IMG/VR virus record: IMGVR_UViG_3300044991_001618 | Span: 32,001-96,000 of that record | DNA length: 64,000 bases | Direction: 5' to 3' (one strand) | Source: a virus | Shown here: positions 1 through 64,000 of the stretch, in pieces | How the letters are laid out: each line of letters opens with the position of its first letter | How positions within the stretch are numbered: position 1 is the first letter of the stretch | Program-made: the position numbers and the translations under genes | Notes under the pieces: model-generated | Told to the model about the DNA's origin: nothing | The model's input: the letters and a program-made list of their open reading frames with translations, nothing else | Database searches by the model: none

Positions 1-746
1 AAATTGGTGAGGTTTCTTTTGATTTACAATCAGTTACTGTTTCAGTTACAGAAAGAAAGTTAAGAGCACAATGGTCACCAGAAATGGCACAAGACGTTGC
101 TGCATTCCATAACATTGATGCTGAAGCAGAATTAACTGCTTTATTATCAGAGCAAATTGCAGCTGAGATTGATAGAGAAATTTTAAGAGACCTTAGAAAA
201 GGTGCTGCTTGGAATTTACGTTGGGATTACAATGGTTGGAAGAGATTGGGTACAAACGCTATCCCTTACACACAGAAAGACTGGAATCAAACATTAATCA
301 CAACTATTAACCAAGTATCAGCACAAATCCACAAATCAACATTGAGAGGTGGTGCAAACTGGATTGTTGTTTCTTCTGAAGTTAGTGCAATTTTTGATGA
401 TTTGGAATACTTCCACGTATCAAATGCATCTCCTGACCAAGACCAATACAACATGGGTATTGAAAGAGTTGGTACATTAGCAGGTCGTTACCAAGTATAT
501 CGTGACCCTTACTTCCCAGCAAACCAAGTGTTAATGGGACACAAAGGAACATCATTATTAGACACTGGTTATATCTATGCACCATATGTACCATTACAAT
601 TAACACCAACAATGTATAATCCATTCAACTTTACACCAATTAAAGGTATAATGACAAGATATGCTAAAAAACTAGTTAACAACCGTTTCTACGGTAGAAT
701 TACGGTTGATGGTGTTAGAACATTTGACTTACAAGAGTTAAGATAA
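1..746 (+). CDS. T4 gp23-like major capsid protein, C-terminal part (5' end outside window)
   Basis: Frame open from nt 3 (IGEVSFDLQSVTVSVTERKLRAQWSPEMAQD...DAEAELTALLSEQIAAEIDREI...GANWIVVS...YAPYVPL...FTPIKGIMTRYA), which are typical gp23 motifs; strong terminator follows. Confidence 0.93.
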   Translation, partial: IGEVSFDLQSVTVSVTERKLRAQWSPEMAQDVAAFHNIDAEAELTALLSEQIAAEIDREILRDLRKGAAWNLRWDYNGWKRLGTNAIPYTQKDWNQTLITTINQVSAQIHKSTLRGGANWIVVSSEVSAIFDDLEYFHVSNASPDQDQYNMGIERVGTLAGRYQVYRDPYFPANQVLMGHKGTSLLDTGYIYAPYVPLQLTPTMYNPFNFTPIKGIMTRYAKKLVNNRFYGRITVDGVRTFDLQELR

Positions 747-770
747 TCAATTTTATATTGATATAATAGG

Positions 771-801
771 AAGGGTTGCATTTTTTTGCAACCCTTTTTT
801 T
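771..801 (+). terminator. Rho-independent terminator after major capsid gene
   Basis: AAGGGTTGCA-TTTTTT-TGCAACCCTT stem followed by a T-run. Confidence 0.85.
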
Positions 802-810
802 ATTTGCATA

Positions 811-817
811 TATTTAT
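811..817 (+). promoter_or_regulatory. Candidate phage late promoter core TATTTAT
   Basis: 13 nt before ATG 831; same motif 11-24 nt before many other starts. Confidence 0.5.
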
Positions 818-830
818 TAATAAAAATTTT

Positions 831-1184
831 ATGGAAAATAAGCCATCATTTTTTAATGAAGATTTAAGAGTTTGGTTTGGTGATAAGAAAAAACCAAAAG
901 GTAGCAATCAACCCAAAGGTCCTTGGGTTAATATATGTAGAAAAGATTCAAATGGTAAGCACCCCCCCTGTGGCAGAGAATCTGATGATAAGGGTGCATA
1001 TCCTAAATGTAAGGCGGCTGGTGTTGCTAGTAAGATGAGTGATGCTGAAAAGAAGTCAGCTTGTACAAAGAAAAGAGCGGCTGAAAAAAAGAATCCAAAA
1101 TCTGGAACGGGCAATAAACCAACAATGGTTACAAAGGAAAGTTTAATAAGAATTATTGAAGAGTTTTTAATTCATAATCATTAG
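831..1184 (+). CDS. Conserved basic, Cys-containing phage hypothetical protein (probable head-associated)
   Basis: Likely start ATG 831 (ORF track 786); EDLRVWFG...WVNICRK...PPCGR...YPKC motif recalled from T4-like phage hypotheticals. Confidence 0.6.
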   Translation: MENKPSFFNEDLRVWFGDKKKPKGSNQPKGPWVNICRKDSNGKHPPCGRESDDKGAYPKCKAAGVASKMSDAEKKSACTKKRAAEKKNPKSGTGNKPTMVTKESLIRIIEEFLIHNH

Positions 1185-2061
1185 CATTAACTTCATTTAC
1201 TAAATGAACATAATCTAAATTAATAAATGAACAATTTCCTTGTCCAGAAACCCTTTGTGATAATATAAATAAAATATTATCATTTTGGGTGAAAAAAAGA
1301 TACAAGTAACCATTTTGTGTAAGTAAATCAACTATAACATTATTATTTGGTATTTCATCAAAAGAAGCAAATTTATATTGTATTTTTTTACCACTTTTTA
1401 TAATAAAATTCCTCTTGGGTATTATATTAAATTCTTTCCAAGCATAACCTAATTCAGTCATCCTAAATATTGCAATAAATTCATCTTTTGTTATTTCAGT
1501 TATTTGTTTTTTTGTTGTAAATTCAGTTTCAATAATTGCTTTGGCTTCATTTTTTTTAGTATTGTTACTAGGGAATAAAAAATTATAAAGAATAGTAGCA
1601 TGGTTTTTTAGATAATAAAAAGTAGGGTATTTTATGTTTGAGTCGCTACCCTTCATAAAAGATTTAGGGGATAACCCTTCAATTTCAGGGAATTTAAATA
1701 TAGGAATAATGCTATCATAATTTTTTGCATCAAATACTTCATCCTCCCCATTAATTTGAATTAAATAATCACCCTTTAGTGTTGTTTGGGGTTTCATATT
1801 TTTAAATTTTCCCATTAATTGTATAAATAATTTTTTTATTGTTTTTCTTTCCTCACCATAAGAAGTTTTTGAATCAATATTTATAAATTTATTTTTATCA
1901 ATAGTTTTTTTGGTTAAATCAGAAAACAAATCTGTTTTTTTGAATAGTTCAAAAATATAGTTTTCAAAGTCTGTACCTTTTTCTGAAGCTGATGTTTTTT
2001 TTAGTTTATTTGAAATTTCATCTGCTTGATTAGGAGTTATAAGAATTTTTATTTTGCTCAT
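1153..2061 (-). CDS. PD-(D/E)xK restriction-endonuclease-like nuclease
   Basis: KGTDFENYI...KGDYLI...EVFDAKNY fits the E...(P)D...(D/E)xK arrangement; likely start 2061 (ORF track 2091). Confidence 0.5.
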   Translation of the reverse strand: MSKIKILITPNQADEISNKLKKTSASEKGTDFENYIFELFKKTDLFSDLTKKTIDKNKFINIDSKTSYGEERKTIKKLFIQLMGKFKNMKPQTTLKGDYLIQINGEDEVFDAKNYDSIIPIFKFPEIEGLSPKSFMKGSDSNIKYPTFYYLKNHATILYNFLFPSNNTKKNEAKAIIETEFTTKKQITEITKDEFIAIFRMTELGYAWKEFNIIPKRNFIIKSGKKIQYKFASFDEIPNNNVIVDLLTQNGYLYLFFTQNDNILFILSQRVSGQGNCSFINLDYVHLVNEVNANDYELKTLQ

Positions 2062-2103
2062 AATGTTTTTAAATTTATATGATATTATCATATCTTTGTT
2101 AAC

Positions 2104-2490
2104 CTAAAAGGCTTCAACCTTAATTAAAAAGTTTTCTTTTAGATAATTTGACAACTCATAAAAGGTATCAAATTTTGATTGCATCTTATCATCAAACCTG
2201 CTGATAATATCAATATGTGTTTGATGGTGATTAATAAAAAACTTGAAAAGTTCATATTCATAAATCATATGAATTTCTCTATCATATATAATGATAAAGA
2301 TATTCTCATCTTCAAGATAAATTAATCTTTCTGGCGATTTTGATGAATAAGCAAGTTTGGCATCTGGATTGTCCAGCATTTTAAAGATAATATTTTTACA
2401 CCTAACTTCATCCTCTGTTGGGTCAGTTAATGCCAAGATGTTTTCTTTAAATGAATTAACTAGGGGGGTCAACCAAGATTTAATGTTCAT
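2104..2490 (-). CDS. Hypothetical protein
   Basis: 128-aa ORF preceded by a host-type promoter. Confidence 0.65.
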   Translation of the reverse strand: MNIKSWLTPLVNSFKENILALTDPTEDEVRCKNIIFKMLDNPDAKLAYSSKSPERLIYLEDENIFIIIYDREIHMIYEYELFKFFINHHQTHIDIISRFDDKMQSKFDTFYELSNYLKENFLIKVEAF

Positions 2491-2503
2491 AGTTTTTTTA
2501 TTA

Positions 2504-2535
2504 CAAATATACTACAAGTTGAATTAAATAGCAAA
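2504..2535 (-). promoter_or_regulatory. Bacteroidota primary-sigma promoter (-33/-7)
   Basis: Minus strand TTTG-N20-TATATTTG, matching consensus TTTG...TAnnTTTG. Confidence 0.75.
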
Positions 2536-3090
2536 TTCTGTTTCATCCCAATCAGGATCCTCATTTAATATAATACCTTTAATATATCCAGGTTTAACCA
2601 TTTTTTTTAATTGATTTTCAGTGTATTTGGTTAATTTTGTGTAAGTTATGTTTATTCCATCATCAACTTTCAATCCTTTTGGTAATGATTGTAATTTGTA
2701 ACAATGATTTAAATATAATGTACCATTAACTTTTAATCCTTCTGGTAATGATTCAAGTTTTTCACAGCCATATAAATCCAAATCACCCCCAACTTTCAAT
2801 AGTTCTGGTAATGATTTTATATTTGAATGTTCTAAAGATAACTCGCCCCCAACTTCCAAGTCTTCTGGTAATGAAGTTATTTTTGAATAATCTAAATTCA
2901 AATTGCCACTAACTTTCAATCCTTCTGGTAATGAAGTTATTTTAAAATTTGATAAATCCAAATCATCATTAACAATTAAATCTTCTTTTGTTAATGGTGA
3001 ACCATTTGTTATTTTCCATAAAAATGGAATTTTTGTACCATCTAACTTTTCAATAAAATTAAATATATTCTTTAGTGTTTCTTTTTCCAT
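2524..3090 (-). CDS. LRR array protein 1 (5 repeats, extended C-terminus)
   Basis: MEKETLK N-cap, LPxGLxV repeats, MVKPGYI C-cap. Confidence 0.9.
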   Translation of the reverse strand: MEKETLKNIFNFIEKLDGTKIPFLWKITNGSPLTKEDLIVNDDLDLSNFKITSLPEGLKVSGNLNLDYSKITSLPEDLEVGGELSLEHSNIKSLPELLKVGGDLDLYGCEKLESLPEGLKVNGTLYLNHCYKLQSLPKGLKVDDGINITYTKLTKYTENQLKKMVKPGYIKGIILNEDPDWDETEFAI

Positions 3091-3494
3091 TATCTAATTA
3101 TATTATTTATATATCCAGGATTAACCATTTGCCTTAATTCCTCAGTTGAATATTTTGTTAATGGTGTATTTTTAATAAACAAACGACCCCAAACTTTCAA
3201 CCCTTTTGGTAATGATGTTATATTTGAATGTCCCAAATCCAAATCCTCCCCAACTTTTAATCCTTCTGGTAATGATTGTATATTTTTACAACCATATAAA
3301 CTTAAAATATCCTCAACGTTCAATCCATCTGGTAATGATTCAATATCTGTTTCTGTTAAATCCAAATCCCCTTCAACAAATAACTCTTCATCTGTTAATG
3401 GTTCATTATTCATTAATTTCCACATAAATGGTTTATCCTTATTTTCTTCTTCTTCAAGGAATGTAAATATCTTTTTTAGTGTTTCTTTTTCCAT
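3090..3494 (-). CDS. LRR array protein 2 (3 repeats)
   Basis: Same architecture; TAATG overlap with neighbours. Confidence 0.9.
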   Translation of the reverse strand: MEKETLKKIFTFLEEEENKDKPFMWKLMNNEPLTDEELFVEGDLDLTETDIESLPDGLNVEDILSLYGCKNIQSLPEGLKVGEDLDLGHSNITSLPKGLKVWGRLFIKNTPLTKYSTEELRQMVNPGYINNIIR

Positions 3495-4141
3495 TATCTT
3501 TCTATATTTCCAAGTATAAATCCTGGTTTAACCATTTTTCTTAATTCATTATCTGAAAATTTTGCTAACCCAGAGTCGTGAATGGCCAAATTACCATAAA
3601 CCTCCAACCCTTTTGGTAATGAAGTTAAATTTTTGCAACGCATTAAATCTAACAATCTATTAACTTTTAATCCTTTTGGTAAAAATCCTATCTCTGAATC
3701 CTCCAAAGATAATATACCAACTTCCATTCCTTCTGGTAATGATTCCAAATATGGGGTGGTATTTAAATTTAATTCACCTTCAATTTTTAATCCTTTTGGT
3801 AATGATTGTATTTGTGTATATGATAAATCCAAATCTAATTTAACTTTTAATCCTTTTGGTAATTTTCTTATTTCTGTATAATTTAAAACTAAATGCCCTC
3901 CAACTTCCAATCCTTCTGGTAATGATTTAATATCTGAATTTTGTAAAAACAAATCACCTTCAACTTTCAATCCTTCTGGCAATTCTTCTATCTCTAAATC
4001 TGATAAATTCAAATCACCTTTAACATGTAAATCATCTTCTGTGAATGGAAAACCATTTGACCATTTCCACCTAAGTGGCGTATTCCTATTATCCTTCTTT
4101 TCAAGGAAATTAAATATCTTCTTTAATGTTTCTTTTTCCAT
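3494..4141 (-). CDS. LRR array protein 3 (7 repeats)
   Basis: Same architecture; TAATG overlap. Confidence 0.9.
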   Translation of the reverse strand: MEKETLKKIFNFLEKKDNRNTPLRWKWSNGFPFTEDDLHVKGDLNLSDLEIEELPEGLKVEGDLFLQNSDIKSLPEGLEVGGHLVLNYTEIRKLPKGLKVKLDLDLSYTQIQSLPKGLKIEGELNLNTTPYLESLPEGMEVGILSLEDSEIGFLPKGLKVNRLLDLMRCKNLTSLPKGLEVYGNLAIHDSGLAKFSDNELRKMVKPGFILGNIER

Positions 4142-4605
4142 TATCTATATATATATCTATTTAAAAAACTAGGCTCAACCATTTTTATTAATTCATCATC
4201 TGAAAATTTTGCTAATGGTGTTCCACCAATAAACAAATTTTGCCCAACTTTCAATCCTTTTGGTAATGATGCTATTTCAGAGTAGGATAAATCCAAATCA
4301 ACCCCAACTTCTAATCCTTCTGGCATAGAAGTTATTCTTGTGTTTGATAAATCTAAATGTCTCCCAACTTTCAATCCTTTTGGTAATGATTTAATATCAG
4401 AAAATTGTAAATACAAGTCACCTTCAACATATAAATTATCTGGCAATGTTTCTATCCCTGAATCTGAAAAATCCAAATCACCTTTAATATGCAAATCATC
4501 TTCTGTTAATGGTTCACCACTTGACCATTTCCATAATAATGGTGCTCTTATTTCATCATTCTTTTCAAGAAATTTAAATATCTTCTTTAATGTTTCTTTT
4601 TCCAT
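4141..4605 (-). CDS. LRR array protein 4 (4 repeats)
   Basis: Same architecture; TAATG overlap. Confidence 0.9.
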   Translation of the reverse strand: MEKETLKKIFKFLEKNDEIRAPLLWKWSSGEPLTEDDLHIKGDLDFSDSGIETLPDNLYVEGDLYLQFSDIKSLPKGLKVGRHLDLSNTRITSMPEGLEVGVDLDLSYSEIASLPKGLKVGQNLFIGGTPLAKFSDDELIKMVEPSFLNRYIYR

Positions 4606-4608
4606 TAT

Positions 4609-5031
4609 CTATCCTTTCTTCCACTTTCCACCCAATTTCTTATACCTTTTTGCCGCAGCACCATTACAATATGCGCTTGGGCATACTTTATACCTAGACC
4701 TTGCCCAACTCAAACATTGACTCCATAACTTGGGATTTGTTGGTTTATTCTTTTTTTCCTTTGCTTCTGTTATGTTCTGGCTATCCCTATTTTCAAATTC
4801 ATTCATCATAAAATCAAAAACTTGATCCAAGTTTTCTTTTGCAACTGTCACATGGTCATCAGCCCAATCATGGCCATTGGTCAACAATTCATTAATTTCA
4901 TCAGGTTGAAATTCAAGCAATAATTCACATTGTCTTTTAATTTGTTTTAAGTTTCCAAAAAACATATAATTTTCTGTTGCTTGCTCATTTATTGCATTCT
5001 TAACAATTTTTTTAATTACTGGATGTATCAT
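4609..5031 (-). CDS. Conserved viral hypothetical protein with C-terminal DUF5872-like basic domain
   Basis: PTNPKLW...PSAYCNGAAAKRYKKLGGKW motif; N-terminal NYMFFGNL...HDWADDH domain. Confidence 0.6.
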   Translation of the reverse strand: MIHPVIKKIVKNAINEQATENYMFFGNLKQIKRQCELLLEFQPDEINELLTNGHDWADDHVTVAKENLDQVFDFMMNEFENRDSQNITEAKEKKNKPTNPKLWSQCLSWARSRYKVCPSAYCNGAAAKRYKKLGGKWKKG

Positions 5032-5046
5032 ATCTTATTTTTTATT

Positions 5047-5053
5047 ATAAATA
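5047..5053 (-). promoter_or_regulatory. Candidate late promoter core TATTTAT
   Basis: 15 nt before ATG 5031; would drive LRR genes 1-4. Confidence 0.5.
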
Positions 5054-5170
5054 TCATTATTCTTTATTTTGATTATGGCTCTCATATTTTGATTTTAAGG
5101 GACTTTTTGTTTTAGCCTATTACTATGTCATCTTTATTAAAATCTGCTGTTGTGGTTAAATTGTATGTGG

Positions 5171-5710
5171 TTATATCCTAATTATTCTACCTATACGCCC
5201 AGGTTTAACCATTTCTCTTAATTCAGCATCTGAAAATTTGTCTAAACTATCTCCAACACTCACGGCTAAATATCCATTAACTTCCAATCCTTTTGGTAAT
5301 CTTTTTATTGGTGTATCCATTATTGATAACCAAAGGTCAATTACTAGCCCTTCTGGTAATGAAGTTATTTTTGTATTATGCAAATACAAAGAAGCACCAA
5401 TTTTAATATCATTTGGTATGTTTTTTATAATTGAATGCGATAACTCCAGAGAACCATCAACTTTTAACCCTTTTGGTAATTCTTCTATTTTTGAAAATCT
5501 AGTAATCATTCTACCTTTAACTTCCAAATTATCTGGTAATGATTTTAAAGTTGAATCTGTTAAATCTAAATCACCATTAACAATTAAATCTTCTTTTGTT
5601 AGGGGATCACCAAGTTTTAATTTCCAAATAAAGGTATCTCTATCTTTATGTTTTTTGTTTTCTTTCTTTTCAAGGAAATCAAATATATTTTTTATTGCTT
5701 CTTTTTCCAT
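5171..5710 (-). CDS. LRR array protein 5 (5 repeats)
   Basis: Same architecture; first 25 aa identical to protein 6. Confidence 0.9.
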   Translation of the reverse strand: MEKEAIKNIFDFLEKKENKKHKDRDTFIWKLKLGDPLTKEDLIVNGDLDLTDSTLKSLPDNLEVKGRMITRFSKIEELPKGLKVDGSLELSHSIIKNIPNDIKIGASLYLHNTKITSLPEGLVIDLWLSIMDTPIKRLPKGLEVNGYLAVSVGDSLDKFSDAELREMVKPGRIGRIIRI

Positions 5711-6318
5711 TATCTAATTATTTGCTCCTTTATAAATCCAGGTTTAACCATATTTCTTAATTCTTCATCAGAAAATTTTACTAATGGTGATCCACTTATA
5801 ATTAAAATCCCCCTAACTTTCAACCCTTTTGGTAATGATGTTAAACTTGTGCAATTTTCTAAATACAAATCACGGCCAACTTCCAATCCTTCTGGCAAGG
5901 ATGTTAAACTTGTGCAATTTTCTAAATCTAAATTATGCGCAACTTTCAATCCTTTTGGTAAAGATATTAAATTTGTGGAATTTTCTAAATATAAAGACGC
6001 TCCAAGTTCTAATCCTCTTGGCAGTGAAATTAAATCTTCACAACCTTCTAAATCTAAACGACCCCCAACTTTTAAGTTATCAGGTAATGATTTAATAGAT
6101 GAATAATTTAAAATCAAATAACCACCAACTTTCAACCCATCTGGTAATGAGGTTATTTTTGAATATGATAAATCCAAATTACCTTTTACATTTAACTCTT
6201 CTTCTGTTATTGGTTCATCAAATTTTAATTTCCAAATAATGCTATCCCTATCTTTATGTTTTTTATTTTCTTTCTTTTCAAGGAAATCAAATATATTTTT
6301 TATTGCTTCTTTTTCCAT
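5710..6318 (-). CDS. LRR array protein 6 (6 repeats)
   Basis: Same architecture; internal duplicated LENCTSLTS repeat. Confidence 0.9.
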   Translation of the reverse strand: MEKEAIKNIFDFLEKKENKKHKDRDSIIWKLKFDEPITEEELNVKGNLDLSYSKITSLPDGLKVGGYLILNYSSIKSLPDNLKVGGRLDLEGCEDLISLPRGLELGASLYLENSTNLISLPKGLKVAHNLDLENCTSLTSLPEGLEVGRDLYLENCTSLTSLPKGLKVRGILIISGSPLVKFSDEELRNMVKPGFIKEQIIR

Positions 6319-6797
6319 TATCTAATTATTTTACCATTTATAAACCCATCTGGTTCAACCATTTCTCTTATTTTTTCATCTGAAAGTTTTGCTAATGGAG
6401 TTTTTACAATATGTAAATTACGTTCAACTTTTAAACCTTTTGATAATGTTTCTATATCTGAATATGTTAAATCTAAATCGCGACCAACATATAAATCACC
6501 TGGCAAGGATTTGAAACTTGTCCATTCAAAATTCAAATCACCCTCAACAAATAATTTTTCTGGGAATGTTTTTAAACTTGAGAACCGAAAATCAGCATTT
6601 CCTATAACTTTTAACCCTTTTGGTAAATGTTGTATATTTATGCCAGATATATCCAAATCGCCTCTAACAATTAAATCTTCTTTTGTTAATGGTTCATTAA
6701 ACATAAATTTCCACCTTAAAGTTCCTTTGTTTTTATGTTTTTTATTGTCTTCTTTTTCAAGAAAATCAAGTATATTTTTTAGTGTTTCTTTTTCCAT
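6318..6797 (-). CDS. LRR array protein 7 (4 repeats)
   Basis: Same architecture. Confidence 0.9.
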   Translation of the reverse strand: MEKETLKNILDFLEKEDNKKHKNKGTLRWKFMFNEPLTKEDLIVRGDLDISGINIQHLPKGLKVIGNADFRFSSLKTFPEKLFVEGDLNFEWTSFKSLPGDLYVGRDLDLTYSDIETLSKGLKVERNLHIVKTPLAKLSDEKIREMVEPDGFINGKIIR

Positions 6798-7267
6798 TAT
6801 CTAATTATATTTCCTTTAAATGAACCATTATTTAAATTTTTATTTCTTCTTATTTCAGCATCTGTATATTTTTTGGCAAGGAAGGATTCTCCTATATATA
6901 AATTACCACCAACATATAAATTTTTTGGGATTTCTTCTATATCTGAATGTCTAAAATACAAATCACCCCCAACATATAAATTGTCTGGTAATGATTCTAT
7001 ATTTGTATGGGATAAGTTAAAACTATCCTTAACATATAACCCTTCTGGTAATGAGTTTATTTCTGATCCCAACAACCACAATTTACCTTCAACTCTCATC
7101 CCATTAGGTAATGAGGTTATAGTTGTAAATTCCAAATTTAAATTGCCTTTTATATTTAAATCCTCTTTTGTTAGTTCATTATTTACCCATTTCCATAAAA
7201 ATGGTGTTTTGATATCATCATTTTCTTCAAGGAAATCAAATATTCTTTTTAATGTTTCTTTTTCCAT
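6797..7267 (-). CDS. LRR array protein 8 (4 repeats)
   Basis: Same architecture; C-cap shared with protein 9. Confidence 0.9.
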   Translation of the reverse strand: MEKETLKRIFDFLEENDDIKTPFLWKWVNNELTKEDLNIKGNLNLEFTTITSLPNGMRVEGKLWLLGSEINSLPEGLYVKDSFNLSHTNIESLPDNLYVGGDLYFRHSDIEEIPKNLYVGGNLYIGESFLAKKYTDAEIRRNKNLNNGSFKGNIIR

Positions 7268-7740
7268 TATCTAATTATATTTCCTTTAAATGAACCATTA
7301 TTTAAATTTTTATTTCTTCTTATTTCACCATCTGTATATTTTTTGGCGAGGGGGGTCTCTTCTATATCTAATTCACCACCAACGTATAAATTTTTTGGTA
7401 TTTCTCCTATATTTGAATATTTAAACCATAAATCACCCCCAACATATAAATTGTCTGGTAATGATTCAATATATGTATGTGATACATCCAAACTACCCTT
7501 AACATATAGCCCTTCTGGTAATGTTTTTATTGCTGATGCAAATAATGACAAATCACCTTGAACTCTCAATCCCTCTGGTAATGAGGTTATTGCTGAATGA
7601 TTTAAAATTAAATCCCCATCAAAATTTAATTCATCTTCTGTAAATGGGTGATTAATTTTTACTTTATAAGCAAAAGGTTTTGGTCTATTTTCCTCTTTCT
7701 CAAGGAATTCAATTATTTTTTTTAATGTTTCTATTTCCAT
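7267..7740 (-). CDS. LRR array protein 9 (4 repeats)
   Basis: Same architecture; N-cap like protein 11, C-cap like protein 8. Confidence 0.9.
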   Translation of the reverse strand: MEIETLKKIIEFLEKEENRPKPFAYKVKINHPFTEDELNFDGDLILNHSAITSLPEGLRVQGDLSLFASAIKTLPEGLYVKGSLDVSHTYIESLPDNLYVGGDLWFKYSNIGEIPKNLYVGGELDIEETPLAKKYTDGEIRRNKNLNNGSFKGNIIR

Positions 7741-8279
7741 TACTCTCTTAATATTCCTTTTATAAATCCAGGTTTAACCATTTCTTTTAATTCAGCATTA
7801 GAAAATTTGGATAAACTATCATTACTATTTAAAACTAAATAACCCTTAATTATCAATCCTTTTGGTAATGAAGTTATTTTTGTTTTCTGCAAATACAAAG
7901 AACCACCAATTTCAATATCATCAGGTATATTTTTTATTTTTGAGTTCCTTAAATTCAAATTACCACCAACTTTCAATCCTTTTGGTAGTGATTCTATATT
8001 TGAACTTGCTAAAGATAAATAATCCCCAACTTCTAACCCTTCTGGTAATGAGACTATTGCCGAACAACCCATTAAATTAACCCAACCCTTAACTCTTAAT
8101 CCTTCTGGTAATGATGTTACTTTTGTATATGATAATTCCAAATTACCATTAATATTTAATTCATCATATGTTAATTCATTAAATATAACCTTCCATTTAA
8201 AACTACCTTTATCTCGGGGCATTTTATTTTCTTCCTTTTCAAGAAAATCAAGTATTTTTTTAAATGTTTTATTTTCCAT
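7740..8279 (-). CDS. LRR array protein 10 (5 repeats)
   Basis: Same architecture; C-half resembles protein 5. Confidence 0.9.
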   Translation of the reverse strand: MENKTFKKILDFLEKEENKMPRDKGSFKWKVIFNELTYDELNINGNLELSYTKVTSLPEGLRVKGWVNLMGCSAIVSLPEGLEVGDYLSLASSNIESLPKGLKVGGNLNLRNSKIKNIPDDIEIGGSLYLQKTKITSLPKGLIIKGYLVLNSNDSLSKFSNAELKEMVKPGFIKGILRE

Positions 8280-8282
8280 TAT

Positions 8283-8696
8283 CTACATATTTCCTATTAT
8301 TTCTCCTATATAACCATTTGGCTTTATCATATTCAATAATTCATTGTCTGAAATTTCTGTAAATTTTGTTCTGTAAATATATAAACTACCCCCAACTTTC
8401 AAGTCTTTTGGTAATGAGGTTAAACCCCAACACCCAGCTAACCATAAATTACCCTCAACTTCCAATCCTTCTGGTAATGTTTTTATATCTGAGTCTGTTA
8501 AATCTAAAACACGCCCAACTTTCAATCCTTCTGGTAATGAAGTTATTTTAAAATTTGATAAATCCAAATTACCTTCAATATTTAAATCTTTTTCTGTTAA
8601 GGGTTCATTATTTTTTACTTTATAAGCAAAAGGTTTTTTTCTATTTTCTTCCTTCTCAAGGAATTCAAGTATTCTTTTTAATGTTTCTTCTTTCAC
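8283..8696 (-). CDS. LRR array protein 11 (3 repeats, GTG start)
   Basis: Same architecture; GTGA overlap with protein 12. Confidence 0.88.
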   Translation of the reverse strand: MKEETLKRILEFLEKEENRKKPFAYKVKNNEPLTEKDLNIEGNLDLSNFKITSLPEGLKVGRVLDLTDSDIKTLPEGLEVEGNLWLAGCWGLTSLPKDLKVGGSLYIYRTKFTEISDNELLNMIKPNGYIGEIIGNM

Positions 8697-9289
8697 AATC
8701 TTGATATTTTTTCTTTTATAAATCCAGGATAAACCATTTCTCTTAATTGTCCATCTGTGTATTTTCGTAATGGGGTATTTTCTATATACAATACCCCCCT
8801 AACTTCTAACCCTTTTGGTAATGATGTTATTTTTGTATCTTTTAAATTCAAATATTTACCAACTTTTAATCCTTCTGGTAGTGAAATTAAATCTTTGCAA
8901 GAATATAAATCCAAAAAACCCCTAATTTTTAAGTCATTAGGTAATGAACTAATGGATGTATAATTTAAATGCAAATTACCACCAACTTTCAATCCTTTTG
9001 GTAATGAGGTTATTTTTGAATATGCTAAAAACAAATGCTTCCCAACTTTTAATCCTTCTGGTAATGATTGTATTCTTGAAAATGTTAAAATTAAGTCCCC
9101 CTCAACTTTTAACCCTTCTGGTAATGATTCTATACTTGAGTACATTAAATTCAAATCATCTTTTATATTTAATTCATCTTTTGTTAATGGTTTATTAAAT
9201 AATAACTTCCACCTTAAATTATTTTTAGGTATTACCCCTTCCTTTTCTTCAAGAAAATCAAGTATTTTTTCAATTGTTTCTTTTTCCAT
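8693..9289 (-). CDS. LRR array protein 12 (6 repeats)
   Basis: Same architecture. Confidence 0.9.
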   Translation of the reverse strand: MEKETIEKILDFLEEKEGVIPKNNLRWKLLFNKPLTKDELNIKDDLNLMYSSIESLPEGLKVEGDLILTFSRIQSLPEGLKVGKHLFLAYSKITSLPKGLKVGGNLHLNYTSISSLPNDLKIRGFLDLYSCKDLISLPEGLKVGKYLNLKDTKITSLPKGLEVRGVLYIENTPLRKYTDGQLREMVYPGFIKEKISRL

Positions 9290-9996
9290 TATCTAACTAT
9301 TTTTCCTTTTATAAATCCAGGTTGAATCATCTTTCTTAATCTATAATTACTAATTTCATCTAAATGGGAAAGATTCAACATTATAGATCCATAAACTTTC
9401 AATCCTTTTGGTAATGAGGTTAAATCTGTTAGTCTTAAATCCAAATCACCACCAACTTTTAAACCTTCTGGCAATGATTGTATATTTTTACAACCAAATA
9501 ACACCAAATCTTTCCTAACTTCAAGTCCTTCTGGTAATGAAGTTATTTTTGTATTATTTAAAACTAAATGCCCTCCAACTTTCAATCCTTCTGGTAATGA
9601 AGTTATTTTTGTATTATTTAAATACAAATCCCTACCAACTTTCAATCCTTTTGGTAGCAAGGTTATATCTGTATTAGATGAAAACAAATCACCACCAACT
9701 TCCAATCCTTCAGGTAATGATGTTATTTTTGTTGAACCTAAATTCAAATTACCCCCAACTTTCAAACCTTCTGGCAATGAGGTTATTTTTGATCTTCTTA
9801 AATCGAAATTACCACCAACTTTCAAACCTTCTGGTAATGAGGTTATTGTTGTTTCATAAAACCACAAATTACCTATAACATCTAAATCTTCTTTGGTTAT
9901 TGGCTCATTATTTAATATTTTCCATTTAAATGGTGCTCTATGTTCTCCTTTCTCTTCAAGGAATTCAAATATTCTTTTTAATGTTTCTTTTTCCAT
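9289..9996 (-). CDS. LRR array protein 13 (8 repeats)
   Basis: Same architecture; most homogeneous repeats. Confidence 0.9.
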   Translation of the reverse strand: MEKETLKRIFEFLEEKGEHRAPFKWKILNNEPITKEDLDVIGNLWFYETTITSLPEGLKVGGNFDLRRSKITSLPEGLKVGGNLNLGSTKITSLPEGLEVGGDLFSSNTDITLLPKGLKVGRDLYLNNTKITSLPEGLKVGGHLVLNNTKITSLPEGLEVRKDLVLFGCKNIQSLPEGLKVGGDLDLRLTDLTSLPKGLKVYGSIMLNLSHLDEISNYRLRKMIQPGFIKGKIVR

Positions 9997-10003
9997 TATC
10001 TAA

Positions 10004-11506
10004 TTATTTTTTATTTATAATAAAAAAGTGCAATTGTTTTTTATAAGTGGTAATCTCCCCAGCAATTTGAACCTTTAAATCAACAAAATATTTATTTGGT
10101 ATTTTATCTCTTGTGTCAAAATTAAAATAATATTCATTTGGTGTTCTGTTAAATTCTGTCCAATCTTGAACTTGAACTTGGGTTTCCCCCTCCTTAACAT
10201 AAACACGATAAAATCCTTTAATGTTTGTTAATAATTCACTTGTGCTATATGCTTTTTTAATTATAACCCCAATCTTTCTAACATCAGTATTGAGTATTTT
10301 TTCCCCTTGCATAATGTTATAGAAATCAAAATTATATGTTTCACTTTCTGTTGTCTTTGTTCCAGTTTTAATTCGATTATTTACATCATATAATACAAAT
10401 TCATTTTCAACATTGGGTAATGTAATTCCATTTAAGGTCATCCCACTCCAAACATCAGTAAATACCATAGGTGCTGTATATCCACTAAATACATTTGGTA
10501 CAGATACCTCATACACACCCTTGGTAATTAATTTTGTTGATAAGTTTGTGCAACCAGTAACAACATTCCCATCATTGTCAAATATATTAACAATTGGATT
10601 GTTATCCAAATTTGAATACGAATCTTCATCTGTTACATAAAGATATAATTTATTTACCCTATTCTTAACAAAATTATTTCTATCATCCTTAATCAAATCA
10701 TCATAAGTTGTTAATAGATAAGGTTCATAAAATGTCTGGGTGTGCCTTGAAAAAAAGCCAACAGAATAGCTTTCCGTTAACCCTGTTGCATTTTCATAAG
10801 ATGGGGTATAAGCAATGCCCCAACCAGAATAAGATGTGGTAGAACCGCTTAAAATGGCGTTTATTTCATTTGTCATGTTAAATGAAACATCTTCATTACC
10901 AAATTCAAAATGTTTGGTATCAAGAATGGTCAATCCGCTATAATTAACATTTCCCGTATTTTTATTGTTATAAATACCAGGTTCAGTCCATCCGCTTAAT
11001 GTTTGAGCATTATACCAATTTGAGGGGGTTGATGCAAATGAATTATCATTCTTTATAACTAGGGGATATTTCGCCCCTGACCCTGAATTTAAGTTTTTTG
11101 AATAATCTGTATAATCATAACCTACACCTTCATCCCAATTTTGAACATACCCTGTGCTACCACTACTCAATGGAATTCTAAATAAAACCAAATCAAAGGA
11201 AGATGCTCTACGTTTTTGATTTGGCATTTTCCCATTTAATAAGGATTCATCAAAAGATGCTGAATTTTTTAAGACTAATGTATGTGTGACACTTGACAAT
11301 GAACCGCTAAAAATGATATCATCATTAACTTTATCAATTAGAGGTTCTAAATCTAAATCAAAAATTAGCCTTGTTGGTCCATATGCTGGGATTAAGTAAT
11401 CTGTTGCACCATAAGTTAATTCAATAACAGGGTTTCTACCTGTATTTATTTTTGAATTTGCAATTAAAGTGTTGTTTCTATTAAAATAAGATAGATGAAT
11501 TGACAT
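10004..11506 (-). CDS. Putative virion structural protein
   Basis: 500 aa, S/T/G/N-rich beta-type composition, next to spike gene, TATTTAT upstream. Confidence 0.55.
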   Translation of the reverse strand: MSIHLSYFNRNNTLIANSKINTGRNPVIELTYGATDYLIPAYGPTRLIFDLDLEPLIDKVNDDIIFSGSLSSVTHTLVLKNSASFDESLLNGKMPNQKRRASSFDLVLFRIPLSSGSTGYVQNWDEGVGYDYTDYSKNLNSGSGAKYPLVIKNDNSFASTPSNWYNAQTLSGWTEPGIYNNKNTGNVNYSGLTILDTKHFEFGNEDVSFNMTNEINAILSGSTTSYSGWGIAYTPSYENATGLTESYSVGFFSRHTQTFYEPYLLTTYDDLIKDDRNNFVKNRVNKLYLYVTDEDSYSNLDNNPIVNIFDNDGNVVTGCTNLSTKLITKGVYEVSVPNVFSGYTAPMVFTDVWSGMTLNGITLPNVENEFVLYDVNNRIKTGTKTTESETYNFDFYNIMQGEKILNTDVRKIGVIIKKAYSTSELLTNIKGFYRVYVKEGETQVQVQDWTEFNRTPNEYYFNFDTRDKIPNKYFVDLKVQIAGEITTYKKQLHFFIINKK

Positions 11507-11517
11507 TTTTTTATTTA

Positions 11518-11524
11518 ATAAATA
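11518..11524 (-). promoter_or_regulatory. Candidate late promoter core TATTTAT
   Basis: 11 nt before ATG 11506; would also drive LRR genes 5-13. Confidence 0.5.
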
Positions 11525-13033
11525 TCAATTAATCCTAATTTTTTTGTTTAATATTTTTGTTGTTGCAAGTGAAAACTCACGTAATAGATTTTGAATTGTT
11601 GATCCATCTTCTGTAACAGAAACTGGTGCCTCCCCGGGAAATGGATGTGCATGTGTAACCAAAAATCTAATGATTAAATTAATCAATTCAAGAAGTTCTT
11701 CTCCCCTAATAATTGAAGATGTATTGGGGTCAATACTATCAACAATTTTATCATTATCAATACCATATAAAGTATCTGTTAAATCAATTTTGGATTTGTT
11801 AGGTGAAGGAGTAGTATTGTGGCTTAATAAATAAATTGTGTCAGCACCAATTAAAGCAGATGAATTTTCTTCGTTTATTATTGTATTACCAATAACAACA
11901 CCACTTTCAGTAAAAGTAGGAACAATTGTACTATCTTTTGAATAAATAAATCCTGAACCCCTTTTATTTGAAAATTTATCAAACTTTATTTCATTATATA
12001 TGTCAATAACATTTGTAGATGGTGTTTTAGATAAAAATGTTCCACTCAATCTTAAATAAGTTGAATATCCTGGTCTAAAAAATATTGGGAATTTTATTTC
12101 ATTTTCAAAAAATAATTGTGTTCCATCATCAAGTTTTACACCTGAATTGCATTTTTGAATAAAATCATTAATAAATTTAATTGTATTTTCTTTACTTAAT
12201 TGATTAAACTTAACCCTACATCTAAATATTTTTAAATCATCAATAGTACTATTAATATCCAAATTTTTAATAGCTACTCTTTCATTTTGAATTAAATTAT
12301 ATAAATTAATAAATCCATCAAATTTATCATTTGTAGCATCAGGATTTTGGATAACCCATTCAATCAAGAATTTTGTTCCTAATGTTTTTTCTCTTTCAAG
12401 TTCAATAACTTCTGGGGGATTTTTTACTTTCCTTGATTTAAACTGTGATACTTGAACAAATGACCTATTATAATTTGGTGTAGGAAACTCATTTGGATTC
12501 ATTGACCCCTTGTATTTACCTGCCCTAATTATAACATCATCCTCTTTAACTAAAATGTCAGATGATCCCCTACCAATAATACCAGTATCATTAGGTTCAA
12601 CAAATATGCCTTTAACTTTTGATTTCCTATATGAACCATCAAGATTTTTTAATGTTAATGTTCTTTTAAATCTTCTACCTGAACCAGTTAATATACGAGA
12701 TTCTGTCACAGTATTAGAATCCGCTCGCATAGGAGAATTAAAATCAGATTGAATATAATATTGATTATCAAACTTAAAATCTTTATTTGCATAAATAACC
12801 AATATTCTTTCTCCAGCACTCAAGGGAGCATTTATATAATAAGGCAATAATGGTTTAAATATGAAAGGATCCCTATCCCCCCAGATGTCTGTTTTTTCAT
12901 TAAAATTTGGGTTACTAATTGAATTTAATATATCATCATTTCTATCTGAATCAACCCTAGCCCTAACCCTATTTAATCCTAATGGGTCTTCAATATCAAT
13001 TATCTCCGCTGGAAATAGTACTCTATTGTCCAT
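11525..13033 (-). CDS. Baseplate hub/spike protein (gp5/VgrG-type N-terminal OB fold, C-terminal HxH tip)
   Basis: IIDIEDPLGLNRVRAR N-terminal motif; C-terminal RGEEL...THAHPFPG. Confidence 0.75.
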   Translation of the reverse strand: MDNRVLFPAEIIDIEDPLGLNRVRARVDSDRNDDILNSISNPNFNEKTDIWGDRDPFIFKPLLPYYINAPLSAGERILVIYANKDFKFDNQYYIQSDFNSPMRADSNTVTESRILTGSGRRFKRTLTLKNLDGSYRKSKVKGIFVEPNDTGIIGRGSSDILVKEDDVIIRAGKYKGSMNPNEFPTPNYNRSFVQVSQFKSRKVKNPPEVIELEREKTLGTKFLIEWVIQNPDATNDKFDGFINLYNLIQNERVAIKNLDINSTIDDLKIFRCRVKFNQLSKENTIKFINDFIQKCNSGVKLDDGTQLFFENEIKFPIFFRPGYSTYLRLSGTFLSKTPSTNVIDIYNEIKFDKFSNKRGSGFIYSKDSTIVPTFTESGVVIGNTIINEENSSALIGADTIYLLSHNTTPSPNKSKIDLTDTLYGIDNDKIVDSIDPNTSSIIRGEELLELINLIIRFLVTHAHPFPGEAPVSVTEDGSTIQNLLREFSLATTKILNKKIRIN

Positions 13034-13232
13034 AATTATTTCTTGAATTATATTCTTCTAAAATTTTAGAATAAGCCCCCTCAATCTCATCTAATTTATA
13101 AGTCAGATTGATAACTATATTTTTTGTTTCATTAAATTCCTCAGTCAAACTATCCAAAACATTAATAATTTCACTATTACTTTTATTTTTAATATCCTTA
13201 CAGAATTCAATAATATTTTCATTATTTTTCAT
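13023..13232 (-). CDS. Hypothetical coiled-coil protein
   Basis: Short ORF in operon; likely start 13232. Confidence 0.55.
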   Translation of the reverse strand: MKNNENIIEFCKDIKNKSNSEIINVLDSLTEEFNETKNIVINLTYKLDEIEGAYSKILEEYNSRNNYGQ

Positions 13233-13233
13233 A

Positions 13234-15276
13234 TTAACCATGTCTTTTTTTAGCAAAAACCCTTCCTGTTAATAGGGGGTCAATAAAACCATCAACTGCA
13301 CCATTTGTAATTTCTTCAGAATCCATGCCATTTATAAGTGATTCAGCAAACAATAAAACTCTATTTGGTGAACCATCTAACAAGTTTTCAGTTTTTAAAC
13401 CCAAATTTTGCATTTCAGAAATAACATTTATTTTAGCTCGTTCACTTGAATACCCAGGTAAAAATTGAGCACCAAGTAATAATGGTGCTGGTATTGGTAT
13501 AATTGCTCTTTTACTTAAAACATTAATTGAATTTAATATTTGTCCAATAGATTCAATTACACTTTTACATTTTTTTAAATCAACCTTAATTGATAATATA
13601 CCAAATAAAGATGAAGTCAATGCAAGTATTATTCTTTTTTGTTTGTTGGTGTATTTTTCAAAAATACCTCCAACCACTTTTGACACCATCTTTTTTAATT
13701 TACCCTTCAATATGTTAAATAATTCTTTTAAGAATAATTCCAATATTTTTTTGGTAACATTTTGAATATAAACTTTATATTTTTTTGCAAATATTTCAGC
13801 ACTCCCAATTACTTCTTTTGCATATGATAAATTACTTTTAGCCTCATTTAAATTTTTTTCAGCTTGGTCTTTTAGTTCATTATATTTATCATTAATTGTC
13901 CCTTCAATAACTTGACCCAACACCATTATTGGAAATAATAATTTTGGGCTAATAATAGATTCAATGGTTGCTTTAACAAAAGAAAATAAAGTTGCATTAT
14001 TATTTTGTAAATTATTATTTTGTAATATACTTAATATTCCCTCATTTATTGCATTACTTTTTTCTTGTTCAGATAATCCATCAAATGTATCAATAATATC
14101 TTTTGCAAAATCTCTTATAATCTCATAATCAATTGGCTGATTTAATACCCCACAACTCTCATAATCAATTATTTTATTTTGATAATTATTTATATTCCTA
14201 TCTATTTTTCTTAAATCAATTTCAGAAAATGTGAAAAAATCATCAGTATCATTATCTAGTTCTGATATTTTAGAAATGCCACTAACATTTATTTCTTCAC
14301 TATTGTCAATACATTTATTACAAAATCTTTCAATTAATAACATAAATTTACTTTTCTCCTTTATGTCTGTTTCTGTACTACTTTCTGTAATATCTGCACC
14401 ATCAATAAGATAACTAAATATGTTTTTTATAATATTATTAAAATCAATGATGTCTAATGTATCGTAATAATCAAATATAAATTTACTATAAGAATTAAAT
14501 GTATTATCACCATCCCCCAACAAAGCAACCGCAATAAAATCCCCATCTACATCTAAATCATTTTTTGTTTCATATGAAAAATCAAATAAATCCAATCCAG
14601 AATATCCTTTATAATTTGTACCATATTTTTGATAAAAAGTTTCTTTCTCATTACTTAATCGCTCATATAACTCACGATTAAATGAAAACCCTAAATTGCC
14701 ACCATATCCTTTATATTTATCATTTGTAATGTTTTGACCTATTGTGGTGTTTTTTAGATTTTCATAAAAAAATATACCAGATGTAGAATCTGGACTTTTT
14801 GTTAAATTACCAAATAAATCTAAATTCTTAATAGGGACAAAAACTTTTGATTTTTTGTCCATTTTAAATGATGGCTTAATATATTCATTTTTAGGTATAA
14901 CTGGAAATGTTTGGTCATCTCTACAACCTAATAATTTAATTGCCTCATCAGATAATATTTTTTTTATTTCTGAAAGGTTTTTAACTGTAATATCTGAAAA
15001 TGTCTTTAATAATTTGTTATTAGTATCCAATCCCTCACCATCTATTTTTTTTATATAACTAATTATTTGTTCAAAAACAGAGGGGGCTTTATTGGTCTTT
15101 AAATTGCTTGGGGCTTTATTTATATTAATTGAATTACTTACATTAGAAACAACTTTATCAAAAAAGATTTCACTCTGTCTTCTAGCTGTTTTTGACGCAT
15201 TGTTACTATCTAAGTAAGTTGTATATGCATCAATTTTTTTGCTAATGTTCTTATATTCATTAATTAAATTTGGCAT
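13234..15276 (-). CDS. Large hypothetical protein (possibly tail/baseplate associated)
   Basis: 680-aa ORF in the operon leading to the spike gene. Confidence 0.6.
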   Translation of the reverse strand: MPNLINEYKNISKKIDAYTTYLDSNNASKTARRQSEIFFDKVVSNVSNSININKAPSNLKTNKAPSVFEQIISYIKKIDGEGLDTNNKLLKTFSDITVKNLSEIKKILSDEAIKLLGCRDDQTFPVIPKNEYIKPSFKMDKKSKVFVPIKNLDLFGNLTKSPDSTSGIFFYENLKNTTIGQNITNDKYKGYGGNLGFSFNRELYERLSNEKETFYQKYGTNYKGYSGLDLFDFSYETKNDLDVDGDFIAVALLGDGDNTFNSYSKFIFDYYDTLDIIDFNNIIKNIFSYLIDGADITESSTETDIKEKSKFMLLIERFCNKCIDNSEEINVSGISKISELDNDTDDFFTFSEIDLRKIDRNINNYQNKIIDYESCGVLNQPIDYEIIRDFAKDIIDTFDGLSEQEKSNAINEGILSILQNNNLQNNNATLFSFVKATIESIISPKLLFPIMVLGQVIEGTINDKYNELKDQAEKNLNEAKSNLSYAKEVIGSAEIFAKKYKVYIQNVTKKILELFLKELFNILKGKLKKMVSKVVGGIFEKYTNKQKRIILALTSSLFGILSIKVDLKKCKSVIESIGQILNSINVLSKRAIIPIPAPLLLGAQFLPGYSSERAKINVISEMQNLGLKTENLLDGSPNRVLLFAESLINGMDSEEITNGAVDGFIDPLLTGRVFAKKRHG

Positions 15277-15280
15277 ACCA

Positions 15281-15649
15281 TTACTTTAATGTGTAATTAT
15301 TTGTTAAATCATTATTTATGTCTTTATTTAATAAATTTTCTAATACAGTTTCATCCAAATCTGCAAATGAATAAGATGTTTCATCTTTACTCATTTTTTC
15401 CCAGATACTTGATTGTAATTTAGATAAACTTAATTTTTTTTCAACACACTCATTAATAATTTTTTGTTGCTTTTCAATAACAGGTCCAATCATTGTCATA
15501 TCTTCTGGATCCTTTAACATTGTTAGCATTTTGTTTTGTATTCTAATGGCAGTTGTCCTCTGCTCAACAAGTTCATTGTATATTTCTTGCATTAGATTTA
15601 GAATTGATTCCTTATTAAAAGAAATTTCTTTTTTAACTGGTCTAGCCAT
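15281..15649 (-). CDS. Hypothetical helical protein
   Basis: 122-aa ORF directly after sigma factor. Confidence 0.65.
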   Translation of the reverse strand: MARPVKKEISFNKESILNLMQEIYNELVEQRTTAIRIQNKMLTMLKDPEDMTMIGPVIEKQQKIINECVEKKLSLSKLQSSIWEKMSKDETSYSFADLDETVLENLLNKDINNDLTNNYTLK

Positions 15650-15651
15650 AA

Positions 15652-16386
15652 TTAAACAATTTTATTTATAATAAAAATATAAAGAGATTTAAATTTCTTT
15701 AACGAAACTCGAATCTCTTTAGTTGTTAAGTTTGTCATTTCACGCAATGACAACAAAATTAAATTTTTATTAAACTTTGAATTATCTGTTGCTGTAAATA
15801 TTGTTTCATATTTTTCAAAAACATCTATTAATGCTAATCCTAATTTTCTTTCATTATCAGTTAAAGATTGGGTTTCAACAAAATCTTTTAGTTTAATAGT
15901 ATATTCAACAATAATTAAATCTAAATCAACCACATCATCATCTATGTTATATAACATATCTGGGCGTTCTTCTATTGATGCTGAAATATCTTCATAAGAT
16001 ACCTTTCTGTTGGTTTCTTTTTGGTCTTTTAATATTTGACCCATCAAATAATTTTTACATATCGTACCAAAGTATGAATATGCTTTTTTATTTTTGGATG
16101 GTTTAAATTTATCTACTTTGGTCATAAGAAAAGAATGAACATCAGTATGAATCTCATTGAAGTCCATATCTTTTCTATATAACCTGTATCGTCTAATTAT
16201 TGACGATATCATTTTATCTAAAGGCTTTCTAAGAAATTGGTTGTATATTTTGTTTTTTTCATGTAAAGTATTTGCTGTTAGAAAATCTACAACAGCCTTT
16301 TCTTCCCTTATGTCAAAATAGTTTTCTTTTGGGGTTTTCTTTGTTTTCTTAGTATCATCTATTACATCAATAGTTTGGGTTGTCAT
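15652..16386 (-). CDS. Phage sigma factor, T4 gp55-like (late transcription)
   Basis: Region-2-like KVDKFKPSKNKKAYSYFGTICKNYL (cf. gp55-family FDPEKSxNPFAYFTQI). Confidence 0.7.
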   Translation of the reverse strand: MTTQTIDVIDDTKKTKKTPKENYFDIREEKAVVDFLTANTLHEKNKIYNQFLRKPLDKMISSIIRRYRLYRKDMDFNEIHTDVHSFLMTKVDKFKPSKNKKAYSYFGTICKNYLMGQILKDQKETNRKVSYEDISASIEERPDMLYNIDDDVVDLDLIIVEYTIKLKDFVETQSLTDNERKLGLALIDVFEKYETIFTATDNSKFNKNLILLSLREMTNLTTKEIRVSLKKFKSLYIFIINKIV

Positions 16387-17192
16387 TAAGAATTTTGAAT
16401 TTCGTACTTTATTTTTCTATCAGTTGTAAAAAAATATTCTTTTTTAGCAGTTTGAAGCCAAAATTTAACTTCATCTTCAGTAATTTTATTATCATCATAC
16501 TTATAATTCCAAAATATTGACCCCTCCCTTAAATTGGTATGTTTATATCCCAATCTTGGTATTGTCATAACTGATGTTGAATTATAAGTTAACCTCAATA
16601 AAAATTCATAACTAAATGTTAATTTTATTGATGGCTTAAATCCACCTGTGCTAATAAATATATCCTTTTTCAAAATAATTCCAGAAGTTTGAAAATTTTG
16701 ATATTCTTGTAGGATGTCATTTGTTAAAACTCCCATTTCTTGGGTGAAATTTGCCGCAAATGTTGCTTCATTTGTAAAACCAGCAAATGTTTCTTTTGCA
16801 TCAACATCAACAACAACAGGTAAAAATGCCCCATATTCAGGATAAACTTCTGCATACTTTTTAAAATTCTTAAACCAAATATTTGAATACTCATCATCAA
16901 ATTCAAATAATGAAATCCATTCTGATGAAGCGTTTTCAACGCCATAATTAATTTGCTCACAATAATTTGGTTCAGAATCCCAAGCTAATTTTTTAACATT
17001 AATAGATTTAAAATCATATTCATTTAAATATTTAACAAGAGAATCTTCTTTTGTATGGATAATAACCAATTCATCAAAATCATTTTCTTGTTTCTCCAAT
17101 GACGCAATTGCTTTGGTGAAAAACATATCAAAGTCTTTAACTTTTGATGATTTAATTGGTAATATAATTGATAGTGATAATTTTTTGCTCAT
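16386..17192 (-). CDS. Glycosyltransferase family 2
   Basis: LSIILPI start, NYGVENASSEWISLFEFDD, TGGFKPSI. Confidence 0.8.
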   Translation of the reverse strand: MSKKLSLSIILPIKSSKVKDFDMFFTKAIASLEKQENDFDELVIIHTKEDSLVKYLNEYDFKSINVKKLAWDSEPNYCEQINYGVENASSEWISLFEFDDEYSNIWFKNFKKYAEVYPEYGAFLPVVVDVDAKETFAGFTNEATFAANFTQEMGVLTNDILQEYQNFQTSGIILKKDIFISTGGFKPSIKLTFSYEFLLRLTYNSTSVMTIPRLGYKHTNLREGSIFWNYKYDDNKITEDEVKFWLQTAKKEYFFTTDRKIKYEIQNS

Positions 17193-17193
17193 T

Positions 17194-18240
17194 TTATAAT
17201 TTGTTTAGTTGCTCTTGAAATGCGTTTATTCTATTATCAAAATATGAATTAAAACAATTGATAACTGTTGATGTGAATTTATCCTTATCTTTATACATAT
17301 TAGATGTCTTTTCTATCTCTTCATATAGTTCAGGTGTTATACTGTCTTCCAACCAATTCTGAATAAATTCGGCAATATAATCAACCATTTTTAATTTGTC
17401 TTGTATCCAAATGCCGTTTTTATCATTCATCCATTCAGGTATTAAATCTGGTATTCTACCAATAACTGGAATACCACAAGCCATAGATTCTAATGGATAT
17501 GTTCCAAAACCACTAATATCATCAATCCAAACGCTTAAAAAACAATTCTTTAAAGAATTAGCAAATTCACTTTGGCTAAGACCCCTCATATCCCTAAATG
17601 TGAACCACCTAAATTGGGGGTATTTTAAATAAAATTGTTTAACAATATTAATTGTATCAGTCTGCTCTCTTGTGTGAACAGCAATAATTGGCATTGGGGG
17701 TACTTTTGGTTTATCAAATAAATCTGAAATTACTGGGGTAATAATGTCATAAGACATTTTCTTCATATATGAATCTAGTTCATCCTTTTGTTTTTCAGAA
17801 GTTGTTATACATTTTAAAAATCCTAATGAAGGCCAACTTTGCCCTGGTTGTAATGTATCTAAAACATAAGAGTAAGATTGCATCAATACAATTTTACCAC
17901 AAGGCAAATCTTTTATTTGTTCCATAATAAATCCATATATTTCTGGAAGTACAATAAAATCTTCTGGACTAATTTCCAAATTCTCCCCCTCAATTGAACG
18001 GTGGGGTAATGAGGTCATATAACTTTCGTCAAGCCAAGAAGCAACACCTGAATAATCTTTCTTTTCGTGTAATATAATAGGATTGAAGCCGTTATCTTTT
18101 AATGATAATGCCACATCGTATATATATTTTATGGATGCCCTAGCATTTCCTTTTGTGTCTTGAGCCACAAAATAAATCCTTGATTTCTTATCTTTTAAGA
18201 TATTTAAAGAATTTTCAATTTTTGGTTTAATATCATTCAT
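17194..18240 (-). CDS. GT-B (GT4-like) glycosyltransferase
   Basis: GFGTYPLESMACGIPVIG motif. Confidence 0.75.
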   Translation of the reverse strand: MNDIKPKIENSLNILKDKKSRIYFVAQDTKGNARASIKYIYDVALSLKDNGFNPIILHEKKDYSGVASWLDESYMTSLPHRSIEGENLEISPEDFIVLPEIYGFIMEQIKDLPCGKIVLMQSYSYVLDTLQPGQSWPSLGFLKCITTSEKQKDELDSYMKKMSYDIITPVISDLFDKPKVPPMPIIAVHTREQTDTINIVKQFYLKYPQFRWFTFRDMRGLSQSEFANSLKNCFLSVWIDDISGFGTYPLESMACGIPVIGRIPDLIPEWMNDKNGIWIQDKLKMVDYIAEFIQNWLEDSITPELYEEIEKTSNMYKDKDKFTSTVINCFNSYFDNRINAFQEQLNKL

Positions 18241-18241
18241 G

Positions 18242-18520
18242 TTAATATTTGTTTATTATCTTTTTGTTTAATAATGTATTAAATGCCAATTTAAATGGTA
18301 GAGTCAAGTTATTACCTGAACTTAATCCAAGTTTTTCATCAATGTCATCATTCTCTGTTAGAATAACATCTAACATTAGTTTTACAAGTTCATATTTTAT
18401 AATATTTATTTTTGTATCTGTTGTACCTGTTATTTCTATTGATGCAACTTCTGTCATATCAACATACTTTTCAACAATATCTAAATCAACATAATAATGT
18501 TCTCCTAAAATTTTTAACAT
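18242..18520 (-). CDS. Hypothetical protein
   Basis: 92-aa ORF in operon. Confidence 0.6.
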   Translation of the reverse strand: MLKILGEHYYVDLDIVEKYVDMTEVASIEITGTTDTKINIIKYELVKLMLDVILTENDDIDEKLGLSSGNNLTLPFKLAFNTLLNKKIINKY

Positions 18521-19101
18521 AGTTCTAAAATTTTGTCTTTAAATTCTCTTAGTTTATTTATGCTATGTTTGGTTTTAATATTTTTATTGTATTCTTGTTC
18601 ATACTTAATTATAACCAAATTGTTTGGCACATCTAATAATAGGTTAGGATTAGCCGTAAGTAAAACATCTATTGGTTTAATCATCTCATTTTTTGTTTGT
18701 TCGCTATAAAATTTGATATTTTCAATCAAACAAGAAAATTTTGATAAAAAGAACAATGTTGCTGGCTTTGATTTTCCAATTTCATCGGAAACAATAATAA
18801 TCTCATGATTATCTCTCATATCCAAATAAAAATCATTCAAATCATTCATCCCTGTATATTCAACAGATGCTGCATGCCCAAATATCTCCATTGGATGTTC
18901 AATGTATAAAAAATTATACAAATCATCATCCAATGGAAATTTAAAATGATTTAAAAGATTTAAGGAATCAATTGGGTAATTTATTTCATATTTAAATTCT
19001 GATTCATTATCTTCATTTGCAACATAAAACTTATCATAAACTTGTTCTATCTTCCCAAGAGTGTCCCTTAATATTCCATTTAAATCAATTGCTATTGTCA
19101 T
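18514..19101 (-). CDS. HAD-family 5'(3')-deoxyribonucleotidase-like protein
   Basis: IAIDLNGILRD start (DxD variant), YNKNI near C-terminus. Confidence 0.6.
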   Translation of the reverse strand: MTIAIDLNGILRDTLGKIEQVYDKFYVANEDNESEFKYEINYPIDSLNLLNHFKFPLDDDLYNFLYIEHPMEIFGHAASVEYTGMNDLNDFYLDMRDNHEIIIVSDEIGKSKPATLFFLSKFSCLIENIKFYSEQTKNEMIKPIDVLLTANPNLLLDVPNNLVIIKYEQEYNKNIKTKHSINKLREFKDKILELC

Positions 19102-19816
19102 ACTTTTTTAAAATTTTGCTTATGATGGGGTTTCTAACAATATCCTCACTATAAAATTCATGGTGAGCAATATCTGAGATGCCTTGTAATCTTTCCATAG
19201 CATCATATAATCCAGTTCCCCTCTTGTCTTTATATCTATCAGTTTGTTCCAAATCTCCAGATATAAAGAATTTAGTATTAAAACCTATTCTTGTCAATAG
19301 TAATTTCATTTGATTTGGTGTGGTATTTTGTGCCTCTTCTAATACCAAGATGGTGTTGTCAATGTTTAAACCCCTCATATAAGCAAGAGCCATAACCTCA
19401 ATAACCTCCATATCCATTAATTTCTCACGGATATTTTTGCCAATTATTTTGTTAATTAAATAAAATGATGGATAAATATATGGATCCATCTTCTCATTTA
19501 CATTTCCAGGTAACGCCCCTAGTTTCTCTTCTGCTTCAACTGCTGGTTTAACAATCACCAACTTGTCATATGTATTGCTGGGGTCTGCAAGTAAGTCAAT
19601 GGCTGCTTTCATAGACATATAACTCTTTCCAGTTCCAGCAGGACCAATGCAAATTGTAATTTGGTTATTTAACAATTTGTCATAATAAACCACTTGATTG
19701 TCATTTAGGAATTTTTCTTTTGTTTTCTTTTTAAGTAAACTACAAATTTGGCTTTTCCTAGATTGGGGAGCTAACTCAACCTCATCTTCTTTTTTCACAA
19801 ATCTTCTTCTCGTCAT
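19085..19816 (-). CDS. phoH: PhoH family ATPase
   Basis: GPAGTGKS, EKLGALPG, LAYMRG, EEAQN, GDLEQTD, DIVRNP. Confidence 0.95.
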   Translation of the reverse strand: MTRRRFVKKEDEVELAPQSRKSQICSLLKKKTKEKFLNDNQVVYYDKLLNNQITICIGPAGTGKSYMSMKAAIDLLADPSNTYDKLVIVKPAVEAEEKLGALPGNVNEKMDPYIYPSFYLINKIIGKNIREKLMDMEVIEVMALAYMRGLNIDNTILVLEEAQNTTPNQMKLLLTRIGFNTKFFISGDLEQTDRYKDKRGTGLYDAMERLQGISDIAHHEFYSEDIVRNPIISKILKKYDNSN

Positions 19817-19850
19817 TAAGTTGTTTTTATTTAATAATAAATAATAGGAA

Positions 19851-20852
19851 CTAGAATTTAGTAGTCAAATTTTCATCATTAAATTTATGTAACCAATATT
19901 CTATCATTTCATCAAGCATTGTTTCAAATGTATATTTTGGTTGCCAGTTAATTGTTTTCCTTAATTTTGTTGCATCTCCTTTTAAATCATATAGTTCTTC
20001 TGGTCTATAAAATTTTTCATCTTGTTTTACATAATCCATATAATTTAACCCCAAGTATGAAAAAACATATTCACACAATTCTCTAACAGAATGGGATACC
20101 CCTGTGGCACACACAAAGTCATCAGGATTATCTAATTGCAATATTGACCACATTGCCTCCACATAATCTTTTGCGTGTCCCCAGTCCCTTGTAGCATCCA
20201 AATTACCCAAACTTAATGAATTAGCTAATCCCAATTTTATTTTAACTGCTTGTTTAACCACCTTGTTTGTTACAAAGTTTGTCCCCCTTCTTGGGGATTC
20301 GTGATTAAATAAAATCCCATTTGATATAAACATACCATATGAATTTCTATAATTTCTTGCAATATTATACCCAAATACTTTTGAACAACCATAGGGTGAT
20401 ACCGGATTTAAAGGCGTTGTTTCCCTTTGAAATCCATCAGCATCAATTGAATTACCAAACATTTCAGATGATGATGCCTGGTATATTTTAATTGACTTAT
20501 CTACAAGTTTAACCGCTTCAAGTAAGTTTAAAACGCCAAGTCCAGTTGCATTTGCTGTGTAAATGGGTTGGTCAAATGATATTCTTACATGAGATTGTGC
20601 TGCCAAATTATATATCTCATTAGGTCTAACATCTTGTATTACTCTAATTAATGATGATAAGTCAGTCAAATCAGCATAATGTAATTTTAACTTATCATAT
20701 ATATTATCCAATCTTGATGTTTGATTTTCTGCAACTGAATTTCTTTTCAATGTTCCATGAACTTCATATCCTTTCTCAATCAATAATTCTGCTAAGTATG
20801 ATCCATCTTGACCATTTATCCCAGATATCAATGCTATTTTATTTTCTTGCAT
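19851..20852 (-). CDS. gmd: GDP-mannose 4,6-dehydratase
   Basis: GINGQDGSYL, YNLAAQSHV, QASSSEMFG, SPYGCSK, NHESPRRG, RDWGHAKDY; likely start 20852. Confidence 0.95.
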   Translation of the reverse strand: MQENKIALISGINGQDGSYLAELLIEKGYEVHGTLKRNSVAENQTSRLDNIYDKLKLHYADLTDLSSLIRVIQDVRPNEIYNLAAQSHVRISFDQPIYTANATGLGVLNLLEAVKLVDKSIKIYQASSSEMFGNSIDADGFQRETTPLNPVSPYGCSKVFGYNIARNYRNSYGMFISNGILFNHESPRRGTNFVTNKVVKQAVKIKLGLANSLSLGNLDATRDWGHAKDYVEAMWSILQLDNPDDFVCATGVSHSVRELCEYVFSYLGLNYMDYVKQDEKFYRPEELYDLKGDATKLRKTINWQPKYTFETMLDEMIEYWLHKFNDENLTTKF

Positions 20853-21741
20853 AAGTATAATTTTCAATAAACCACTCAACTGTTTCCTTCAACCCCTCCT
20901 CAATTGGGGTGAATTTAAAATCTGGTAAATATGACATCAATTTGCTATTATCAGATGGCTTTCTAAATTGTCCATCAGGTTTAGAATCATCAAATATTAC
21001 CTTACCCTTAAAGTTAAAATAATTTACCAATAAGTCAACCAAATCTCTTATACTAATTTCAGATGAGGGACTCAAAATAATTGGTTCAGATTCATTGTAA
21101 TTATTTAAAACCCATTCACTTAATCTTGCAACATCTTTAACATAAATAAATTCTCTTAATGGTTTACCAGATCCCCAAACAATAAAATCAGTTTTTGTTT
21201 CTTTTGCCAAAAATAATTTATGAATTAACATAGGAATAACATGACCATGCTCTAATGAGAAATTATCATTAGAACCATATATGTTTGTTGGTATTACTGA
21301 TTTATAATTTAACCCATATTGTTCTCTATATGCCCTAATTTGTATATCTGCCATTCTCTTGGCATAAGCATAGGGATAATTTGATGAATGAGGCTCACCC
21401 AAATGTATCTTCTTTTCAGTTAGGGGGTAATCAATATTATCTGGAAATACACAAGTGGATAAGAAACAAACCAAATTTTCAACTCCAACCTTCCTTGCTG
21501 ATTCTATAACATTTGTGTTTATCATAATGTTATCATAGAAATATTCACCCTTATACTTCATATTACCCCCAAGTCCACCAACTTTACCAGCACAATGAAT
21601 AATATGTGTTGGTTTATGCTTTTCAAAGGCTTCATATGTAAGGTGGGGGTTTGTTAAATCAATTTCACTTCCAATCTTAATATCTGATTTAATATGTGAA
21701 CCAACTAAACCATATCCACCAGTTACTAACAATTTTAGCAT
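20839..21741 (-). CDS. fcl: GDP-L-fucose synthase
   Basis: GGYGLVG, AGKVGGL, STCVFP, YAYAKR, PTNIYG, WGSGKPLREF, KPDGQFRK. Confidence 0.93.
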   Translation of the reverse strand: MLKLLVTGGYGLVGSHIKSDIKIGSEIDLTNPHLTYEAFEKHKPTHIIHCAGKVGGLGGNMKYKGEYFYDNIMINTNVIESARKVGVENLVCFLSTCVFPDNIDYPLTEKKIHLGEPHSSNYPYAYAKRMADIQIRAYREQYGLNYKSVIPTNIYGSNDNFSLEHGHVIPMLIHKLFLAKETKTDFIVWGSGKPLREFIYVKDVARLSEWVLNNYNESEPIILSPSSEISIRDLVDLLVNYFNFKGKVIFDDSKPDGQFRKPSDNSKLMSYLPDFKFTPIEEGLKETVEWFIENYTYARK

Positions 21742-21746
21742 ATAAA

Positions 21747-22745
21747 CTAATATTTTTTATTATTAATCATTTTAGTAATCCTAACTTGTTCATCCCAATG
21801 CTCAATCATTTCATCCATTAACATTTCAAAAGTATATTCTGGCTTCCAACCAAATTCTTTTCTAATTTTAGTAGAATCACCTTTAAGATATTTTAATTCT
21901 TCAGGTCTCATAAATTCTTGGTCTTGGACAACATATAGATTATAATCAAGTTCTAGTTTAGTAAATACATAATCAATCATTTCTCTAACTGAATGAGTTT
22001 TCATTGTTGATACAACATAATCATCTGGTGTATTGTGGTTTAATAATAAGTGCATTGCTTTTACATAATCTTTAGAATGACCCCAATCTCTATATGAATC
22101 CATATTGCCAATGACTAGTTTATTTGCTAATCCATGTTTTATTTCAAGAGCAGTTTTAATAACTTTGCTTGTTACAAAATTGGATCCCCTTCTTGGGGAT
22201 TCATGATTGAATAGTATTCCATTTACAGCATGTAATCCATAACCCCTTCTGTAACTTCTAACTAATGAATATGCAGATAATTTAGAACACCCATATGGTG
22301 ATACTGGTATCATTGGTGTTGTTTCTCGTTGAAAGCCATCACTATCAACAGAGTTTCCAAACATTTCTGATGATGATGCTTGATAAAATTTAGCATTTGG
22401 ACAACTTCTTCTATAGGCTTCTAACATATTTAAAACACCATTTGAATTTGTTTGTAATGTAAATTCTGGTATATCAAAACTTATTCTAACATGACTTTGT
22501 GCTGCTAAATTATATATTTCATCAGGTTGTATTTTATCTAATAATTTTTGTAAATTTGTTTGGTCTAAAACATCCCCATAATAAACATACATTCTATCTT
22601 TTATGGATTCAATACGGCTTTGTTGGTGTTCAGGTACTGAATTTCTTCTAACAATGCCATAAACTTCATATCCTAAAGACAATAAATATTCTGATAAGTA
22701 TGAGCCATCTTGCCCATTAATTCCTGTAATAAATGCTTTTTTCAT
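21747..22745 (-). CDS. gmd: GDP-mannose 4,6-dehydratase (second paralog)
   Basis: Same motifs as 19851-20852. Confidence 0.95.
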   Translation of the reverse strand: MKKAFITGINGQDGSYLSEYLLSLGYEVYGIVRRNSVPEHQQSRIESIKDRMYVYYGDVLDQTNLQKLLDKIQPDEIYNLAAQSHVRISFDIPEFTLQTNSNGVLNMLEAYRRSCPNAKFYQASSSEMFGNSVDSDGFQRETTPMIPVSPYGCSKLSAYSLVRSYRRGYGLHAVNGILFNHESPRRGSNFVTSKVIKTALEIKHGLANKLVIGNMDSYRDWGHSKDYVKAMHLLLNHNTPDDYVVSTMKTHSVREMIDYVFTKLELDYNLYVVQDQEFMRPEELKYLKGDSTKIRKEFGWKPEYTFEMLMDEMIEHWDEQVRITKMINNKKY

Positions 22746-22746
22746 A

Positions 22747-23346
22747 TTATTTTTTAAAAATTTTCATTTTAGTTAAATCAGGCCAATCAGTAACTACCCA
22801 TTGCCTTGGTGGGGTATTGATTGCATCTTGTAATTTATTTAGTCCTAATTGTGCAATCTCAGGTGTCATATAATAATGAAATCCAAGAGTGTCTATATCT
22901 TGGTCTCTCCACGGTATGTTAGGTAATCTTCCATCATAAGACATTTTCTTTAATGAAATATAATCAATTTCATTATCAAGTAAAATAATACCCCCTCTAC
23001 CTAATGAAAGATGTTTTTGATATTGAAAACTAACACACATAAATGTGTTGGGAATATAACTATTTTTTTTCCACAATACTGCTGCATCAATAATTCTTTT
23101 ATCACCATAATTAAGTGTATAATAATTTTCCCAATCTTCATATCTCCATTCTAGTTCTATACCTATTTTTTCTGCCAAAAATGGTACAGACAAATATGTT
23201 CTTGTAGGTACATTAATTTTGGTTTCTTTAACATATCTTAAACATAATTCTAACCCATGTGTACAACTATCAACAGCAACTGCATAAGAAGAACCAAAAA
23301 ACTCTGATATTTTATTTTCAAAAGTTGAAACTACTTCAAAATTCAT
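22747..23346 (-). CDS. Short DegT/DnrJ/EryC1/StrS PLP-dependent aminotransferase-like protein
   Basis: FE..YAVAVDSCT, IIDAA, SFQYQKHLSLGRGG (PLP Lys); only 199 aa. Confidence 0.8.
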   Translation of the reverse strand: MNFEVVSTFENKISEFFGSSYAVAVDSCTHGLELCLRYVKETKINVPTRTYLSVPFLAEKIGIELEWRYEDWENYYTLNYGDKRIIDAAVLWKKNSYIPNTFMCVSFQYQKHLSLGRGGIILLDNEIDYISLKKMSYDGRLPNIPWRDQDIDTLGFHYYMTPEIAQLGLNKLQDAINTPPRQWVVTDWPDLTKMKIFKK

Positions 23347-24245
23347 TTTTTATCATTTAAATAGGTTTTAATATTGTTGTTATCATCACACCATTTAAGT
23401 GCGTATTGACCTTCTAACGGTCTTGAAAACATTGGATGGTAATGTTTGGCACACCCCTCAAAAAAATAATGATTGGCTTGAGTTAATCTAGTTTTATTAA
23501 AATCTGTAACACCTTCAACATTACAGCCACCATGCAACATATTTGAAGCCCATATTAAAGCTTGTCCTTTTTTTAAACTTACGTTTTTTTCAGAGGCTTT
23601 TTTACTTTTTATTAATTCAATTAAAAAATCTTCATATATTTTATAATTATTAGATTCCCCATTTTCAATAGTATCAGGGTGAGGTAAATTAAGATTATGG
23701 TATTCATATACTGGCCATTTATGACTACCCGGTATTATTTTTAAAGTGCCATTAGTTTCATCAACATCTTCAAATGCTACCCACACACCAACCATCCAAA
23801 GATGTGGTATTGTGTGAAAATGTATTGTATCACTATGTAGTGGTTGATTACTACCTTTAATAAAATTAATAGTTGAAAATGGAAATGGCGTTTTTCCATA
23901 TAAATAACTAAGAGTATTAATAATTTTAGGGTGTATTGTTAAATTAGCAATTGAGTCACTTTTTTTCCAATGTTCAAATATTCTTTTACTTTCTGTATAT
24001 TGAAAGTGGTCAGCATGATATGTAGTATTTTCATTATTTAGTGCACTATACGTGTCATTTACTATTGGTAATATATCATCATCAGTTAATTCTAAATCAA
24101 TAATAAGATAACCATTTTCATTATAAAATTTACAATTTTCTTTTTGTTTATTGGTTAGCCCTGAATCATCCAATAATTCGTGAAAAAATGGTGATTCAAT
24201 CCATGGAATGTCTAATGAGTTGTTTGATGGTTTAAAATTATTCAT
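23343..24245 (-). CDS. PhyH-family Fe(II)/2-oxoglutarate dioxygenase
   Basis: QPLHSD, VWVAFEDVDETNGTLKIIPGSH, LHGG. Confidence 0.85.
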   Translation of the reverse strand: MNNFKPSNNSLDIPWIESPFFHELLDDSGLTNKQKENCKFYNENGYLIIDLELTDDDILPIVNDTYSALNNENTTYHADHFQYTESKRIFEHWKKSDSIANLTIHPKIINTLSYLYGKTPFPFSTINFIKGSNQPLHSDTIHFHTIPHLWMVGVWVAFEDVDETNGTLKIIPGSHKWPVYEYHNLNLPHPDTIENGESNNYKIYEDFLIELIKSKKASEKNVSLKKGQALIWASNMLHGGCNVEGVTDFNKTRLTQANHYFFEGCAKHYHPMFSRPLEGQYALKWCDDNNNIKTYLNDKK

Positions 24246-24768
24246 AGTTCATAAGTTTTTTAGCACTTTCTAATATTTGTTTTGAATCTCTCGTTTTGAT
24301 TGGTTTTGCTGGTGATCCAGCATATACTGTCCAAGGTTCTGTATCTTTAGTAACAACAGACCCAGCTCCAACTATTGACCCTTCACCTAATGTTACACCA
24401 GGTAAAACAGTACAATTAACACCTAAAGTAGAGTATCTTTTAAATATTACTGGTTTATTTATGACCATTCGATGTTCTAATGGAACAACAGGCGATATTA
24501 ATCCTTGAGTAAAATCATCACTTGCGCAGACAATTCTACTTCCAGAACCAATGTTAGTAAAATCTTCCATAACAATTAATGCTGGCGCACCACCTATAAT
24601 TGAAACACTTGGTGCAATATGAATATAATCCCCCAATATTGCTTGAGTTGATATATAAGTCCACATATCAATTGCTACATGATTACCTATTTCAACTAAT
24701 TCAGGTCTTGATATTATTGCTAAATTACTAACCCTAACATCTTTCCCCACTTTTTTTAATTTTTTCAT
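24238..24768 (-). CDS. Hexapeptide (LbH) acyltransferase
   Basis: VLPGVTLGEGSIVGAGSVVTKD...AGSPAK. Confidence 0.88.
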   Translation of the reverse strand: MKKLKKVGKDVRVSNLAIISRPELVEIGNHVAIDMWTYISTQAILGDYIHIAPSVSIIGGAPALIVMEDFTNIGSGSRIVCASDDFTQGLISPVVPLEHRMVINKPVIFKRYSTLGVNCTVLPGVTLGEGSIVGAGSVVTKDTEPWTVYAGSPAKPIKTRDSKQILESAKKLMNYE

Positions 24769-24777
24769 TTTTTATAT

Positions 24778-25428
24778 TTATAATCCACCATTTATTTTTA
24801 AATTACCACCACAAAAATATTCATTTTCTATAATATAATCAATAGTATTATATAATTCTTCAGTTTTACCAAACCTTTTTAAACCTATTTTTTCTTTTGC
24901 AATATCTTGATATTTAGATTCAACTCTATCACCCATTCCACCATCCCAATATCCTAGTTGTATTGTATTACATGTTATTCCATGTTTTATATTTTCTTTA
25001 TTAGCAACCGAAATTAATCTATCCAAAAAAGCTTTTGATGCACAATATAATGAATTTTTAGGTACATTCATTTCAGAAAAAATTGAAGATATTGATATCA
25101 CTCTACCCCATTTATTTTTAATCATATTTGGTAAGCATCCAGAAAGTATATTTATATTACCTTTTATGTTTACATTCAACATATCATCAATTTCTTTATA
25201 ATCATCCTCAGTAATACTATTTAAAAATACATCATATTTTTTACCTGACATATTTAAAACAATATCTACTTGATTTTCATTAAAAAAATTATTTACTTCT
25301 TTTGGGTTTGTTACATCAACGTCTTTACTACTTAAATCAATTACTTCATATTTTTTTTTAAGAAATGGTACTAATTTAGTTCCAAGACCACCTTTTCCAC
25401 CAAAAACAACTATTTTTTTCATAATCAT
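24778..25428 (-). CDS. SDR oxidoreductase, FabG-like
   Basis: GGKGGLG, WGRVISISS, YCASK, GITCNTIQLG. Confidence 0.82.
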   Translation of the reverse strand: MIMKKIVVFGGKGGLGTKLVPFLKKKYEVIDLSSKDVDVTNPKEVNNFFNENQVDIVLNMSGKKYDVFLNSITEDDYKEIDDMLNVNIKGNINILSGCLPNMIKNKWGRVISISSIFSEMNVPKNSLYCASKAFLDRLISVANKENIKHGITCNTIQLGYWDGGMGDRVESKYQDIAKEKIGLKRFGKTEELYNTIDYIIENEYFCGGNLKINGGL

Positions 25429-26369
25429 TGATTATACTTAATTATCATTGAACCCCAAGCCCAACCAGCACCAACAGCTGATAATAATATATTATCACCA
25501 TAAGTTATTTCACCTGATTTAATTGCATCATCTAAAGCAATTGGTATTGATGCACCTGCAATATTACCATATTTATCCATTATTGTTTTTACTTTATGCA
25601 TTGGTAAACCAACATCTTTTGCAACCAACTTTAATATATTAATACTAGGTTGATGTGGTACTAACATATTAATATCATCAGCTGTTAAATTAGCTTCTTT
25701 TAAAACACTTTTAATTGATTCAGGTAATACTTTAGTTGCTTGTTCCCAAACTTCTTTGCCTACCATTTCAAATGGTTTATCTAATGGCATTCTAAAACCT
25801 GTCATACCAGTACCTTTACCATTAGACAATATTTCACTTACCATCCAACTATTATCTGAGGGTCCTAAAACTACAGCTCCAGCACCATCGCCAAAAAATA
25901 CACAATGACGATTATTTAAGTTAGTATGTTTAGAATATGTTTCACTAGCAACAATTAATATATTTTTATATATACCAGTACTAATTAATGTTGATGCAAA
26001 TGACATAGCATAGACAAACCCAGCACAAACTGCATTAATATCAAATGATGGTACATTTTTTTCAATATCTAATTTATTATGTAAAACACATGCAGTTGAT
26101 GGTGATATTTGATCAGGACTAGAAGTAACTACTATAATTAAATCTAAATCTTCTTTATTTATGTTAGCCGATTCTAAAGCATTTATGGCAGCATAGTAAG
26201 CTAAATCAGAAGTTTTCTCATCAGCAATAAATCTTCTTTCTAAAATACCTAATTTTTGTTCAACCCATTCTGGTGTTGTGTCTATGTTTTTACATAGTTC
26301 ACTATTACTCACAACCCTATTAGGTAGATAAGACCCAGTACCAATTATTGTTACTTTATCACTCTTCAT
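25425..26369 (-). CDS. fabH: 3-oxoacyl-ACP synthase III (FabH family)
   Basis: GTGSYLP, AVCAGF (Cys), FGDGAGA, PHQ (His), YGN (Asn). Confidence 0.9.
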   Translation of the reverse strand: MKSDKVTIIGTGSYLPNRVVSNSELCKNIDTTPEWVEQKLGILERRFIADEKTSDLAYYAAINALESANINKEDLDLIIVVTSSPDQISPSTACVLHNKLDIEKNVPSFDINAVCAGFVYAMSFASTLISTGIYKNILIVASETYSKHTNLNNRHCVFFGDGAGAVVLGPSDNSWMVSEILSNGKGTGMTGFRMPLDKPFEMVGKEVWEQATKVLPESIKSVLKEANLTADDINMLVPHQPSINILKLVAKDVGLPMHKVKTIMDKYGNIAGASIPIALDDAIKSGEITYGDNILLSAVGAGWAWGSMIIKYNQ

Positions 26370-26459
26370 TTATAGAAATGTTTTATCTAATTCTTACCTT
26401 TTGCAGAAATCTGTTTTATATTCATATACTAATACCCAACTTTCTTGGATAATTACATT
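26370..26459 (-). pseudogene. Internally deleted remnant of the cupin gene at 27085-27498
   Basis: Reads NVIIQESWV|LVYEYKTDFCKR*ELDKTFL*; 26411-26433 is identical to 27129-27151. Confidence 0.8.
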
Positions 26460-27088
26460 TTATTTTTTTCCCATGACTCCCAAACAAAAGGATAATCAAA
26501 TTTATTTTCAAATCCATTATAAATTAAGTTTTTTTGAATATTAATTCTTCTTTCTATATCATTTTCAATACCTAAATGAAACTGTATTTGTATATTTTTA
26601 AATTTATTAATAATTTTACTTTCAATCATATATTCCATTAATGCATATTCATCGCCCTCAATATTAATCTGAAGTAAATCTACTTGATTAATGTTATTAT
26701 CTGAAAGTATTTTATCAATAGGTAAGGTTTTAATTTGGATTACAGAATTACCATTTGTATTAAAATTTGTTGATGAGCCATCATTTGACAAATATAAAGA
26801 TTTAGTTGCCTCATTTTTATCTGTAGATACACCTACATTCATTACTTTTATTTTTTTATAATTTTCATATTTTGTAACTAAATGATTATAAAAGTCTGGG
26901 ACAGGTTCAACTAATATTATATTAGGAACATATGGGTTATTTTTTTTTAAAATTTCATCAATCCATAACCCATAATACCCCCCTAAATCAATAACAATTG
27001 AATTGTTATTTAATTCATAATTTATGTTATGGGTATAATCACCATTATCCCCAAACCACTTATTTAAACTTGTAATGTCTTGTCTCAT
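26453..27088 (-). CDS. FkbM-family methyltransferase
   Basis: VIDLGGYYG, VEP, DLLQINIEGDEY, QIQFH. Confidence 0.85.
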   Translation of the reverse strand: MRQDITSLNKWFGDNGDYTHNINYELNNNSIVIDLGGYYGLWIDEILKKNNPYVPNIILVEPVPDFYNHLVTKYENYKKIKVMNVGVSTDKNEATKSLYLSNDGSSTNFNTNGNSVIQIKTLPIDKILSDNNINQVDLLQINIEGDEYALMEYMIESKIINKFKNIQIQFHLGIENDIERRINIQKNLIYNGFENKFDYPFVWESWEKNKM

Positions 27089-27498
27089 AAAATAAAAGTT
27101 TTATCAAATTCTTGTCCTTCATAAGGACCTGTTTTATATTCATATACTAATGTGTTATCTTCTAATATTTCATAATTATGCCCACCTTCTAATGTAAATG
27201 ATGCATCACCAAAATATAAAATTTCTGTTGTTAAAATTGAATCATCAATATCGTAAAATATACATTTGACGCTCCCTTGTAATACCACCCAACTTTCTTG
27301 TGCAATTACATTTCTAGTTCTTTCTTTCCAAATATGTTTATGTGGTTTAAATGTTGTACCCTTAGTTAAATTTAATTTTGAACATTGGATAAAGTTATCC
27401 CCAGATATTATATCTTCTCTTCCTGGGGTTATTTCATTTTTTCTAACTATTATGTGTAGTAGTTTAGTTTCATTAATTTTTGAATATATCTTTTTCAT
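27085..27498 (-). CDS. Cupin-fold (WbuC-like) protein
   Basis: PHKH...QESWVVLQG...GGH...EYKTGPY. Confidence 0.7.
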   Translation of the reverse strand: MKKIYSKINETKLLHIIVRKNEITPGREDIISGDNFIQCSKLNLTKGTTFKPHKHIWKERTRNVIAQESWVVLQGSVKCIFYDIDDSILTTEILYFGDASFTLEGGHNYEILEDNTLVYEYKTGPYEGQEFDKTFIL

Positions 27499-27501
27499 TT
27501 T

Positions 27502-28314
27502 TTAAATTTTAATCCAATTATCAAGTAATATGTCAGAAGAGTTTAGATGTGACGCTGAGGGTCCAAACCAATTATTAGGTCCAATTATTTTTTTATCTTT
27601 ATTTTCATTTAAATAAGCACCCCACCAACCAAAAGTACTATTACATATTATATTGTGTTCACACATACTCATTGAGTATAAATCTAAATAATCTTTGCCC
27701 AAACTAACAAATTCTTTATTAGGTAAAAAATCAAACATACTTTTAACACCATTTAAATCATCACTAAATATTAAGTAATTTCTATCAAGACCAATCAAAT
27801 TAATAGCTGACATATAATACTCTATAGATTGTTGTGGATGGTAATTAGATGATGATAAATAATCACCTCTTCTAATATGAATTGAAACTGAATTTTGAAC
27901 ATTTGGTAATCTTTCCAAAATAATTTGTTTAATATTTATAGTTGGTTTAAAAAGATTGATAATATAATCTTTATTATTTATAAAATATTTTTCACTCTGA
28001 AAATAACCTTCAATTAATAAATTTTCACCTATGTTATATTTTATTTGCCCATAATTAAATGTTATAGGTTCTACATGTACTCTATATGGTAATAGTAATT
28101 TCTCTATAAAAGTAATATTACGTAATAAATTATCTTTATAAACACTATAATCAGGGTCAAACCCTGGTTTTGGCGTCTCAGTACTAATTGGTCTTAAAAA
28201 TTCATTTGAAAAAATATAATCAACATTATTATCCAAAGCCAAACTAATTGATGCAGATAATTTAAACATAACATTACATATCCCACCTTGATGATTTGTA
28301 GTTATAAAATTCAT
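27502..28314 (-). CDS. Alpha-1,2-fucosyltransferase (GT11)
   Basis: GYFQSEKYF, HIRRGDY, FSDD, NSTFGWWGAYL. Confidence 0.92.
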   Translation of the reverse strand: MNFITTNHQGGICNVMFKLSASISLALDNNVDYIFSNEFLRPISTETPKPGFDPDYSVYKDNLLRNITFIEKLLLPYRVHVEPITFNYGQIKYNIGENLLIEGYFQSEKYFINNKDYIINLFKPTINIKQIILERLPNVQNSVSIHIRRGDYLSSSNYHPQQSIEYYMSAINLIGLDRNYLIFSDDLNGVKSMFDFLPNKEFVSLGKDYLDLYSMSMCEHNIICNSTFGWWGAYLNENKDKKIIGPNNWFGPSASHLNSSDILLDNWIKI

Positions 28315-29159
28315 ATTTTTGTGGTATATAGATTTATTAAAGTTTCACATCTTTTTTCATATGTATGCTTTTTTGACAACTCCAATCCAGATTTACCAAT
28401 AGACTCTCTTAATTTATCATTAGATAGTAATTGTTTTATTTTTAAAATCATTTCATTATTATCTTTATACATCATAACATTTACACCATCAATAAAACCC
28501 AATTCTTCATACTGGTAATTATAGTTAGTCACTAAGGGTATGCCACATCCTATGGTCTCAAAACTTCTATAATTAATATCATTTGATAAGTTACAATTCC
28601 AATGTATTTTGTAGGAATTTATTGCATTAACCATAGAGTCACCAATAACAAAATTATCAAATATAAAACTAAAATTACTTGATAATAAATCTATATAGTT
28701 GTTTCTATTAAGTAAGTTACCACAAAACCCAAGGTCACATTTTTTAGCAGCATTTCTTGGAGAGATTAATGTATCATCAAATGAGTTTGGAAACCAAATC
28801 TTATAATCTTTATTAACATAATCTTTAGTTGAGTGTAATAAAATGTCATAATTACCTCTATTATATTCTTTTATATACCCTTCTTCCCCTTTTACATGCG
28901 CATCAATACTCCATAAAAATTTTGTTGTTTTAACTTTAGATAAATTTGGAACCCATCCTGTCTCATTATAATTTTCTAAATTTATTATTAAATCATATGA
29001 TTCATAATCTATATTATCATTAAAATTATTGTGACCTAAACCCCAAACATCACATTCTTGATTTAACTTAATAAATGCTCTTTGTAAACAAAAACATTCT
29101 CTAAAATGTCTATTTTCATTATGTCTGCCATTCTCTTGTATTAAAAGTATTTTTAACAT
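28311..29159 (-). CDS. Glycosyltransferase (CgeB/Glyco_trans_1_2-like)
   Basis: NYRSFETIGCG, HTYEKR. Confidence 0.75.
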   Translation of the reverse strand: MLKILLIQENGRHNENRHFRECFCLQRAFIKLNQECDVWGLGHNNFNDNIDYESYDLIINLENYNETGWVPNLSKVKTTKFLWSIDAHVKGEEGYIKEYNRGNYDILLHSTKDYVNKDYKIWFPNSFDDTLISPRNAAKKCDLGFCGNLLNRNNYIDLLSSNFSFIFDNFVIGDSMVNAINSYKIHWNCNLSNDINYRSFETIGCGIPLVTNYNYQYEELGFIDGVNVMMYKDNNEMILKIKQLLSNDKLRESIGKSGLELSKKHTYEKRCETLINLYTTKI

Positions 29160-29160
29160 A

Positions 29161-29952
29161 TTAATAATTTGTTATAATTTTATTGATAACCCCATTTATT
29201 AAATTATTATTTAAGTGATTCCCTTCGGTTAATGGTTGGATATTATTTTTTTGAGTAAACAATTCAATATTGTCTTTATGTACAAAAATATGGTCAGAAG
29301 GATAATCATATTCTAAATAAAAAGGAATGTATCCAATATCTTTAAGTAATTTAAAAATATTGGAATCATCATATCCAAATTTGGTTAATTGAAAATTTTC
29401 TAACTCTACAATCAATGTTGGTTTATCTTTCTTTATTGTCTCAACCCCACCTTCTAACACAAATTTTTCATATCCCTGAACATCAATTTTAATAAAATCT
29501 ATTTTTGGTAAATCTAAACTATCAATTGTTTTTATATTAATTTCTTCACCACCAGCACCAACACTTAAATCACCAATATTAATCCAAGGAGAATTGTAAT
29601 TAATTTGATTCATTTTAGATACAATATTTTCATTACCTAATCCAAAATTATATACAATTATGTTTTTAATGTTGTTATCATTAATTGATAATGTTTGGAT
29701 ATCAAACATAATTTTTTGAGGTTCAAAACTATAAACTATATTACAATACTTAGAGGCAATTATTGAATGCCACCCATAATTACTTCCAACGTCTATAAAG
29801 GTTGAGTCACTATCTAAATTAGTTTTTAAAAATTCAATAATATGTTTTTCCCAAATTTTTCCGTTAATTATATCCCCACCAATACCATCATTTTTGAAAG
29901 TATATATTTCAAACCAATCTACTTTAGTTTTAATTATATTATCTATTATCAT
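29161..29952 (-). CDS. FkbM-family methyltransferase
   Basis: FIDVGSNYG, SFEPQ, IKIDVQGYE. Confidence 0.88.
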   Translation of the reverse strand: MIIDNIIKTKVDWFEIYTFKNDGIGGDIINGKIWEKHIIEFLKTNLDSDSTFIDVGSNYGWHSIIASKYCNIVYSFEPQKIMFDIQTLSINDNNIKNIIVYNFGLGNENIVSKMNQINYNSPWINIGDLSVGAGGEEINIKTIDSLDLPKIDFIKIDVQGYEKFVLEGGVETIKKDKPTLIVELENFQLTKFGYDDSNIFKLLKDIGYIPFYLEYDYPSDHIFVHKDNIELFTQKNNIQPLTEGNHLNNNLINGVINKIITNY

Positions 29953-30994
29953 ATAATTTTTGATATAAAGTTTCCCATTCTAATGTTATTTTTTTTTCTT
30001 CAAAATCTATTGCCCTGTTTTTTGCATTATAGGACATTGTTTTATATAATTCTTTGTCATTACAAAGGTTTGTAATAGATTCTACATATTCGTTTTCATT
30101 TTTACATACAAATCCACCATCTTTTATAATTTCATCTTGAGCATTATATCCAGCAAAATGAGAAATAATTGGTTTACCATAAATCATAGATTGTGCTATT
30201 GCAGTTCCAAATGTTTCTCCATCACTTCTATAGTGTAAAAACATATCAATAGTATTATGGAATTTATGTATTAATTCATCATCATTTGTTGGGTCAATAA
30301 TTATACAATTATTATTTAATTCTAAACTATTAATTAAATTTATAGTTTGACAACATGCGCCAATTATAATGTATTTAAATTTATAACCATTATCTTTTAT
30401 TTTTTTTAATGAATTTAAAGCTATTGGATGAAAATTATCTTTTCTACCCGTTCTACCAAATACAAAATAATCTTTAGGGATATTATATTCTAATTTTAAA
30501 TTATCCTTTGAATTTAACGGAAAAGGAATTGGGTTGTAAATCATATAATCAGAACCATTTCTAATCTCTGTTACCTTATTACTAATTGTTACAGAACAAT
30601 CTAAAAATTCAGAAAAATCCTTACCACCAAATATATTTGTTTCAATTTGAATTGGGCAAATTCTTTGATTAAACGGCCATTCAAAATATCCACTTCTTGC
30701 AAAATGAATTATGTCAAAATTATATGATTTAACTATTTTGGTAAAATTATTTTCTCTATAAGGATAACCCATATCCGGGCCTAATTTATCTGTTGACGCC
30801 TCAAAAGGTATTAGTTGAGAATTGTTTAGTTTTGTTTTTAAAAAATTTAACCGATTATTGTCTTGGTTAGGATTATAACAAACGTATACATCAAATAAAT
30901 CAAGGTTTAAATTTAATAATATTCTTTCATGTGACCTCCAAGTACCCCCATAGTCTATGGTATGTGAGTAAAATAAAATTTTAATTTTATTCAT
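29939..30994 (-). CDS. GT4-family glycosyltransferase
   Basis: GETFGTAIAQSMIYGKPIIS. Confidence 0.8.
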   Translation of the reverse strand: MNKIKILFYSHTIDYGGTWRSHERILLNLNLDLFDVYVCYNPNQDNNRLNFLKTKLNNSQLIPFEASTDKLGPDMGYPYRENNFTKIVKSYNFDIIHFARSGYFEWPFNQRICPIQIETNIFGGKDFSEFLDCSVTISNKVTEIRNGSDYMIYNPIPFPLNSKDNLKLEYNIPKDYFVFGRTGRKDNFHPIALNSLKKIKDNGYKFKYIIIGACCQTINLINSLELNNNCIIIDPTNDDELIHKFHNTIDMFLHYRSDGETFGTAIAQSMIYGKPIISHFAGYNAQDEIIKDGGFVCKNENEYVESITNLCNDKELYKTMSYNAKNRAIDFEEKKITLEWETLYQKLYDNR

Positions 30995-30995
30995 A

Positions 30996-31646
30996 TTATC
31001 TAATAATACTAGTATTTAATCTATAAATATATAATCTTTCAGGTATTTGATAAAACTTATACCCATTATTAATGGCTCTTTGCCATAAATCCCAATCCTC
31101 CATACCTTTAATATCTCTATATCCACCTAATTCTAATAATGCATTTTTTCTAACTAACATAGAACCATGAGTTAATACATTCTCACTAAAAATTTTATTA
31201 AAAATATCTAAATGAGTTATATTGTCATTAACATCAAAACAACTTGGCAATAAATTATCATCATTTATTCCAGTAATATTCCAAGCATGTGTTCCTAAAA
31301 AATCAATTTCATTATTTTCTATGTAGTGAAGTTGCTTTTCAAGTTTGTCTGGTAAATATAAATCATCGCCATCCAAAAATCCAACCCATTCAGTTTCAAC
31401 ATGCTTTAAACCAAATTCTTTAGCATATGATAATCCTTGTTTTTTATCTTTTTTTAATATGGTTAAATCTAAATTGTAATTTGCTAATTCAATCATTTTT
31501 TGAGTATAATCCCAACATTCATCTAAAACAATAATAGTTTTAAAATTTTTATAAGTTTGATTAACCAATGAATTTATTGATTTATTCAATAACATATCAT
31601 AAAATTCATTTATACTATGCACACAAATTAAAATTGTTAATTTCAT
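30996..31646 (-). CDS. GT2-family glycosyltransferase
   Basis: SLVNQTY, FLDGDD, LGGY, EDWDLW. Confidence 0.88.
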   Translation of the reverse strand: MKLTILICVHSINEFYDMLLNKSINSLVNQTYKNFKTIIVLDECWDYTQKMIELANYNLDLTILKKDKKQGLSYAKEFGLKHVETEWVGFLDGDDLYLPDKLEKQLHYIENNEIDFLGTHAWNITGINDDNLLPSCFDVNDNITHLDIFNKIFSENVLTHGSMLVRKNALLELGGYRDIKGMEDWDLWQRAINNGYKFYQIPERLYIYRLNTSIIR

Positions 31647-31652
31647 AATTCT

Positions 31653-32306
31653 TTAATAAATTTCTAAATAAAATTTAGGATGTCTATTTTCATTCTCATC
31701 AAAAACATCGCCAACAAATTCATTATTCATTCTATTATTAGGAAATTTAACTGTATTTTTTTCTAAAGTAAAATATGAATCATGAACAAAAGAATTTTCT
31801 TTAACTTTATTGTAAATAATATCTTTTAGGAAATTTTGGTCAATTTGCCAAAAATCACCCTTAACATATTCATTAATTAAATTTTTAATATTTTTTAATA
31901 TTTTATTTCTGCATCCCCACATACCACCCATTATTAGTGCGTTGTGGTAAGGGTGATCTCTCATAATATGGAAATCTTTATTGGATTTTAGCCATTCATC
32001 TACTGCTAATTTCTCTCTAATTGATACTCTGCTATCAGTATCTCTTGATATCATTATATCTGAGTCTTCACAAGCATAAAATCTCCAAAACATACTAGTC
32101 CAATCACCTTCATCTAGCATTTTAACAATTTCAACATTATCAAATGTTGATAATTTTTCAACAATATCTTCTGGCACTGATTTCCCACAATAAAACCTAC
32201 AGACCCAATCTGGGTAAATTGTTTTTGACAATTCAGCATTTTTAATTGCACCTAAAGTATATTTTGGATTGTCTCCCCAAAGACTAAAAGATATTACTTT
32301 ATTCAT
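31653..32306 (-). CDS. Conserved glycan-locus protein, putative GT-A (paralog of 48202-48870)
   Basis: ISFSLWGDNPKY, MFWRF, SRDTDSR, MRDHPYH, GGMWG, DQ. Confidence 0.6.
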   Translation of the reverse strand: MNKVISFSLWGDNPKYTLGAIKNAELSKTIYPDWVCRFYCGKSVPEDIVEKLSTFDNVEIVKMLDEGDWTSMFWRFYACEDSDIMISRDTDSRVSIREKLAVDEWLKSNKDFHIMRDHPYHNALIMGGMWGCRNKILKNIKNLINEYVKGDFWQIDQNFLKDIIYNKVKENSFVHDSYFTLEKNTVKFPNNRMNNEFVGDVFDENENRHPKFYLEIY

Positions 32307-32968
32307 AATTCAAAATTAATTTTTTTTCTGTTATTGTAAAGATTTGTATCATAATTTAAATCTTGATAATTTTTTTTATGAATTTCATCTTGTTTTCCAA
32401 ATCCCCAATCTGGGTGTTCATGTTTTATGATGACATCATCAAAATATGTTTGCTTACCTAATAAATTTGCAACACTCATAAATTCATTATCACACCATGT
32501 TGATTTATATCCAGGATAATAAATGTAATTAAATTTTTCATAATATCTTTTGCCCAAAATACAAATTGTATTTAATTCACTCTTTTTAAACCCATCATTA
32601 AACCACAGAACCCCATCTGTATTAGGATATATATCTTTCATTTTATTAATGATAATTTCATCATATCCTTTAATTTGGGGAATCATATCATCTGATGCTA
32701 AAAGCAAAATATCCCAATCTTTTGCATAGTCCATATCTCTATTAACTGCATGTACTTTTGAAGAACTTTGACCAACCACAACCTTGCAATTTTTAAAAGT
32801 TGATAAAATTTCCAAACAATCAGAATTGTTCATTTCGATATCATCCTCATCAATTGTTATTAAAAACAACATATTATCCAAATTATTTGCAAGAGTTTGG
32901 TATATTTTTAAAACATTAAAAAATTTAATTTTTCTATTCCTTGTTGGAAATTTTACCAATATCTTCAT
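32303..32968 (-). CDS. GT2-like glycosyltransferase (paralog of 47553-48212)
   Basis: KFPTRNR, LASDDM, WCDNEF. Confidence 0.7.
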   Translation of the reverse strand: MKILVKFPTRNRKIKFFNVLKIYQTLANNLDNMLFLITIDEDDIEMNNSDCLEILSTFKNCKVVVGQSSSKVHAVNRDMDYAKDWDILLLASDDMIPQIKGYDEIIINKMKDIYPNTDGVLWFNDGFKKSELNTICILGKRYYEKFNYIYYPGYKSTWCDNEFMSVANLLGKQTYFDDVIIKHEHPDWGFGKQDEIHKKNYQDLNYDTNLYNNRKKINFEL

Positions 32969-34602
32969 TATATTATTTTAATATATTCATCCTTTATTTG
33001 TTTTGCAACTGTTGAACCAAAATATTTGTCCTCCAACTCCTCTTGATTTGGGGGTAAGTGAAATTCTTTACTCAAAATATCTCCAATATCATTAACTTCA
33101 TAAATCCAACCACCTTTTCCACACATCCAGCCTTCAATTGTTGTTCTACCTAACATTATACCAGCAGTTTCAACACATTTTTTTGTATATTTTTCAATGT
33201 TCCAAGTTGATTTAAAATGTTTAACATGAGAATCATTTAATAATTCAGATAAGTAATTTGATGAACTATCTCCAACCAACCAAAGTTCAAGATTTTTTTC
33301 TTTGGTATAAATAACTAAGTCTCTTATTGTTTTCTCTCTTAAATAATCAATTGTTCCAACAAATAAAACATAATTATCATTTGATGATTTATTTAAATTA
33401 AATCTATTCTCATCAATTGGGTTATATATAACTGAAATATCTTCCAATGGAATCCTAAAATCATTTTCAATATAATCTGCTATACTAGGTCTAATTGCTA
33501 CATATTTTTTTATGGATGGATGTAATATTGGTTCTTCTACAGAAATAACCTCTGAGTGGATGGTATATAGTTTTGGGATACCCGGATATAATTGACATAT
33601 TTTTTCAGCAATTGGTTTATGCTGAATATGAATCACATCATAATTAACTGGTGCAACAGAATATAGCATATTCTCTTCACTAACTTTAAAACCCTCCTCA
33701 GTATTGACACCCCACTTACCATCACCCAATTTAAAACCTGGGGGTTCATTTATGTGAAAAACATTAATTCCAAGATTTGCTGCCATCTTTGTTAATGACC
33801 CCCCTATATCTGAAACAACAGTAACATTGCAATTTTGATTTAATAAGTTTCTAGCTAACTCATATACGTATAATTCAGATCCTGTGAAGTTTTTAAAATA
33901 TAAGCAAGATATTAAAACATTTAATTTTCTTTTCCCATTATGGGGTAATTTAACTGGCAAGTTATCTGCATACTTTTCAGCAAATTTAATTTTATTTTCT
34001 TCCCATTTCTCATTTGTTTGTCCAATTGATAAGTGAGTTATTTTTATATTATATAAAACGCCAATATTAACCCCTTGCATATAGTTTTCAAAACAAAATG
34101 ATATATCATAGAAATGAAATCCATCAAAATCTTCAATAAAATTGCTCTTAATTCTATCTTTATGAATTGCCATAAACAAGCCATCAACAATTACCACCTT
34201 TTCTGCCTCATTACCTAATGAGGTTGAATACTTGGATTCCCATTGTTTACCCTCATGCTTATGGTTAACAATACCAAGCATCTTATTTCTTTCTTCCCAC
34301 CACATACCAGATGATGGCATACTAGTTGTGCCAGCAATACCCAATATGCCAAAATTGGTTTTATCAAAGTGCTTAATTAATTTATTCCCCCAACCTTTAT
34401 CTTCAAAAATGATGTCATCATGACAAAGAACAACAATGTTGTTCTTTGCCTTATTTAGTATTTCATTATAAACTTTTGCCAATGATTTTTCACCATTGTT
34501 AATTACCTCAATAATTTCCACATTTTTTGGGCCAACTGTTTTCTTAACTTGCTCAATAAATGCTGGATTGCTCTTTCTTGTTGAAAATCCTATTGTTATC
34601 AT
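32968..34602 (-). CDS. Two-domain glycosyltransferase (GT-A/StrF-like + GT-B)
   Basis: SLAKVYN...CHDD...VDGLFMA...FHFYD, then GSELYVYELA...GRTTIEG; likely start 34602. Confidence 0.75.
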   Translation of the reverse strand: MITIGFSTRKSNPAFIEQVKKTVGPKNVEIIEVINNGEKSLAKVYNEILNKAKNNIVVLCHDDIIFEDKGWGNKLIKHFDKTNFGILGIAGTTSMPSSGMWWEERNKMLGIVNHKHEGKQWESKYSTSLGNEAEKVVIVDGLFMAIHKDRIKSNFIEDFDGFHFYDISFCFENYMQGVNIGVLYNIKITHLSIGQTNEKWEENKIKFAEKYADNLPVKLPHNGKRKLNVLISCLYFKNFTGSELYVYELARNLLNQNCNVTVVSDIGGSLTKMAANLGINVFHINEPPGFKLGDGKWGVNTEEGFKVSEENMLYSVAPVNYDVIHIQHKPIAEKICQLYPGIPKLYTIHSEVISVEEPILHPSIKKYVAIRPSIADYIENDFRIPLEDISVIYNPIDENRFNLNKSSNDNYVLFVGTIDYLREKTIRDLVIYTKEKNLELWLVGDSSSNYLSELLNDSHVKHFKSTWNIEKYTKKCVETAGIMLGRTTIEGWMCGKGGWIYEVNDIGDILSKEFHLPPNQEELEDKYFGSTVAKQIKDEYIKII

Positions 34603-34633
34603 ATTGTTATTATTTTTTATTTCATTGAAAAAA

Positions 34634-36301
34634 CTAGCAATTATCAATGTAAACCATCACTTCATTATTGTAAGGAATGAATGTATTGTTTAAATCGTGG
34701 ACAATTTTACCATTAATCTTAATTTTCCATTTTTTATAGTGTTTTTTATTACAAGATGTCCACATACCTGTTTTAATTTCTGAAGAATAAATAACATTGT
34801 CATTCTCGTCCAAAAATTCAACATAGTAATTTTTTAACGTATTGCCCTTAATCTCTAATTGTGGAGTATCCAAAAAAGAAATGTGGATTTCATTTTTTTT
34901 CTTATTTTGATATTTTTCATTTAAGAATTCTTTTTTGGTTGCTAAAAACCAATTCCAAGGATTATTTATTTTTTGTAAAGAAAAATTTTTTGATTCTAAA
35001 ACACTTAAAGATTTTTCTGTTTTTGATTTCCATTCTGGAATCATCCAATCATGGAAACTTATAGCTATTTGGTCAATATTTTCAAAATCTTGATTATCAA
35101 AACTATCTAATAAATCATATTCTGCACCTTCAATATTGATTTTCAATAATGAAATTTTGTTTATTGAGAATTCTTTACAAAAATTTTTCCATGTTTTAAC
35201 TTTTACCTCTTCCCCATCCTCTGAGTTAATCATAGATGTGTTTATACCTTTGTTTTTCATTTTTATGATGCCATCTTCTTTACCAATTACTCCTTTGAAA
35301 AGCTCTGTGTGTCTAATTTGATTTTCAAAGGGGTCGACACCAATTACTCTTTTCTTCCCAATAAAAAAATTACTCCAATCCCAATTCAAACAACCTATAT
35401 CCACTACATCCCCATTATGAATTAAACATCTGTCATTTACTGTACTATAATCTTGACCTGGAATAGTTTGGATTAAATTTTGTCTACATGTGATCATATC
35501 CGCAACATAATTAATTTCTTTTTCATGTAAATCAAAAGGTCTTACACAATGACAATCTAAGTAAAATCCTTCTTTTAGCAGTTTTTCATCATAACTACCA
35601 TCACGTGCGTTAAGTGATTTCATTTGGTTGTCAACATAGTCTATTGGAAAATGCCACTTTTCAATTCTGTCTTTAAGAAAAAATCCTTCCTCATAACCGC
35701 GTCTTAATTTATGTACCTGAAACCTATCCGAGAATTCTTCAATTTTTTTGGTTAAATATATTTCGTCACCATACCACTTTAATATTTTTTTGTATTTAAA
35801 TTTACTTAACCGATCAAAAAAATCTGAGAAACTGCCTTCCAAATTAAAAATTTCTTCAAATATTTTACCCTTTGCTGCGTTATAACACATTGCAAAAATA
35901 TTAGAATCAAACCATCCTTTAGAATCATTCCTTTCTAAATCATACGCATCACTAGAATATACCACAATGCTGTCCTCATCAAAATCTTTTATTGTGTTTT
36001 GAAAATAGTCATAACTAAACAACATCATATCAATGTCAGAAATTAGACAAACTTCATCTGGAAAAAACTTAGTTCCATATAGTCTATAGAATATAGCTTG
36101 AATACTTATTTGAATTTGTGGCAGGGCTTTGACTTCCTTAACCAATCCGTTTCCATCAAAATAAAAATCAGTTTCTTTTTCTCCTATTTTAAATAATACT
36201 GGAGTTGCTCCTAATTGCTTTTTACAAACCTTGGCAACCACAGGCCAATAGTCTTGGTAATATGAATCATCACACGACATTATTAGTTTTGCAACTTTCA
36301 T
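34634..36301 (-). CDS. Multidomain protein: GT-A-like + FkbM-like methyltransferase + C-terminal small domain
   Basis: ISDIDM; VVDIGC...GVDP...LLKINIEGAEY...ISFH; C-terminal EIKG...YYVEFLD...WKIKI. Confidence 0.65.
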   Translation of the reverse strand: MKVAKLIMSCDDSYYQDYWPVVAKVCKKQLGATPVLFKIGEKETDFYFDGNGLVKEVKALPQIQISIQAIFYRLYGTKFFPDEVCLISDIDMMLFSYDYFQNTIKDFDEDSIVVYSSDAYDLERNDSKGWFDSNIFAMCYNAAKGKIFEEIFNLEGSFSDFFDRLSKFKYKKILKWYGDEIYLTKKIEEFSDRFQVHKLRRGYEEGFFLKDRIEKWHFPIDYVDNQMKSLNARDGSYDEKLLKEGFYLDCHCVRPFDLHEKEINYVADMITCRQNLIQTIPGQDYSTVNDRCLIHNGDVVDIGCLNWDWSNFFIGKKRVIGVDPFENQIRHTELFKGVIGKEDGIIKMKNKGINTSMINSEDGEEVKVKTWKNFCKEFSINKISLLKINIEGAEYDLLDSFDNQDFENIDQIAISFHDWMIPEWKSKTEKSLSVLESKNFSLQKINNPWNWFLATKKEFLNEKYQNKKKNEIHISFLDTPQLEIKGNTLKNYYVEFLDENDNVIYSSEIKTGMWTSCNKKHYKKWKIKINGKIVHDLNNTFIPYNNEVMVYIDNC

Positions 36302-36321
36302 ACTTTTTTAATGTTTTAAAA

Positions 36322-36966
36322 TTATTTTTTATAAATTTCATAAGTAGATAAATCAGGATATGGTAATTCCAAATCCTCATTATGTTTTTTTGTTCCATTC
36401 AAGTTATAAAATTGACTCATCATCAATAATCCTCTTGCTGCAAGTTCTGGCATCATATAAAAATTCCAACCTAACATATCAAAATAATCATCATGATAAG
36501 AACATTCTCTTCTACCACTAAACCTTGCTCTTTTGAACCACATAGCAGCATGCAGATTGTCTGTTAAAATTGCACCGCCTTTACTCAATTTCAATGTTTT
36601 GTATGGTCCTGTGAATGATACACACATGTGAGTTTCTGGTATATACATATTTGCAGTAAATCTTAGGGCAGAATCTATCACATTTGTTGGGTTTAACCTA
36701 TATGAGCCTTTAGTTGTGTTACCCTCTACAGGTGTAAAATTAACTTTTAACCCTGCATGAATTATTTCACAAGGAACTGAAGGATATGTCCTTGAAGGGC
36801 AATCTACATAATCAGTGGCCAATGATTTTTTAATGTTTTTTTCATAATACAATGAAAGAAAAAGAGCATTACTCATATTGTCTAAAGCAATTGCATAAGG
36901 TGCTCCAGTATAATCGCATATACTTTTCTCAAAGTCTTCAGTTATTTTATAAACTCCTTGCGCCAT
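36322..36966 (-). CDS. Short DegT-family aminotransferase-like protein (second paralog)
   Basis: FEKSICDYTGAPYAIA, TYPSV, IDSA, SFTGPYKTL...GGAILTD; 214 aa. Confidence 0.8.
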   Translation of the reverse strand: MAQGVYKITEDFEKSICDYTGAPYAIALDNMSNALFLSLYYEKNIKKSLATDYVDCPSRTYPSVPCEIIHAGLKVNFTPVEGNTTKGSYRLNPTNVIDSALRFTANMYIPETHMCVSFTGPYKTLKLSKGGAILTDNLHAAMWFKRARFSGRRECSYHDDYFDMLGWNFYMMPELAARGLLMMSQFYNLNGTKKHNEDLELPYPDLSTYEIYKK

Positions 36967-37552
36967 TTTTAATTATTTTTACAGGAACTCCAACATAAGT
37001 TCCAGGTTTATTTATATCTTTCACTACACAACCATTTGAACCAATTACAACTTCTTCACAAATATTAATCTTCTGTTTTACACTAGAATTAGTCCCCAAA
37101 TAAACAACATCTCCAATATTACAATTTCCTGAAACTCTTGCACCAGGAGCAGTTGTAAAATAATCTCCAATTTTACAATCATGACCTATTGATGTATGTA
37201 TGTTTAAATGAGTGTGTTTACCAAAATTACAATTAGTTGTAATAATCACACCTGAACAAACAATACTACCTTCGCCAAATTCAATGTTTTTATTTAAAAT
37301 TTGTGCTGAAGGACTAATATATTTTGTATATATAGTCTCCTTTGGTAATTTTTCAACTAAACTTTTTCTTAATTTACTATCACCTATTGCAACTAAAACA
37401 ATATATTTTTTTGGATCAAATTTGGATAAAGGATAAATATTATCATTATTTTCATTAAAGAAAGTATCTTCAACAAAACATTTTATATTATTTTTCATTT
37501 CAGCTCTAATCTCATTAGCACACCCACCAGCCCCTATCAAAACTAACTCCAT
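36947..37552 (-). CDS. NeuD/PglD/PerB-like sugar N/O-acetyltransferase
   Basis: IGAGG, VAIGD..LR, IGHDC, hexapeptide repeats, VGVP. Confidence 0.88.
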   Translation of the reverse strand: MELVLIGAGGCANEIRAEMKNNIKCFVEDTFFNENNDNIYPLSKFDPKKYIVLVAIGDSKLRKSLVEKLPKETIYTKYISPSAQILNKNIEFGEGSIVCSGVIITTNCNFGKHTHLNIHTSIGHDCKIGDYFTTAPGARVSGNCNIGDVVYLGTNSSVKQKINICEEVVIGSNGCVVKDINKPGTYVGVPVKIIKNGARSL

Positions 37553-37558
37553 AATTTA

Positions 37559-38167
37559 TTATAATTGTATTCCTGTTGATCCAAAACCATTATCCCCCCT
37601 ATCTGTTTGGGGTAATTCATCAATATTTTCTATATTAACATATTTGCCTTGTATTACTGGACACAATACTGCTTGTGCAATCTTTGTTCCTTTCTTAATA
37701 TGAAACTCTTCTCTTGATGTGTTAAACAAAATTACCTTAACTTCCCCAACATAACCCCCATCAATAGTAGATGGTGTGTTCAATACAGTAACCCCATAAT
37801 TGATTGCTAATCCACTTTTTGGTCTAATCTGTATTTCATGTTCATCTGGTATATTAAAGGCCAACCCCGTGTTTACCATTAGCCTAGATAGGGGTTTTAA
37901 TACAACTTCTTCTACTGAACAGAGGTCAAATCCAGAATCTTTTTCATAATTATAAAATGGTTCAATTGCATCTGGATGTACTTTTTTATATCCAAGGTTT
38001 TTTACCTTCATTGCAGTTTCAAATAATGTACCATATTCTTCTGGTGAAATGCCAAACATTTCCAAAAGTCCATTAATATCATCATCATCACCTTGTTCAT
38101 TCATAAGATTTTGCAATCTTTCAATTTCTTCTTGCGATAAATCATCAAAATCATTTCCTAAACTCAT
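37559..38167 (-). CDS. dut: Trimeric dUTPase with acidic N-terminal extension
   Basis: SGFDL, RPKSGLA, TIDGGYVGE, KIAQ, RGDNGFGSTG. Confidence 0.92.
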   Translation of the reverse strand: MSLGNDFDDLSQEEIERLQNLMNEQGDDDDINGLLEMFGISPEEYGTLFETAMKVKNLGYKKVHPDAIEPFYNYEKDSGFDLCSVEEVVLKPLSRLMVNTGLAFNIPDEHEIQIRPKSGLAINYGVTVLNTPSTIDGGYVGEVKVILFNTSREEFHIKKGTKIAQAVLCPVIQGKYVNIENIDELPQTDRGDNGFGSTGIQL

Positions 38168-38172
38168 TTTTT

Positions 38173-38562
38173 TTAGTTTTTATTGTTATTTAATATTTTA
38201 GTTGTACTAATATTAGGTGTTTTTTCAAAGAAAACAACCTCTTTAACAAATTCTTGACCAATTATTTCTTTCCCCTTATAATCATCTCCAATAATCATTA
38301 TATCTGGTTGATAGTAAGCCAAAATTGATTTTAATTCAGTATCAGAATCAAAAGAAGTTACTTCATCAACATATTTTAAAGAGGACATTACTTTAAATCT
38401 TGCATCCAAAGAATTAAAGGGTCTATCATTACCCTTTAATTCTTTAACTCTCATATCACTATCTAACCCAACAAATACATAACCAAAACTTTTTGCATAT
38501 TCTAACAAATGAATATGCCCAATATGTAAAACGTCAAAACAACCATTTACCCAGACCTTCAT
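38173..38562 (-). CDS. Nucleotidyltransferase, RfaE domain II-like (heptose-1-P adenylyltransferase/cytidylyltransferase)
   Basis: NGCFDVLHIGH, LKGNDRP, VDEV, GDDY, STT. Confidence 0.85.
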   Translation of the reverse strand: MKVWVNGCFDVLHIGHIHLLEYAKSFGYVFVGLDSDMRVKELKGNDRPFNSLDARFKVMSSLKYVDEVTSFDSDTELKSILAYYQPDIMIIGDDYKGKEIIGQEFVKEVVFFEKTPNISTTKILNNNKN

Positions 38563-38565
38563 ACC

Positions 38566-39267
38566 TTATTTTAAAATTAAAAGTTTCTTAATTACATCAA
38601 TTAAAACCTCAACATCCCTCTCACAATATTTTGTAATACCTTCAATATTGTTGTCATTCCAATATGCGTCATGTACTTTATTACCTGTAACATCCATATT
38701 CTTTGATGATTCTATACCAAGACTAACACACATTAACTCTAAAGATGCAATTGAACCAAATTGACCATATTGCCAAATGTCTTTTGTGTCTATTGCTTTA
38801 ACTTCCCAAGGTTTAGTATCAAAACTTGGTAAAATCTTTGGGGGCATCAGTCCATTAATCATCATTCTCTTAGCCAATACTGGAATATCAAATCCCTTAA
38901 CATTATGGCCACAAAGGAAATAATTTAATGAGCCAACTTTTTGAAGAACCTTTTGGGTTTTTTTAAGAATATCCAATTCGTCTTTTCCAGAAAATGATTG
39001 CATTTTAATTGACCCATCATCATTAACAAATGCCAGAGAAACACAAGCAATTTTTAGGAACTCAGAAACAAGTGCTGAACGATTATGAAACATAGAATCA
39101 AAACCATCAGCACCATCCTCTGGAAATCTTTTTTCAAACCAATCATAATAATTTTCAAACTGAAAGGCTAATTCAGGTTTGTTTGTTTTTAAGGCATCAA
39201 AACTGGCTTCACAACCAACAGTTTCAATGTCAAGGAATAAGATTTTGTTTAAAGGTACATTTATCAT
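38566..39267 (-). CDS. PolB-related 3'-5' exonuclease
   Basis: FLDIET, GHNVKGFDIP, IDT, YCERDV (DEDDy). Confidence 0.85.
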   Translation of the reverse strand: MINVPLNKILFLDIETVGCEASFDALKTNKPELAFQFENYYDWFEKRFPEDGADGFDSMFHNRSALVSEFLKIACVSLAFVNDDGSIKMQSFSGKDELDILKKTQKVLQKVGSLNYFLCGHNVKGFDIPVLAKRMMINGLMPPKILPSFDTKPWEVKAIDTKDIWQYGQFGSIASLELMCVSLGIESSKNMDVTGNKVHDAYWNDNNIEGITKYCERDVEVLIDVIKKLLILK

Positions 39268-39274
39268 GTTGTAG

Positions 39275-40495
39275 TTATTTAATTAGTGACTTATAAAATT
39301 CTGCTCTATTTTTTGTTACAGTAATTAAGGAATATGTATCCTTTACTGTTTCATATAAATTTTCTCCAAGGTCTTGTACTAAGTTGGGATTCTTCAGTAA
39401 CTTTTCAATATACTTTGCCCAATCAACCCCATTCCTATCAGCATCAACAAGCAAAGCATTCCCCCCCTTTACAAAAGTACCTCTATCTAATCCATGTTTC
39501 AAATCAATCGTATAAGGACCAAAGTTTGAGGCTATTAATGCTTTTTTATAAAACCCAGCTTCAATTACTTTTAATTGCGACTTCATTTCATTAAAAATGT
39601 GATTCTTTATTGGTGCTAAAGATATGTCAAATTTTGCATAATTCTTAGCATATGCAGTAACAGGTTTTGTCCACACTCTTAAATAAGCCTCATTATTTTC
39701 TTTATCATAAGGTTCTTGTACAAATTTAAACAAATATTTTTTATAATCCTCACTTATTGTAGAATATTTTTGTGTAAATATTTCTTCATATCTTGCCCAT
39801 ACAGTTTCTTCTGGTTTAATATTTCTTTTCTTTTGCTCTTTTGTTTCAGAATTAATTTCAGTAACAGAACCCCTAGTATCAAATCCACATAATACAAATT
39901 GTAATTTATTTGAATATTTTGTTAATGAACTAAATGGTTTATCTAAAATCATTAAATCATGTTGATGACTAGACCCACCAAGCCAACCCACTCTAACCCT
40001 ATCAGATTCAAGGGTTGGCTCATTAAATTGGGGGTCATTTGGATTTATAGCATTTGGAAACACAAAAACATTTTTATTATATTTTTTGATTAAATCTGCA
40101 TATAATTTTGTTGTTGTTGTAACATATTTTGCTGCTTTTAAATTTTCAATTATTTTTTCATTTATTTTATGAATTTTTATAATCTCATGTATTGGGTGAT
40201 CCTTTGTTGGCATCCAATAATCATCAATATCACAAATTGTAATTATACCCATATTATTTAATGTTAATATAAGGCTCTTTGCTTTATCAAAATCATGACC
40301 AATACTTCTATGGAAAGCAACAATTTCATAATTCTTCCAAAAGTTCATATCATCCATTGGGGGTTCATAATCAATATCTATGTGAAATTCACCAGAATAT
40401 TCTGATTGTAAGAAAAGATGGGGGTCAATTGAGCGGAATTTTCCAACCCCAGAGCGGTCAGATGGGACTACTAAAACTTTTATTTGTTTACTCAT
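39275..40495 (-). CDS. GT-B glycosyltransferase
   Basis: DIDDYW, VGWLGGSSH, DISLAP, KSQLKVIE, ASNFGPY. Confidence 0.78.
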   Translation of the reverse strand: MSKQIKVLVVPSDRSGVGKFRSIDPHLFLQSEYSGEFHIDIDYEPPMDDMNFWKNYEIVAFHRSIGHDFDKAKSLILTLNNMGIITICDIDDYWMPTKDHPIHEIIKIHKINEKIIENLKAAKYVTTTTKLYADLIKKYNKNVFVFPNAINPNDPQFNEPTLESDRVRVGWLGGSSHQHDLMILDKPFSSLTKYSNKLQFVLCGFDTRGSVTEINSETKEQKKRNIKPEETVWARYEEIFTQKYSTISEDYKKYLFKFVQEPYDKENNEAYLRVWTKPVTAYAKNYAKFDISLAPIKNHIFNEMKSQLKVIEAGFYKKALIASNFGPYTIDLKHGLDRGTFVKGGNALLVDADRNGVDWAKYIEKLLKNPNLVQDLGENLYETVKDTYSLITVTKNRAEFYKSLIK

Positions 40496-40531
40496 TTTTA
40501 TATTTTATATTTAAATATAATAAATAAAATC

Positions 40532-40571
40532 AAAAAAAAAAGCAATATGCAGAGATTGCATATTGCTTTTT
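40532..40571 (-). terminator. Rho-independent terminator
   Basis: AAAAAGCAATATGCA-GAGAT-TGCATATTGCTTTTT stem, long T-run on minus strand. Confidence 0.85.
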
Positions 40572-40592
40572 ACAAACAAAATAATTATTTAA

Positions 40593-41165
40593 TTAACTTT
40601 TAATTTTTTTAATCTTTTGTATTTTACCTTCAAAAATATGTGACCCCACCCTAAATTGGAAAAACTCATCTGACTTCTCTGTACTTTCTGTTAATAACCC
40701 CATTTCTTTAATGGTTGATTTAACTGTTTCTTTTACAATTTTTTTAATATATTCTGCGTCTATTTGTGTGTTTGATACTTGTTTTTGTTCTACTATATTT
40801 TGTTTTGGTTTATTGCCCATTAATTTTGATGCTTTTTCAACCATCTCATCTGTTAAAATATTTCTACCAATAGGTTGCTGAACTTGTGCAATTGGATGTT
40901 CCAGCATAATCCTTTTAATTTCATCTGGCAATCTTGATTTCTTTATTGCATCTTCAGAGGGGGTTTCAATATTTCTTATTGGCATAACTGGTGCTGTCAT
41001 TTCATTTTCAGATAGTATATCATCAGGTATATTATATCTTGCATTTGGTATTGAAAAATCAACATTATCACCCGTTGGTATTGCGTTACCACTTCTTGGT
41101 AACTTGTTGTGAACATCCATTATTGCTTTGGATTTCATTAGTTTTTGCATTAAATCATTTTCCAT
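40593..41165 (-). CDS. Hypothetical protein
   Basis: 190-aa ORF. Confidence 0.65.
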   Translation of the reverse strand: MENDLMQKLMKSKAIMDVHNKLPRSGNAIPTGDNVDFSIPNARYNIPDDILSENEMTAPVMPIRNIETPSEDAIKKSRLPDEIKRIMLEHPIAQVQQPIGRNILTDEMVEKASKLMGNKPKQNIVEQKQVSNTQIDAEYIKKIVKETVKSTIKEMGLLTESTEKSDEFFQFRVGSHIFEGKIQKIKKIKS

Positions 41166-41166
41166 A

Positions 41167-41206
41167 TTATGTAATATTTATTTGGTATTTTATGTAATAT
41201 TTATTT
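41167..41206. repeat. 17-bp direct repeat TTATGTAATATTTATTT x2
   Basis: 41167-41183 and 41190-41206. Confidence 0.8.
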
Positions 41207-41618
41207 CATCTTCTGGTGTATTATAATCCCCATCAAATTCTGCTTTAACCAAGCACACACCACCTCTGAAAGTTTTATCCCCATTAAAGTTAAACCCTTC
41301 TCTTGGGGTTGTAAATACTTCACCTGATGGATTTAATGACATTATTTTATCCAATCTAAATATCCTCCAACCGGGTAGAATTTGTTTCCCCAAATAACCA
41401 GTATGTGAAGCCCCTTCAATATCATATGCCCTAACTGCTCTATTCCCACCTTTGGTTGTACCAAGACAAACAGGTTCAATTAGTCTTAATCCTTTACCCC
41501 CTGGCTCATCACCATCATAATAAACGACACAGACTTGTCTACCCTTTATTGCTGAAGCAATTGATTCAATTGAAGCAATTTCTGTTAATAATGATTTTAA
41601 TGTATTTGTTAATTTCAT
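41190..41618 (-). CDS. Stand-alone WYL-domain protein
   Basis: AIKGRQVCVVYY...RLIEPVCLG...VRAY...WRIFRLDKI. Confidence 0.75.
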   Translation of the reverse strand: MKLTNTLKSLLTEIASIESIASAIKGRQVCVVYYDGDEPGGKGLRLIEPVCLGTTKGGNRAVRAYDIEGASHTGYLGKQILPGWRIFRLDKIMSLNPSGEVFTTPREGFNFNGDKTFRGGVCLVKAEFDGDYNTPEDEINIT

Positions 41619-41914
41619 TTCTTAAAATCTGGATATGGATTTTTTTCCTTAAATTTATTTATTTTTATTTCACTTTTTCTTTCAGTAACATCTAGTTGTG
41701 TTCCAATTGTTGGTGTATGAGTATCAAGGAAAATACCATTGCCCCTACCTTTTCCATCGCCATCCCCAAGGGCATTTGGATTTTTTGATGAATATTCAAA
41801 TGCTATATCCTTATATTCATTTTTTGGTAATAGCTTTGCTCTTTGCTCTTCTGCAAATTTGCTCAAATTATTTTCAATATTTTGGCTTAAATCAATTGCT
41901 AATTCATCTCCCAT
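41615..41914 (-). CDS. Hypothetical protein
   Basis: 99-aa ORF in operon. Confidence 0.6.
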   Translation of the reverse strand: MGDELAIDLSQNIENNLSKFAEEQRAKLLPKNEYKDIAFEYSSKNPNALGDGDGKGRGNGIFLDTHTPTIGTQLDVTERKSEIKINKFKEKNPYPDFKK

Positions 41915-41918
41915 AATT

Positions 41919-42389
41919 TTAATATTTTATTAATTTTTTTATTTTATTTATTTCCTCTGTTATTTTTGGTATTGAGGAAGCATGCCTTTCTGTTGCCTTT
42001 TTATGTGTTTCTGATGGTCTAACATTGGTATCATCTTTATCATGTGAATCAATAAATTGATTTGATTCACCAGCATTTGTTCTATTTCTTTGGGTCATTT
42101 TAACATTTGCTCTCATTTGATTTAATGTTTGTTCAACCCAATATTTCATTTTAAGACTACCATTTAAAATAAATTCAGCATCCTTAAAATCACCTTTATA
42201 AGTATCAAAATAACTTTTTATTCTTTTCATTTGGGTATATGATATTGTATTTTTCCCTTGTAATTCTTTATTCCTTTTATAACCTTCGCTATCTTGGGGA
42301 ATTTGTCCAATAGAGTTCATACACATCATTAAATGTTGTTTCATTTCTGGAGGAAAAGGAATTGGTCTATTATAAAGTTTACTATTCAC
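41919..42389 (-). CDS. Hypothetical protein
   Basis: 156-aa ORF. Confidence 0.62.
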   Translation of the reverse strand: MNSKLYNRPIPFPPEMKQHLMMCMNSIGQIPQDSEGYKRNKELQGKNTISYTQMKRIKSYFDTYKGDFKDAEFILNGSLKMKYWVEQTLNQMRANVKMTQRNRTNAGESNQFIDSHDKDDTNVRPSETHKKATERHASSIPKITEEINKIKKLIKY

Positions 42390-43155
42390 TTTTTAGCATT
42401 TTTATTAAATCATTTATACTTAATCCGTTTTTCTCTGCTTGGGTTTTCAACATTTTAATATTCTTTTTGATAATTGGATTTGTTTCATCTTTTGATGACT
42501 GCAAATCACTATCTCCATTTCTTTTTGATACAACCAAATCTTCAACCATTTTATTGAACTCAGATAATGTCATTTTATCAATAGACCCTTTCTTTTTCTT
42601 TTTGCTTATTTTCCCAGAAGGGTCTTTACCAAATTCTTTTGTTCTTTGCTTTGCCTCATCAGGTTCAACATCAAGTTTATCAACCAAATATTTATATGTT
42701 TTTTTACCATCAAGATTTTTTGTTTCCTCATAGCCAAATGCATTGGACATATCAATCTCTTCAATCCCCTCACCATAATATGTTCTATATCCACGAGTTA
42801 CAGGGTCATTTGTTTGCCTTGTTGCTGGAATAATTTGATCCATTGTTCTATGAGTATGTTGCGTATTATTTAATATGGGGATTTTTGATGTTAGCATTGA
42901 ACCATCATCATCAACCAATTCTTCCAATTCTTTTTTTAACTTCTTTGTTGTTGGTTTTCTTTTGGTTTTAACAATTTTATTTAAGTGATTTTTTATTTTT
43001 TTAATATTTTTTTTATCAAAGTGAACAACTTCATCATTATCTCTTGCTTCGGACAATGTGCCATTTATTGAGAAATATAGTGAATATTTATCAGTCTTTT
43101 CTCTAATTAAAAAATAATAAGGTGAATTAAAATATTCTTCGTTAATATTTATCAT
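42382..43155 (-). CDS. Hypothetical protein (probable head-associated)
   Basis: Likely start 43155 (13 nt after TATTTAT at 43169-43175). Confidence 0.6.
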   Translation of the reverse strand: MININEEYFNSPYYFLIREKTDKYSLYFSINGTLSEARDNDEVVHFDKKNIKKIKNHLNKIVKTKRKPTTKKLKKELEELVDDDGSMLTSKIPILNNTQHTHRTMDQIIPATRQTNDPVTRGYRTYYGEGIEEIDMSNAFGYEETKNLDGKKTYKYLVDKLDVEPDEAKQRTKEFGKDPSGKISKKKKKGSIDKMTLSEFNKMVEDLVVSKRNGDSDLQSSKDETNPIIKKNIKMLKTQAEKNGLSINDLIKMLKSE

Positions 43156-43210
43156 TTGACTTTTATTCATAAATATTCACTAAATACTATTTATTATAAT
43201 AATAATATAA

Positions 43211-44965
43211 ATGAGTTATCAAAATATTAATCAATATAATTTTAATAAGATTGGATTTAGACCTGTAAATGAAATTATTGATATAAGTTTGGCTTCGGAT
43301 GAGTTGAATTTTGATGAGGAAACTGTATTTTCATCAAATTTGATTGCTGAGAATGATGGGAATAGGATGCCATTCAATTTTGATTTTAACTATTCTGGTA
43401 ATTCAAGTGGATATTCATCAACAGATGTTATTGTTTCAAAAAATTATTATAATCCAGAAAATTATAATTTAACAGCAAATACATACCAAAATAAAATTTC
43501 AATATGTGATATTGGATTAACCGGAATTGATAATGGATTAACCAATGTTATTTCTGGTCAAACCATTGAAATAAATTATGGTTTATATACAAATACAAAT
43601 GATATATATAATAGGTATAAATTTGATAGAAGATTAAAATTACACCCCATAACAGGGTTCACAACAAGCACAAATAGAATATATAATGATAATAGTTATT
43701 CTTATAATATAACATCTGGAACAACATCAAGTCTCAAATATTCATCATTAAATGGTTCATTTTATCAAGGATTTTATAGATTATTTGGTTATGATTATGA
43801 AATATTCCCAGAAAGACCAAATCTTGGCTGGACAGCAGAATTTGTATTAAAATATAGATGGACAGGCGATACAAATGGTTTGAATGTAAGATATCCAAAA
43901 AATAAGGGGACATTCTTTTATTTAGGTGCAAGAGCAGAAAATAAGTTTTATCATTTTGCTGATGGACATCCAGTGTCATATAGTGCATATACAAGACCAA
44001 CATCTGGCTTAACTTGTTGGGATACTTGCAATTGTGATATAAATTATTCAGCATCCACATATTCAGCATCAACTTGTAATAAGGTATATCCAATCACAGG
44101 AATAACAAATCCAGATAAAGATGTTATATTTAATGAACCAAATCCCTTATATGATTCTGTTTCAAATGCACTATCACTTCAGTTAAGTGGTAATTCTGGC
44201 AACCCAATAGTTTGTGTAAAAACATTCACCCTAACAGGAACTTGCGAAACATCAGGTGCAACTATAAATCAATGGTGCTCAACAAAAGGAATATTTGATG
44301 AATTTAAAAATACAACATATATCCAAGATGAAAATTGGGTTCAAATTGACGCAGTATTTGTTAGAGATAGACTAATTGAAAATTGTGATTTAAAAGAACT
44401 TGGGGGGTTAGGATTATTAGTCTCAAGGGAATATACTGCAACAACAACCAATAGAAGCATTGAATTAATACAACCAAAATTAAGTGGTGAAACAAATGCA
44501 AGCATTGAAGTTGTTAATTTTGACCAATCATGGATTAATACAAAAAAATATAGAAATGGAAATTTAAGAATATACATAAATGGTAAAATATTCTTCATCA
44601 TTGATAATTTTGAGGAAATTATCCCAAGACCATTAAATACTCTAAAAGAAAGACAAATTGGCGTCCCCTTCAATATTTCAGTTGGGGGTGGCACACAAGG
44701 GCTTAAAGATTCTCTTACATTAAGTTCATGTACAAATAACACCCTAATACAAGACCCAGAATTATTACCAACTGATATACTAAATAATACATCATATTCT
44801 GGTTTAACCACAAATATTACTCTTGAAGAAGAATTTGGGGGTAGTTTAATAGGTGATATGGGGGCATTTAGAATGTATGTTGAACCCTTAAATGCTGGTC
44901 AAATAAGGCATAATTTTAATATATTAAAAACAAAATATAATTTAATAAACCCATACATAAAGTAG
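43211..44965 (+). CDS. Putative virion structural protein with LamG/concanavalin-like elements
   Basis: S/G/T/N-rich; LRIYING; GDMGAFRMYVEPLNAGQIRHNF terminal motif; TATTTAT 16 nt upstream. Confidence 0.6.
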   Translation: MSYQNINQYNFNKIGFRPVNEIIDISLASDELNFDEETVFSSNLIAENDGNRMPFNFDFNYSGNSSGYSSTDVIVSKNYYNPENYNLTANTYQNKISICDIGLTGIDNGLTNVISGQTIEINYGLYTNTNDIYNRYKFDRRLKLHPITGFTTSTNRIYNDNSYSYNITSGTTSSLKYSSLNGSFYQGFYRLFGYDYEIFPERPNLGWTAEFVLKYRWTGDTNGLNVRYPKNKGTFFYLGARAENKFYHFADGHPVSYSAYTRPTSGLTCWDTCNCDINYSASTYSASTCNKVYPITGITNPDKDVIFNEPNPLYDSVSNALSLQLSGNSGNPIVCVKTFTLTGTCETSGATINQWCSTKGIFDEFKNTTYIQDENWVQIDAVFVRDRLIENCDLKELGGLGLLVSREYTATTTNRSIELIQPKLSGETNASIEVVNFDQSWINTKKYRNGNLRIYINGKIFFIIDNFEEIIPRPLNTLKERQIGVPFNISVGGGTQGLKDSLTLSSCTNNTLIQDPELLPTDILNNTSYSGLTTNITLEEEFGGSLIGDMGAFRMYVEPLNAGQIRHNFNILKTKYNLINPYIK

Positions 44966-45017
44966 AATATTTACTTTATTGTAAAAAACTTTAATATTAA
45001 TATATTAAATGTTTTAA

Positions 45018-46268
45018 ATGAGTAAGATATTTGTTCAAATTGCATCTTATAGAGATTATTTATTGGAATCAACCATAGAAGATATAATTTCAAATGCAAA
45101 AAACCCCAAGAACCTAGTTATTGCAATTGCACGACAATACCACCCAGATGATAAGTTTGGCACATTAGATAAATGGAGAAAAGATAAGAGATTCAAAATT
45201 ATTGATATATTATATAATGAAACAAAAGGTGTTTGTTGGGCAAGAAACATGGTTCAACAATTATATAATAATGAAGAATATACATTACAGATTGATTCCC
45301 ACATGCGTTTTGAACAAAATTGGGATGATATTTTAATTAAAATGATTAAGCAACTTCAAAAATCTGGCTACCCAAAACCATTATTAACAGGGTATGTATC
45401 CTCTTTTGACCCAGATAATGATCCAGAGGCAAGGTCAAAAGAACCTTGGCGAATGCTATTTGATAGATTCATTCCAGAAGGTGCAATGTTTTTTTTACCT
45501 GATACTATTAAAAATTGGCAAAATTTAAGTCAGCCAGTTTCTTCAAGATTTTATTCTGCACATTTTTGTTTCACACTTGGCATATTTTCAAAGGAGGTTC
45601 AGCATAACCCAGAATATTATTTTCATGGTGAAGAAATCTCAATTGCTGCAAGAGCATATACACATGGTTATGATTTATTTCATCCACATAGATTAACTGT
45701 TTATCATGAATATACAAGAAAGAACAGAACAAAACAATGGGATGATGATAAGGAGTGGGTTGATAAAAATAATAAAAGCCATTTAATTAATAAGAAACTT
45801 TTTGGGATGGATGGCTTGGTTCAGGAGGGTCATAATGGTTTGTATGGATTTGGTTCTGTTCGAACATTAAGGGATTATGAGAGGTATGCTGGGATTTTAT
45901 TTTCAAGAAGGGCTATTCAAGAGGAGACATTAAAACATTCTTACCCCCCAAATACATATAATTATGAAACGGAGGAAGATTGGTTAAATTCATTTTCAAG
46001 CATATTTAAACATTGTATTGATGTGTCTTATAATTCAGTTCCAGAGAAAGATTATGATTTTTGGGTGGTTGCATTCCATGATGAGAATGATGAAACAATA
46101 TATCGAAAAGACGCAGATAAGGATGAAATTAATAGAATGTTAAATGACCCCGACCATTACTGTAAAATATGGAGGGAATTCAATGCGATAAGGCAGCCAA
46201 AGTATTGGGTTGTTTGGCCTCATAGTGAATCTAAAGGTTGGTGTGATAAGATAAGTGGTAATTTTTAA
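45018..46268 (+). CDS. GT60-like (Pfam GlcNAc) protein alpha-GlcNAc transferase
   Basis: IFVQIASYRD, GVCWAR, LQIDSHMRF, FHGEEI..AARAYTHGYD. Confidence 0.82.
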   Translation: MSKIFVQIASYRDYLLESTIEDIISNAKNPKNLVIAIARQYHPDDKFGTLDKWRKDKRFKIIDILYNETKGVCWARNMVQQLYNNEEYTLQIDSHMRFEQNWDDILIKMIKQLQKSGYPKPLLTGYVSSFDPDNDPEARSKEPWRMLFDRFIPEGAMFFLPDTIKNWQNLSQPVSSRFYSAHFCFTLGIFSKEVQHNPEYYFHGEEISIAARAYTHGYDLFHPHRLTVYHEYTRKNRTKQWDDDKEWVDKNNKSHLINKKLFGMDGLVQEGHNGLYGFGSVRTLRDYERYAGILFSRRAIQEETLKHSYPPNTYNYETEEDWLNSFSSIFKHCIDVSYNSVPEKDYDFWVVAFHDENDETIYRKDADKDEINRMLNDPDHYCKIWREFNAIRQPKYWVVWPHSESKGWCDKISGNF

Positions 46269-46278
46269 TTTAATATAT

Positions 46279-47553
46279 ATGTTTAGTATAATAAACCATA
46301 TAATAGCTGAAAAAGGATATTACATTAATTTGGATAACTCAATAGATAGGAGAGTTAGGGTTGAGGAACAAATTGAGAAATATAATATTAATGGATTAGA
46401 AAGATTCCCAGCATTGACTGATTCTTGGCATCAATACTCTTGCACCAAATCTCATTTGGCAATATTACAGAAATGTTTTGATGAAAATATTGAAACAGTA
46501 ATGATTTTTGAAGATGATTTTCAGATATATGATGAATGTAAATTTGCTCACAATACACTTAATTTAAATGATTGTTTAACTAGTGTTGTTAATGATTTAA
46601 ATTTGGTTGATTGGGATGTTATATTGTTTGGCTGCAACCCAAGAACTTATTTAATACCTATAACAAATAATTTGGCAATTAACTCTAAAAGTACAGGTGC
46701 TTGGGCTTATCTCATTAAAAAGAAGGCATATAAATACATTTTAGATAATTTAAATTATGGACGTGATTTATTGGCTATAGATGATTTTTTACCACTATTG
46801 AATCAAAGAGGATTCACATCTTTGACCACCATACCATTAACCATTCATCATGGTGTTAATTTAGTATCAACATTACAACCAAGAGAACCTGTCAACTATA
46901 ATGTTATGATAGAGGGAAATTATTATAATTATATTTATAATTATGTTACAGATAAAAGTCTTACATATGATACTTATCAAATTGAACAAGAAATAACAGT
47001 TGTGATAACAGGTAAATTTATCAATGACTTCATATCACATTTAAGATATTCATTAATGTCAATTCCCCCAACCATAGAGAAATGCAGATTTCTAATTATA
47101 TATGACATATTGGATTATTCAGCATCTCACAATAGCATTATTCAAGTATATGATTATTTCAAAAATAGAAACAAATCAATAAATTGTGATATTAGATTTT
47201 CTACTGAAAACAATAGAAATAATTTACTATTAGAGTTAATTAAAACAAAATATTTTATTCATTTAGAACATGGCTGGGTATTCTTGAATAATGATATCAA
47301 CTTTAAAGAAATGATAAATAATCTAAACAATAATGAAAGCATTAATGGATTTTGGTTTAATCATGGCCAAGATGAGGCAAATAATACCCCAACCATATTT
47401 AGAACATCAACATATACCAATAATTACAATTTGCAAATGTATGATGAAAATATAATGGTTACACATATAAATCACCAAGAATTAGAAAACCCAATTCTTA
47501 AAAATATTGCAAATGAATTTATTAAAAATAATCCTTTAAAAACATATGATTAA
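46279..47553 (+). CDS. GT25-family glycosyltransferase fused to GT-A-like domain
   Basis: YINLD..DRR, ERFPA, CTKSH, IFEDD, AYLI, IDD. Confidence 0.78.
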   Translation: MFSIINHIIAEKGYYINLDNSIDRRVRVEEQIEKYNINGLERFPALTDSWHQYSCTKSHLAILQKCFDENIETVMIFEDDFQIYDECKFAHNTLNLNDCLTSVVNDLNLVDWDVILFGCNPRTYLIPITNNLAINSKSTGAWAYLIKKKAYKYILDNLNYGRDLLAIDDFLPLLNQRGFTSLTTIPLTIHHGVNLVSTLQPREPVNYNVMIEGNYYNYIYNYVTDKSLTYDTYQIEQEITVVITGKFINDFISHLRYSLMSIPPTIEKCRFLIIYDILDYSASHNSIIQVYDYFKNRNKSINCDIRFSTENNRNNLLLELIKTKYFIHLEHGWVFLNNDINFKEMINNLNNNESINGFWFNHGQDEANNTPTIFRTSTYTNNYNLQMYDENIMVTHINHQELENPILKNIANEFIKNNPLKTYD

Positions 47554-48212
47554 TGAAATTTTTATTCAAATTTCCATCCAGAGGGAGGTCAAATAAATTC
47601 AAGGAAACATTGCAATTACATTTAATGCATTTGTCAAATAAAAATGAATACAAATTCATATTCACTTTTGATGAAGATGATGATACAATGAATAATGATG
47701 ATATTAAAAACTTTATAAAAACTTTAAATATTGATTTTAAAATATTTTATGGTCAAAGCAAAAATAAAATAGAAGCAATAAATGCAAATTTAAGTGATGA
47801 GGATTATGATATTTTAATTTTAATAGCTGATGATATGATTCCACAAGTTATGGAATATGATGAGATAATAAGAAACATTATTGAAACATCAGAAAATGGT
47901 ACAGATACTATTATACATTTCAATACAACTAGATGGGCAAATCTTCTTGATGTTTGGTGTATAATGGGAAAGAAATATTATGATAGATTTAAATACATTT
48001 ATAATCCTGTGTATAAGAGTATTTATGCGGATAATGAATATACTGAGGTTGCTCAAATTTTAGATAGATACATTTTTTCTGAAATCATAGCATTCAACCA
48101 TAATTGGGATTCAGATGAAACAACCTTAAAAAGTTGGGGGCATAATCAAGAAGATGAGAATATTTATAATTCAAGAAAAAATGAAAATTTTGATTTAAAA
48201 AATGGTAAATAA
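47553..48212 (+). CDS. GT2-like glycosyltransferase (paralog of 32303-32968)
   Basis: KFPSRGR, IADDMIP, YADNEY. Confidence 0.7.
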   Translation: MKFLFKFPSRGRSNKFKETLQLHLMHLSNKNEYKFIFTFDEDDDTMNNDDIKNFIKTLNIDFKIFYGQSKNKIEAINANLSDEDYDILILIADDMIPQVMEYDEIIRNIIETSENGTDTIIHFNTTRWANLLDVWCIMGKKYYDRFKYIYNPVYKSIYADNEYTEVAQILDRYIFSEIIAFNHNWDSDETTLKSWGHNQEDENIYNSRKNENFDLKNGK

Positions 48213-48870
48213 AAAAATAATATCTTTTTCCTTGTGGGGTGATAATCCAAAATATACCTTGGGTGCAATTAAAAATGCTAAATTAGCTAGTACAATTTAC
48301 TCCAATTGGATATGTAGATATTATATTGGTCTTTCAACCCCTACTGAAATTGTGGATGAATTAAAACATATGAATAACACAGAGATTGTAATTATGAATG
48401 AGCAAGGTGAGTGGAATTCTATGTTCTGGAGGTTTTTACCTATTGGTGATAATGATATTGATGTTATGTTATCAAGAGATTGTGATTCAAGATTATCAAT
48501 TAGAGAAAAGTTATGTGTTGATGAATTTATAAATTCAGATAAAATGTTTCATAATATGATAGACCACCCATTCCATAATGGAATTATGGGTGGCATGTGG
48601 GGTGCAAAAAAAGGAGTTTTAAATAATATGAAAGAATTAATTGATAATTGGCCAAAAACAAATCAATGGCAAACAGATCAATCTTTTTTAAATACAATGG
48701 TAACGCCTATAATTGGTGATAATATTTTTATACATGATTCCATCAATAAAAGAAATTTTCCAATAAAAAGAAAAGATTATGAATATGTTGGGGAATCATA
48801 TAATGGATATGATGAAAGGTCTGAACATTGGTGTGTTTTTACTTTTGATGAATACAAACATTTGGATTAA
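48202..48870 (+). CDS. Conserved glycan-locus protein (paralog of 31653-32306)
   Basis: ISFSLWGDNPKYTLGAIKNA identical to paralog. Confidence 0.6.
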   Translation: MVNKKIISFSLWGDNPKYTLGAIKNAKLASTIYSNWICRYYIGLSTPTEIVDELKHMNNTEIVIMNEQGEWNSMFWRFLPIGDNDIDVMLSRDCDSRLSIREKLCVDEFINSDKMFHNMIDHPFHNGIMGGMWGAKKGVLNNMKELIDNWPKTNQWQTDQSFLNTMVTPIIGDNIFIHDSINKRNFPIKRKDYEYVGESYNGYDERSEHWCVFTFDEYKHLD

Positions 48871-48872
48871 AT

Positions 48873-50546
48873 ATGAATAAATTAACATTAGTAACTGGAC
48901 TCTGGGATATAAAAAGAGATTCATTGGGTGATGGTTGGAATCGCTCATATAATCATTATTTGGATAAATTAAAACAATTATTAAGTGTTGATAATAATTT
49001 AATTGTATTTGGTGATAATGAATTAAAGAAATTTGTTTTTCAACATAGAAGTGAGAATAATACTTTTTTTATTGAAAGAAATTTGGATTGGTTTAAAAAT
49101 AATAATTACTTTGATTTAATCCAAAAAATAAGAACAAACCCCCAATGGTATCAACAAGCTGGGTGGTTAGAAGAATCCACACAAGCAAAGTTAGAATATT
49201 ATAATCCCCTAGTTATGTCCAAGATGTTCTTGTTGCATGATGCAAAGATTATGGATCCGTTTAATTCAGAATATGTGTTTTGGATTGATGCTGGATTAAC
49301 AAATACAGTTCACCCTGGATATTTCACTCATGATAAGGTTTTGGATATGTTGCCAAAATATATATCAAAATTTAGTTTTGTTTGTTTTCCATATGAAACA
49401 ACAAGTGAAATACATGGTTTTGATTATAATAAGATGGTATCTATTGTTGGCAAACCAGTTAACAAAGTGGCAAGAGGTGGTTTCTTTGGTGGACCCAAAA
49501 ACACAATAAGTGATATTAATTCAATATATTATGGCTTATTAATGGATACATTAGGTCAGGGTTATATGGGTACAGAGGAATCCTTATTTTCAATAATGAC
49601 ATATAAACATTCAGATTTAATAAATTATTTTGAGATTGATGGGAATGGTTTGTTTGGAAAGTTTTTTGAGGATTTAAAGAATGATGTATTGGAAATAAAA
49701 TCAGAGAATAAAATGATAAATAGCACGCCTTTGGATACATCAAAAGTTGGCTTATATGTAATAGGGTTTAATTCCCCCAACCAATTTGAAACATTGATTA
49801 AATCTATGTTAGATTATGATGCAAATTTTATTGATAAGACGCAGAAATATTTATTGGATAATTCAACAGATTTATCAACAACCCCAAGATATATTGAGTT
49901 ATGTGAGTTGTATGGATTTGAGCATATAAAGAAAGATAATCTTGGAATATGTGGTGGAAGGCAATTCATTGCGGAGCATTTTAATGATTCTGATTTGGAT
50001 GTGATGATTTTCTCTGAGGATGATATGAACTTCTATAAGAAACCAGGTGAGGTATGCAGAAATGGATTTAATAGATATACCCCCAACTTATATAACAAGT
50101 GTTTGAATATTATTCAGAAGGAGAATTATAATTTCTTAAAGATTAATTTTAGTGAATTTTATGGGGACAATTCAACACAATGGAGTTGGTATAATGTTCC
50201 GCAAAATGTTAGGGTTGAGAATTGGCCAGATAAACCAAATCTACCTATTCAAGGATTGGATCCAAATGCACCAAGAACAAAGTTCAATAATATAAAATCA
50301 ATGGAGGCTTTGCCTTATGCTGATGGTGAGATTTATTATTGCAACTGGACACATTTCATAACAAAGGCTGGAAATAAAAAAATGTTTATTGATACAAAAT
50401 TTGCCCATCCTTATGAAAATACATGGATGTCATTTATGTACCAAGAAACAGTTAAGAATGTTATTAAGCCTGGAATATTATTATTGACCCCTATTGAACA
50501 TCATAGGTTTGACCATTATGCTGGTGAATTAAGAAGGGAGAATTAA
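48873..50546 (+). CDS. HtrL/YibB-like domain fused to GT-A-like domain
   Basis: TLVTGLWDIKR, YNPLVMSK, FWIDAG, GGFFGG; C-terminal FSEDD. Confidence 0.7.
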   Translation: MNKLTLVTGLWDIKRDSLGDGWNRSYNHYLDKLKQLLSVDNNLIVFGDNELKKFVFQHRSENNTFFIERNLDWFKNNNYFDLIQKIRTNPQWYQQAGWLEESTQAKLEYYNPLVMSKMFLLHDAKIMDPFNSEYVFWIDAGLTNTVHPGYFTHDKVLDMLPKYISKFSFVCFPYETTSEIHGFDYNKMVSIVGKPVNKVARGGFFGGPKNTISDINSIYYGLLMDTLGQGYMGTEESLFSIMTYKHSDLINYFEIDGNGLFGKFFEDLKNDVLEIKSENKMINSTPLDTSKVGLYVIGFNSPNQFETLIKSMLDYDANFIDKTQKYLLDNSTDLSTTPRYIELCELYGFEHIKKDNLGICGGRQFIAEHFNDSDLDVMIFSEDDMNFYKKPGEVCRNGFNRYTPNLYNKCLNIIQKENYNFLKINFSEFYGDNSTQWSWYNVPQNVRVENWPDKPNLPIQGLDPNAPRTKFNNIKSMEALPYADGEIYYCNWTHFITKAGNKKMFIDTKFAHPYENTWMSFMYQETVKNVIKPGILLLTPIEHHRFDHYAGELRREN

Positions 50547-50589
50547 TATTTAATTCAAAATAAAATATATTATTATTATAATAAAAAAT

Positions 50590-51846
50590 ATGAAAATATT
50601 TGTTCAAATTGCAAGTTATCGTGACCCTGAATTAGTTAAAACCATTGAGGATATTCTGGATAAGGCAAAGAAGCCAAAGAACCTTGTTTTTGCCATTGCA
50701 AGGCAATATGCTGATGAGGATGGATTTGATAATCTTGATAAATGGAGAAAAGATAAAAGATTTAAAATATTGGATATTCCATATAATGAATCAAAGGGTG
50801 CTTGTTGGGCAAGAAATTTACTTCAGCAATTATATAATGATGAGGAATATACCCTTCAACTTGATTCACATATGCGTTTTAATCAAGATTGGGATGACAC
50901 ATTAATAAAAATAATTAAGGGCTTGCAGAAAGATGGTTATAAGAAGCCTTTATTAACTTCCTATGCTTGTTCTTATGAACCAACAAATGACCCAGCAGGG
51001 AGGATACAAGACCCTTGGAGGATGGTTTTTGATAGGTTTGCTCCAGAAGGTAATGTCTTTTTTATGCCAGAAACAATTGATGAATGGAAAACATTAAAGA
51101 AACCAATACCAGCAAGATTTTATTCAGCACATTATGCTTTTACCCTTGGACAATTTGCCAAGGAGGTTCAGCATAATCCAGAATATTATTTTCATGGTGA
51201 GGAGATTTCAATTGCAGTTAGAGCTTATACTTGGGGATATGATTTATTCCATCCCCATATTCCAATCATATATCATGAATATACAAGAAAGGGAAAGGTT
51301 AAACAATGGGATGATGATAAGGAATGGGTTAAACGTAATGATAGGGCACATTATCTAAATAAAAGATTGTTTGGGGTTGATGGTGTTCAACAAGAGGGTC
51401 ATGATGGATTATATGGTTTTGGTCCGGTTAGAACATTAAGAGATTATGAAAAATATGCTGGTATTCATTTTTCCAAACGTGCTGTTCAACAATGGACAAT
51501 TGATAAGAAGAACCCCCCAGTTAAAGAGGAGTATAAGACAGAGGAAGAATGGGAAAATAGTTTTTCAATTATATTTCGGCATTGCATTGATGTCCAATAT
51601 GATTCAGTTCCAGAAAAGGATTATGAATATTGGGTGGTTGCATTCCATGATGAGAATGATAACACATTATATAGAAAAGATGCAGATATTAATGAGATAA
51701 ATTCAATGATGAATGATTCAGATAAGTATTGCAAAATATGGAGAGATTTCCAAACAACAAAGCAGCCAGATTATTGGGTTGTTTGGCCTTATTCAAAATC
51801 AAAAGGCTGGTGTGACAGATTGACAGGTAAATTAAATATAATATAA
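50590..51846 (+). CDS. GT60-like GlcNAc transferase (paralog of 45018-46268)
   Basis: Same motifs, highly similar over whole length. Confidence 0.82.
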   Translation: MKIFVQIASYRDPELVKTIEDILDKAKKPKNLVFAIARQYADEDGFDNLDKWRKDKRFKILDIPYNESKGACWARNLLQQLYNDEEYTLQLDSHMRFNQDWDDTLIKIIKGLQKDGYKKPLLTSYACSYEPTNDPAGRIQDPWRMVFDRFAPEGNVFFMPETIDEWKTLKKPIPARFYSAHYAFTLGQFAKEVQHNPEYYFHGEEISIAVRAYTWGYDLFHPHIPIIYHEYTRKGKVKQWDDDKEWVKRNDRAHYLNKRLFGVDGVQQEGHDGLYGFGPVRTLRDYEKYAGIHFSKRAVQQWTIDKKNPPVKEEYKTEEEWENSFSIIFRHCIDVQYDSVPEKDYEYWVVAFHDENDNTLYRKDADINEINSMMNDSDKYCKIWRDFQTTKQPDYWVVWPYSKSKGWCDRLTGKLNII

Positions 51847-51849
51847 TAT

Positions 51850-52461
51850 ATGAGAAACATTAGAACAGATAAATTACAACATGGGTTTTTAGCAGTATAT
51901 GACCCATTATTTATGAGTTTGGATTCAATTTCAAACGTGTTGGAAATTGGGGTTTATAATGGTGGTAGTCTTAGATTATTACAGAGTTATTTTCCCAATA
52001 CTAATATCTATGGTATGGATTTGGATACCCCAAAATATTTTAACCCCAATGATAAATTTAAAATTCTTATTGGCAATCAAGAAAATAGAGAGGAGTTAGA
52101 AGATGCTGTTGCTGTCATTGATAATGAATTAGATTTGATTATTGATGATGGGGGTCACACTATGAAGCAACAACAAATATCTTTTGGGTGTTTATTTAAG
52201 CATTTAAAGAAAGGGGGAATTTATATAATAGAAGATTTACATACTTCTAGGTGGGGTATAAATTCAGACTACATAGATAAAAGTGATTTAATTACAACAT
52301 TAGATTTACTTAATAATTTTAAAAACACTAGTAATATTATTTCAAATCATATGACTAACGAGGAAAAAGCTTACTTGGAGGACAATATCGAATCAATAGA
52401 AATTTGGTCAAAGAATATAGAACACAATATTAGTGTGACTTCAGTCATTAGAAAAAGGTAA
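51850..52461 (+). CDS. Class I SAM-dependent (sugar O-) methyltransferase
   Basis: VLEIGVYNGGS, IIDDGGH, GGIYIIEDL. Confidence 0.85.
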   Translation: MRNIRTDKLQHGFLAVYDPLFMSLDSISNVLEIGVYNGGSLRLLQSYFPNTNIYGMDLDTPKYFNPNDKFKILIGNQENREELEDAVAVIDNELDLIIDDGGHTMKQQQISFGCLFKHLKKGGIYIIEDLHTSRWGINSDYIDKSDLITTLDLLNNFKNTSNIISNHMTNEEKAYLEDNIESIEIWSKNIEHNISVTSVIRKR

Positions 52462-52492
52462 CATTAATATTTATACCTAAATAATTAATTTA

Positions 52493-53203
52493 ATGATTAT
52501 TAAAAAACAAATATCAAGGATAAAAGAAATTATTGAATCTTTTACTAAAAACTCATATGATTTACCAGAAAAACCAGATGAAGTGTTATTCAATGATTTT
52601 TGGCTTTCCCAATTGGATGTAGAAGGTGATTATGTAAAGTTGTATCATTTTGGTGAGCCAGATTTGGAATACCTAGATCCATCTCATTTTGGTAAAAATT
52701 CATATACAAGTTCAGAGAAATGGTGGGGAAAAAATAGGTTATTTTTTTACACAAATTTAAAACAAAAAGAAAGGATTGTTTCAGGTACACTATATACTGC
52801 AACTATAGATTTAAAAGATTTGTATCCATTCAATGCTGACCCCCTAAACTTATATGACATTGCTGTTGAAATGTATTCTAATGAAAATATTCCATACCAA
52901 AGGCAAGTATTATATATGTCAAATATGCTAATAGATATGGGGTATAAGGGAATGATATATAAATGGCACGATGAAAGTTTGTTGGCAGTAATATGGGAAA
53001 AGGTAAAAAACATAAAATCAGAGCAAGAGAAGAAAGAATATAAGTTACCAACAAGCGATATGGTTGGTTATCCAATAGAAAATGGATTAAGCACCAATCC
53101 AAGATTATCACATGAGGAAAAAATAGAGGGAGTAGTTAAGAAAATGATTCACAGTAACTACCCCCCAGATTTTATTCAAAATTACATTGACAGTTTTAAG
53201 TGA
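52493..53203 (+). CDS. Hypothetical protein, possible ADP-ribosyltransferase-like fold
   Basis: LYHFG...LDP..FG...RLFFYT...LY...GYKGMIY pattern; TATTTAT 18 nt upstream. Confidence 0.4.
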   Translation: MIIKKQISRIKEIIESFTKNSYDLPEKPDEVLFNDFWLSQLDVEGDYVKLYHFGEPDLEYLDPSHFGKNSYTSSEKWWGKNRLFFYTNLKQKERIVSGTLYTATIDLKDLYPFNADPLNLYDIAVEMYSNENIPYQRQVLYMSNMLIDMGYKGMIYKWHDESLLAVIWEKVKNIKSEQEKKEYKLPTSDMVGYPIENGLSTNPRLSHEEKIEGVVKKMIHSNYPPDFIQNYIDSFK

Positions 53204-54318
53204 TATTTTAATTTATCTGCCATATCAAGTTTTTCCCAAGGCATAGTATCATTACCAAAATGACCTTTTGCTGAATTGTAATAGATTGGGGTTTTTAAAT
53301 TAAAATGTTTTATAACATCAGATGGGGTTGTTGGGAATATGTTTTTAACCACATTAATTAACAAATCATCATTAAATTTACCATATGTATTTATGCTTAG
53401 TGAGGCTGGTGTTGAAACACCAATCATATAAGCAATTTCAACACTACACTTATCAGCAACACCACTTGCAACAATATTCTTTGCAATATACCTTGCCAAA
53501 TATGCGCCAGTTCTATCCACTTTGCTTGGGTCTTTACCACTAAAAGCACCACCCCCAACTGGACAATATGGTCCGTATTGGTCAACCACAATCTTTCTTC
53601 CTGTTACACCGCAATCAGCAACTGGTCCACCTACATTCCAAGAACCAGCAGGGTTAATGACAATTGAGGTGTTATCATCAATCAAGGCAAAAATATCAGC
53701 ATCCAAATTCATTTCATTATACCGAATCCCTTTCATAATAATTTGCCTTACATTAGATAGGGTTAAATCTTCGCTATGCATTGTTGATACCAATATGGTA
53801 TGAATTCTTTTGCTATTGTCATCATACTCAATTGTTGTTTGTGTTTTAATATCAGGACCGAATCCTATATTATTATATACATAATCAACCAACTTCTTTG
53901 ATACATACATACCAATTGGCATATAGGTTTTTGTTTCGTTTGTTGCATAGCCAGTCATAAAACCTTGGTCACCAGCACCCAAAGAATCTTCGCTATATTT
54001 TAAAACAGCACTATTTATTTCTCTACTTTGCTGTCCAATCAAATTTATGATTGTAATATTTTTGTAATAAAACCCATGACCTGGGTTAGTGTAACCAATT
54101 TCTTTTATGGTATTTTTAATAACCTCTTCATAATTGATTCTATGTGTGCTGGATATTTCACCCCCTAACACAACACAATTGTCTTTAACAAGAGTTTCAA
54201 CAGCAACCTTTGCGTCTGGGTCAAGAGTAAGGTAAGCATCAAGTATTGCGTCTGAAATTTGGTCAGCAACCTTATCTGGATGCCCAATGGAAACGCTTTC
54301 AGCGGTAATTAATTTCAT
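53182..54318 (-). CDS. metK: S-adenosylmethionine synthetase
   Basis: ESVSIGHPDKVADQISD, GAGDQG, GVTGRKIVVD, GGGAFSGKDPSKVDR; likely start 54318. Confidence 0.96.
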   Translation of the reverse strand: MKLITAESVSIGHPDKVADQISDAILDAYLTLDPDAKVAVETLVKDNCVVLGGEISSTHRINYEEVIKNTIKEIGYTNPGHGFYYKNITIINLIGQQSREINSAVLKYSEDSLGAGDQGFMTGYATNETKTYMPIGMYVSKKLVDYVYNNIGFGPDIKTQTTIEYDDNSKRIHTILVSTMHSEDLTLSNVRQIIMKGIRYNEMNLDADIFALIDDNTSIVINPAGSWNVGGPVADCGVTGRKIVVDQYGPYCPVGGGAFSGKDPSKVDRTGAYLARYIAKNIVASGVADKCSVEIAYMIGVSTPASLSINTYGKFNDDLLINVVKNIFPTTPSDVIKHFNLKTPIYYNSAKGHFGNDTMPWEKLDMADKLKYHLKLSM

Positions 54319-54352
54319 ATTTATATATTTTAGAGTTAAACAATTCACTTTG

Positions 54353-54384
54353 CAAATATAATAAGAAAAGGGGTCGATTTCAAC
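54353..54384 (-). promoter_or_regulatory. Bacteroidota primary-sigma promoter for metK
   Basis: GTTG-N20-TATATTTG(CA). Confidence 0.7.
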
Positions 54385-54392
54385 CCCTTTCT
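54364..54392 (-). terminator. Terminator after DoxX gene
   Basis: Minus strand AAAGGGGTTG-AAAT-CGACCCCTTTTCTT. Confidence 0.7.
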
Positions 54393-54455
54393 CCTAATTC
54401 TTAAATTTTTTTATAAGTTGCCAAATCTCTATTTATTTTCTTGATTTGGCAGGAT

Positions 54456-54845
54456 TTAAATCTTTGATTGTATCTTTAATAATTCTTTAACTGCATCTTT
54501 TTGACTATAACATACTGCACCAAAAATTACTGCAATAATAATAATAATTGGATTTAGTGCATCACTTGTTGTTATATGGAATAATATAATATTTAAAATA
54601 ATAGGTATAATTGCCAGAAAACCAAGAAATCTTGTTCTTTTATATAATAAAAGTAAGCTACTAAAAATTTCCACAATACCAACTAATGAACCAAGATAGG
54701 AATTAAACATTCCCACCATAAGAAGTTGTGCCCCCATATCTGTTGGTGGTGGAGGGGTCATAAAGTGTAAAAATTTATTAGCACCAAATACAATAAAAAG
54801 AAATGCTAACATAGCAATTGAAGACTTTAATAAATTCTCTTTCAT
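54456..54845 (-). CDS. DoxX-family membrane protein
   Basis: FIVFGANKFLHF, VGIVEI, NIILFH; four hydrophobic segments. Confidence 0.8.
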   Translation of the reverse strand: MKENLLKSSIAMLAFLFIVFGANKFLHFMTPPPPTDMGAQLLMVGMFNSYLGSLVGIVEIFSSLLLLYKRTRFLGFLAIIPIILNIILFHITTSDALNPIIIIIAVIFGAVCYSQKDAVKELLKIQSKI

Positions 54846-54864
54846 TTTAATTTTTTTTAAATTA

Positions 54865-54891
54865 GATTGGGGGCATTATCTACCCCCAATC
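54865..54891 (-). terminator. Hairpin after TonB-dependent receptor gene
   Basis: GATTGGGGG-N9-CCCCCAATC; no clear U-tail. Confidence 0.5.
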
Positions 54892-54900
54892 ATTATTTGT

Positions 54901-57900
54901 TTAGTTAAAGATGTATCTCAATCCCAATTGCGCTTGCCAAGCATTACCTACACTAATTGTTTTAACAAAAGTTTTGTCTAATAGTTGTGTTGAACCATCA
55001 ACAACTCTTGTTGCCATTCTGTATGTTGGAACACCATCAGCAGAAACAGATGCTACTGTTAATGGACTTGCTGTACCGAAACTACCAGATGTTGTAGAAT
55101 ATCCAACACCCCAAGCATTATTCAATATATTTCCAAAGTTAAGAATATCTGCTCTAAATTGCAAGGTATTTCTTTTTCCTTTTACATTAACATATACTTC
55201 TTGAACCGCAGATAAATCAACTCTTGTTAACCAAGGGAAGTATCCACCATTTCTTTCAGCGTATGTTCCTTTGCGTGATGATAAATATTCATCATTTGAA
55301 ATTAGATTGTTTAACGCCTCTTGTTGTTGTGCTGGGGTGAAAGTCTTTCCACCAGCAGTAAGTGTTGCAAAAGTGATTTCTGTTGCATTATTTGGCACAT
55401 AAATGAGGTCGTTAATTTGTCCATCACCATTTAAGTCATTTCCATAAATGTAACTGATTTTACTACCACTTGCAGATGTTGCACCTAATGTTAATTCAGT
55501 TGAACCTCCAAATTTACCGCCATAGTTAATTCTATAATTAACATATCCAATAAATCTATGACGTAAATCATTATCTGTGAATGATGGGGCTAAGAAATTT
55601 TGGCCACCAACACCAGGTGCATTTGCCTGAACTGTACTACCTACTGATTGTAGATCTGTTGACCTTGCGTTTGTATAGCCAACCATACCACCTAAACCAT
55701 TAACCGCTGGTTTCTCAATCTTTGTAGTAAGAGCATAAGAATAACCCCTATCTGTATTTGTTAATAAGAAAGCATTTGAAATTGTTGGATTTAAGAATCT
55801 TGCTATTGCAACTGTATTTGCAGCACCAGAACCTGAACTTGTAACACCTGATGCTGGATAACGTGGTCTTCCATCTGACAAGAATCTATCAGCACTTTTT
55901 AAATTTGCGTCAATATAACGTAGTCCAGATAATGTTTTACCATAAATACCTTCAACTGTTCCGATTAATCCAAATGGTAATTTTTGGTCAACTGCAATAT
56001 TTGATTTCCAAACTGATGGGTATTTTAAATCCTCACTTGATGCGTTAATAACATAAGGTGGTAATTTTGTAATATCAGTTGTTGTTGGTGCAAATCTGCT
56101 TGGGTCAGTTGTGAATGGGTATGCAGTTGTATTTGTTACGTTAATAACCGCTGTATTAACACCATTATTACCCAGTTGATTAGATACCAAAACTTGTGGA
56201 ACTCTTGAAACAAAGATACCCGTTCCACCCCTAACTTGGGTTGTTTGGTCACCATTAACATCATAATTAAATCCAATTCTTGGGGATAACAATAATGTTG
56301 GTTTTGGGAATGCACTTGTGTTAATTTTTGTTGGTTGACCATTTTTATCTCTGAATGTTAAACCACCAACAACTGGATTATAAAAATCTTCCGCAGTTGA
56401 ATTGTCATACATAACAACATCCCCACGCAAACCAACTGTTAATTTGACTAAATCAGTTAATTCATACTCATCTTGTGCATAAGCACTAAATGTGGAAACT
56501 TTTAAAGATTGTAATGGTTCAATACCCCCAGGTAATAATGAGTATCTTAGATTGTAACGGTTTAGAGTTACTGGTGATACTGGATTACTTGGGTTGTTTT
56601 TAAATTCTAATGCTGCTTTTTTGAAATCATCAATAGAATTATAAACATAAACACCATTTGATGCTGGGAAGAAAACGTTATTTGATTGGAAATATTCATA
56701 AGCCAAACCAAATGTGAAGTAATGCTTACCAGATGACAAATTAAAATTGTTTGTTAAATTTAAAGTACTGTAATTAAGTTTGTTGTTTGGTGTGAAGGGG
56801 TCAAAGCCAACAGTTGTATAGGTTGTACCATCTTTAAGAATATCTATTGTTGGAAATAAATCTGTACGATATCTTCTATCTTCAATTTGTTTATTGAATG
56901 TAGCAATAAAGTTGTTTGACTTCTTTGAAGAAAGAATTGAGTTTAATTCAAATGCAACAGAACGAGTATTATCTTGGATGATATATCCAGTGTTTTCCCC
57001 AGAGATAGCAAATGCTGAATTTTGACGATTACCATTACCAGCTGTATTGCTACTGTTTGAACTACTAATAACTTGTTCTGATTCTGAATTATGATGAGAA
57101 TAACGAAGAGATGCTTTGTGCTTTCTACTAATGTTATAATCTAAACGAACAAGTCCTTTTGTACTTTTAACATCATTATTAAAGTTATCAAGTGAACCAA
57201 GGTCATAATTAAAGTTTGTTTTCATAAATGAGGACAAATCTTTTAAATCACTTTCTGTTACACGAGATACGTTACCAGTAGCACCTGGCTTGTTTGTTTG
57301 CCAACTTAATGCTGGATTTGTTCCAGTAAATTGTTCAGCATTAACAAAAATAAATAATTTGTTTTTGATGATTGGTGCACCAATTCTAAAACCAGTTGTT
57401 TTTTCATCTAGGAAGATTGGTGGTAGTTTGATACCATTTACAGTTTTACCTACTAAATCACTTGACCTAAATAATCTGTAAAATGAACCAGAAATATCAT
57501 TTGTACCAGAACGAGTTACTGCATTAACACCTGCACCAACAAAGCCAGATTGTCTAACATCAAAGGGGGCAATATTTAATTGTACCTCTTCAACAGCATC
57601 AAGAGAAATTGCGGTTGTTCCTGTTCTACCACCAGCAGCAGCAGATGACCCAAGACCAAATCCATTATTAAATACTGAACCATCAATTGTGAAATTGTTA
57701 AAACGGCTGTCTTGCCCACCAAATGAACGACCATTACCATAAGCATTATACTTTGTAATGTCATCAATTGTTCTACCAATTGTTGGTAAACTATTAATTG
57801 TACTTGAACTAAATTGAGTTGATGCCCCAGTTCTTTGACTAGAAAAAATGGCATTTTTGTTTGCCGTAATTGTTACCCCTTGCAAATCATAAGATGATTC

Positions 57901-58245
57901 AACTAAGGAAAAATTCAATGTTTTGGTTGTTCCCAAATTTAATATAACATTGGATTGGGTTTTTGTGGCATATCCAACATAACTAACTGTTATGTTATAA
58001 GGGCCACCAACACGCATCCCTGGAATTCTATATGTACCATCAATATCAGTTGATGTACCATAACTTGTTCCAGATGGTAAGTGAACAGCCTCAATGGTTG
58101 CACCAACCAAAACCTCACCTTTTGGGTCACTTGTTGGTACTGAAGGTGTTGTTACCACACCAGTTATTGCTGAAGTTGTTACTTGAGCATAACTCATACT
58201 AAACGTCATAAATGTTAATAATAACGTTTTAAAAATGTTTTTCAT
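54901..58245 (-). CDS. Oar-like TonB-dependent outer-membrane receptor
   Basis: Signal peptide (SYA|QVTT), carboxypeptidase-regulatory-like domain, plug NNFTIDG / [21 protein letters not shown]-terminal [11 protein letters not shown]. Confidence 0.92.
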
Positions 58246-58295
58246 AGTAAAATTGTTTTGTTTAAAAATTTTAATTTATTATAAATAAGACTTTA

Positions 58296-58327
58296 CAAGT
58301 ATAGCCAAACAAAATATTTTAGGCAAG
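58296..58327 (-). promoter_or_regulatory. Near-consensus Bacteroidota promoter for the receptor gene
   Basis: CTTG-N20-TATACTTG (one mismatch to TAnnTTTG). Confidence 0.45.
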
Positions 58328-58373
58328 TTTTTTTTGAATTTATATTTTTCATATATTTATTTATAAATATAAT

Positions 58374-58748
58374 ATGAAATTCTATATAAAGAAAGGTGCA
58401 GATTTACCTATATTAAAAGTTGAACCAATTAAGGATGGTAGGTCAGATTACAAAAAATTTATGGAGGATTTGGAGTCATCTACCATATTATTTTCTATGA
58501 TTAACACAGAAAATAATTCATATAAAATCACAAATAGTGAAGCATATTTAGTTGCCAAAGAAACAACAGAACCAACCCCAAATGTGGAATACTACATATA
58601 TTATCAATTTAAGAAAAGAGAAACAAATACACCTGGCATATATAAAGGTGAATTTTTAATTAGGAATGAAGATGGGGACCTCATCTTGCCTTTAAGAGAA
58701 GAATTAACTATTATTATTTTAGATTCGTTTATTAAGAAGTTTAATTAA
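58374..58748 (+). CDS. Ig-like/BppU-like baseplate or tail protein
   Basis: FYIKKGADLP...YYQF...TNTPGIYKGEF; TATTTAT upstream. Confidence 0.55.
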   Translation: MKFYIKKGADLPILKVEPIKDGRSDYKKFMEDLESSTILFSMINTENNSYKITNSEAYLVAKETTEPTPNVEYYIYYQFKKRETNTPGIYKGEFLIRNEDGDLILPLREELTIIILDSFIKKFN

Positions 58749-58780
58749 AACTTTTATATCTTACCCCTAAAATAATTAAT

Positions 58781-61459
58781 ATGATAAGTAGTCAAGAAAT
58801 TGAGGAGTTTCTTAATGGTTCTGATCCAGAAGAACATATTGTTGCTATTGAATATGACTTTATGTCTAATTGTGTCTATAAGATAAAAGAAATTCCCAAT
58901 AAAGGAAAACAAATTGTCAAAGATACTTTTACCGCATTTTGTTGGGTGGGTAATTTAAATTCATTGAATTTCTACAATAAGTCAAAGGCTTTGCAAAAGG
59001 AAGCAATGACCAAGCATAGTATTATTATAACAAAATTAAGGACAGATGAGCATCCAAGATTGGAACATGGAATGAAATTTATGGTTCAGTCATTAAAGGG
59101 TTATAGAAATTTAGCTGCTTTCTTTAAGGAAGGGGGTTTAGACCCAAAGAGTGAAGTTGGGAGAACCAAAATTATTATGCTACCCCCGGTTGACCAATAT
59201 CTCATATCCAAAGGTAAAAGATTATTTAAAGGGTTTGATTCTTATGATGATATAACAAGGCTTGTATTTGACTTAGAAACCACAGCATTAGAACCTACTG
59301 ATGGTAGAATATTTATGATTGGAATTAAAACCAATAAAGGTTACTCCAGAATCATAGAGTGTATTAATCCAGAGGATGAGGCAAATGGTATTATTGAATT
59401 TTTTAAAGTTATTGATGAAATTAAACCAACCATTATTTCAGGATACAATTCAGCAACGTTTGACTGGGAATGGATTTTCAAAAGATGTGAGATATTAAAG
59501 ATACATGCTCAAACTGCGTGTAAGTCATTAAACCCAACAAAATCATTCACAAGAAGGGATTCTATGCTAAAATTAGGGGGTGATGTTGAGAAATACATGC
59601 AGACCTCTATTTGGGGATATAACGTTATTGATGTTATTCATTCAGTAAGAAGGGCACAAGCAATCAATAGTGATATCAAATCTGCTGGTCTTAAATACAT
59701 TACAAAATATATAAATGCAGAAGATGCTGATCGTGTATATATTGAACACACCAAGATTGGTAAAATGTATCAAGAGAAAGAAGAATATTTTCTTAATATA
59801 AATAATGGAAAATATAAATTAGCAACAGATTATCCTGACCTTGATATCAAATTTCCAAAAGTATATAAGCGAGTTACAGGTGATAAACTTGTTGAAGCAT
59901 ATCTTGATGATGACTTGGAAGAAACAATGAGAGTTGATTCAGAATTTAGTCAAGCATCTTTCTTATTGGCAAAGATGGTTCCATTACCTTTTGAAAGGAT
60001 ATACACAATGGGAACAGCAGGATTATGGAAGACATTGATGTTGGCTTGGTCATATAATAATCAGTTGGCTGTTCCCCAAAGTGAGGATAAAAGAAACTTT
60101 GTGGGCGGTTTATCCAGATTGGTTAAGGTGGGGTATTCAAAGAATATCTATAAACTTGACTTTTCGTCCCTATATCCATCCATACAATTGGCTCATGATG
60201 TATTCCCATCTTGTGACATAACTAGCGTTTTAGAAGGTATGTTAAAGTTTTTTAGAAATGCAAGGATAGATTATAAGAATTTGGCAGAAGAATGGAAGGA
60301 TAAGGATCCTAAGATTGCTGCAACTTATGATAACAAGCAATTACCAATTAAAATTTTCATAAACTCTTTATTTGGTTCATTATCAGCACCAGCAGTTTTC
60401 CCCTGGGCTGAAATGGATAAAGGTGAACAGATAACTTGTACAGGTAGATTATATTTAAGGCATATGATTAAATTCTTTATGAATAGAGGTTATGTTCCTT
60501 TAGTATGTGATACGGATGGTGTTAACTTTTCAGCAACAGATGATTTTAGCAATAGGGAATATATTGGAAAAGGATTAAACTGGAAAGTTAAAGAAGGTAA
60601 GATTTACAAAGGTATATATGCTGATGTTGCAGAATACAATGATTTATATATGAAAAAGGAGATGGCTCTGGATTTGGATGGTCATTGGTTATCTTGTGTT
60701 AACTTTGCAAGAAAAAACTATGCCATTATGAAAAATGATGGTAAAATAAAGTTGACAGGAAATACAATAAAATCAAAGAAACTTCCCCAATACATTGAAA
60801 GATTTATTGATGTTGCTGTTAAGTTATTGCTTGAAGGCAAAGGAAAAGAATTTATTGAAGAATATTATAATTATTTTGAAAAGGTTTATAATAAGGAAAT
60901 TCCCCTAATTGAAATTGCAAACAAGGCAAGGGTTAGACAGAATGTTAAAGACTATGTAAAAAGGTCAAAGACATTAAATAAAGCAGGAAGTACCACAAGT
61001 AAGATGGCTCATATGGAGTTAATCATAAAGGAAAAATTACATGTTAATCTTGGGGATATTATATATTATGTAAATAATGGAACAAAACAATCGCACGGGG
61101 ATGTGTCAAAAACAAAAGATGGTATTAAATTAAATTGCTATTACATTGACCAAAATGTGTTTGAAAAGACCCCTGATTTGACTGGGGAATATAATGTACC
61201 AAGAGCAGTTGTAACTTTTAACAAAAGAATAAGCCCATTATTGGTGGCTTTTAGTCCAGAGATTAGGGATAGGATTCTTATAAAAGACCCTGCTGATAGG
61301 CAATTCTTTACAACAGAAGAATGTAAATTGATTAATGGTATTCCTTATGCACAGAAGGATCAAGATGATTTAAATGATGTAATGACAATATCAGAAGATG
61401 AGGTTAAATTCTGGGAAAAAATAAATGTGAATCCCAATCTAATATATGAAAATGTTTAA
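58781..61459 (+). CDS. Family B DNA polymerase
   Basis: FDLETT, GYNSATFDW, DFSSLYPSI, KIFINSLFG, DTDG, KNYA. Confidence 0.95.
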   Translation: MISSQEIEEFLNGSDPEEHIVAIEYDFMSNCVYKIKEIPNKGKQIVKDTFTAFCWVGNLNSLNFYNKSKALQKEAMTKHSIIITKLRTDEHPRLEHGMKFMVQSLKGYRNLAAFFKEGGLDPKSEVGRTKIIMLPPVDQYLISKGKRLFKGFDSYDDITRLVFDLETTALEPTDGRIFMIGIKTNKGYSRIIECINPEDEANGIIEFFKVIDEIKPTIISGYNSATFDWEWIFKRCEILKIHAQTACKSLNPTKSFTRRDSMLKLGGDVEKYMQTSIWGYNVIDVIHSVRRAQAINSDIKSAGLKYITKYINAEDADRVYIEHTKIGKMYQEKEEYFLNINNGKYKLATDYPDLDIKFPKVYKRVTGDKLVEAYLDDDLEETMRVDSEFSQASFLLAKMVPLPFERIYTMGTAGLWKTLMLAWSYNNQLAVPQSEDKRNFVGGLSRLVKVGYSKNIYKLDFSSLYPSIQLAHDVFPSCDITSVLEGMLKFFRNARIDYKNLAEEWKDKDPKIAATYDNKQLPIKIFINSLFGSLSAPAVFPWAEMDKGEQITCTGRLYLRHMIKFFMNRGYVPLVCDTDGVNFSATDDFSNREYIGKGLNWKVKEGKIYKGIYADVAEYNDLYMKKEMALDLDGHWLSCVNFARKNYAIMKNDGKIKLTGNTIKSKKLPQYIERFIDVAVKLLLEGKGKEFIEEYYNYFEKVYNKEIPLIEIANKARVRQNVKDYVKRSKTLNKAGSTTSKMAHMELIIKEKLHVNLGDIIYYVNNGTKQSHGDVSKTKDGIKLNCYYIDQNVFEKTPDLTGEYNVPRAVVTFNKRISPLLVAFSPEIRDRILIKDPADRQFFTTEECKLINGIPYAQKDQDDLNDVMTISEDEVKFWEKINVNPNLIYENV

Positions 61460-61461
61460 AA

Positions 61462-61500
61462 TTAAAAACCCCCAACCTTAATTAGATTGGGGGTTTTTAA
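61462..61500. terminator. Bidirectional terminator between convergent genes
   Basis: TTAAAAACCCCCAA-N11-TTGGGGGTTTTTAA. Confidence 0.85.
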
Positions 61501-61833
61501 TTACCCTTTTAATCCATCTGAACTAACTATATACCAAGTTCCAGAACAATTCTTGAACTCAACACATGCACCTTTCTCTAATACTATTTCATCATATTCC
61601 TCATCAATCTTATTATTATCAGGGATAATAATAACTGTGGTCATTGCCTTCACTGTAACATTATCTGTATTCTTTGAATGGAGGAATAATTTGCATTGGG
61701 GTATTGCTCGAACAATAATAAAACCTTCACCAGATGTGGAATATTCTGCTTCTGACACAATGGATATATCTGATGTATTAACAAATACACCATTTATTAC
61801 TTTTTGGATTGGGATTGTTTTTATTATTGCCAT
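61501..61833 (-). CDS. Hypothetical beta-rich protein
   Basis: 110-aa ORF with host-type promoter. Confidence 0.6.
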   Translation of the reverse strand: MAIIKTIPIQKVINGVFVNTSDISIVSEAEYSTSGEGFIIVRAIPQCKLFLHSKNTDNVTVKAMTTVIIIPDNNKIDEEYDEIVLEKGACVEFKNCSGTWYIVSSDGLKG

Positions 61834-61844
61834 GTTTTTTATTA

Positions 61845-61875
61845 CAAATATAACTTAATTTAATTTAAAAACAAA
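61845..61875 (-). promoter_or_regulatory. Bacteroidota primary-sigma promoter
   Basis: TTTG-N19-TATATTTG. Confidence 0.78.
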
Positions 61876-61877
61876 TT

Positions 61878-62996
61878 TTATATTACATAAATTTGTCTTG
61901 GGAAAGCGTTAAATTTTAATTGTTTATTTAAGTTTTCTGCAATAAGTGCTTCTTTTTCCATTTGTTTTTCAGGTTTTAATCTTTCCAATCTTGCCAATAA
62001 TTCTTCAATAAGTTTTGCTTTTTCATCTTTCCCTTCAGTTATTAATGATTCATAATCTAACTTTAACTCTGAATCAGGGACTTTTATTGCTCCACTATAC
62101 TTTCCCCTAACTCTACCCAAACTCTCTTTTACGTAAGCTGTAAACCACCTTCTTACCCAATGTTTTGCTGGTTGGTTTAACTTATCCCAAGTTAATTCAC
62201 TAAATGGGACATCTGATGGTAATTTAATAATATCTGGGTTATCTTCCAAACACTTTCCACGGCTATCACCATCCACATCATAATACCAATACCAAATTTG
62301 TTTTCCAACATATGAGGAGTAATTTCCCCAGTTAAATTTACCACCTGGTGTATTATATATATGAATTGCTTTTTTACCATCTGGTAATCCTGTTATTCTA
62401 TAAGTTAATGAACCTCCAAGAATTCTTGTTAATATATTTGCCGATTGCATTCTGAGTAAATAATCAAAACCTGACATCATAAAATAGGATCCTGTATTTC
62501 CCATTTGAGCAAAACCAGCGTCTGATGCACCCAATCCAATACCTCCAAATCCAAAACCACCAGCACCACCTAAACCAAATGCACTAAATGCTTGGTTGCT
62601 ATACCATAATAATTCATTCACCTCTCGGCCAGCAGGAATTTCATACAATTGTTGATTTTTTTCCAATGTAATATAATCTTTTTGCAAAACCCAAGGACCC
62701 CCAGATTGCAATCCAACAATTTTTGAATAAGCATATTCATATTGCTTTTCAAAATCCATTGTTCTTGTAATTAAAGCATTTGCAACAGATTTTTCGCTCA
62801 TATTAAGATTAACCAAATTAACCCATTGGGATTCGGTTAGCCAATCAAGCATATATTGTTCATAATCTTGAACGGATAATTCCATTAAGGAATCCATCAT
62901 TTCATCAGTTATCTCAACACCCCTTAATGGTGCACCAAGTAAATGACGAATTCTTGTGTAAATTTGCGTTCTTTCTGGCTCGGCTATTACTGACAT
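61878..62996 (-). CDS. T4 gp13-like neck protein
   Basis: LLGAPLRGVEITDEM start; WVRRWFTAYVKESLGRVRGKYSG...G..EK..L.EEL. Confidence 0.82.
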   Translation of the reverse strand: MSVIAEPERTQIYTRIRHLLGAPLRGVEITDEMMDSLMELSVQDYEQYMLDWLTESQWVNLVNLNMSEKSVANALITRTMDFEKQYEYAYSKIVGLQSGGPWVLQKDYITLEKNQQLYEIPAGREVNELLWYSNQAFSAFGLGGAGGFGFGGIGLGASDAGFAQMGNTGSYFMMSGFDYLLRMQSANILTRILGGSLTYRITGLPDGKKAIHIYNTPGGKFNWGNYSSYVGKQIWYWYYDVDGDSRGKCLEDNPDIIKLPSDVPFSELTWDKLNQPAKHWVRRWFTAYVKESLGRVRGKYSGAIKVPDSELKLDYESLITEGKDEKAKLIEELLARLERLKPEKQMEKEALIAENLNKQLKFNAFPRQIYVI

Positions 62997-63023
62997 ATTT
63001 CTTTTATATATAAATATAAGAAA

Positions 63024-63725
63024 TTATTCTTTTGGCTCATTATTATTTGCATTATCATATAATTCAAGAACAAAATCCCAATTTATATAATTCCAGAAGT
63101 TATGTATATACTCATCTCTTTTGTTTTGGTATTTGAGATAATAGGCATGTTCCCATAAATCCAATCCCAATATTGGAAATCCACCACCTTTAATGACATT
63201 CATAAGGGGATTATCTTGGTTTGGGGTGGTGATAATTTTTAATGTATTATTTTTTGTTGCAACAAGCCAGACCCATCCTGATCCAAAATGGCTTTTTGCC
63301 TTTTCTTCAAATTTTGTTTTAAATGAATTAATTGAGCCAAAACTTTTTATTATTTTATCTTTTAATTCTTTTGGGATATTCTTTTTGGTTGGTGATAACA
63401 TATTCCAAAACAAAGCGTGATTAAATGCTCCACCTGCATTATTTCTAATTGTTTTGTTGAATTTGCTTATATTTGTTATTATCTGTTTTAAATCATAATT
63501 TGATTTATTATCTTTTAATGCTTTATTCAATTTATCAACATAACCTTTATAATGTTTATTATAATGAATATCCATTGTTTTCTCATCAATAAAAGGTTTT
63601 AATGAGGCATACGAATAAGGGAGTTTTTCAATTCCAACCTTTTTCATTTCATTAAGTAAAAAATTAACATTATCTTTGTATATCCTTGATATTATTTCTT
63701 CTTTGATTGTTTCAAGTATTTTCAT
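63024..63725 (-). CDS. Mn/Fe superoxide dismutase (Mn-type signature) with N-terminal extension
   Basis: LPYSY, HYNKHYKGY, NNAGGAFNHALFW, FGSGWVWL, NQDNP, DLWEHAYY. Confidence 0.93.
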   Translation of the reverse strand: MKILETIKEEIISRIYKDNVNFLLNEMKKVGIEKLPYSYASLKPFIDEKTMDIHYNKHYKGYVDKLNKALKDNKSNYDLKQIITNISKFNKTIRNNAGGAFNHALFWNMLSPTKKNIPKELKDKIIKSFGSINSFKTKFEEKAKSHFGSGWVWLVATKNNTLKIITTPNQDNPLMNVIKGGGFPILGLDLWEHAYYLKYQNKRDEYIHNFWNYINWDFVLELYDNANNNEPKE

Positions 63726-63733
63726 AAATTATT

Positions 63734-63750
63734 ATATTTATAATAAATAT
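63734..63750. promoter_or_regulatory. Palindromic bidirectional TATTTAT element
   Basis: ATATTTAT-A-ATAAATAT; 16 nt to + strand ATG 63758, 17 nt to minus strand ATG 63725. Confidence 0.6.
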
Positions 63751-63757
63751 TTGTATA

Positions 63758-64000
63758 ATGGATAATAGCACAATAAACAACATACTAAACTTTTTGGTAA
63801 CTAATGAAGGTAAAAAATTACCAGAAAAATGGGTTCAATTTAAATTGGAAAATAATATACCATTAACAAAAGAAGAATTGAAAGTTGGGGGTAATTTGGA
63901 TTTATATGGCTCAAAAATAGAATCATTACCAGAAGAGTTATATGTTGCAGGAACATTGGTTTTATCAAATTGTAAAAATTTAACATCTTTACCAAAAAGA
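63758..64000 (+). CDS. 14th LRR-family paralog, truncated by window end (absent from ORF track)
   Basis: MDNSTINNILNFLVTNEGKKLPEKW...PLTKEELKVGGNLDLYGSKIESLPEELYVAGTLVLSNCKNLTSLPK. Confidence 0.88.
   Translation, partial: MDNSTINNILNFLVTNEGKKLPEKWVQFKLENNIPLTKEELKVGGNLDLYGSKIESLPEELYVAGTLVLSNCKNLTSLPKR

Follow-up and report, generated by a model that had tools for sequence, protein, structure and literature searches.

Giant eukaryotic viruses have well-known families of repeat-protein binders. The poxvirus ANK/PRANC proteins, the LRR/ANK/F-box proteins of mimivirus and klosneuvirus and the AaV DUF285 proteins are lineage-specific expansions to tens of paralogs, in which one scaffold carries variable binding surfaces together with constant terminal modules; their hosts are eukaryotes, and they often hijack ubiquitin ligases. 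In lamprey VLRs variable LRR modules stand between two caps and the variability falls at concave-strand positions, the genes being assembled somatically from cassettes and the proteins having Cys-rich LRRNT/LRRCT caps and 24-residue units. Among bacterial proteins, the IpaH/SspH/SlrP (NEL) type III effectors have short bacterial-type LRRs whose concave face selects the target protein, and FlrP of Vibrio alginolyticus (PDB 8z5u/8z5w/8z60) is periplasmic, carries a Sec signal (M1-A19) and binds the flagellar rod (bioRxiv 10.64898/2025.12.04.692373). The internal proteins of T4 are diverse and non-conserved, having in common only a capsid-targeting propeptide of 10-19 residues that gp21 cuts after L/I-X-E, and one of them, IPI*, inhibits a restriction enzyme (PMC9026906, PMC3012670); targeting to the T4 capsid works without cleavage (PMC9026906). 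In the Goslar DUF7941 family a constant N-module is joined to variable CBM, GH or LRR domains (bioRxiv 10.64898/2026.04.21.720040).

The locus described here belongs to a 112,963-bp fragment of an uncultured T4-like jumbo phage (a record 36% complete), of which the window is a stretch of 64,000 nucleotides. The record holds 33 members of an LRR family in four arrays, one of them the 13-gene array of the window, and the count in a 270-kb relative is at least 35. Whereas the comparable families of large DNA viruses occur in viruses of eukaryotes, this one is encoded by a bacteriophage and is built from a 20-residue bacterial repeat. Like FlrP, the phage proteins repeat the unit LPxGLxVxGxLxLxxTxI in a small single-domain solenoid, but FlrP, a bacterial protein, is present in single copy and carries a Sec signal, whereas in the phage there are dozens of diversified paralogs that lack a signal peptide and have their own N- and C-caps. 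Unlike the NEL effectors they have different caps, lack that secretion signal and carry no NEL or other enzymatic domain (a Pfam search of the window LRR proteins found no domains besides the repeats), although a long and distant metagenomic relative of the phage repeats (P0125) is fused to a NEL domain. Unlike VLR genes, they are complete and inherited, and they encode caps without disulfide motifs and units of 20 residues. The original prediction that no phage system of this kind had been described agrees with the literature searched, but it does not extend to single family members, for which UniProt already has entries named 'Leucine-rich repeat [uncultured Caudovirales phage]'. The preferred reading, to which a probability of about 0.5 is assigned, is that of a repertoire of binders, inherited in the germline and produced with the virion, and possibly packaged and injected in the manner of T4 internal proteins.

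Organization of the 13-gene array

The ORF listing of the window contains 13 intact minus-strand LRR ORFs at 2524-9996, all with a common N-cap and C-cap, as had been predicted. The array, in which gene 13 is transcribed first, and the features around it are as follows; L001 is a relative whose flanks are 79-87% identical to those of the window array at the DNA level.

11518..11525, minus strand: promoter-like motif ATATTTAT, 19 nt upstream of the 500-aa gene
10004..11506, minus strand: 500-aa gene, 7 nt upstream of LRR gene 13
9289..9996, minus strand: LRR gene 13, 235 aa, 8 repeats; transcribed first; L001 ortholog 96% identical (aa)
8693..9289, minus strand: LRR gene 12, 198 aa, 6 repeats; no ortholog in L001
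8283..8696, minus strand: LRR gene 11, 137 aa, 3 repeats, GTG start; missing in L001
7740..8279, minus strand: LRR gene 10, 179 aa, 5 repeats; missing in L001
7267..7740, minus strand: LRR gene 9, 157 aa, 4 repeats; missing in L001
6797..7267, minus strand: LRR gene 8, 156 aa, 4 repeats; L001 ortholog 94% (aa)
6318..6797, minus strand: LRR gene 7, 159 aa, 4 repeats; L001 ortholog 86% (aa)
5710..6318, minus strand: LRR gene 6, 202 aa, 6 repeats, mainly 21-aa Cys units; L001 ortholog 98% (aa)
5171..5710, minus strand: LRR gene 5, 179 aa, 5 repeats; L001 ortholog 74% (aa)
5032-5170: spacer of 139 nt between LRR genes 4 and 5
5047..5054, minus strand: promoter-like motif ATATTTAT in that spacer, 23 nt upstream of the 140-aa gene start
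4609..5031, minus strand: non-LRR 140-aa ORF without repeats, between LRR genes 4 and 5
4141..4605, minus strand: LRR gene 4, 154 aa, 4 repeats; missing in L001
3494..4141, minus strand: LRR gene 3, 215 aa, 7 repeats; L001 ortholog 95% (aa)
3090..3494, minus strand: LRR gene 2, 134 aa, 3 repeats; L001 counterpart 176 aa, 5 repeats, 62% identity
2524..3090, minus strand: LRR gene 1, 188 aa, 5 repeats, long acidic C-terminal tail; L001 ortholog 84% (aa), 182 aa
63758..64000, plus strand: start of array 4 (10 genes), which continues past the window end

At 8 of the 13 junctions upstream of LRR genes the sequence is AGATAATGG, in which stop and start overlap as TAATG, and no terminator-like sites were found within the array. 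The description of the array as one coupled set holds for these junctions; it is broken by the spacer and by the 140-aa ORF, whose sole Pfam match is a weak one to DUF5872 (E 0.006, below threshold). A block of DNA common to LRR genes 8 and 9 is 87% identical between them.

Repeat fold and location of the variable sites

Each protein consists of a conserved N-terminal leader and cap, 3-8 LRR turns of twenty residues, and a conserved C-cap. A regex parse returned 5,3,7,4,5,6,4,4,4,5,3,6,8 repeats for genes 1-13, a series identical to that first reported, and the accompanying length rule of ~75+20n aa is reproduced by the distances of ~52 aa ahead of the first SLP anchor and ~42 aa from the last SLP anchor to the protein end. 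The 119 units of the record (91 of 20 aa and 28 of 21 aa, the latter a Cys-containing variant) fit L12-x-L14-x-x-[T/S/C]17-x-I19, the core pattern of an LRR. Positions L2, P3, L6, V8, L12, L14 and I19 are near-invariant, and column entropy exceeds 3 bits only at positions 11, 13, 15, 16 and 18, the x of xLxLxxTx, where free variation had been proposed. Unit-to-unit identity is lowest at these variable positions (13%), higher at other exposed sites (33%) and highest in the scaffold (81%); Tyr, Trp, Phe and His make up 21% of residues at variable positions vs 4% at other exposed ones.

Structure prediction yields a confident capped solenoid, as which the proteins are predicted to fold: the AF2 model of LRR gene 13 has pLDDT 94.2 and pTM 0.86, with one strand at L12-x13 in every unit. 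The best Foldseek match is 8z5u_0, which is Vibrio FlrP (35% identity, TM 0.82 by target), followed by the LRR domains of SspH1, IpaH, SlrP and VLR; 16 PDB chains match at E<=1e-3, and every one among those listed is an LRR protein. FlrP is also the best sequence match when the family profile is run against the PDB (hmmsearch, E 2e-34), a search that also picks up SspH1, IpaH and SlrP; VLR structures are weak matches by both methods, and giant-virus LRR proteins are among the weaker BFVD matches. Matches to the curated Pfam models LRR_1, LRR_4, LRR_8 and LRR_3 all fall below gathering thresholds, three proteins having no match; the LRR models are short and the repeat subtype is divergent. The LRR assignment therefore rests on the predicted structure and the PDB profile search.

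Since the units align in register with designed and natural LRRs in the HMM comparison and DSSP places the strand of the AF2 model at L12-x13, the variable sites can be located on the concave face, as originally proposed. By this register and model, the hypervariable sites are the canonical concave-strand positions 3, 5, 7, 8 and 10 of LxxLxLxxNxL, and both paralogs and repeats differ mainly on the predicted concave beta-strand face. Judging by its fusions elsewhere to the NEL E3 ligase domain, to PcfJ-like domains and to YbaB, the repeat type serves in other proteins as a target-recognition module. It is likely that the LRR family is a binder repertoire; the suggestion that its targets are host defence proteins is a tentative one, and so is that of receptors, the other original proposal.

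Gene neighbourhood and proposed timing of expression

The motif ATATTTAT is present, 19-34 nt ahead of the start codon, in 20 upstream regions out of 54, against an expectation of 1.05. It precedes the prohead protease gene, an acidic scaffold-like gene, the tail sheath gene and arrays 1 and 4, and is found as well ahead of the 500-aa gene that precedes gene 13 and of the 140-aa gene within the array; the copy at the 500-aa gene probably drives LRR genes 13 to 5. All arrays stand behind the promoter-like motif, which virion genes carry upstream as well. Because many genes of unassigned function lie behind the motif too, late timing is read solely from the structural genes that share it, and on balance it is somewhat favoured that the LRR proteins are made late, with the virion genes.

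The head module is of T4 type (Peptidase_S77, E 2.5e-24; Gp23, E 8e-75; portal, large terminase and tail sheath). In each of the four genomes checked, an LRR sub-array stands directly after the prohead protease gene and before the capsid gene. Array 3 adjoins baseplate-like genes, not head genes, and the 13-gene array comes straight after a gene for which the nearest neighbours with annotation are baseplate hub proteins (Phage_base_V/Gp5_OB); both assignments are leads only. The sole functional lead for the 500-aa gene comes from an ESM-Atlas neighbour cluster, 14% of whose members have CBM96 (score 0.94).

Leader and possible packaging

The internal proteins of T4 (IPI, IPII and IPIII) resemble the LRR family in several respects: both are found in phages that have a head module of T4 type along with an S77 (gp21-like) prohead protease, both are diverse, fast-turnover small proteins with a conserved N-terminal amphipathic leader, and one LRR sub-array lies within the prohead-core gene block. 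Under the preferred reading, the family would supply a set of specific protein binders produced alongside the virion; the likeliest route into the prohead core would be by way of the leader, acting like the T4 capsid-targeting sequence. Packaged LRR proteins would then be ejected together with the DNA at the start of the next infection and would attach to host proteins, defence factors for example, and probably block them. The leader motif IFxF[LI]E[EK] is like the T4 sequence YQEFIAE, a likeness that we take to be one of resemblance only.

There are differences from T4 as well. In T4 unrelated folds share only the tag, whereas the LRR family is a single fold always accompanied by the leader, in a copy number 10x higher. 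Only about half of the members (16 of 33; 6 of the 13 window genes) have an L/I-X-E site among their first 16 residues, the other leaders having none. Among 121 distinct leader-bearing ORFs (113-kb record and 26 related loci) the leader was found on no non-LRR protein, and all 121 carry at least two LRR units; being confined to LRR proteins, it does not act as a portable targeting tag. AF2 renders the leader as a helix (pLDDT 75-81), and may be no more than a part of the LRR N-cap. By analogy with T4, packaging and injection of the LRR proteins is thus conceivable but doubtful.

The leader's lack of a consistent protease site and of portability would be expected if the proteins were binders that are made beside the virion proteins, remain unpackaged and act inside the infected cell, a less likely reading. 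They might shield late phage proteins from abortive-infection sensors, inhibit host enzymes, or serve as adaptors that pass different targets to one common cap-docked partner, following the logic of F-box/LRR and poxvirus ANK-PRANC proteins. The constancy of the caps against the variable faces is in keeping with such roles, as is the part that this repeat type plays as recognition domain in NEL E3 ligases and in the effectors SspH1, IpaH and SlrP. The sequences of the window LRR proteins contain no signal peptide or transmembrane segment, and a test for Sec signals found all N-termini to begin MEKETLKxIFxFLE, charged and without a hydrophobic signal segment. Among cultured phages a single related gene is found, that of Edwardsiella phage Edno5; its place in an early accessory operon, beside a repressor and exo/recT, points to ordinary intracellular expression for that relative. 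Against this reading, a sub-array keeps its place in the head-morphogenesis module, between the genes for the S77 protease and for scaffold and capsid, in four genomes, which is unexpected for ordinary cytoplasmic effectors, and no common partner enzyme was identified beside the arrays.

Less probable again is an external repertoire attached to the virion, in which the caps would dock on baseplate, fibres or capsid and the faces would bind cell-surface or environmental ligands, broadening or tuning host range in the way suggested for the Goslar DUF7941 family. That precedent, the promoter-like motif common to arrays and structural genes, and the neighbours of the window array (the gene with baseplate-hub neighbours and the 500-aa gene with its CBM96 lead, both leads only) are compatible with it, and FlrP shows that this type of LRR functions outside the cytoplasm. 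Yet an adhesin set of some 33 to 45 small paralogs, probably monomers, with pI spanning 4.3 to 9.5, would be unusual. No trimerisation or fibre-attachment domain is recognisable in them, the conserved sub-array is in the head module rather than the tail module, and the orthologs are fairly conserved relative to their flanking DNA.

Turnover and maintenance of the repertoire

The array is not invariant among relatives, a point on which the original prediction depended. L001 has 9 LRR genes against 13; five window genes are missing from it, one gene is extra, and one ortholog has 5 repeats instead of 3. The repertoire thus changes through gene gain, loss and resizing. In 6 of 8 pairs, amino acid identity of orthologs is 74-98%, with flanking DNA only 79-87% identical, and at variable sites orthologs are 91% identical. 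Since orthologs preserve their own face residues, each paralog appears, from these comparisons, to hold its own maintained specificity. Positive selection, which had been set as a test, was not borne out: dN/dS at variable sites is 0.49 (bootstrap 95% CI 0.31-0.74), below 1, and at scaffold sites 0.24 (18 independent close pairs).

These values bear on a further reading, that the genes are head-core fillers or scaffold accessories, or selfishly expanding cassettes, with no individual target specificity. The conserved AGATAATGG junction and the 60-nt periodic DNA repeats are as expected of recombination-prone cassettes, and copy number differs between relatives; but both classes of site are constrained, the diversity is face-specific and rich in typical interface residues, and 13 of 13 genes are intact, which together make this reading very unlikely. 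Hardly credible is a system diversified by active hypermutation or by somatic assembly, on the model of diversity-generating retroelements or lamprey VLRs, for which only the cap-modules-cap plan and the concentration of variability at binding-face positions speak, against genes that are all complete in the germline, the identity of orthologs from other metagenomes (at variable sites included), and searches that found no reverse transcriptase (RVT_1) in the 113-kb record, 36% of the genome, and no template/variable repeat pair. Somatic assembly of an incomplete germline gene was ruled against by the 13 complete two-capped ORFs, with orthologs intact in other metagenomes. The comparison with VLRs that had been drawn earlier accordingly stands for architecture and fails for somatic assembly.

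The family consists of dozens of LRR proteins on one scaffold that differ on the predicted binding face, and it looks like an inherited set of binders.

Array organization and gene architecture

All 13 ORFs of the array (window 2524-9996, minus strand, 134-235 aa) are intact in the ORF listing, and their products have in common an N-terminus, MEKETLKxIFxFLE, that leads into a W/Y-K ... PLTxEDL cap, and a C-terminus, KFSDxELRxMVKPGFIKGxIIR. The repeat units between the caps are spaced 20 or 21 residues apart; anchoring on the xLPxGLxV motif gives 5, 3, 7, 4, 5, 6, 4, 4, 4, 5, 3, 6 and 8 repeats for genes 1 to 13, exactly the counts of the original prediction, and the expected 60/63-nt periodicity is present in the array DNA. 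At 8 of the 13 junctions 5' of LRR genes the sequence is AGATAATGG, in which the stop codon TAA overlaps the following ATG. The earlier description of 13 coupled genes holds for the genes and their coupling, but the array is split between genes 4 and 5 by an unrelated ORF together with a 139-nt spacer, and it is one of four arrays in the 112,963-bp record, which carry 33 family members.

LRR arrays of the record and the ORF interrupting the array under study
Genome 8295-11747: LRR array 1
Genome 26993-28747: LRR array 2
Genome 34524-41996: array under study (third)
Genome 95758-101289: LRR array 4
Window 4609-5031, minus strand: unrelated 140-aa non-LRR ORF between genes 4 and 5

The 140-aa ORF has its own copy of a promoter-like motif, ATATTTAT, and a AGATAATG junction is retained after it; the C-terminal part of its product is basic and contains Cys, with a weak match to DUF5872 (E 0.006, below threshold).

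Fold and location of the variable residues

Pfam LRR models gave matches below threshold only. The LRR fold assignment is nevertheless solid, because an AlphaFold2 model, Foldseek matches and a profile match all support it. The model of gene 13, run with a 24-sequence alignment (pLDDT 94.2, pTM 0.86), has in each unit a short strand at L12-x13 and a second at x7-V8, two helices near the N-terminus (residues 3-15 and 23-28), and a C-cap that is helical. Its top Foldseek match is PDB 8z5u chain 0 (35% identity; target-normalised TM 0.82), which the family profile also matches at E 2e-34; this chain is FlrP of Vibrio, an LRR protein of the periplasm that was described only recently and binds the flagellar rod (bioRxiv 10.64898/2025.12.04.692373). 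The next matches are the LRR domains of SspH1, IpaH1.4/2.5/7.8/9.8 and SlrP, then LRR proteins of Leptospira and the VLRs of lampreys. With its 20 residues the repeat falls into the short class of bacterial LRRs, and structurally FlrP and then the IpaH/SspH LRR domains are nearest to the phage proteins.

Numbering the unit as S1 L2 P3 x4 G5 L6 x7 V8 G9 G10 x11 L12 x13 L14 x15 x16 T/S17 x18 I19 x20, column entropy exceeds 3 bits at positions 11, 13, 15, 16 and 18 only, and L2, P3, L6, V8, L12, L14 and I19 are near-fixed. In the HMM alignment L12-x-L14-x-x-T17-x-I19 falls in register with the canonical LxLxxNxL, and the five variable sites therefore correspond to canonical LRR positions 3, 5, 7, 8 and 10, where residues of the concave strand and of the turn after it face outward. 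The original placement of the freely varying positions on the concave face is thus supported by the predicted mapping, which is based on the LRR register and the DSSP string of the model. Pairwise identity between units is 13% at the variable sites, 33% at other exposed sites (4, 7, 9 and 20) and 81% at scaffold sites, and the share of Tyr, Trp, Phe and His is 21% among variable-site residues versus 4% at the other exposed sites. Since both the lowest identity and the enrichment in aromatic residues and His fall at the variable sites, the diversity appears from the alignments to be specific to one face and not general surface drift.

Array turnover and constraint on the variable face

The closest relative, metagenomic contig IMGVR_UViG_3300032288_003533, is collinear with the window, and its flanking DNA is 79-87% identical. 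Its array has 9 genes versus 13: orthologs of genes 13, 8, 7, 6, 5, 3, 2 and 1 are present (96, 94, 86, 98, 74, 95, 62 and 84% amino acid identity, respectively), genes 4 and 9-12 are missing, and there is one extra gene; the counterpart of gene 2 has 5 repeats versus 3. Because gene number, gene set and repeat number all differ, the array is not invariant, in keeping with the diversified locus proposed at the outset.

Six equal-length ortholog pairs give a dN/dS (Nei-Gojobori) of 0.88 at variable and 0.16 at scaffold sites. Over 18 independent close pairs from all loci the values are 0.49 (bootstrap 95% CI 0.31-0.74) and 0.24 (0.13-0.37); positive selection at the variable sites, named as a test in the original prediction, is not borne out by the former value, which is below 1, the pairwise estimate being a crude one, blind to selection that is episodic or confined to particular sites. 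At the variable sites orthologs have 91% identity, and dN of the binding face is ~2.6 times that of the scaffold. As judged from these sequence comparisons, the predicted binding face remains under net constraint, though it evolves faster than the scaffold. Residues that differ between paralogs and are conserved between orthologs would fit many maintained specificities; neither neutral drift nor a point-mutation arms race fits this pattern. Mechanisms like those of DGRs or VLRs are unsupported, because every gene is complete and no reverse transcriptase was found in the record (36% complete).

In long metagenomic proteins, this 20-residue LRR type is fused to NEL E3-ligase, PcfJ-like or YbaB DNA-binding domains (P0125, P0137, P0148, P0048 and P0123). 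The fold, the face-specific and interface-like variability, the constraint among orthologs and this use of the repeat as a fused recognition module together lead us to predict that the family is a germline repertoire of LRR protein binders.

The phage and the genomic setting of the arrays

The IMG/VR virus record (CheckV completeness 36%, with bases 32001-96000 forming the window; G+C ~28%) encodes a T4-type prohead serine protease (Pfam Peptidase_S77, E 2.5e-24), a Gp23-type major capsid protein (E 8e-75), a portal protein, a large terminase subunit and a 1047-aa tail sheath; because of these genes the phage is a distant T4-like jumbo myophage, and the completeness estimate puts its genome at roughly 300 kb. 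No GenBank phage matched in a DNA search. The related phage genome G001 (270 kb, 90% complete) has seven or more clusters with a total of 62 family-profile matches, and 35 or more of these matches start at the N-cap.

The 8-mer ATATTTAT is found in 20 of 54 upstream regions versus 1.05 expected, and its intergenic, correctly oriented copies lie mostly 19-34 nt 5' of the start codon; in the extended form (T)ATATTTAT(A) it bears what we take to be a loose resemblance to the Bacteroidota -7 element TAnnTTTG. A sigma-70 promoter scan showed no enrichment (76 sites versus 86 expected). The 8-mer precedes the prohead protease, a 594-aa hyper-acidic scaffold-like gene, the tail sheath gene and LRR arrays 1 and 4.

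Promoter-like motifs and ORFs flanking the array
Window 11518-11525, minus strand: (T)ATATTTAT(A), upstream of the 500-aa gene that lies 7 nt ahead of gene 13
Window 5047-5054, minus strand: (T)ATATTTAT(A), upstream of the 140-aa gene inside the array
Genome 26267, 29118 and 105900, plus strand: further copies of (T)ATATTTAT(A)
Window 10004-11506, minus strand: 500-aa ORF; ESM-Atlas lead only, to a phage-protein cluster with CBM96 in 14% of members (score 0.94)
Window 11525-13033, minus strand: 502-aa ORF; ESM-Atlas leads only, to Phage_base_V/Gp5_OB baseplate-hub clusters (scores 0.91 and 0.90)

For the flanking 500-, 502-, 680-, 312- and 128-aa genes, no significant match came from sequence searches of PHROGs, Pfam or PDB. 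Because the motif is common to both sets of genes, array 2 lies directly 3' of the protease stop codon, and no terminator-like site was found inside the array under study, the LRR family appears, judging from motif occurrence, to be co-regulated with virion genes. The order protease, LRR sub-array, capsid gene recurs in G001 and in two further related phage genomes (G003 and G005). In T4 the corresponding part of the genome encodes the prohead core.

The 594-aa protein is encoded between array 2 and the capsid gene (genome 29146-30930, plus strand; L031:11146-12930 in a stretch of the same record). It consists of 29% Asp+Glu and has long runs of the MEDDMD type, after which comes a C-terminal third that is basic and helical; it has no family match and is probably a scaffold. 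The capsid protein itself is 596 aa long (L031:12956-14746, plus strand; window 3-746), and in relatives the match of this protein to the Pfam model is broken into two segments, suggesting that a large domain of ~200 aa is inserted. A tmRNA lies outside the window ~160 nt upstream of array 1 (genome C1:7713-8134, L030:7713-8134 in another stretch of the record, minus strand; Rfam RF00023, 82.6 bits versus a threshold of 47), with a tag peptide predicted by ARAGORN as GNTLETLATLGLVREDAVVAA. The long gene string upstream of the array under study includes a glycan-modification island (window 16386-22745 and 39275-40495, minus strand) with GT2 and GT1 glycosyltransferases, two nucleotide-sugar epimerases and a PhoH-like protein (19085-19816).

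Relatives in databases

Gene 13 matches more than 2000 clusters at 90% identity in metagenomes, and a profile search at E<=1e-3 returned 10,581 representatives, the majority being long proteins of several domains with nothing but the repeats in common. Neither the capped family nor its arrays are described in the papers found by a literature search on phage and jumbo-phage LRR families, and to that extent the claim that no such phage system had been described stands; single members, however, are already in UniProt as 'Leucine-rich repeat [uncultured Caudovirales phage]'. In GenBank phage proteins the sole match is a 247-aa hypothetical protein of Edwardsiella phage Edno5 (MH898687.1; L045:3992-4735, plus strand). 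As it combines seven near-identical units of the same LRR type with an unrelated C-terminal domain, the Edno5 gene represents a different architecture. In bacterial genomes a scan matched the repeat region only, with no caps (Saccharibacteria, a Rhabdochlamydiaceae symbiont, Bacteroides and others), and pointed to no host; a Rhabdochlamydiaceae symbiont of Dictyostelium has at least five copies of the repeat type (L034, L036-L039).

How the predicted binders may be deployed

The internal proteins of T4 are diverse and poorly conserved, with only a 10-19-residue capsid-targeting propeptide in common; the protease gp21 cuts this propeptide after L/I-X-E, the proteins are ejected with the DNA, and one of them, IPI*, inhibits a restriction enzyme (PMC9026906, PMC3012670). 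This is the deployment that we favour for the LRR binders, with a probability of roughly 0.3. Packaging is consistent with the S77 protease, with a sub-array conserved inside the head module, with what looks like co-regulation with virion genes, and with an invariant amphipathic leader (M1, T5, I9, F12, [LI]13) from which a linker of varying length runs to the cap. Also in its favour, I-N-E at residues 58-60 of the capsid protein, followed by AAST, fits a T4-like protease specificity and, on analogy with the processing of gp23, resembles a T4-type maturation site. The estimate is held low because L/I-X-E is patchy, occurring within the first 16 residues in only 16 of 33 leaders (6 of 13 in the array under study), because none of 121 distinct leader-bearing ORFs has the leader on a non-LRR protein, and because the leader, a moderately confident helix in the AlphaFold2 model, may be part of the LRR N-cap.

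There are two serious alternatives. The LRR proteins may be unpackaged intracellular binders or adaptors, in line with the position of the related gene in the cultured phage Edno5, in an early operon with a CI repressor on one side and exo/recT on the other. They may instead be attached to the outside of the particle as a recognition repertoire, on the model put forward for the Goslar DUF7941 family, in which constant N-modules are combined with variable CBM, GH or LRR domains (bioRxiv 10.64898/2026.04.21.720040). Packaging in its fullest form, in which a clade of T4-like jumbo phages uses the one conserved N-terminal leader to pack into its capsid ~35-45 different LRR binders built on one narrow solenoid scaffold and injects them with the DNA against host defence proteins, is an improbable scenario. 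The injected proteins would then act as pre-made, target-specific inhibitors of those defence proteins, and the cocktail would differ from the T4 internal-protein strategy in being greatly expanded and confined to a single scaffold.

Implications

In function, the closest parallels to the phage LRR family are the T4 internal proteins and the paralog families of repeat proteins in poxviruses and giant viruses. Such paralog families are a known strategy in poxviruses and giant viruses, which, if the LRR proteins are specific binders, would extend to bacteriophages. The phage clade would then devote about a tenth of its genome to an evolvable one-scaffold repertoire, in effect a natural library of binding proteins that are small, stable and poor in cysteine; their targets should point to host systems that the phage must neutralise or recognise. 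Being abundant in metagenomes and without a family description in the literature searched, the family is a sizeable block of phage 'dark matter', now with a testable hypothesis. If the proteins are packaged, the internal-protein route of T4 would be able to take a cargo that is both large and diversified, and should they also be injected as inhibitors of host defence proteins, the phages would possess an inherited, modular 'antibody-like' counter-defence repertoire.

What the first reader, a model, noticed from the sequence alone, without database searches (positions are those of the whole stretch)
2911..9622. Mosaic identical DNA blocks show recent module shuffling between LRR paralogs
Seen in otherwise divergent paralogs. 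5640-5723 = 6248-6331 (1 mismatch in 84 nt; N-caps of genes 5/6). 6783-6877 = 7253-7347 (1 mismatch in 95 nt; C-caps of genes 8/9). 2911-2963 = 8517-8569 (53/53 nt; one whole module shared by genes 1 and 11, 5.6 kb apart). KPFAYKVK N-cap is shared by genes 9 and 11, GCKNIQSLPEGLKVG by 2 and 13, GGHLVLN by 3 and 13, and IKNIPxDI...SLYLxxTKITSLP by 5 and 10. Intragenic duplications: 5837-5864/5900-5927 and 9527-9562/9587-9622. Gene 9 thus has an 11-type N-cap and an 8-type C-cap. Inference: gene conversion or unequal crossover anchored on the conserved ~25-nt repeat core assembles new binders.
Basis: partly seen in the sequence, partly recalled or inferred. Interest (0 to 1): 0.82.

Follow-up and report, generated by a model that had tools for sequence, protein, structure and literature searches.

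The report
Recombining LRR gene cassettes in phage
A large uncultured T4-like phage carries 13 back-to-back genes for small leucine-rich-repeat proteins here (33 on the contig), and comparison with related phage contigs shows that recombination at short conserved sequences swaps, adds and removes whole genes, gene ends and single repeats: a familiar mechanism acting on a phage gene family of unknown function.

Summary
In detail: all five coordinate pairs match exactly as stated. By length alone, only the 53-, 84- and 95-nt blocks exceed chance. The 28- and 36-nt intragenic matches do not, although their host modules are in the top 1% of module identity.

- N-cap and C-cap histories conflict. 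For gene 9 against genes 8 and 11, Fisher p = 5.5e-10.
- Independent metagenome contigs, 99.1-99.5% identical, reproduce genes 11-10-9-8-7 and their junction blocks, so these are not assembly artefacts.
- Close relatives carry the same cassettes in other orders: genes 9-12 or gene 4 absent, gene 12 next to a gene-11/gene-9 hybrid, one module missing from gene 12, and two extra modules plus a different N-cap in gene 2.
- A 66-nt patch copied from the gene 6/5 junction onto the gene 7/6 junction is a datable gene conversion.

The correction concerns the anchor. Whole-gene changes and the longest identical blocks sit at the conserved stop/start junction plus N-cap start.

The mechanism is ordinary homologous recombination. 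I found no retroelement or sign of programmed assembly on this partial contig. The proteins' targets are unknown. This scan has reported the same phenomenon in several other phage genomes.

The parts
2524..4605 (-). LRR genes 1-4 (C1 2524-3090, C2 3090-3494, C3 3494-4141, C4 4141-4605). They are linked by one-base stop/start overlaps (TAATG).
   Evidence: ORFs; repeat segmentation. C4 is absent from the close relative L002. C2 in L002 has a different N-cap and two extra modules.
4609..5031 (-). Non-LRR 140-aa gene inside the array. It is a conserved anchor that splits the array in every related contig.
   Evidence: It scores 57-60 of 60 nt per sliding window in L002, L068, L070 and L071. Its only family hit is a weak DUF5872 match (E 0.006).
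5171..9996 (-). LRR genes 5-13 (C5 5171-5710, C6 5710-6318, C7 6318-6797, C8 6797-7267, C9 7267-7740, C10 7740-8279, C11 8283-8696, C12 8693-9289, C13 9289-9996).
   Evidence: The gene-9 protein is predicted as an LRR solenoid (pLDDT 89.6). Gene 13 matches the solved LRR protein FlrP, PDB 8z5u, at E 5e-27.
6248..6331 (-). Gene 7/6 junction block, identical to 5640-5723 (the gene 6/5 junction) except for 1 nt. Its exact core, 6266-6331, is a gene-conversion patch.
   Evidence: Window gene 6 differs from its L002 ortholog at 8 of 66 nt here and at 5 of 555 nt elsewhere (Fisher p 9e-6). The window sequence in the patch equals the window's own gene 6/5 junction.
5640..5723 (-). Gene 6/5 junction block, the likely donor of the patch at 6266-6331.
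   Evidence: The 13 nt upstream of its start codon are the same in L002, so this copy is the older state at that position.
7253..7347 (-). Gene 9 C-cap end plus gene 8 start. It is identical to 6783-6877 (gene 8 C-cap end plus gene 7 start) except for 1 nt.
   Evidence: There are no synonymous differences in the last 26 codons of genes 8 and 9, against dS 0.38-0.57 in their first 93 codons. Contig L067 reproduces the block.
6783..6877 (-). Partner of the 7253-7347 block.
8517..8569 (-). 53-nt block in gene 11, the first repeat strand plus the repeat core, identical to 2911-2963 in gene 1.
   Evidence: Identity falls to about 67-70% immediately on both sides. The 3' boundary of the block lies at the end of the repeat core.
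2911..2963 (-). Partner of the 53-nt block, in gene 1.
   Evidence: The L002 ortholog of gene 1 scores 59-60 of 60 in the painting windows around this block.
8990..9049 (-). One 60-nt module of gene 12 (module 2). It is absent from the otherwise about 99% identical ortholog in L001.
   Evidence: Both breakpoints lie inside the repeat core, with 8 nt identical within a 24/27 match. The module is 95% identical to a module of gene B1, in another array about 13 kb away.
4110..4148 (-). 39-nt exact direct repeat (junction plus N-cap start), shared with 4574-4612. The two copies bracket gene 4.
   Evidence: L002 has a single copy at this position and lacks gene 4 exactly.
4574..4612 (-). Second copy of the 39-nt repeat that brackets gene 4.
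3370..3463 (-). N-cap interior of gene 2. In L002 it is replaced by sequence closest to the array-A genes A2 and A7.
   Evidence: The flanks on both sides are identical between the two contigs.
8669..8687 (-). Crossover zone in the gene 11 start (+10 to +28). It joins to the equivalent zone of gene 9 (7713-7731) in four related contigs.
   Evidence: In L068, L070, L071 and L073 the gene after gene 12 has the gene-11 junction and first about 27 nt, then continues as gene 9.

Best explanation
**What it is.** The stretch is a tandem array of 13 intact genes that appear translationally coupled. They encode small capped LRR proteins: a constant N-cap, 2 to 7 full modules of 20-21 residues, and a constant C-cap. 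It is one of four such arrays, 33 genes in all, on a 113-kb fragment of an uncultured T4-like phage whose genome is roughly 300 kb.

**How the mosaic arises.** Ordinary homology-guided recombination acts on two kinds of short conserved sequence.
- One is the stop/start junction plus the first 30-45 nt of the N-cap.
- The other is the roughly 24-nt repeat core.

**Kinds of event.**
- Short non-crossover patches (gene conversion, tens to about 100 nt) copy one paralog's junction, cap piece or module onto another.
- Unequal crossovers between misaligned paralogs, or between co-infecting relatives, add or delete whole genes, create hybrid genes, and change module number.
- Because the exchange partners are homologous positions of paralogs, the products stay in frame.

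**Shown here:** the blocks, the discordant histories, the variants in related contigs and their breakpoints.

**Inferred:** the enzymes involved (presumably the phage's own recombination and replication machinery), and the idea that the reshuffled variable face gives new binding specificities.
For: **Blocks are real and beyond chance.**
- The coordinates were verified.
- Exact matches of 45 nt or more number 8, against about 1 expected.

**Discordant histories within the genome.**
- The nearest N-cap partner and nearest C-cap partner differ for 30 of 33 genes.
- The cap trees conflict with high support.
- The C-cap data reject a gene 9 + gene 11 clade (AU p = 0.013).
- The gene 9 / 8 / 11 triplet gives p = 5.5e-10, and 47 triplets pass Bonferroni correction.
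- Synonymous divergence between genes 8 and 9 falls from 0.57 to 0.00 along the gene.

**Independent assemblies.**
- L066 is 99.5% identical and L067 is 99.1% identical. Between them they reproduce genes 11-10-9-8-7.

**Variants in related contigs.** Cassettes keep about 95-100% identity where orthology is clear, but their order and content differ between contigs.

**Breakpoints lie in shared sequence.**
- Gene 4 is bracketed by a 39-nt repeat.
- The genes 12-9 difference joins at the junction and start, about 22 nt.
- The gene 11 / gene 9 hybrid joins at +10 to +28.
- The one-module difference in gene 12 breaks inside the repeat core.
- The two-module difference in gene 2 lies between 40-nt direct repeats that contain the core.

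**A datable conversion.** A 66-nt patch in gene 6 equals the window's own gene 6/5 junction. Gene 6 differs from its L002 ortholog at 8 of 66 nt in the patch and 5 of 555 nt elsewhere, p = 9e-6.

**Exchange between arrays.**
- Module 2 of gene 12 is 95% identical to a module of array B, against a family median of 65%.
- Gene 2 in L002 carries an array-A-type N-cap.

**Conserved anchor sequences.** Mean pairwise identity is 0.76 at the junction, 0.70 at the core and 0.56 in the rest of the module.
Against: - AU tests on the short cap alignments are weak. The N-cap data do not reject a gene 8 + gene 9 clade (p = 0.21), and five other tested clades are not rejected either.
- The triplet test can be inflated if one lineage sped up in one segment only. 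This does not apply to genes 8 and 9, whose C-caps are nearly identical.
- The direction of each event (gain or loss, donor or recipient) is mostly unresolved.
- The one-module variant of gene 12 (L001) and the altered gene 2 (L002) are each seen in one contig only.
- All contigs come from metagenome assemblies, and no reads were available.
- The fragment carries no recognisable RecA/UvsX-type recombinase. The contig is only 36% complete, so this says little.
- Intragenomic exchange and exchange between co-infecting phages cannot be separated for the cassette-order differences.
Confidence: 0.85

Rival explanations
1. Simple tandem duplication followed by divergence. On this view the near-identical blocks are just the parts of the caps held constant by purifying selection, and no exchange between paralogs has occurred.
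For: The caps are conserved family-wide. A few gene pairs do agree in both caps: A2/A4, A1/A5 and D1/D5. Most AU tests do not reject the alternative clades.
Against: - The blocks are pair-specific, not family-wide. Median cap identity is only 0.67-0.69.
- There are no synonymous differences in the last 26 codons of genes 8 and 9, against dS of about 0.4-0.6 upstream.
- The triplet test gives p = 5.5e-10.
- Genes 5 and 6 share an N-cap start that their L002 orthologs do not share.
- Hybrid genes and cap replacements are seen in relatives.
Confidence: 0.03
2. Assembly artefact. On this view short-read assemblers jumped between paralogs at shared sequences, creating false hybrids, false cassette orders or collapsed repeats.
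For: All sequences are metagenome contigs. The shared blocks (22-108 nt) could confuse an assembler using small k-mers. Two variants (L001 gene 12, L002 gene 2) rest on single contigs.
Against: - The window's gene order 11-10-9-8-7, with both junction blocks, is reproduced at 99.1-99.5% identity by two other contigs.
- The gene 12 / hybrid 9 / X / Y / gene 5 order, or part of it, is seen in four contigs from different samples.
- The window and L002 share the order 8-7-6-5 / 140-aa gene / 3.
- An assembler cannot create the identical blocks themselves.
Confidence: 0.05
3. The mosaic comes mainly from homologous exchange between different co-infecting phage strains, each with its own cassette set, rather than from ectopic exchange between paralogs of one genome.
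For: Cassettes of about 99-100% identity sit among different neighbours in different contigs. Divergence between the window and L002 swings from 0% to about 20% over roughly 100-nt scales, as expected if segments were imported from diverged relatives.
Against: - The 66-nt patch in gene 6 has its donor in the same genome.
- The gene 4 and module indels are bracketed by direct repeats within one array.
- Near-identical modules are shared between arrays B and C of one contig.
- The two routes are not exclusive, and both use the same conserved anchors.
Confidence: 0.35
4. A programmed diversification system is at work: a diversity-generating retroelement, a shufflon-type invertase, or lamprey-VLR-like assembly of one expressed gene from silent cassettes.
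For: The layout (constant caps, variable modules, short conserved anchors) looks superficially like the lamprey VLR system. The first 20 residues, within the predicted N-terminal helix, have lower model confidence (pLDDT 64-71).
Against: - There is no reverse transcriptase on the contig, although the contig is only 36% complete.
- The changes are whole-module and whole-gene indels and patches, not adenine-specific substitutions.
- All 13 genes are complete ORFs in one orientation with their own start and stop codons. There are therefore no silent cassettes or inverted repeats.
- Breakpoints fall at several different positions, not at one site.
Confidence: 0.03

Closest known systems
PeSL-mediated modular shuffling in the hyperplastic regions of T4-like phages (Arbiol et al. 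2010, PMC2839356; Comeau et al. 2014, PMC4122927)
   Same: Both occur in T4-like phages. In both, close relatives differ by insertion, deletion and replacement of small non-essential genes, and the events are bounded by a short conserved sequence repeated between the genes. In both, recombination between those repeats keeps the products viable.
   Different: PeSLs are intergenic promoter plus stem-loop terminator cassettes of about 100 bp. Here there is no intergenic space: the anchor is a stop/start overlap plus the coding N-cap start, and a second anchor lies inside the coding repeats. The shuffled genes are all paralogs of one family, so parts of genes are exchanged as well.
Tandem LRR protein locus of Flavobacterium psychrophilum (Altae-Tran et al. 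2020, PMC10392669; Duchaud et al. 2007 as cited there)
   Same: Both are tandem arrays of many small LRR genes with hypervariable positions on one face. In both, gene number, repeat number and repeat sequence differ between strains despite conserved flanks, and both show recombination signatures without mobile-element genes.
   Different: That locus is bacterial, and its proteins carry a secretion peptide and a type 9 secretion signal. Its repeats are about 22 residues. The locus is littered with broken gene fragments joined at 1-5 bp microhomologies, which points to illegitimate recombination. Here the locus is in a phage, the N-terminus does not look like a signal peptide, every gene is intact and in frame, and the breakpoints sit in 8-40 nt of shared sequence.
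Clustered plant NLR/LRR resistance genes that evolve by unequal crossing-over and intergenic exchange (for example the RPP8 family, PMC6771003, abstract only)
   Same: Both are tandem LRR paralogs with mosaic ancestry, copy-number variation and exchange between paralogs. In both, this is thought to renew recognition specificities.
   Different: Those are eukaryotic immune receptors with signalling domains, evolving over meiotic generations. Here the proteins are about 15-27 kDa, LRR-only, in a virus.
Vibrio alginolyticus FlrP (PDB 8z5u, 8z5w, 8z60; bioRxiv 10.64898/2025.12.04.692373)
   Same: It is the closest solved structure by sequence (E 5e-27). It has the same 20-residue repeat type and a beta-solenoid fold.
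   Different: FlrP is a single-copy, Sec-secreted periplasmic protein that binds the flagellar rod. It has a different head and tail, and neither the phage N-cap nor the phage C-cap.
Lamprey and hagfish variable lymphocyte receptors (background knowledge; named in PMC10392669)
   Same: Both are capped LRR binders whose modules are recombined through short shared sequences.
   Different: VLR assembly is somatic, programmed, and builds one expressed gene from silent cassettes. Here all genes are complete and the changes are germline-type differences between phage lineages.

Membership tests
Leucine-rich repeat (LRR) proteins, bacterial 20-residue type | Tandem repeats of about 20-29 residues with the LxxLxLxx(N/T) framework | tested here: met
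   92 modules of 20 residues and 28 of 21 residues. The consensus is ITSLPEGLKVGGDLDLNYTK. Framework positions have low entropy, and positions 13, 15, 17, 18 and 20 have high entropy at 3.0-3.6 bits.
Leucine-rich repeat (LRR) proteins, bacterial 20-residue type | Beta-solenoid fold with one strand per repeat | tested here: met
   The AlphaFold2 model of gene 9 has pLDDT 89.6 and pTM 0.80, with regularly spaced short strands. All 48 listed Foldseek PDB hits are LRR proteins, though at weak E-values of 4e-3 or worse.
Leucine-rich repeat (LRR) proteins, bacterial 20-residue type | Significant sequence match to a known LRR protein or model | tested here: met
   PDB 8z5u at E 5e-27, and SspH1, SlrP and IpaH LRR domains at 4e-8 to 5e-3. 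The Pfam LRR models stay below their cut-offs: LRR_4 scores 19.2 against a cut-off of 27.
FlrP (Vibrio flagellar rod LRR protein) | Sec signal peptide and periplasmic location on the flagellar rod | tested here: not met
   The N-termini read MEKETLKKIFDFLEE, charged and predicted helical, with no hydrophobic signal segment. This was judged by eye; no signal-peptide predictor was run. Rod binding is not testable here.
PeSL modular shuffling (T4-like phages) | Differences between close relatives are bounded by a conserved repeated sequence | tested here: met
   The gene 4, genes 9-12 and gene 11/9 differences all join within the conserved junction and N-cap start.
PeSL modular shuffling (T4-like phages) | The repeated sequence is an intergenic early promoter plus stem-loop terminator | tested here: not met
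   The genes overlap by one base (TAATG) or four bases (GTGA), so there is no intergenic DNA to hold such a cassette.
Diversity-generating retroelement | Reverse transcriptase with a template/variable repeat pair differing at adenines | tested here: not met
   No RVT_1 match on the contig, although the contig is only 36% complete. The variation consists of indels and patches rather than adenine-specific changes.
VLR-type programmed assembly | An incomplete expressed gene completed from flanking silent cassettes | tested here: not met
   All 13 genes are complete ORFs with a start codon, both caps and a stop codon.
Flavobacterium psychrophilum-type LRR locus | Strain-variable tandem LRR genes between conserved flanks | tested here: met
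Flavobacterium psychrophilum-type LRR locus | Secretion signals, and gene fragments joined at 1-5 bp microhomologies | tested here: not met
   No signal-like termini and no fragments between genes. Breakpoints lie in 8-40 nt of shared sequence.

The most novel reading that the evidence does not exclude
The conserved junction and leader sequence and the repeat core may be more than passive by-products of protein conservation. They may be maintained partly because they act as recombination anchors. The four arrays would then work as a population-level, continually re-dealt library of binders, which lets this phage lineage re-target host proteins or surfaces on the timescale of strain turnover. 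That would be a viral counterpart of LRR-based immune repertoires.
Probability: 0.2. Interest if true: 0.8.

Novelty: new variant of a known kind. Interest (0 to 1): 0.55.

Why it matters
This locus shows recombination remodelling a gene family in a phage at three scales: patch, module and whole gene. The remodelling happened between lineages whose shared cassettes differ by about 1% or less. That makes it a natural system for measuring how fast a virus can renew a set of binding proteins.

The practical value depends on learning what the proteins bind. If they target host defence or host surface components, the arrays would mark an arms-race locus in abundant uncultured large phages. They would also offer a compact, naturally diversified LRR scaffold.

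The mechanism itself is not new.

Tried and rejected
- **BLAST for the blocks.** All-against-all BLASTN among the 33 genes failed to isolate the blocks, because they are swallowed by longer, lower-identity alignments. I replaced it with an exact-match scan.
- **AU tests.** These have little power on cap alignments of 126-159 columns; only one of eight was significant. I therefore relied on site-pattern triplet tests and on comparison with orthologs.
- **Family libraries.** Pfam and PHROGs give no usable family for the LRR genes or their neighbours.
- **Neighbouring genes.** The 500-aa upstream gene has no solved relative and only a weak Atlas lead to a carbohydrate-binding module. The 502-aa gene has no PDB match.
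- **Gene 10 relatives.** A search of viral contigs found only 42-44% identical relatives.
- **Closed or busy tools.** One metagenome scan failed because the machine was busy, and succeeded on retry.
- **Recombination genes.** No reverse transcriptase and no RecA/UvsX were found on the fragment. The RecA/UvsX absence says little, because the contig is 36% complete.
- **Literature.** Searches found no paper on phage LRR gene arrays in the held library.
- **L003.** This contig, whose flanking gene is 81% identical, is too diverged for cassette orthology except for gene 5.

Full report
**Setting**

The window is bases 32001-96000 of a 112,963-bp IMG/VR virus contig. CheckV rates the contig 36% complete, which implies a genome of roughly 300 kb. 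GC content is 28.8%. A T4-type major capsid gene lies at 3-746 (PHROG 138, E 8e-51). Its nearest named relatives are Flavobacterium and Microcystis myophages and uncultured huge phages, at about 45% identity.

A conserved non-LRR gene of 140 aa at 4609-5031 interrupts them. The same contig holds three more arrays, giving 33 paralogs in all.

**The proteins**

- Each protein has a constant N-cap beginning MEKETLKKIF.FLE.
- It then has 2 to 7 full modules of 20-21 residues, with consensus ITSLPEGLKVGGDLDLNYTK.
- It ends in a constant C-cap, typically ...ELR.MVKPGFIKG.I.R.
- Gene 13 matches the solved LRR protein FlrP (PDB 8z5u) at E 5e-27. The paper describes FlrP as a Sec-secreted protein that binds the flagellar rod.
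- An AlphaFold2 model of gene 9 is a confident LRR solenoid (pLDDT 89.6), and only LRR proteins appear in the fold search.
- Variability concentrates at module positions 13, 15, 17, 18 and 20, at 3.0-3.6 bits. By general knowledge of LRR proteins, these are the x positions of the xLxLxx strand on the concave face.
- The family is large in metagenomes, with more than 2,000 hits. One cultured phage, Edwardsiella phage Edno5, has a homolog annotated as hypothetical.

**Checking the observation**

All five coordinate pairs are exact, and the shared peptides are nearly identical at the DNA level.

A scan of all maximal exact matches among the four arrays shows a geometric bulk up to about 40 nt. 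Beyond it lie eight outliers of 45-108 nt, where about one is expected.

- The 53-nt block and the 66- and 75-nt exact cores of the 84- and 95-nt blocks are among these outliers.
- The 28-nt intragenic match is ordinary as an exact match, and the 36-nt match is borderline.
- Their host modules are nevertheless 84% and 87% identical, the top 1% of module pairs. Recent tandem duplication of those modules therefore remains likely.
- The two longest blocks straddle gene junctions rather than lying within a cap.

**Mosaic ancestry within the genome**

- The nearest N-cap partner and nearest C-cap partner differ for 30 of 33 genes.
- Maximum-likelihood trees pair genes 9 and 11 in the N-cap (99/95) and genes 8 and 9 in the C-cap (99/100).
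- AU tests on these short alignments are weak. The C-cap data reject genes 9 + 11 (p = 0.013). The N-cap data do not reject genes 8 + 9 (p = 0.21).
- A site-pattern test has more power. In the N-cap, gene 9 agrees with gene 8 at 12 informative sites and with gene 11 at 28. In the C-cap the counts are 43 and 3. Fisher p = 5.5e-10, or 9e-6 after correction for 16,368 triplets, of which 47 pass.
- Synonymous divergence between genes 8 and 9 is 0.57, 0.46 and 0.38 over the first 93 codons and 0.00 over the last 26. Protein-level constraint alone does not explain the identical block.

**Assembly check**

- L067 is 99.1% identical over 1,988 nt and carries genes 11-10-9-8-7.
- L066 is 99.5% identical over 1,489 nt and carries genes 11-10-9 and the start of gene 8. 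It has a different gene upstream of gene 11.
- Between them they reproduce the window's order and both junction blocks.

**Direct evidence from relatives**

The flanking 500-aa gene led to syntenic loci, and the gene 9 protein led to metagenome contigs. Cassette orders downstream of the 500-aa gene are shown below; a vertical bar marks the conserved 140-aa gene.

| Contig | Cassette order |
|---|---|
| Window | 13 12 11 10 9 8 7 6 5 \| 4 3 2 1 |
| L002 | new, 13 8 7 6 5 \| 3 2* 1 |
| L068 | new, 12, hybrid 11/9, X, Y, 5 \| Z, 1-like |
| L070 | 12, hybrid 11/9, X, W, Y, 5 \| ... |
| L071 | 12, hybrid 11/9, X, Y, 5 \| 3-like, Z, 1-like |
| L073 | 12, hybrid 11/9, ... |
| L001 | gene 12 lacking one module, ... 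|
| L072 | a gene with a gene-5/6/7-type N-cap on a gene-9 body and C-cap |

 Shared cassettes are mostly 95-100% identical. Gene 6 differs from its L002 ortholog at only 5 of 555 nt outside one patch.

**Breakpoints**

- Gene 4, exactly 465 nt, is bracketed in the window by a 39-nt exact repeat (junction plus N-cap start). L002 has one copy of that sequence and no gene 4.
- In L002, the gene 13 end runs into the gene 12-type start for about 17 nt and then continues as gene 8. The exchange lies in about 22 nt shared by all junctions.
- In four contigs, the gene after gene 12 has gene 11's GTG start and first about 27 nt, then becomes gene 9. This explains why genes 9 and 11 share the KPFAYKVK N-cap.
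- Gene 12 in L001 lacks exactly 60 nt. Both ends of the gap lie inside the repeat core, with 8 identical nt within a 24/27 match. The module concerned is 95% identical to a module in array B.
- Gene 2 in L002 has 123 extra nt, two modules, between 40-nt direct repeats that include the core. About 100 nt of its N-cap resemble the array-A genes.

**A datable conversion**

In the window, genes 5 and 6 share 66 identical nt from 13 nt upstream of the start codon to +53. Their L002 orthologs differ from each other there. Window gene 6 differs from L002 gene 6 at 8 of these 66 nt, and at 5 of the other 555 nt (p = 9e-6). The sequence on both sides of the patch stays orthologous. This is therefore a non-crossover patch, most simply copied from the gene 6/5 junction onto the gene 7/6 junction after the two phage lineages split.

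**Mechanism and anchors**

Mean pairwise identity is 0.76 at the junction and N-cap start, 0.70 over the repeat core region and 0.56 in the rest of the module.

- Gene-level events and most of the longest identical blocks use the junction and N-cap start.
- No reverse transcriptase is present on the fragment.
- The breakpoints are not at one fixed site, and all genes are complete. I therefore see no sign of a programmed system.
- Exchange within one genome is shown by the patch and by modules shared between arrays. Exchange between co-infecting relatives is likely too, and cannot be separated for the cassette-order differences.

**Comparison with what is known**

- The nearest described process in T4-like phages is shuffling of small genes by recombination between conserved promoter-terminator cassettes (PMC2839356; PMC4122927). 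Here the anchors are coding sequence and a stop/start overlap, and parts of genes move as well.
- The nearest described locus is the strain-variable tandem LRR array of Flavobacterium psychrophilum (PMC10392669). That locus is bacterial and its proteins are secreted. It is full of fragments joined at 1-5 bp microhomologies.
- Plant NLR clusters are the classic parallel (PMC6771003, abstract).
- Notes from this scan report the same behaviour in other phage genomes and in array D of this contig. My exact-match scan recovers their 108-nt block at 64890-64997 = 66734-66841.

**Function**

Function is unknown. My best guess is that these are binding proteins whose variable concave face is under pressure to change. 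They could act inside the host, possibly after injection, or on the virion surface.

- The array directly follows, and in L002 overlaps by stop/start, a 500-aa gene of unknown function that has a weak carbohydrate-binding lead.
- The first 20 residues, which lie within the predicted N-terminal helix (residues 3-17), are the least confident part of the model, at pLDDT 64-71.
- None of this was tested.

**Verdict**

The mechanism is familiar. The substrate, a phage LRR cassette family, does not appear in the literature I could search.

Noticed in passing
window 4609-5031 (-): A 140-aa non-LRR gene sits inside the hypervariable array. It scores 57-60 of 60 nt per window in every related contig and always splits the array at the same place. 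Its C-terminal CPSAYCNGAAAKRYKKLGGKW segment gives only a weak DUF5872 match (E 0.006).
   Followed up: partly
window 8693-8696 (gene 12/11 junction): Gene 11 starts with GTG and overlaps gene 12 by 4 nt (GTGA), unlike the TAATG overlap at most other junctions. The same GTG junction follows gene 12 in L068, L070, L071 and L073.
   Followed up: partly
window 10004-11506 (-) and L002:10001-11988: The 500-aa gene upstream of the array has no Pfam, PHROG or PDB relative, and only a weak Atlas lead to carbohydrate-binding module CBM96. In L002 its stop overlaps the start of the first LRR gene (ATAATG), which suggests co-expression with the array.
   Followed up: partly
N-termini of all 33 LRR genes, e.g. 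window 9952-9996 (-): The constant leader MEKETLKKIF.FLE(E/K) falls in the lowest-confidence part of the model: the first 20 residues have pLDDT 64-71. Another note in this scan suggests it may be a capsid-targeting, protease-cleaved leader like those of the T4 internal proteins. I did not test this.
   Followed up: no
homologs P0048, P0060, P0070: Some relatives of about 390-410 aa carry a PcfJ-like domain (PF14284). One lies on a 1.16-Mb NCBI contig, so the repeat type also occurs fused to other domains in cellular genomes.
   Followed up: no
window 5190-5430 (C-terminal half of gene 5): Against L002 this stretch is about 20% diverged, while the neighbouring gene 6 is about 1% diverged. Three metagenome contigs (L068, L070, L071) match the window's gene 5 at about 98%. 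L002 may therefore carry the replaced version.
   Followed up: partly
G000:C1:26993-28747 (array B, before the window) and L072: In L072, painting places the DNA just upstream of the array-B-type LRR genes immediately before array B on this contig. Another note in this scan reports that array B follows the prohead protease gene. I did not check that annotation. If it holds, at least one array lies within the head-gene block.
   Followed up: no

Follow-up and report, generated by a model that had tools for sequence, protein, structure and literature searches.

A conserved stop/start joint in the leucine-rich repeat gene arrays of a freshwater jumbo phage, probably inherited through tandem duplication

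Unequal crossing-over and gene conversion drive the evolution of tandem multigene families such as the NLR/LRR clusters of plants. In T-even phages the internal-protein (IP) locus is reportedly polymorphic, as Repoila and colleagues are said to have described in EMBO J in 1994. In T4-type phages, modular shuffling and mini-circles are mediated by PeSLs, which are intergenic promoter-plus-terminator cassettes flanking unrelated ORFans (Arbiol et al., 2010, PMC2839356; Comeau et al., 2014, PMC4122927). The locus described here differs from the plant clusters in that its leucine-rich repeat (LRR) family lies in a phage genome and consists of very small genes.

The DNA analysed (the window, 64,000 nucleotides) comes from a jumbo phage genome fragment of 113 kb, whose completeness is estimated by CheckV at ~36%; a search of the phage collection with the DNA gave no match. 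Across the whole record, 33 small LRR paralogs of 134–235 aa were found in four arrays, and this variable family, which belongs to freshwater jumbo phages, takes up ~16% of the record. HMM searches matched 306 ORFs in 78 loci, and the family numbers roughly 2,200 members overall. An LRR solenoid is predicted (pLDDT 92.9, pTM 0.84), with SspH1, IpaH, a Leptospira LRR and VLR chains as the best PDB matches and one chain of 8z5u, a flagellar-motor cryo-EM entry, as a further one. The model fits leucine-rich repeat proteins built of short bacterial LPX-type repeats; Pfam LRR matches stayed under the curated thresholds. Adjacent genes are paralogs with conserved ends (alignment A1; conservation profile). 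Genome-wide, upstream regions are A/T-rich and lack Shine-Dalgarno sequences, the usual Arg codon is AGA and the usual stop is TAA. The features of the array, all on the minus strand, are as follows.

10004..11506, minus: 500-aa gene upstream of the array, with 63 homologous loci; native last codons and TAA stop
9994..10012, minus: array entry 1; TAA at 10004–10006, 7-nt spacer TTAGATA at 9997–10003, followed by the first LRR gene's ATG
5171..9996, minus: sub-array 1, nine LRR paralogs (from ORFs, joints and alignment A1)
9289–9996, 8693–9289, 8283–8696, 7740–8279 and 7267–7740, minus: first five genes of sub-array 1
6797–7267, 6318–6797, 5710–6318 and 5171–5710, minus: last four genes of sub-array 1
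5032..5170, minus: sole intergenic spacer in the array, with the promoter-like ATATTTAT of the 140-aa gene; conserved in loci L002 and L003
4609..5031, minus: non-LRR 140-aa gene, weakly DUF5872-like; its stop is the TAG from the junction remnant
4603..4611, minus: array entry 2, TAG-ATA-ATG; 6-base remnant, left end of the inserted LRR block
2524..4605, minus: sub-array 2, four LRR paralogs (4141–4605, 3494–4141, 3090–3494 and 2524–3090)
2491..2523, minus: ancestral intergenic region at the right edge of the inserted block, placed by alignment to L003 and L065, the empty alleles

The joints of sub-array 1 are 1-base overlaps, 4-base overlaps or a 3-nt spacer. In sub-array 2, gene 2524–3090 carries an acidic C-terminal extension in place of the usual tail, and the intergenic region after it contains a Bacteroidota-type promoter-like TAnnTTTG ahead of gene 2104–2490. 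The 500-aa gene has the promoter-like ATATTTAT 18 nt ahead of its ATG. Its predicted protein is rich in beta-sandwiches; a fold search returned only generic Ig-like tandem domains with TM-scores below 0.2, so that no family or fold is assignable and the first-pass label of a structural gene found no confirmation, and sequence searches of Pfam, PHROGs and the PDB with this and the 502-aa upstream protein gave no match. In distant relatives, a homolog of the 140-aa gene lies directly 3′ of the 500-aa gene. Since the promoter-like motif was found only before arrays or before the gene preceding them, and never inside, the arrays look like single transcription units. Stop and start codons overlap or abut with no promoter between them, the layout of a translationally coupled operon, and this spacing suggests that translation is coupled as well.

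The first-pass annotation had described AGA-TAA overlapping ATG as the joint of most genes, and this holds for 8 of the 11 LRR-to-LRR joints between 2524 and 9996 (9289, 7267, 6797, 6318, 5710, 4141, 3494 and 3090). The other three are TAG-ATA-ATG (8279), GAG-TAA/ATG (7740) and a diverged GTGA overlap (8696); the second entry, which follows the non-LRR 140-aa gene, is also TAG-ATA-ATG, as had been noted. The 16-mer said to be common to the junctions at 5710, 6318 and 9996 indeed has exactly three copies in the 113 kb of the record, at window positions 5708–5723, 6316–6331 and 9994–10009. A record-wide check for further copies of the motif, which the same annotation had called for, found that all 13 AGATAATGGA sites are LRR gene starts.

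The joint can be read directly from the genes that it connects. AGATAATG consists of the AGA codon for the final Arg of the conserved C-cap (Ile-Ile-Arg) and the TAA stop, which shares one base with the ATG of the next gene's conserved N-cap; it is no separate element, and is instead the inherited coding sequence of tandemly duplicated LRR genes. The three forms of the joint seen in the first pass are the same DNA in three reading frames, because the 13 bases before the ATG stop every frame, with one stop triplet per frame at −12, −8 and −2. Stops in every frame lie within 13 nt of the start at 12 of the 33 family genes, compared with 2 of 104 others. Conservation around family starts runs from −11 to past +35 and is thus not confined to the joint. 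Across the 78 loci, 169 distinct LRR-to-LRR joints were counted: AGATA is present in 77, in 63 of these in frame as Arg-stop, and −1 overlaps (85) and −4 overlaps (25) together make up 110.

A different explanation is that the conserved bases are retained for a function of their own as an RNA or DNA signal; an example would be a re-initiation context in hosts that do not use Shine-Dalgarno sequences. Such a signal would fit the A/T-rich upstream regions, and the bases do persist where the upstream frame has shifted, as at 8279, at 4605 and in several +3/−8 variants in relatives, as well as in an empty allele described below (L142). A general initiation context, a possibility that had been raised as a refuting observation, is ruled out by the distribution of AGATA, which stands ahead of 14 of the 33 family starts, far above chance expectation, and ahead of none of the 104 other genes. 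A signal restricted to the family is unlikely too, for AGATA is missing from 19 of the 33 family genes here and from 92 of the 169 distinct internal joints overall, and it is absent from the first genes of other arrays and, in five relatives, from entry 1. Moreover, codon usage (AGA, TAA, ATA/ATT) is enough to predict the bases from the conserved Ile-Ile-Arg tail.

The two entries, where the array meets unrelated genes, were compared with the corresponding sites in related contigs. At entry 1, the same 500-aa gene runs into the array through a plain TAATG overlap in five relatives of the LRR-bearing clade (L001, L002, L003, L065 and L066), and this genome alone carries 8 extra bases. The proposal of a leftover LRR tail at this position holds in part: of the 13 bases preceding the ATG only 8 are not native to this site, and AAATAA (Lys-Lys-stop) is the gene's own end, kept in relatives without any LRR genes. 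Since this genome is nested in the tree among the five plain-TAATG relatives, the 8 extra bases are derived, and their sequence identifies them as a remnant of an LRR tail. Consistent with this, L002 has an additional 161-aa LRR gene ahead of the ortholog of the window's first gene, and a deletion between a 7–9-nt match of the 500-aa tail with the LRR tail would yield the window sequence with the exception of one base.

Coincidence in A/T-rich DNA, as an explanation of the 16-mer at this entry, has next to no probability. Six of its bases, in the Lys-Lys-stop region, are native to the upstream gene, and that part of the match is coincidental; the other 8, however, are identical to the family junction and missing at entry 1 in all five related contigs, and the 16-mer is found nowhere else in the record beyond its three junction copies. 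The comparison with relatives refutes a coincidence of the whole. The entry 1 form was not found in other viral or metagenome contigs and rests on one record; an assembly artefact is unlikely, because the sequences that meet here share only 7–9 nt, a match too short to mislead an assembler.

At entry 2, the empty-site alleles that had been proposed as a check were found in L003 and L065, and neither contains the remnant. The filled alleles (this record, L002, L107 and L099) all begin with the same 6-base remnant, and in L002 the last LRR gene is followed by the ancestral stop and the sequence that originally lay behind it. From these alignments entry 2 is an insertion of an LRR block plus 6 junction bases. 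The block was inserted just ahead of the old stop codon, contrary to the suggestion that units integrate just after the stops of upstream genes. At both entries, then, the bases before the ATG contain genuine LRR tail leftovers, as first supposed, and relatives have the same sites without them.

A third site provides a further case. In L116/L141 and in L109, ~40 nt of the C-cap are fused to a 355-aa gene in two different frames, and in L142 an LRR gene has been lost between two 7-nt near-repeats with a 13-nt remnant retained. A reading of the 355-aa gene of L116 as an ordinary non-LRR gene, followed by a TAA and spacer as in the window, was rejected after comparison with L109 and L142, because the last ~40 nt of the gene derive from the LRR C-cap. 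Five other entry types are remnant-free, for example those behind the 233-, 195-, 206- and 300-aa genes. Across independent entries, therefore, the remnant measures 0, 6, 8 or ~40 bases.

These lengths bear on the mechanism first suggested for the arrays, namely gene-sized circles bounded inside the junction and integrated after late-gene stops by a dedicated recombinase, as in integrons. Several observations would suit such cassettes: junction bases are kept at three independent heterologous entries, L141 and L142 differ by exactly one gene with the junction left in the empty allele, the genes inside arrays lack promoters, and both window-entry breakpoints lie within ~15 nt of the ATG, an outcome that a targeted mechanism would also give. 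A fixed boundary inside the junction is nevertheless contradicted by the variable remnant length, by whole-gene breakpoints in 330–370-nt homology and by identical blocks that cross the ATG. The possible boundary ranges are disjoint, with at least 8 bases kept at entry 1 and at most 6 at entry 2; entry 1 is remnant-free in the closest relatives, the entry 2 block precedes the old stop codon, inserted blocks do not end at a junction on their right side, and internal indels break within long homology.

No machinery of such a mechanism was found either. The first-pass annotation saw no recombinase in the window, and none was found in the rest of the record or in five relatives: tyrosine (PF00589) and serine (PF00239) recombinases were absent from this record, a fragment (~36% complete) in which enzymes may be missed, and from the relatives (G001–G005), which include a 270-kb record rated 90% complete. 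A RecA/UvsX-like match was obtained in one relative only, below threshold. No attC-like inverted repeat recurs at the joints, and array genes overlap or lie no more than 7 nt apart, leaving no room for an attC-like element. With no recombinase or attC found in these records and no fixed crossover position, an integron-like or circle-integrating mechanism does not account for the arrays, and we regard site-specific cassettes as very improbable.

Changes inside the arrays follow homology. The window and its closest relative, L002, differ by indels comprising four genes, one gene and two repeats, and all the breakpoints lie in homologous tracts of 39 to ~370 nt; the alignments that overlap at these indels extend over ~330, ~370 and 70–200 nt. 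Gene 4141–4605 is flanked by a 39-nt identical direct repeat. Non-orthologous copies are mosaics of exact blocks of 43–108 nt across or next to the start codon, and identical blocks across the ATG include 60+15, 13+53 and 11+32 nt (upstream plus downstream). The three features tested for a tandem paralog array that evolves by unequal homologous recombination were all found.

We therefore favour, with a probability of roughly 0.78, a reading in which the joint was inherited by tandem duplication, the arrays change by unequal homologous recombination and their edges by microhomology-mediated events. The joint would have been fixed at the first tandem duplication of an ancestral LRR gene and copied with each later one. 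Unequal homologous recombination and gene conversion would act on the start tract (about −11 to at least +35), the C-cap and the repeat framework, and would thereby insert, remove and exchange entire genes as well as single repeats; the recombination enzymes involved are presumed. Where an array borders unrelated genes, rare imprecise (microhomology-mediated) recombination would leave a variable number of junction bases. Any upstream frame entering such a remnant would soon terminate, only a few bases from the LRR start, which would leave the upstream protein nearly intact and the LRR gene at a distance from a stop that permits coupled translation. The proximity of both window-entry breakpoints to the ATG may thus reflect microhomology together with a selective filter on breakpoints.

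As the joint is most simply inherited and the arrays change by ordinary recombination, no new class of mobile element is needed. The filled and empty alleles provide three dated, base-level cases of LRR block gain or loss beside unrelated phage genes, which should help the study of why freshwater jumbo phages devote so much of a record to one LRR family. By analogy with mini-circles, the junction and N-cap tract, in which every reading frame is stopped within 12 nt of a start codon, might also act as a portable plug-in module, with recombination-made circles seeding LRR genes behind late-gene stops, where coupled translation would express them at once. We consider this improbable; if true, new arrays would be founded repeatedly across jumbo-phage genomes.

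Among known systems, the plant NLR/LRR clusters share with the phage arrays neighbouring genes that are paralogs, close relatives that differ in the copy number of genes and repeats, breakpoints in homologous tracts and mosaic identical blocks. The phage joints differ in being overlapping stop and start codons, which makes the joint left by duplication a conserved coding sequence in its own right. Like PeSLs, the phage joints are short conserved gene-boundary sequences that offer portable homology for the insertion, deletion or replacement of single genes between close phages, and recombination of direct copies could in principle free gene-sized circles. Unlike PeSLs, they are coding (C-cap end plus N-cap) and flank paralogs only; neither a promoter nor a stem-loop of the PeSL type was found at array joints, and the arrays have no intergenic space inside. 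Integron cassettes resemble the array genes in being small, promoterless and in one orientation behind an upstream promoter, with gene content varying between relatives; integrons, however, possess IntI, attI and attC, whereas no IntI-type recombinase, attC or fixed crossover point was found here and the genes are paralogous. As at the T-even IP locus, variable small genes with a conserved 5′ coding leader, whose homology permits swapping, lie beside conserved late genes. The IP locus has a few unrelated bodies behind a common leader, whereas the phage family consists of dozens of true paralogs in four arrays. Finally, the one- or four-base overlaps at 110 of the 169 joints match, in their spacing, those of translationally coupled TAATG/ATGA genes. 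The three-frame stops beside the LRR start correspond to no described device and are a by-product of the tail codons.

The LRR family of the record (G000) comprises 33 small paralogs arranged in four arrays, together making up 15.6% of its DNA. The structure model of the first gene product of the array studied here gave a confident LRR solenoid (pLDDT 92.9), with the short-repeat LRR domains of SspH1 and IpaH among its top PDB matches; LRR matches in Pfam lay under the curated cut-offs, and the more than 2,200 metagenome relatives of the family are unnamed. In a sub-class of family genes (window 2524-3090; genome 8295-8798, 10193-10717 and 99691-100143) an acidic C-terminal extension replaces the usual tail; these genes have a spacer downstream instead of an overlap and tend towards array ends or breaks. 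G000 is a single IMG/VR virus record of 112,963 bp with 29% G+C, of which the window covers bases 32001-96000. CheckV puts its completeness at about 36%, and since related records reach 200-281 kb, it represents a jumbo phage fragment. A Bacteroidota host would be consistent with its A/T-rich start regions lacking a Shine-Dalgarno sequence, a TAnnTTTG-like promoter element, and genes for a SusC/TonB-type outer-membrane barrel, a family B DNA polymerase and glycosyltransferase islands.

Window 2524-9996, minus strand: LRR array under study.
Window 9994-10012, minus strand: array entry 1, from a 500-aa gene into the first LRR gene.
Window 4603-4611, minus strand: array entry 2, from a 140-aa gene into an LRR gene.
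Window 54901-58245, minus strand: 1114-aa protein with signal peptide, carboxypeptidase-regulatory-like domain and large outer-membrane beta-barrel (SusC/TonB-receptor-like).
Window 17194-18240, 32968-36301 and 45018-50546: glycosyltransferase/methyltransferase genes (GT1, GT2/GT4 fusion, GlcNAc-transferase PF11397, HtrL_YibB, FkbM-type).

On re-examination, everything that the first-pass annotation had stated about the sequence of the joints held. AGA-TAA overlapping ATG accounts for 8 of the 11 LRR-to-LRR joints in the window, the TAG-ATA-ATG form is found at joint 8279 and after the non-LRR 140-aa gene (4605), and at 9996, where the array follows the 500-aa gene, the sequence reads TAA, seven bases, ATG. 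A 16-nt junction sequence is present at 5710, 6318 and 9996 only. All 13 AGATAATGGA sites in the G000 record are LRR gene starts, and AGATA directly precedes the start of 14 of 33 family genes compared with 0 of 104 other genes; the motif is therefore family-specific, and not the general start context that had been named as a possible objection.

Alignment of the family showed conserved ends, an Ile-Ile-Arg tail and a Met-Glu-Lys-Glu N-cap, and the usual codons in G000 are AGA for Arg and TAA for stop. Across 78 loci, AGATA was found in 77 of 169 distinct LRR-to-LRR joints, 63 of these having an in-frame Arg-stop overlapping ATG. The 82 distinct joints with a one-base overlap show no island of nucleotide conservation at the joint; the conserved tract extends from -11 to past +35 and is the longest near-identical one common to the paralogs. 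The joint is thus shared coding sequence. Stop triplets occur in all three frames within the 13 bases before ATG (-12, -8 and -2), and each position serves as a real stop somewhere in the window; all frames are closed within 13 nt of the start in 12 of 33 family starts versus 2 of 104 others. These stops are a by-product of the LRR tail codons, and the three joint forms are the same DNA entered in three frames. At window 8693-8696 the joint has degenerated into a GTGA overlap, and gene 8283-8696 appears to begin with GTG; every other family gene in the window starts with ATG.

Window 9997-10009, 8280-8292 and 4606-4618, and every standard joint: 13-mers with stops in three frames.
Window 10024-10031, 5053-5060 and 43188-43195: examples of the promoter-like ATATTTAT.

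The promoter-like ATATTTAT lies 18-24 nt before many ATGs (about 20 gene starts), giving very short leaders. It precedes the 500-aa gene, the 140-aa gene and the leading gene in each of two other arrays, and was never found inside LRR arrays.

The first-pass annotation had inferred a unit boundary inside the junction, as for integron-like cassettes. Comparison with L002, a related locus whose 500-aa protein is 93% identical to that of G000, revealed three differences: four genes (about window 8973-7287), one gene (4141-4605) and two LRR repeats (within 3090-3494). In every case a stretch of one genome can be aligned at two positions in the other. At both gene indels this stretch is about 330-370 nt of L002, which matches the window twice; at the repeat indel the overlap amounts to about 70 nt of L002 and about 200 nt of the window. 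This places the breakpoints somewhere inside long homology. A 39-nt identical direct repeat spanning the ATG flanks gene 4141-4605, and further identical blocks likewise extend over the start codon, with 60 nt before it and 15 after, 13 and 53, or 11 and 32. No fixed boundary was seen, and these data show that the arrays of close relatives differ through events inside homologous tracts.

Homologs of the 500-aa gene are encoded in 63 viral contigs, and in the protein tree those that bear LRR genes group in a single clade (100% support), within which L003 branches first, then L065 and L066, then G000, L001 and L002. In distant relatives (L012, L013 and other loci) the 140-aa homolog (window 4609-5031) immediately follows the 500-aa homolog (window 10004-11506), whereas members of the LRR clade have 6-9 LRR genes between the two, together with a promoter-bearing spacer of 140 nt. 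All relatives without LRR genes have an intergenic region downstream of the 140-aa homolog. The search for empty sites, proposed earlier, succeeded at entry 2 within the clade: in L003 and L065 the last sense codon runs into the stop, behind which lie a short spacer and then the next gene's promoter-like element. In the filled alleles (G000, L002, L107 and L099) the LRR block follows the last sense codon directly, opening with a 6-base remnant of an LRR tail and ATG. As the old stop codon and spacer reappear behind the last LRR gene in L002, the block was inserted just before the old stop, not after it as had been proposed, and the TAG now terminating the 140-aa gene is supplied by the remnant. 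Only 2 bases are common to both edges of the insertion.

At entry 1, a plain TAATG overlap joins the 500-aa gene to the first LRR gene in all five relatives, with 8 extra bases in G000 only, a form known from this single assembly. The 16-mer here had been taken for a leftover LRR tail; the 8 extra bases agree with this, but the Lys-Lys-stop end is kept in distant relatives without any LRR genes, and that part is therefore native to the 500-aa gene. In L002, the window's first LRR gene has an ortholog (96% identical) that is preceded by an additional LRR gene of 161 aa. A match of 7-9 nt occurs in the tails of both the 500-aa gene and an LRR gene, and a deletion between the two copies reproduces the window entry bar one base, at which family members vary. 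Each relative has a different first LRR gene, indicating frequent turnover at this position; the usual exchanges would fall within the long N-cap homology and leave no trace. Two adjacent ~500-aa genes lie upstream of the array (window 10004-13033, minus strand), with zero matches in Pfam, PHROG and PDB sequence searches; the 500-aa protein model (pLDDT 71) is beta-sandwich-rich and matches generic Ig-like folds only.

A third site was found behind a 355-aa gene. L116 and L141 have a solo LRR gene there in the same TAA-seven-bases-ATG form, and the homolog in L109 ends in frame with a standard joint; alignment with LRR tails traced the last ~40 nt of both genes to an LRR C-cap, with the reading frame differing between the two. 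L142 (4015-4200) is the empty allele of L141 (4000-4680), lacking the LRR gene and keeping a 13-base remnant after the stop, and two 7-nt near-repeats, identical at 6 of 7 positions, lie at the ends of the stretch it has lost. Taken alone, this pair would also fit a cassette system. Searches of G000 (a fragment, about 36% complete) and five related records, one of 270 kb and rated 90% complete, revealed neither a tyrosine nor a serine recombinase; array genes overlap or lie no more than 7 nt apart, with no recurrent inverted repeat found at the joints; and remnant lengths vary over sites (0, 6, 8 and about 40 nt), with none at the entries behind four further genes, of 233, 195, 206 and about 300 aa. 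These comparisons show that the joints with unrelated genes arose independently of one another and imprecisely, with 2-9 nt of sequence in common.

We suggest that changes inside the array are driven by unequal homologous recombination and gene conversion, and that its edges may be products of microhomology-mediated recombination. A RecA-like match was sub-threshold and seen in one relative only. Selection would retain only edge events that spare most of the upstream protein and set a stop beside the LRR start, and the three-frame stops of the remnant may ease such events.

The LRR array shows none of the tested defining features of integrons. It resembles the PeSL elements of T4-type phages, whose homology-driven modular shuffling also yields mini-circles (PMC2839356), in that shuffling is modular and homology-driven; the recurring sequence here, however, is a coding one, with neither promoter nor terminator. 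The behaviour of the array matches that of tandem LRR multigene families evolving by unequal crossing-over.
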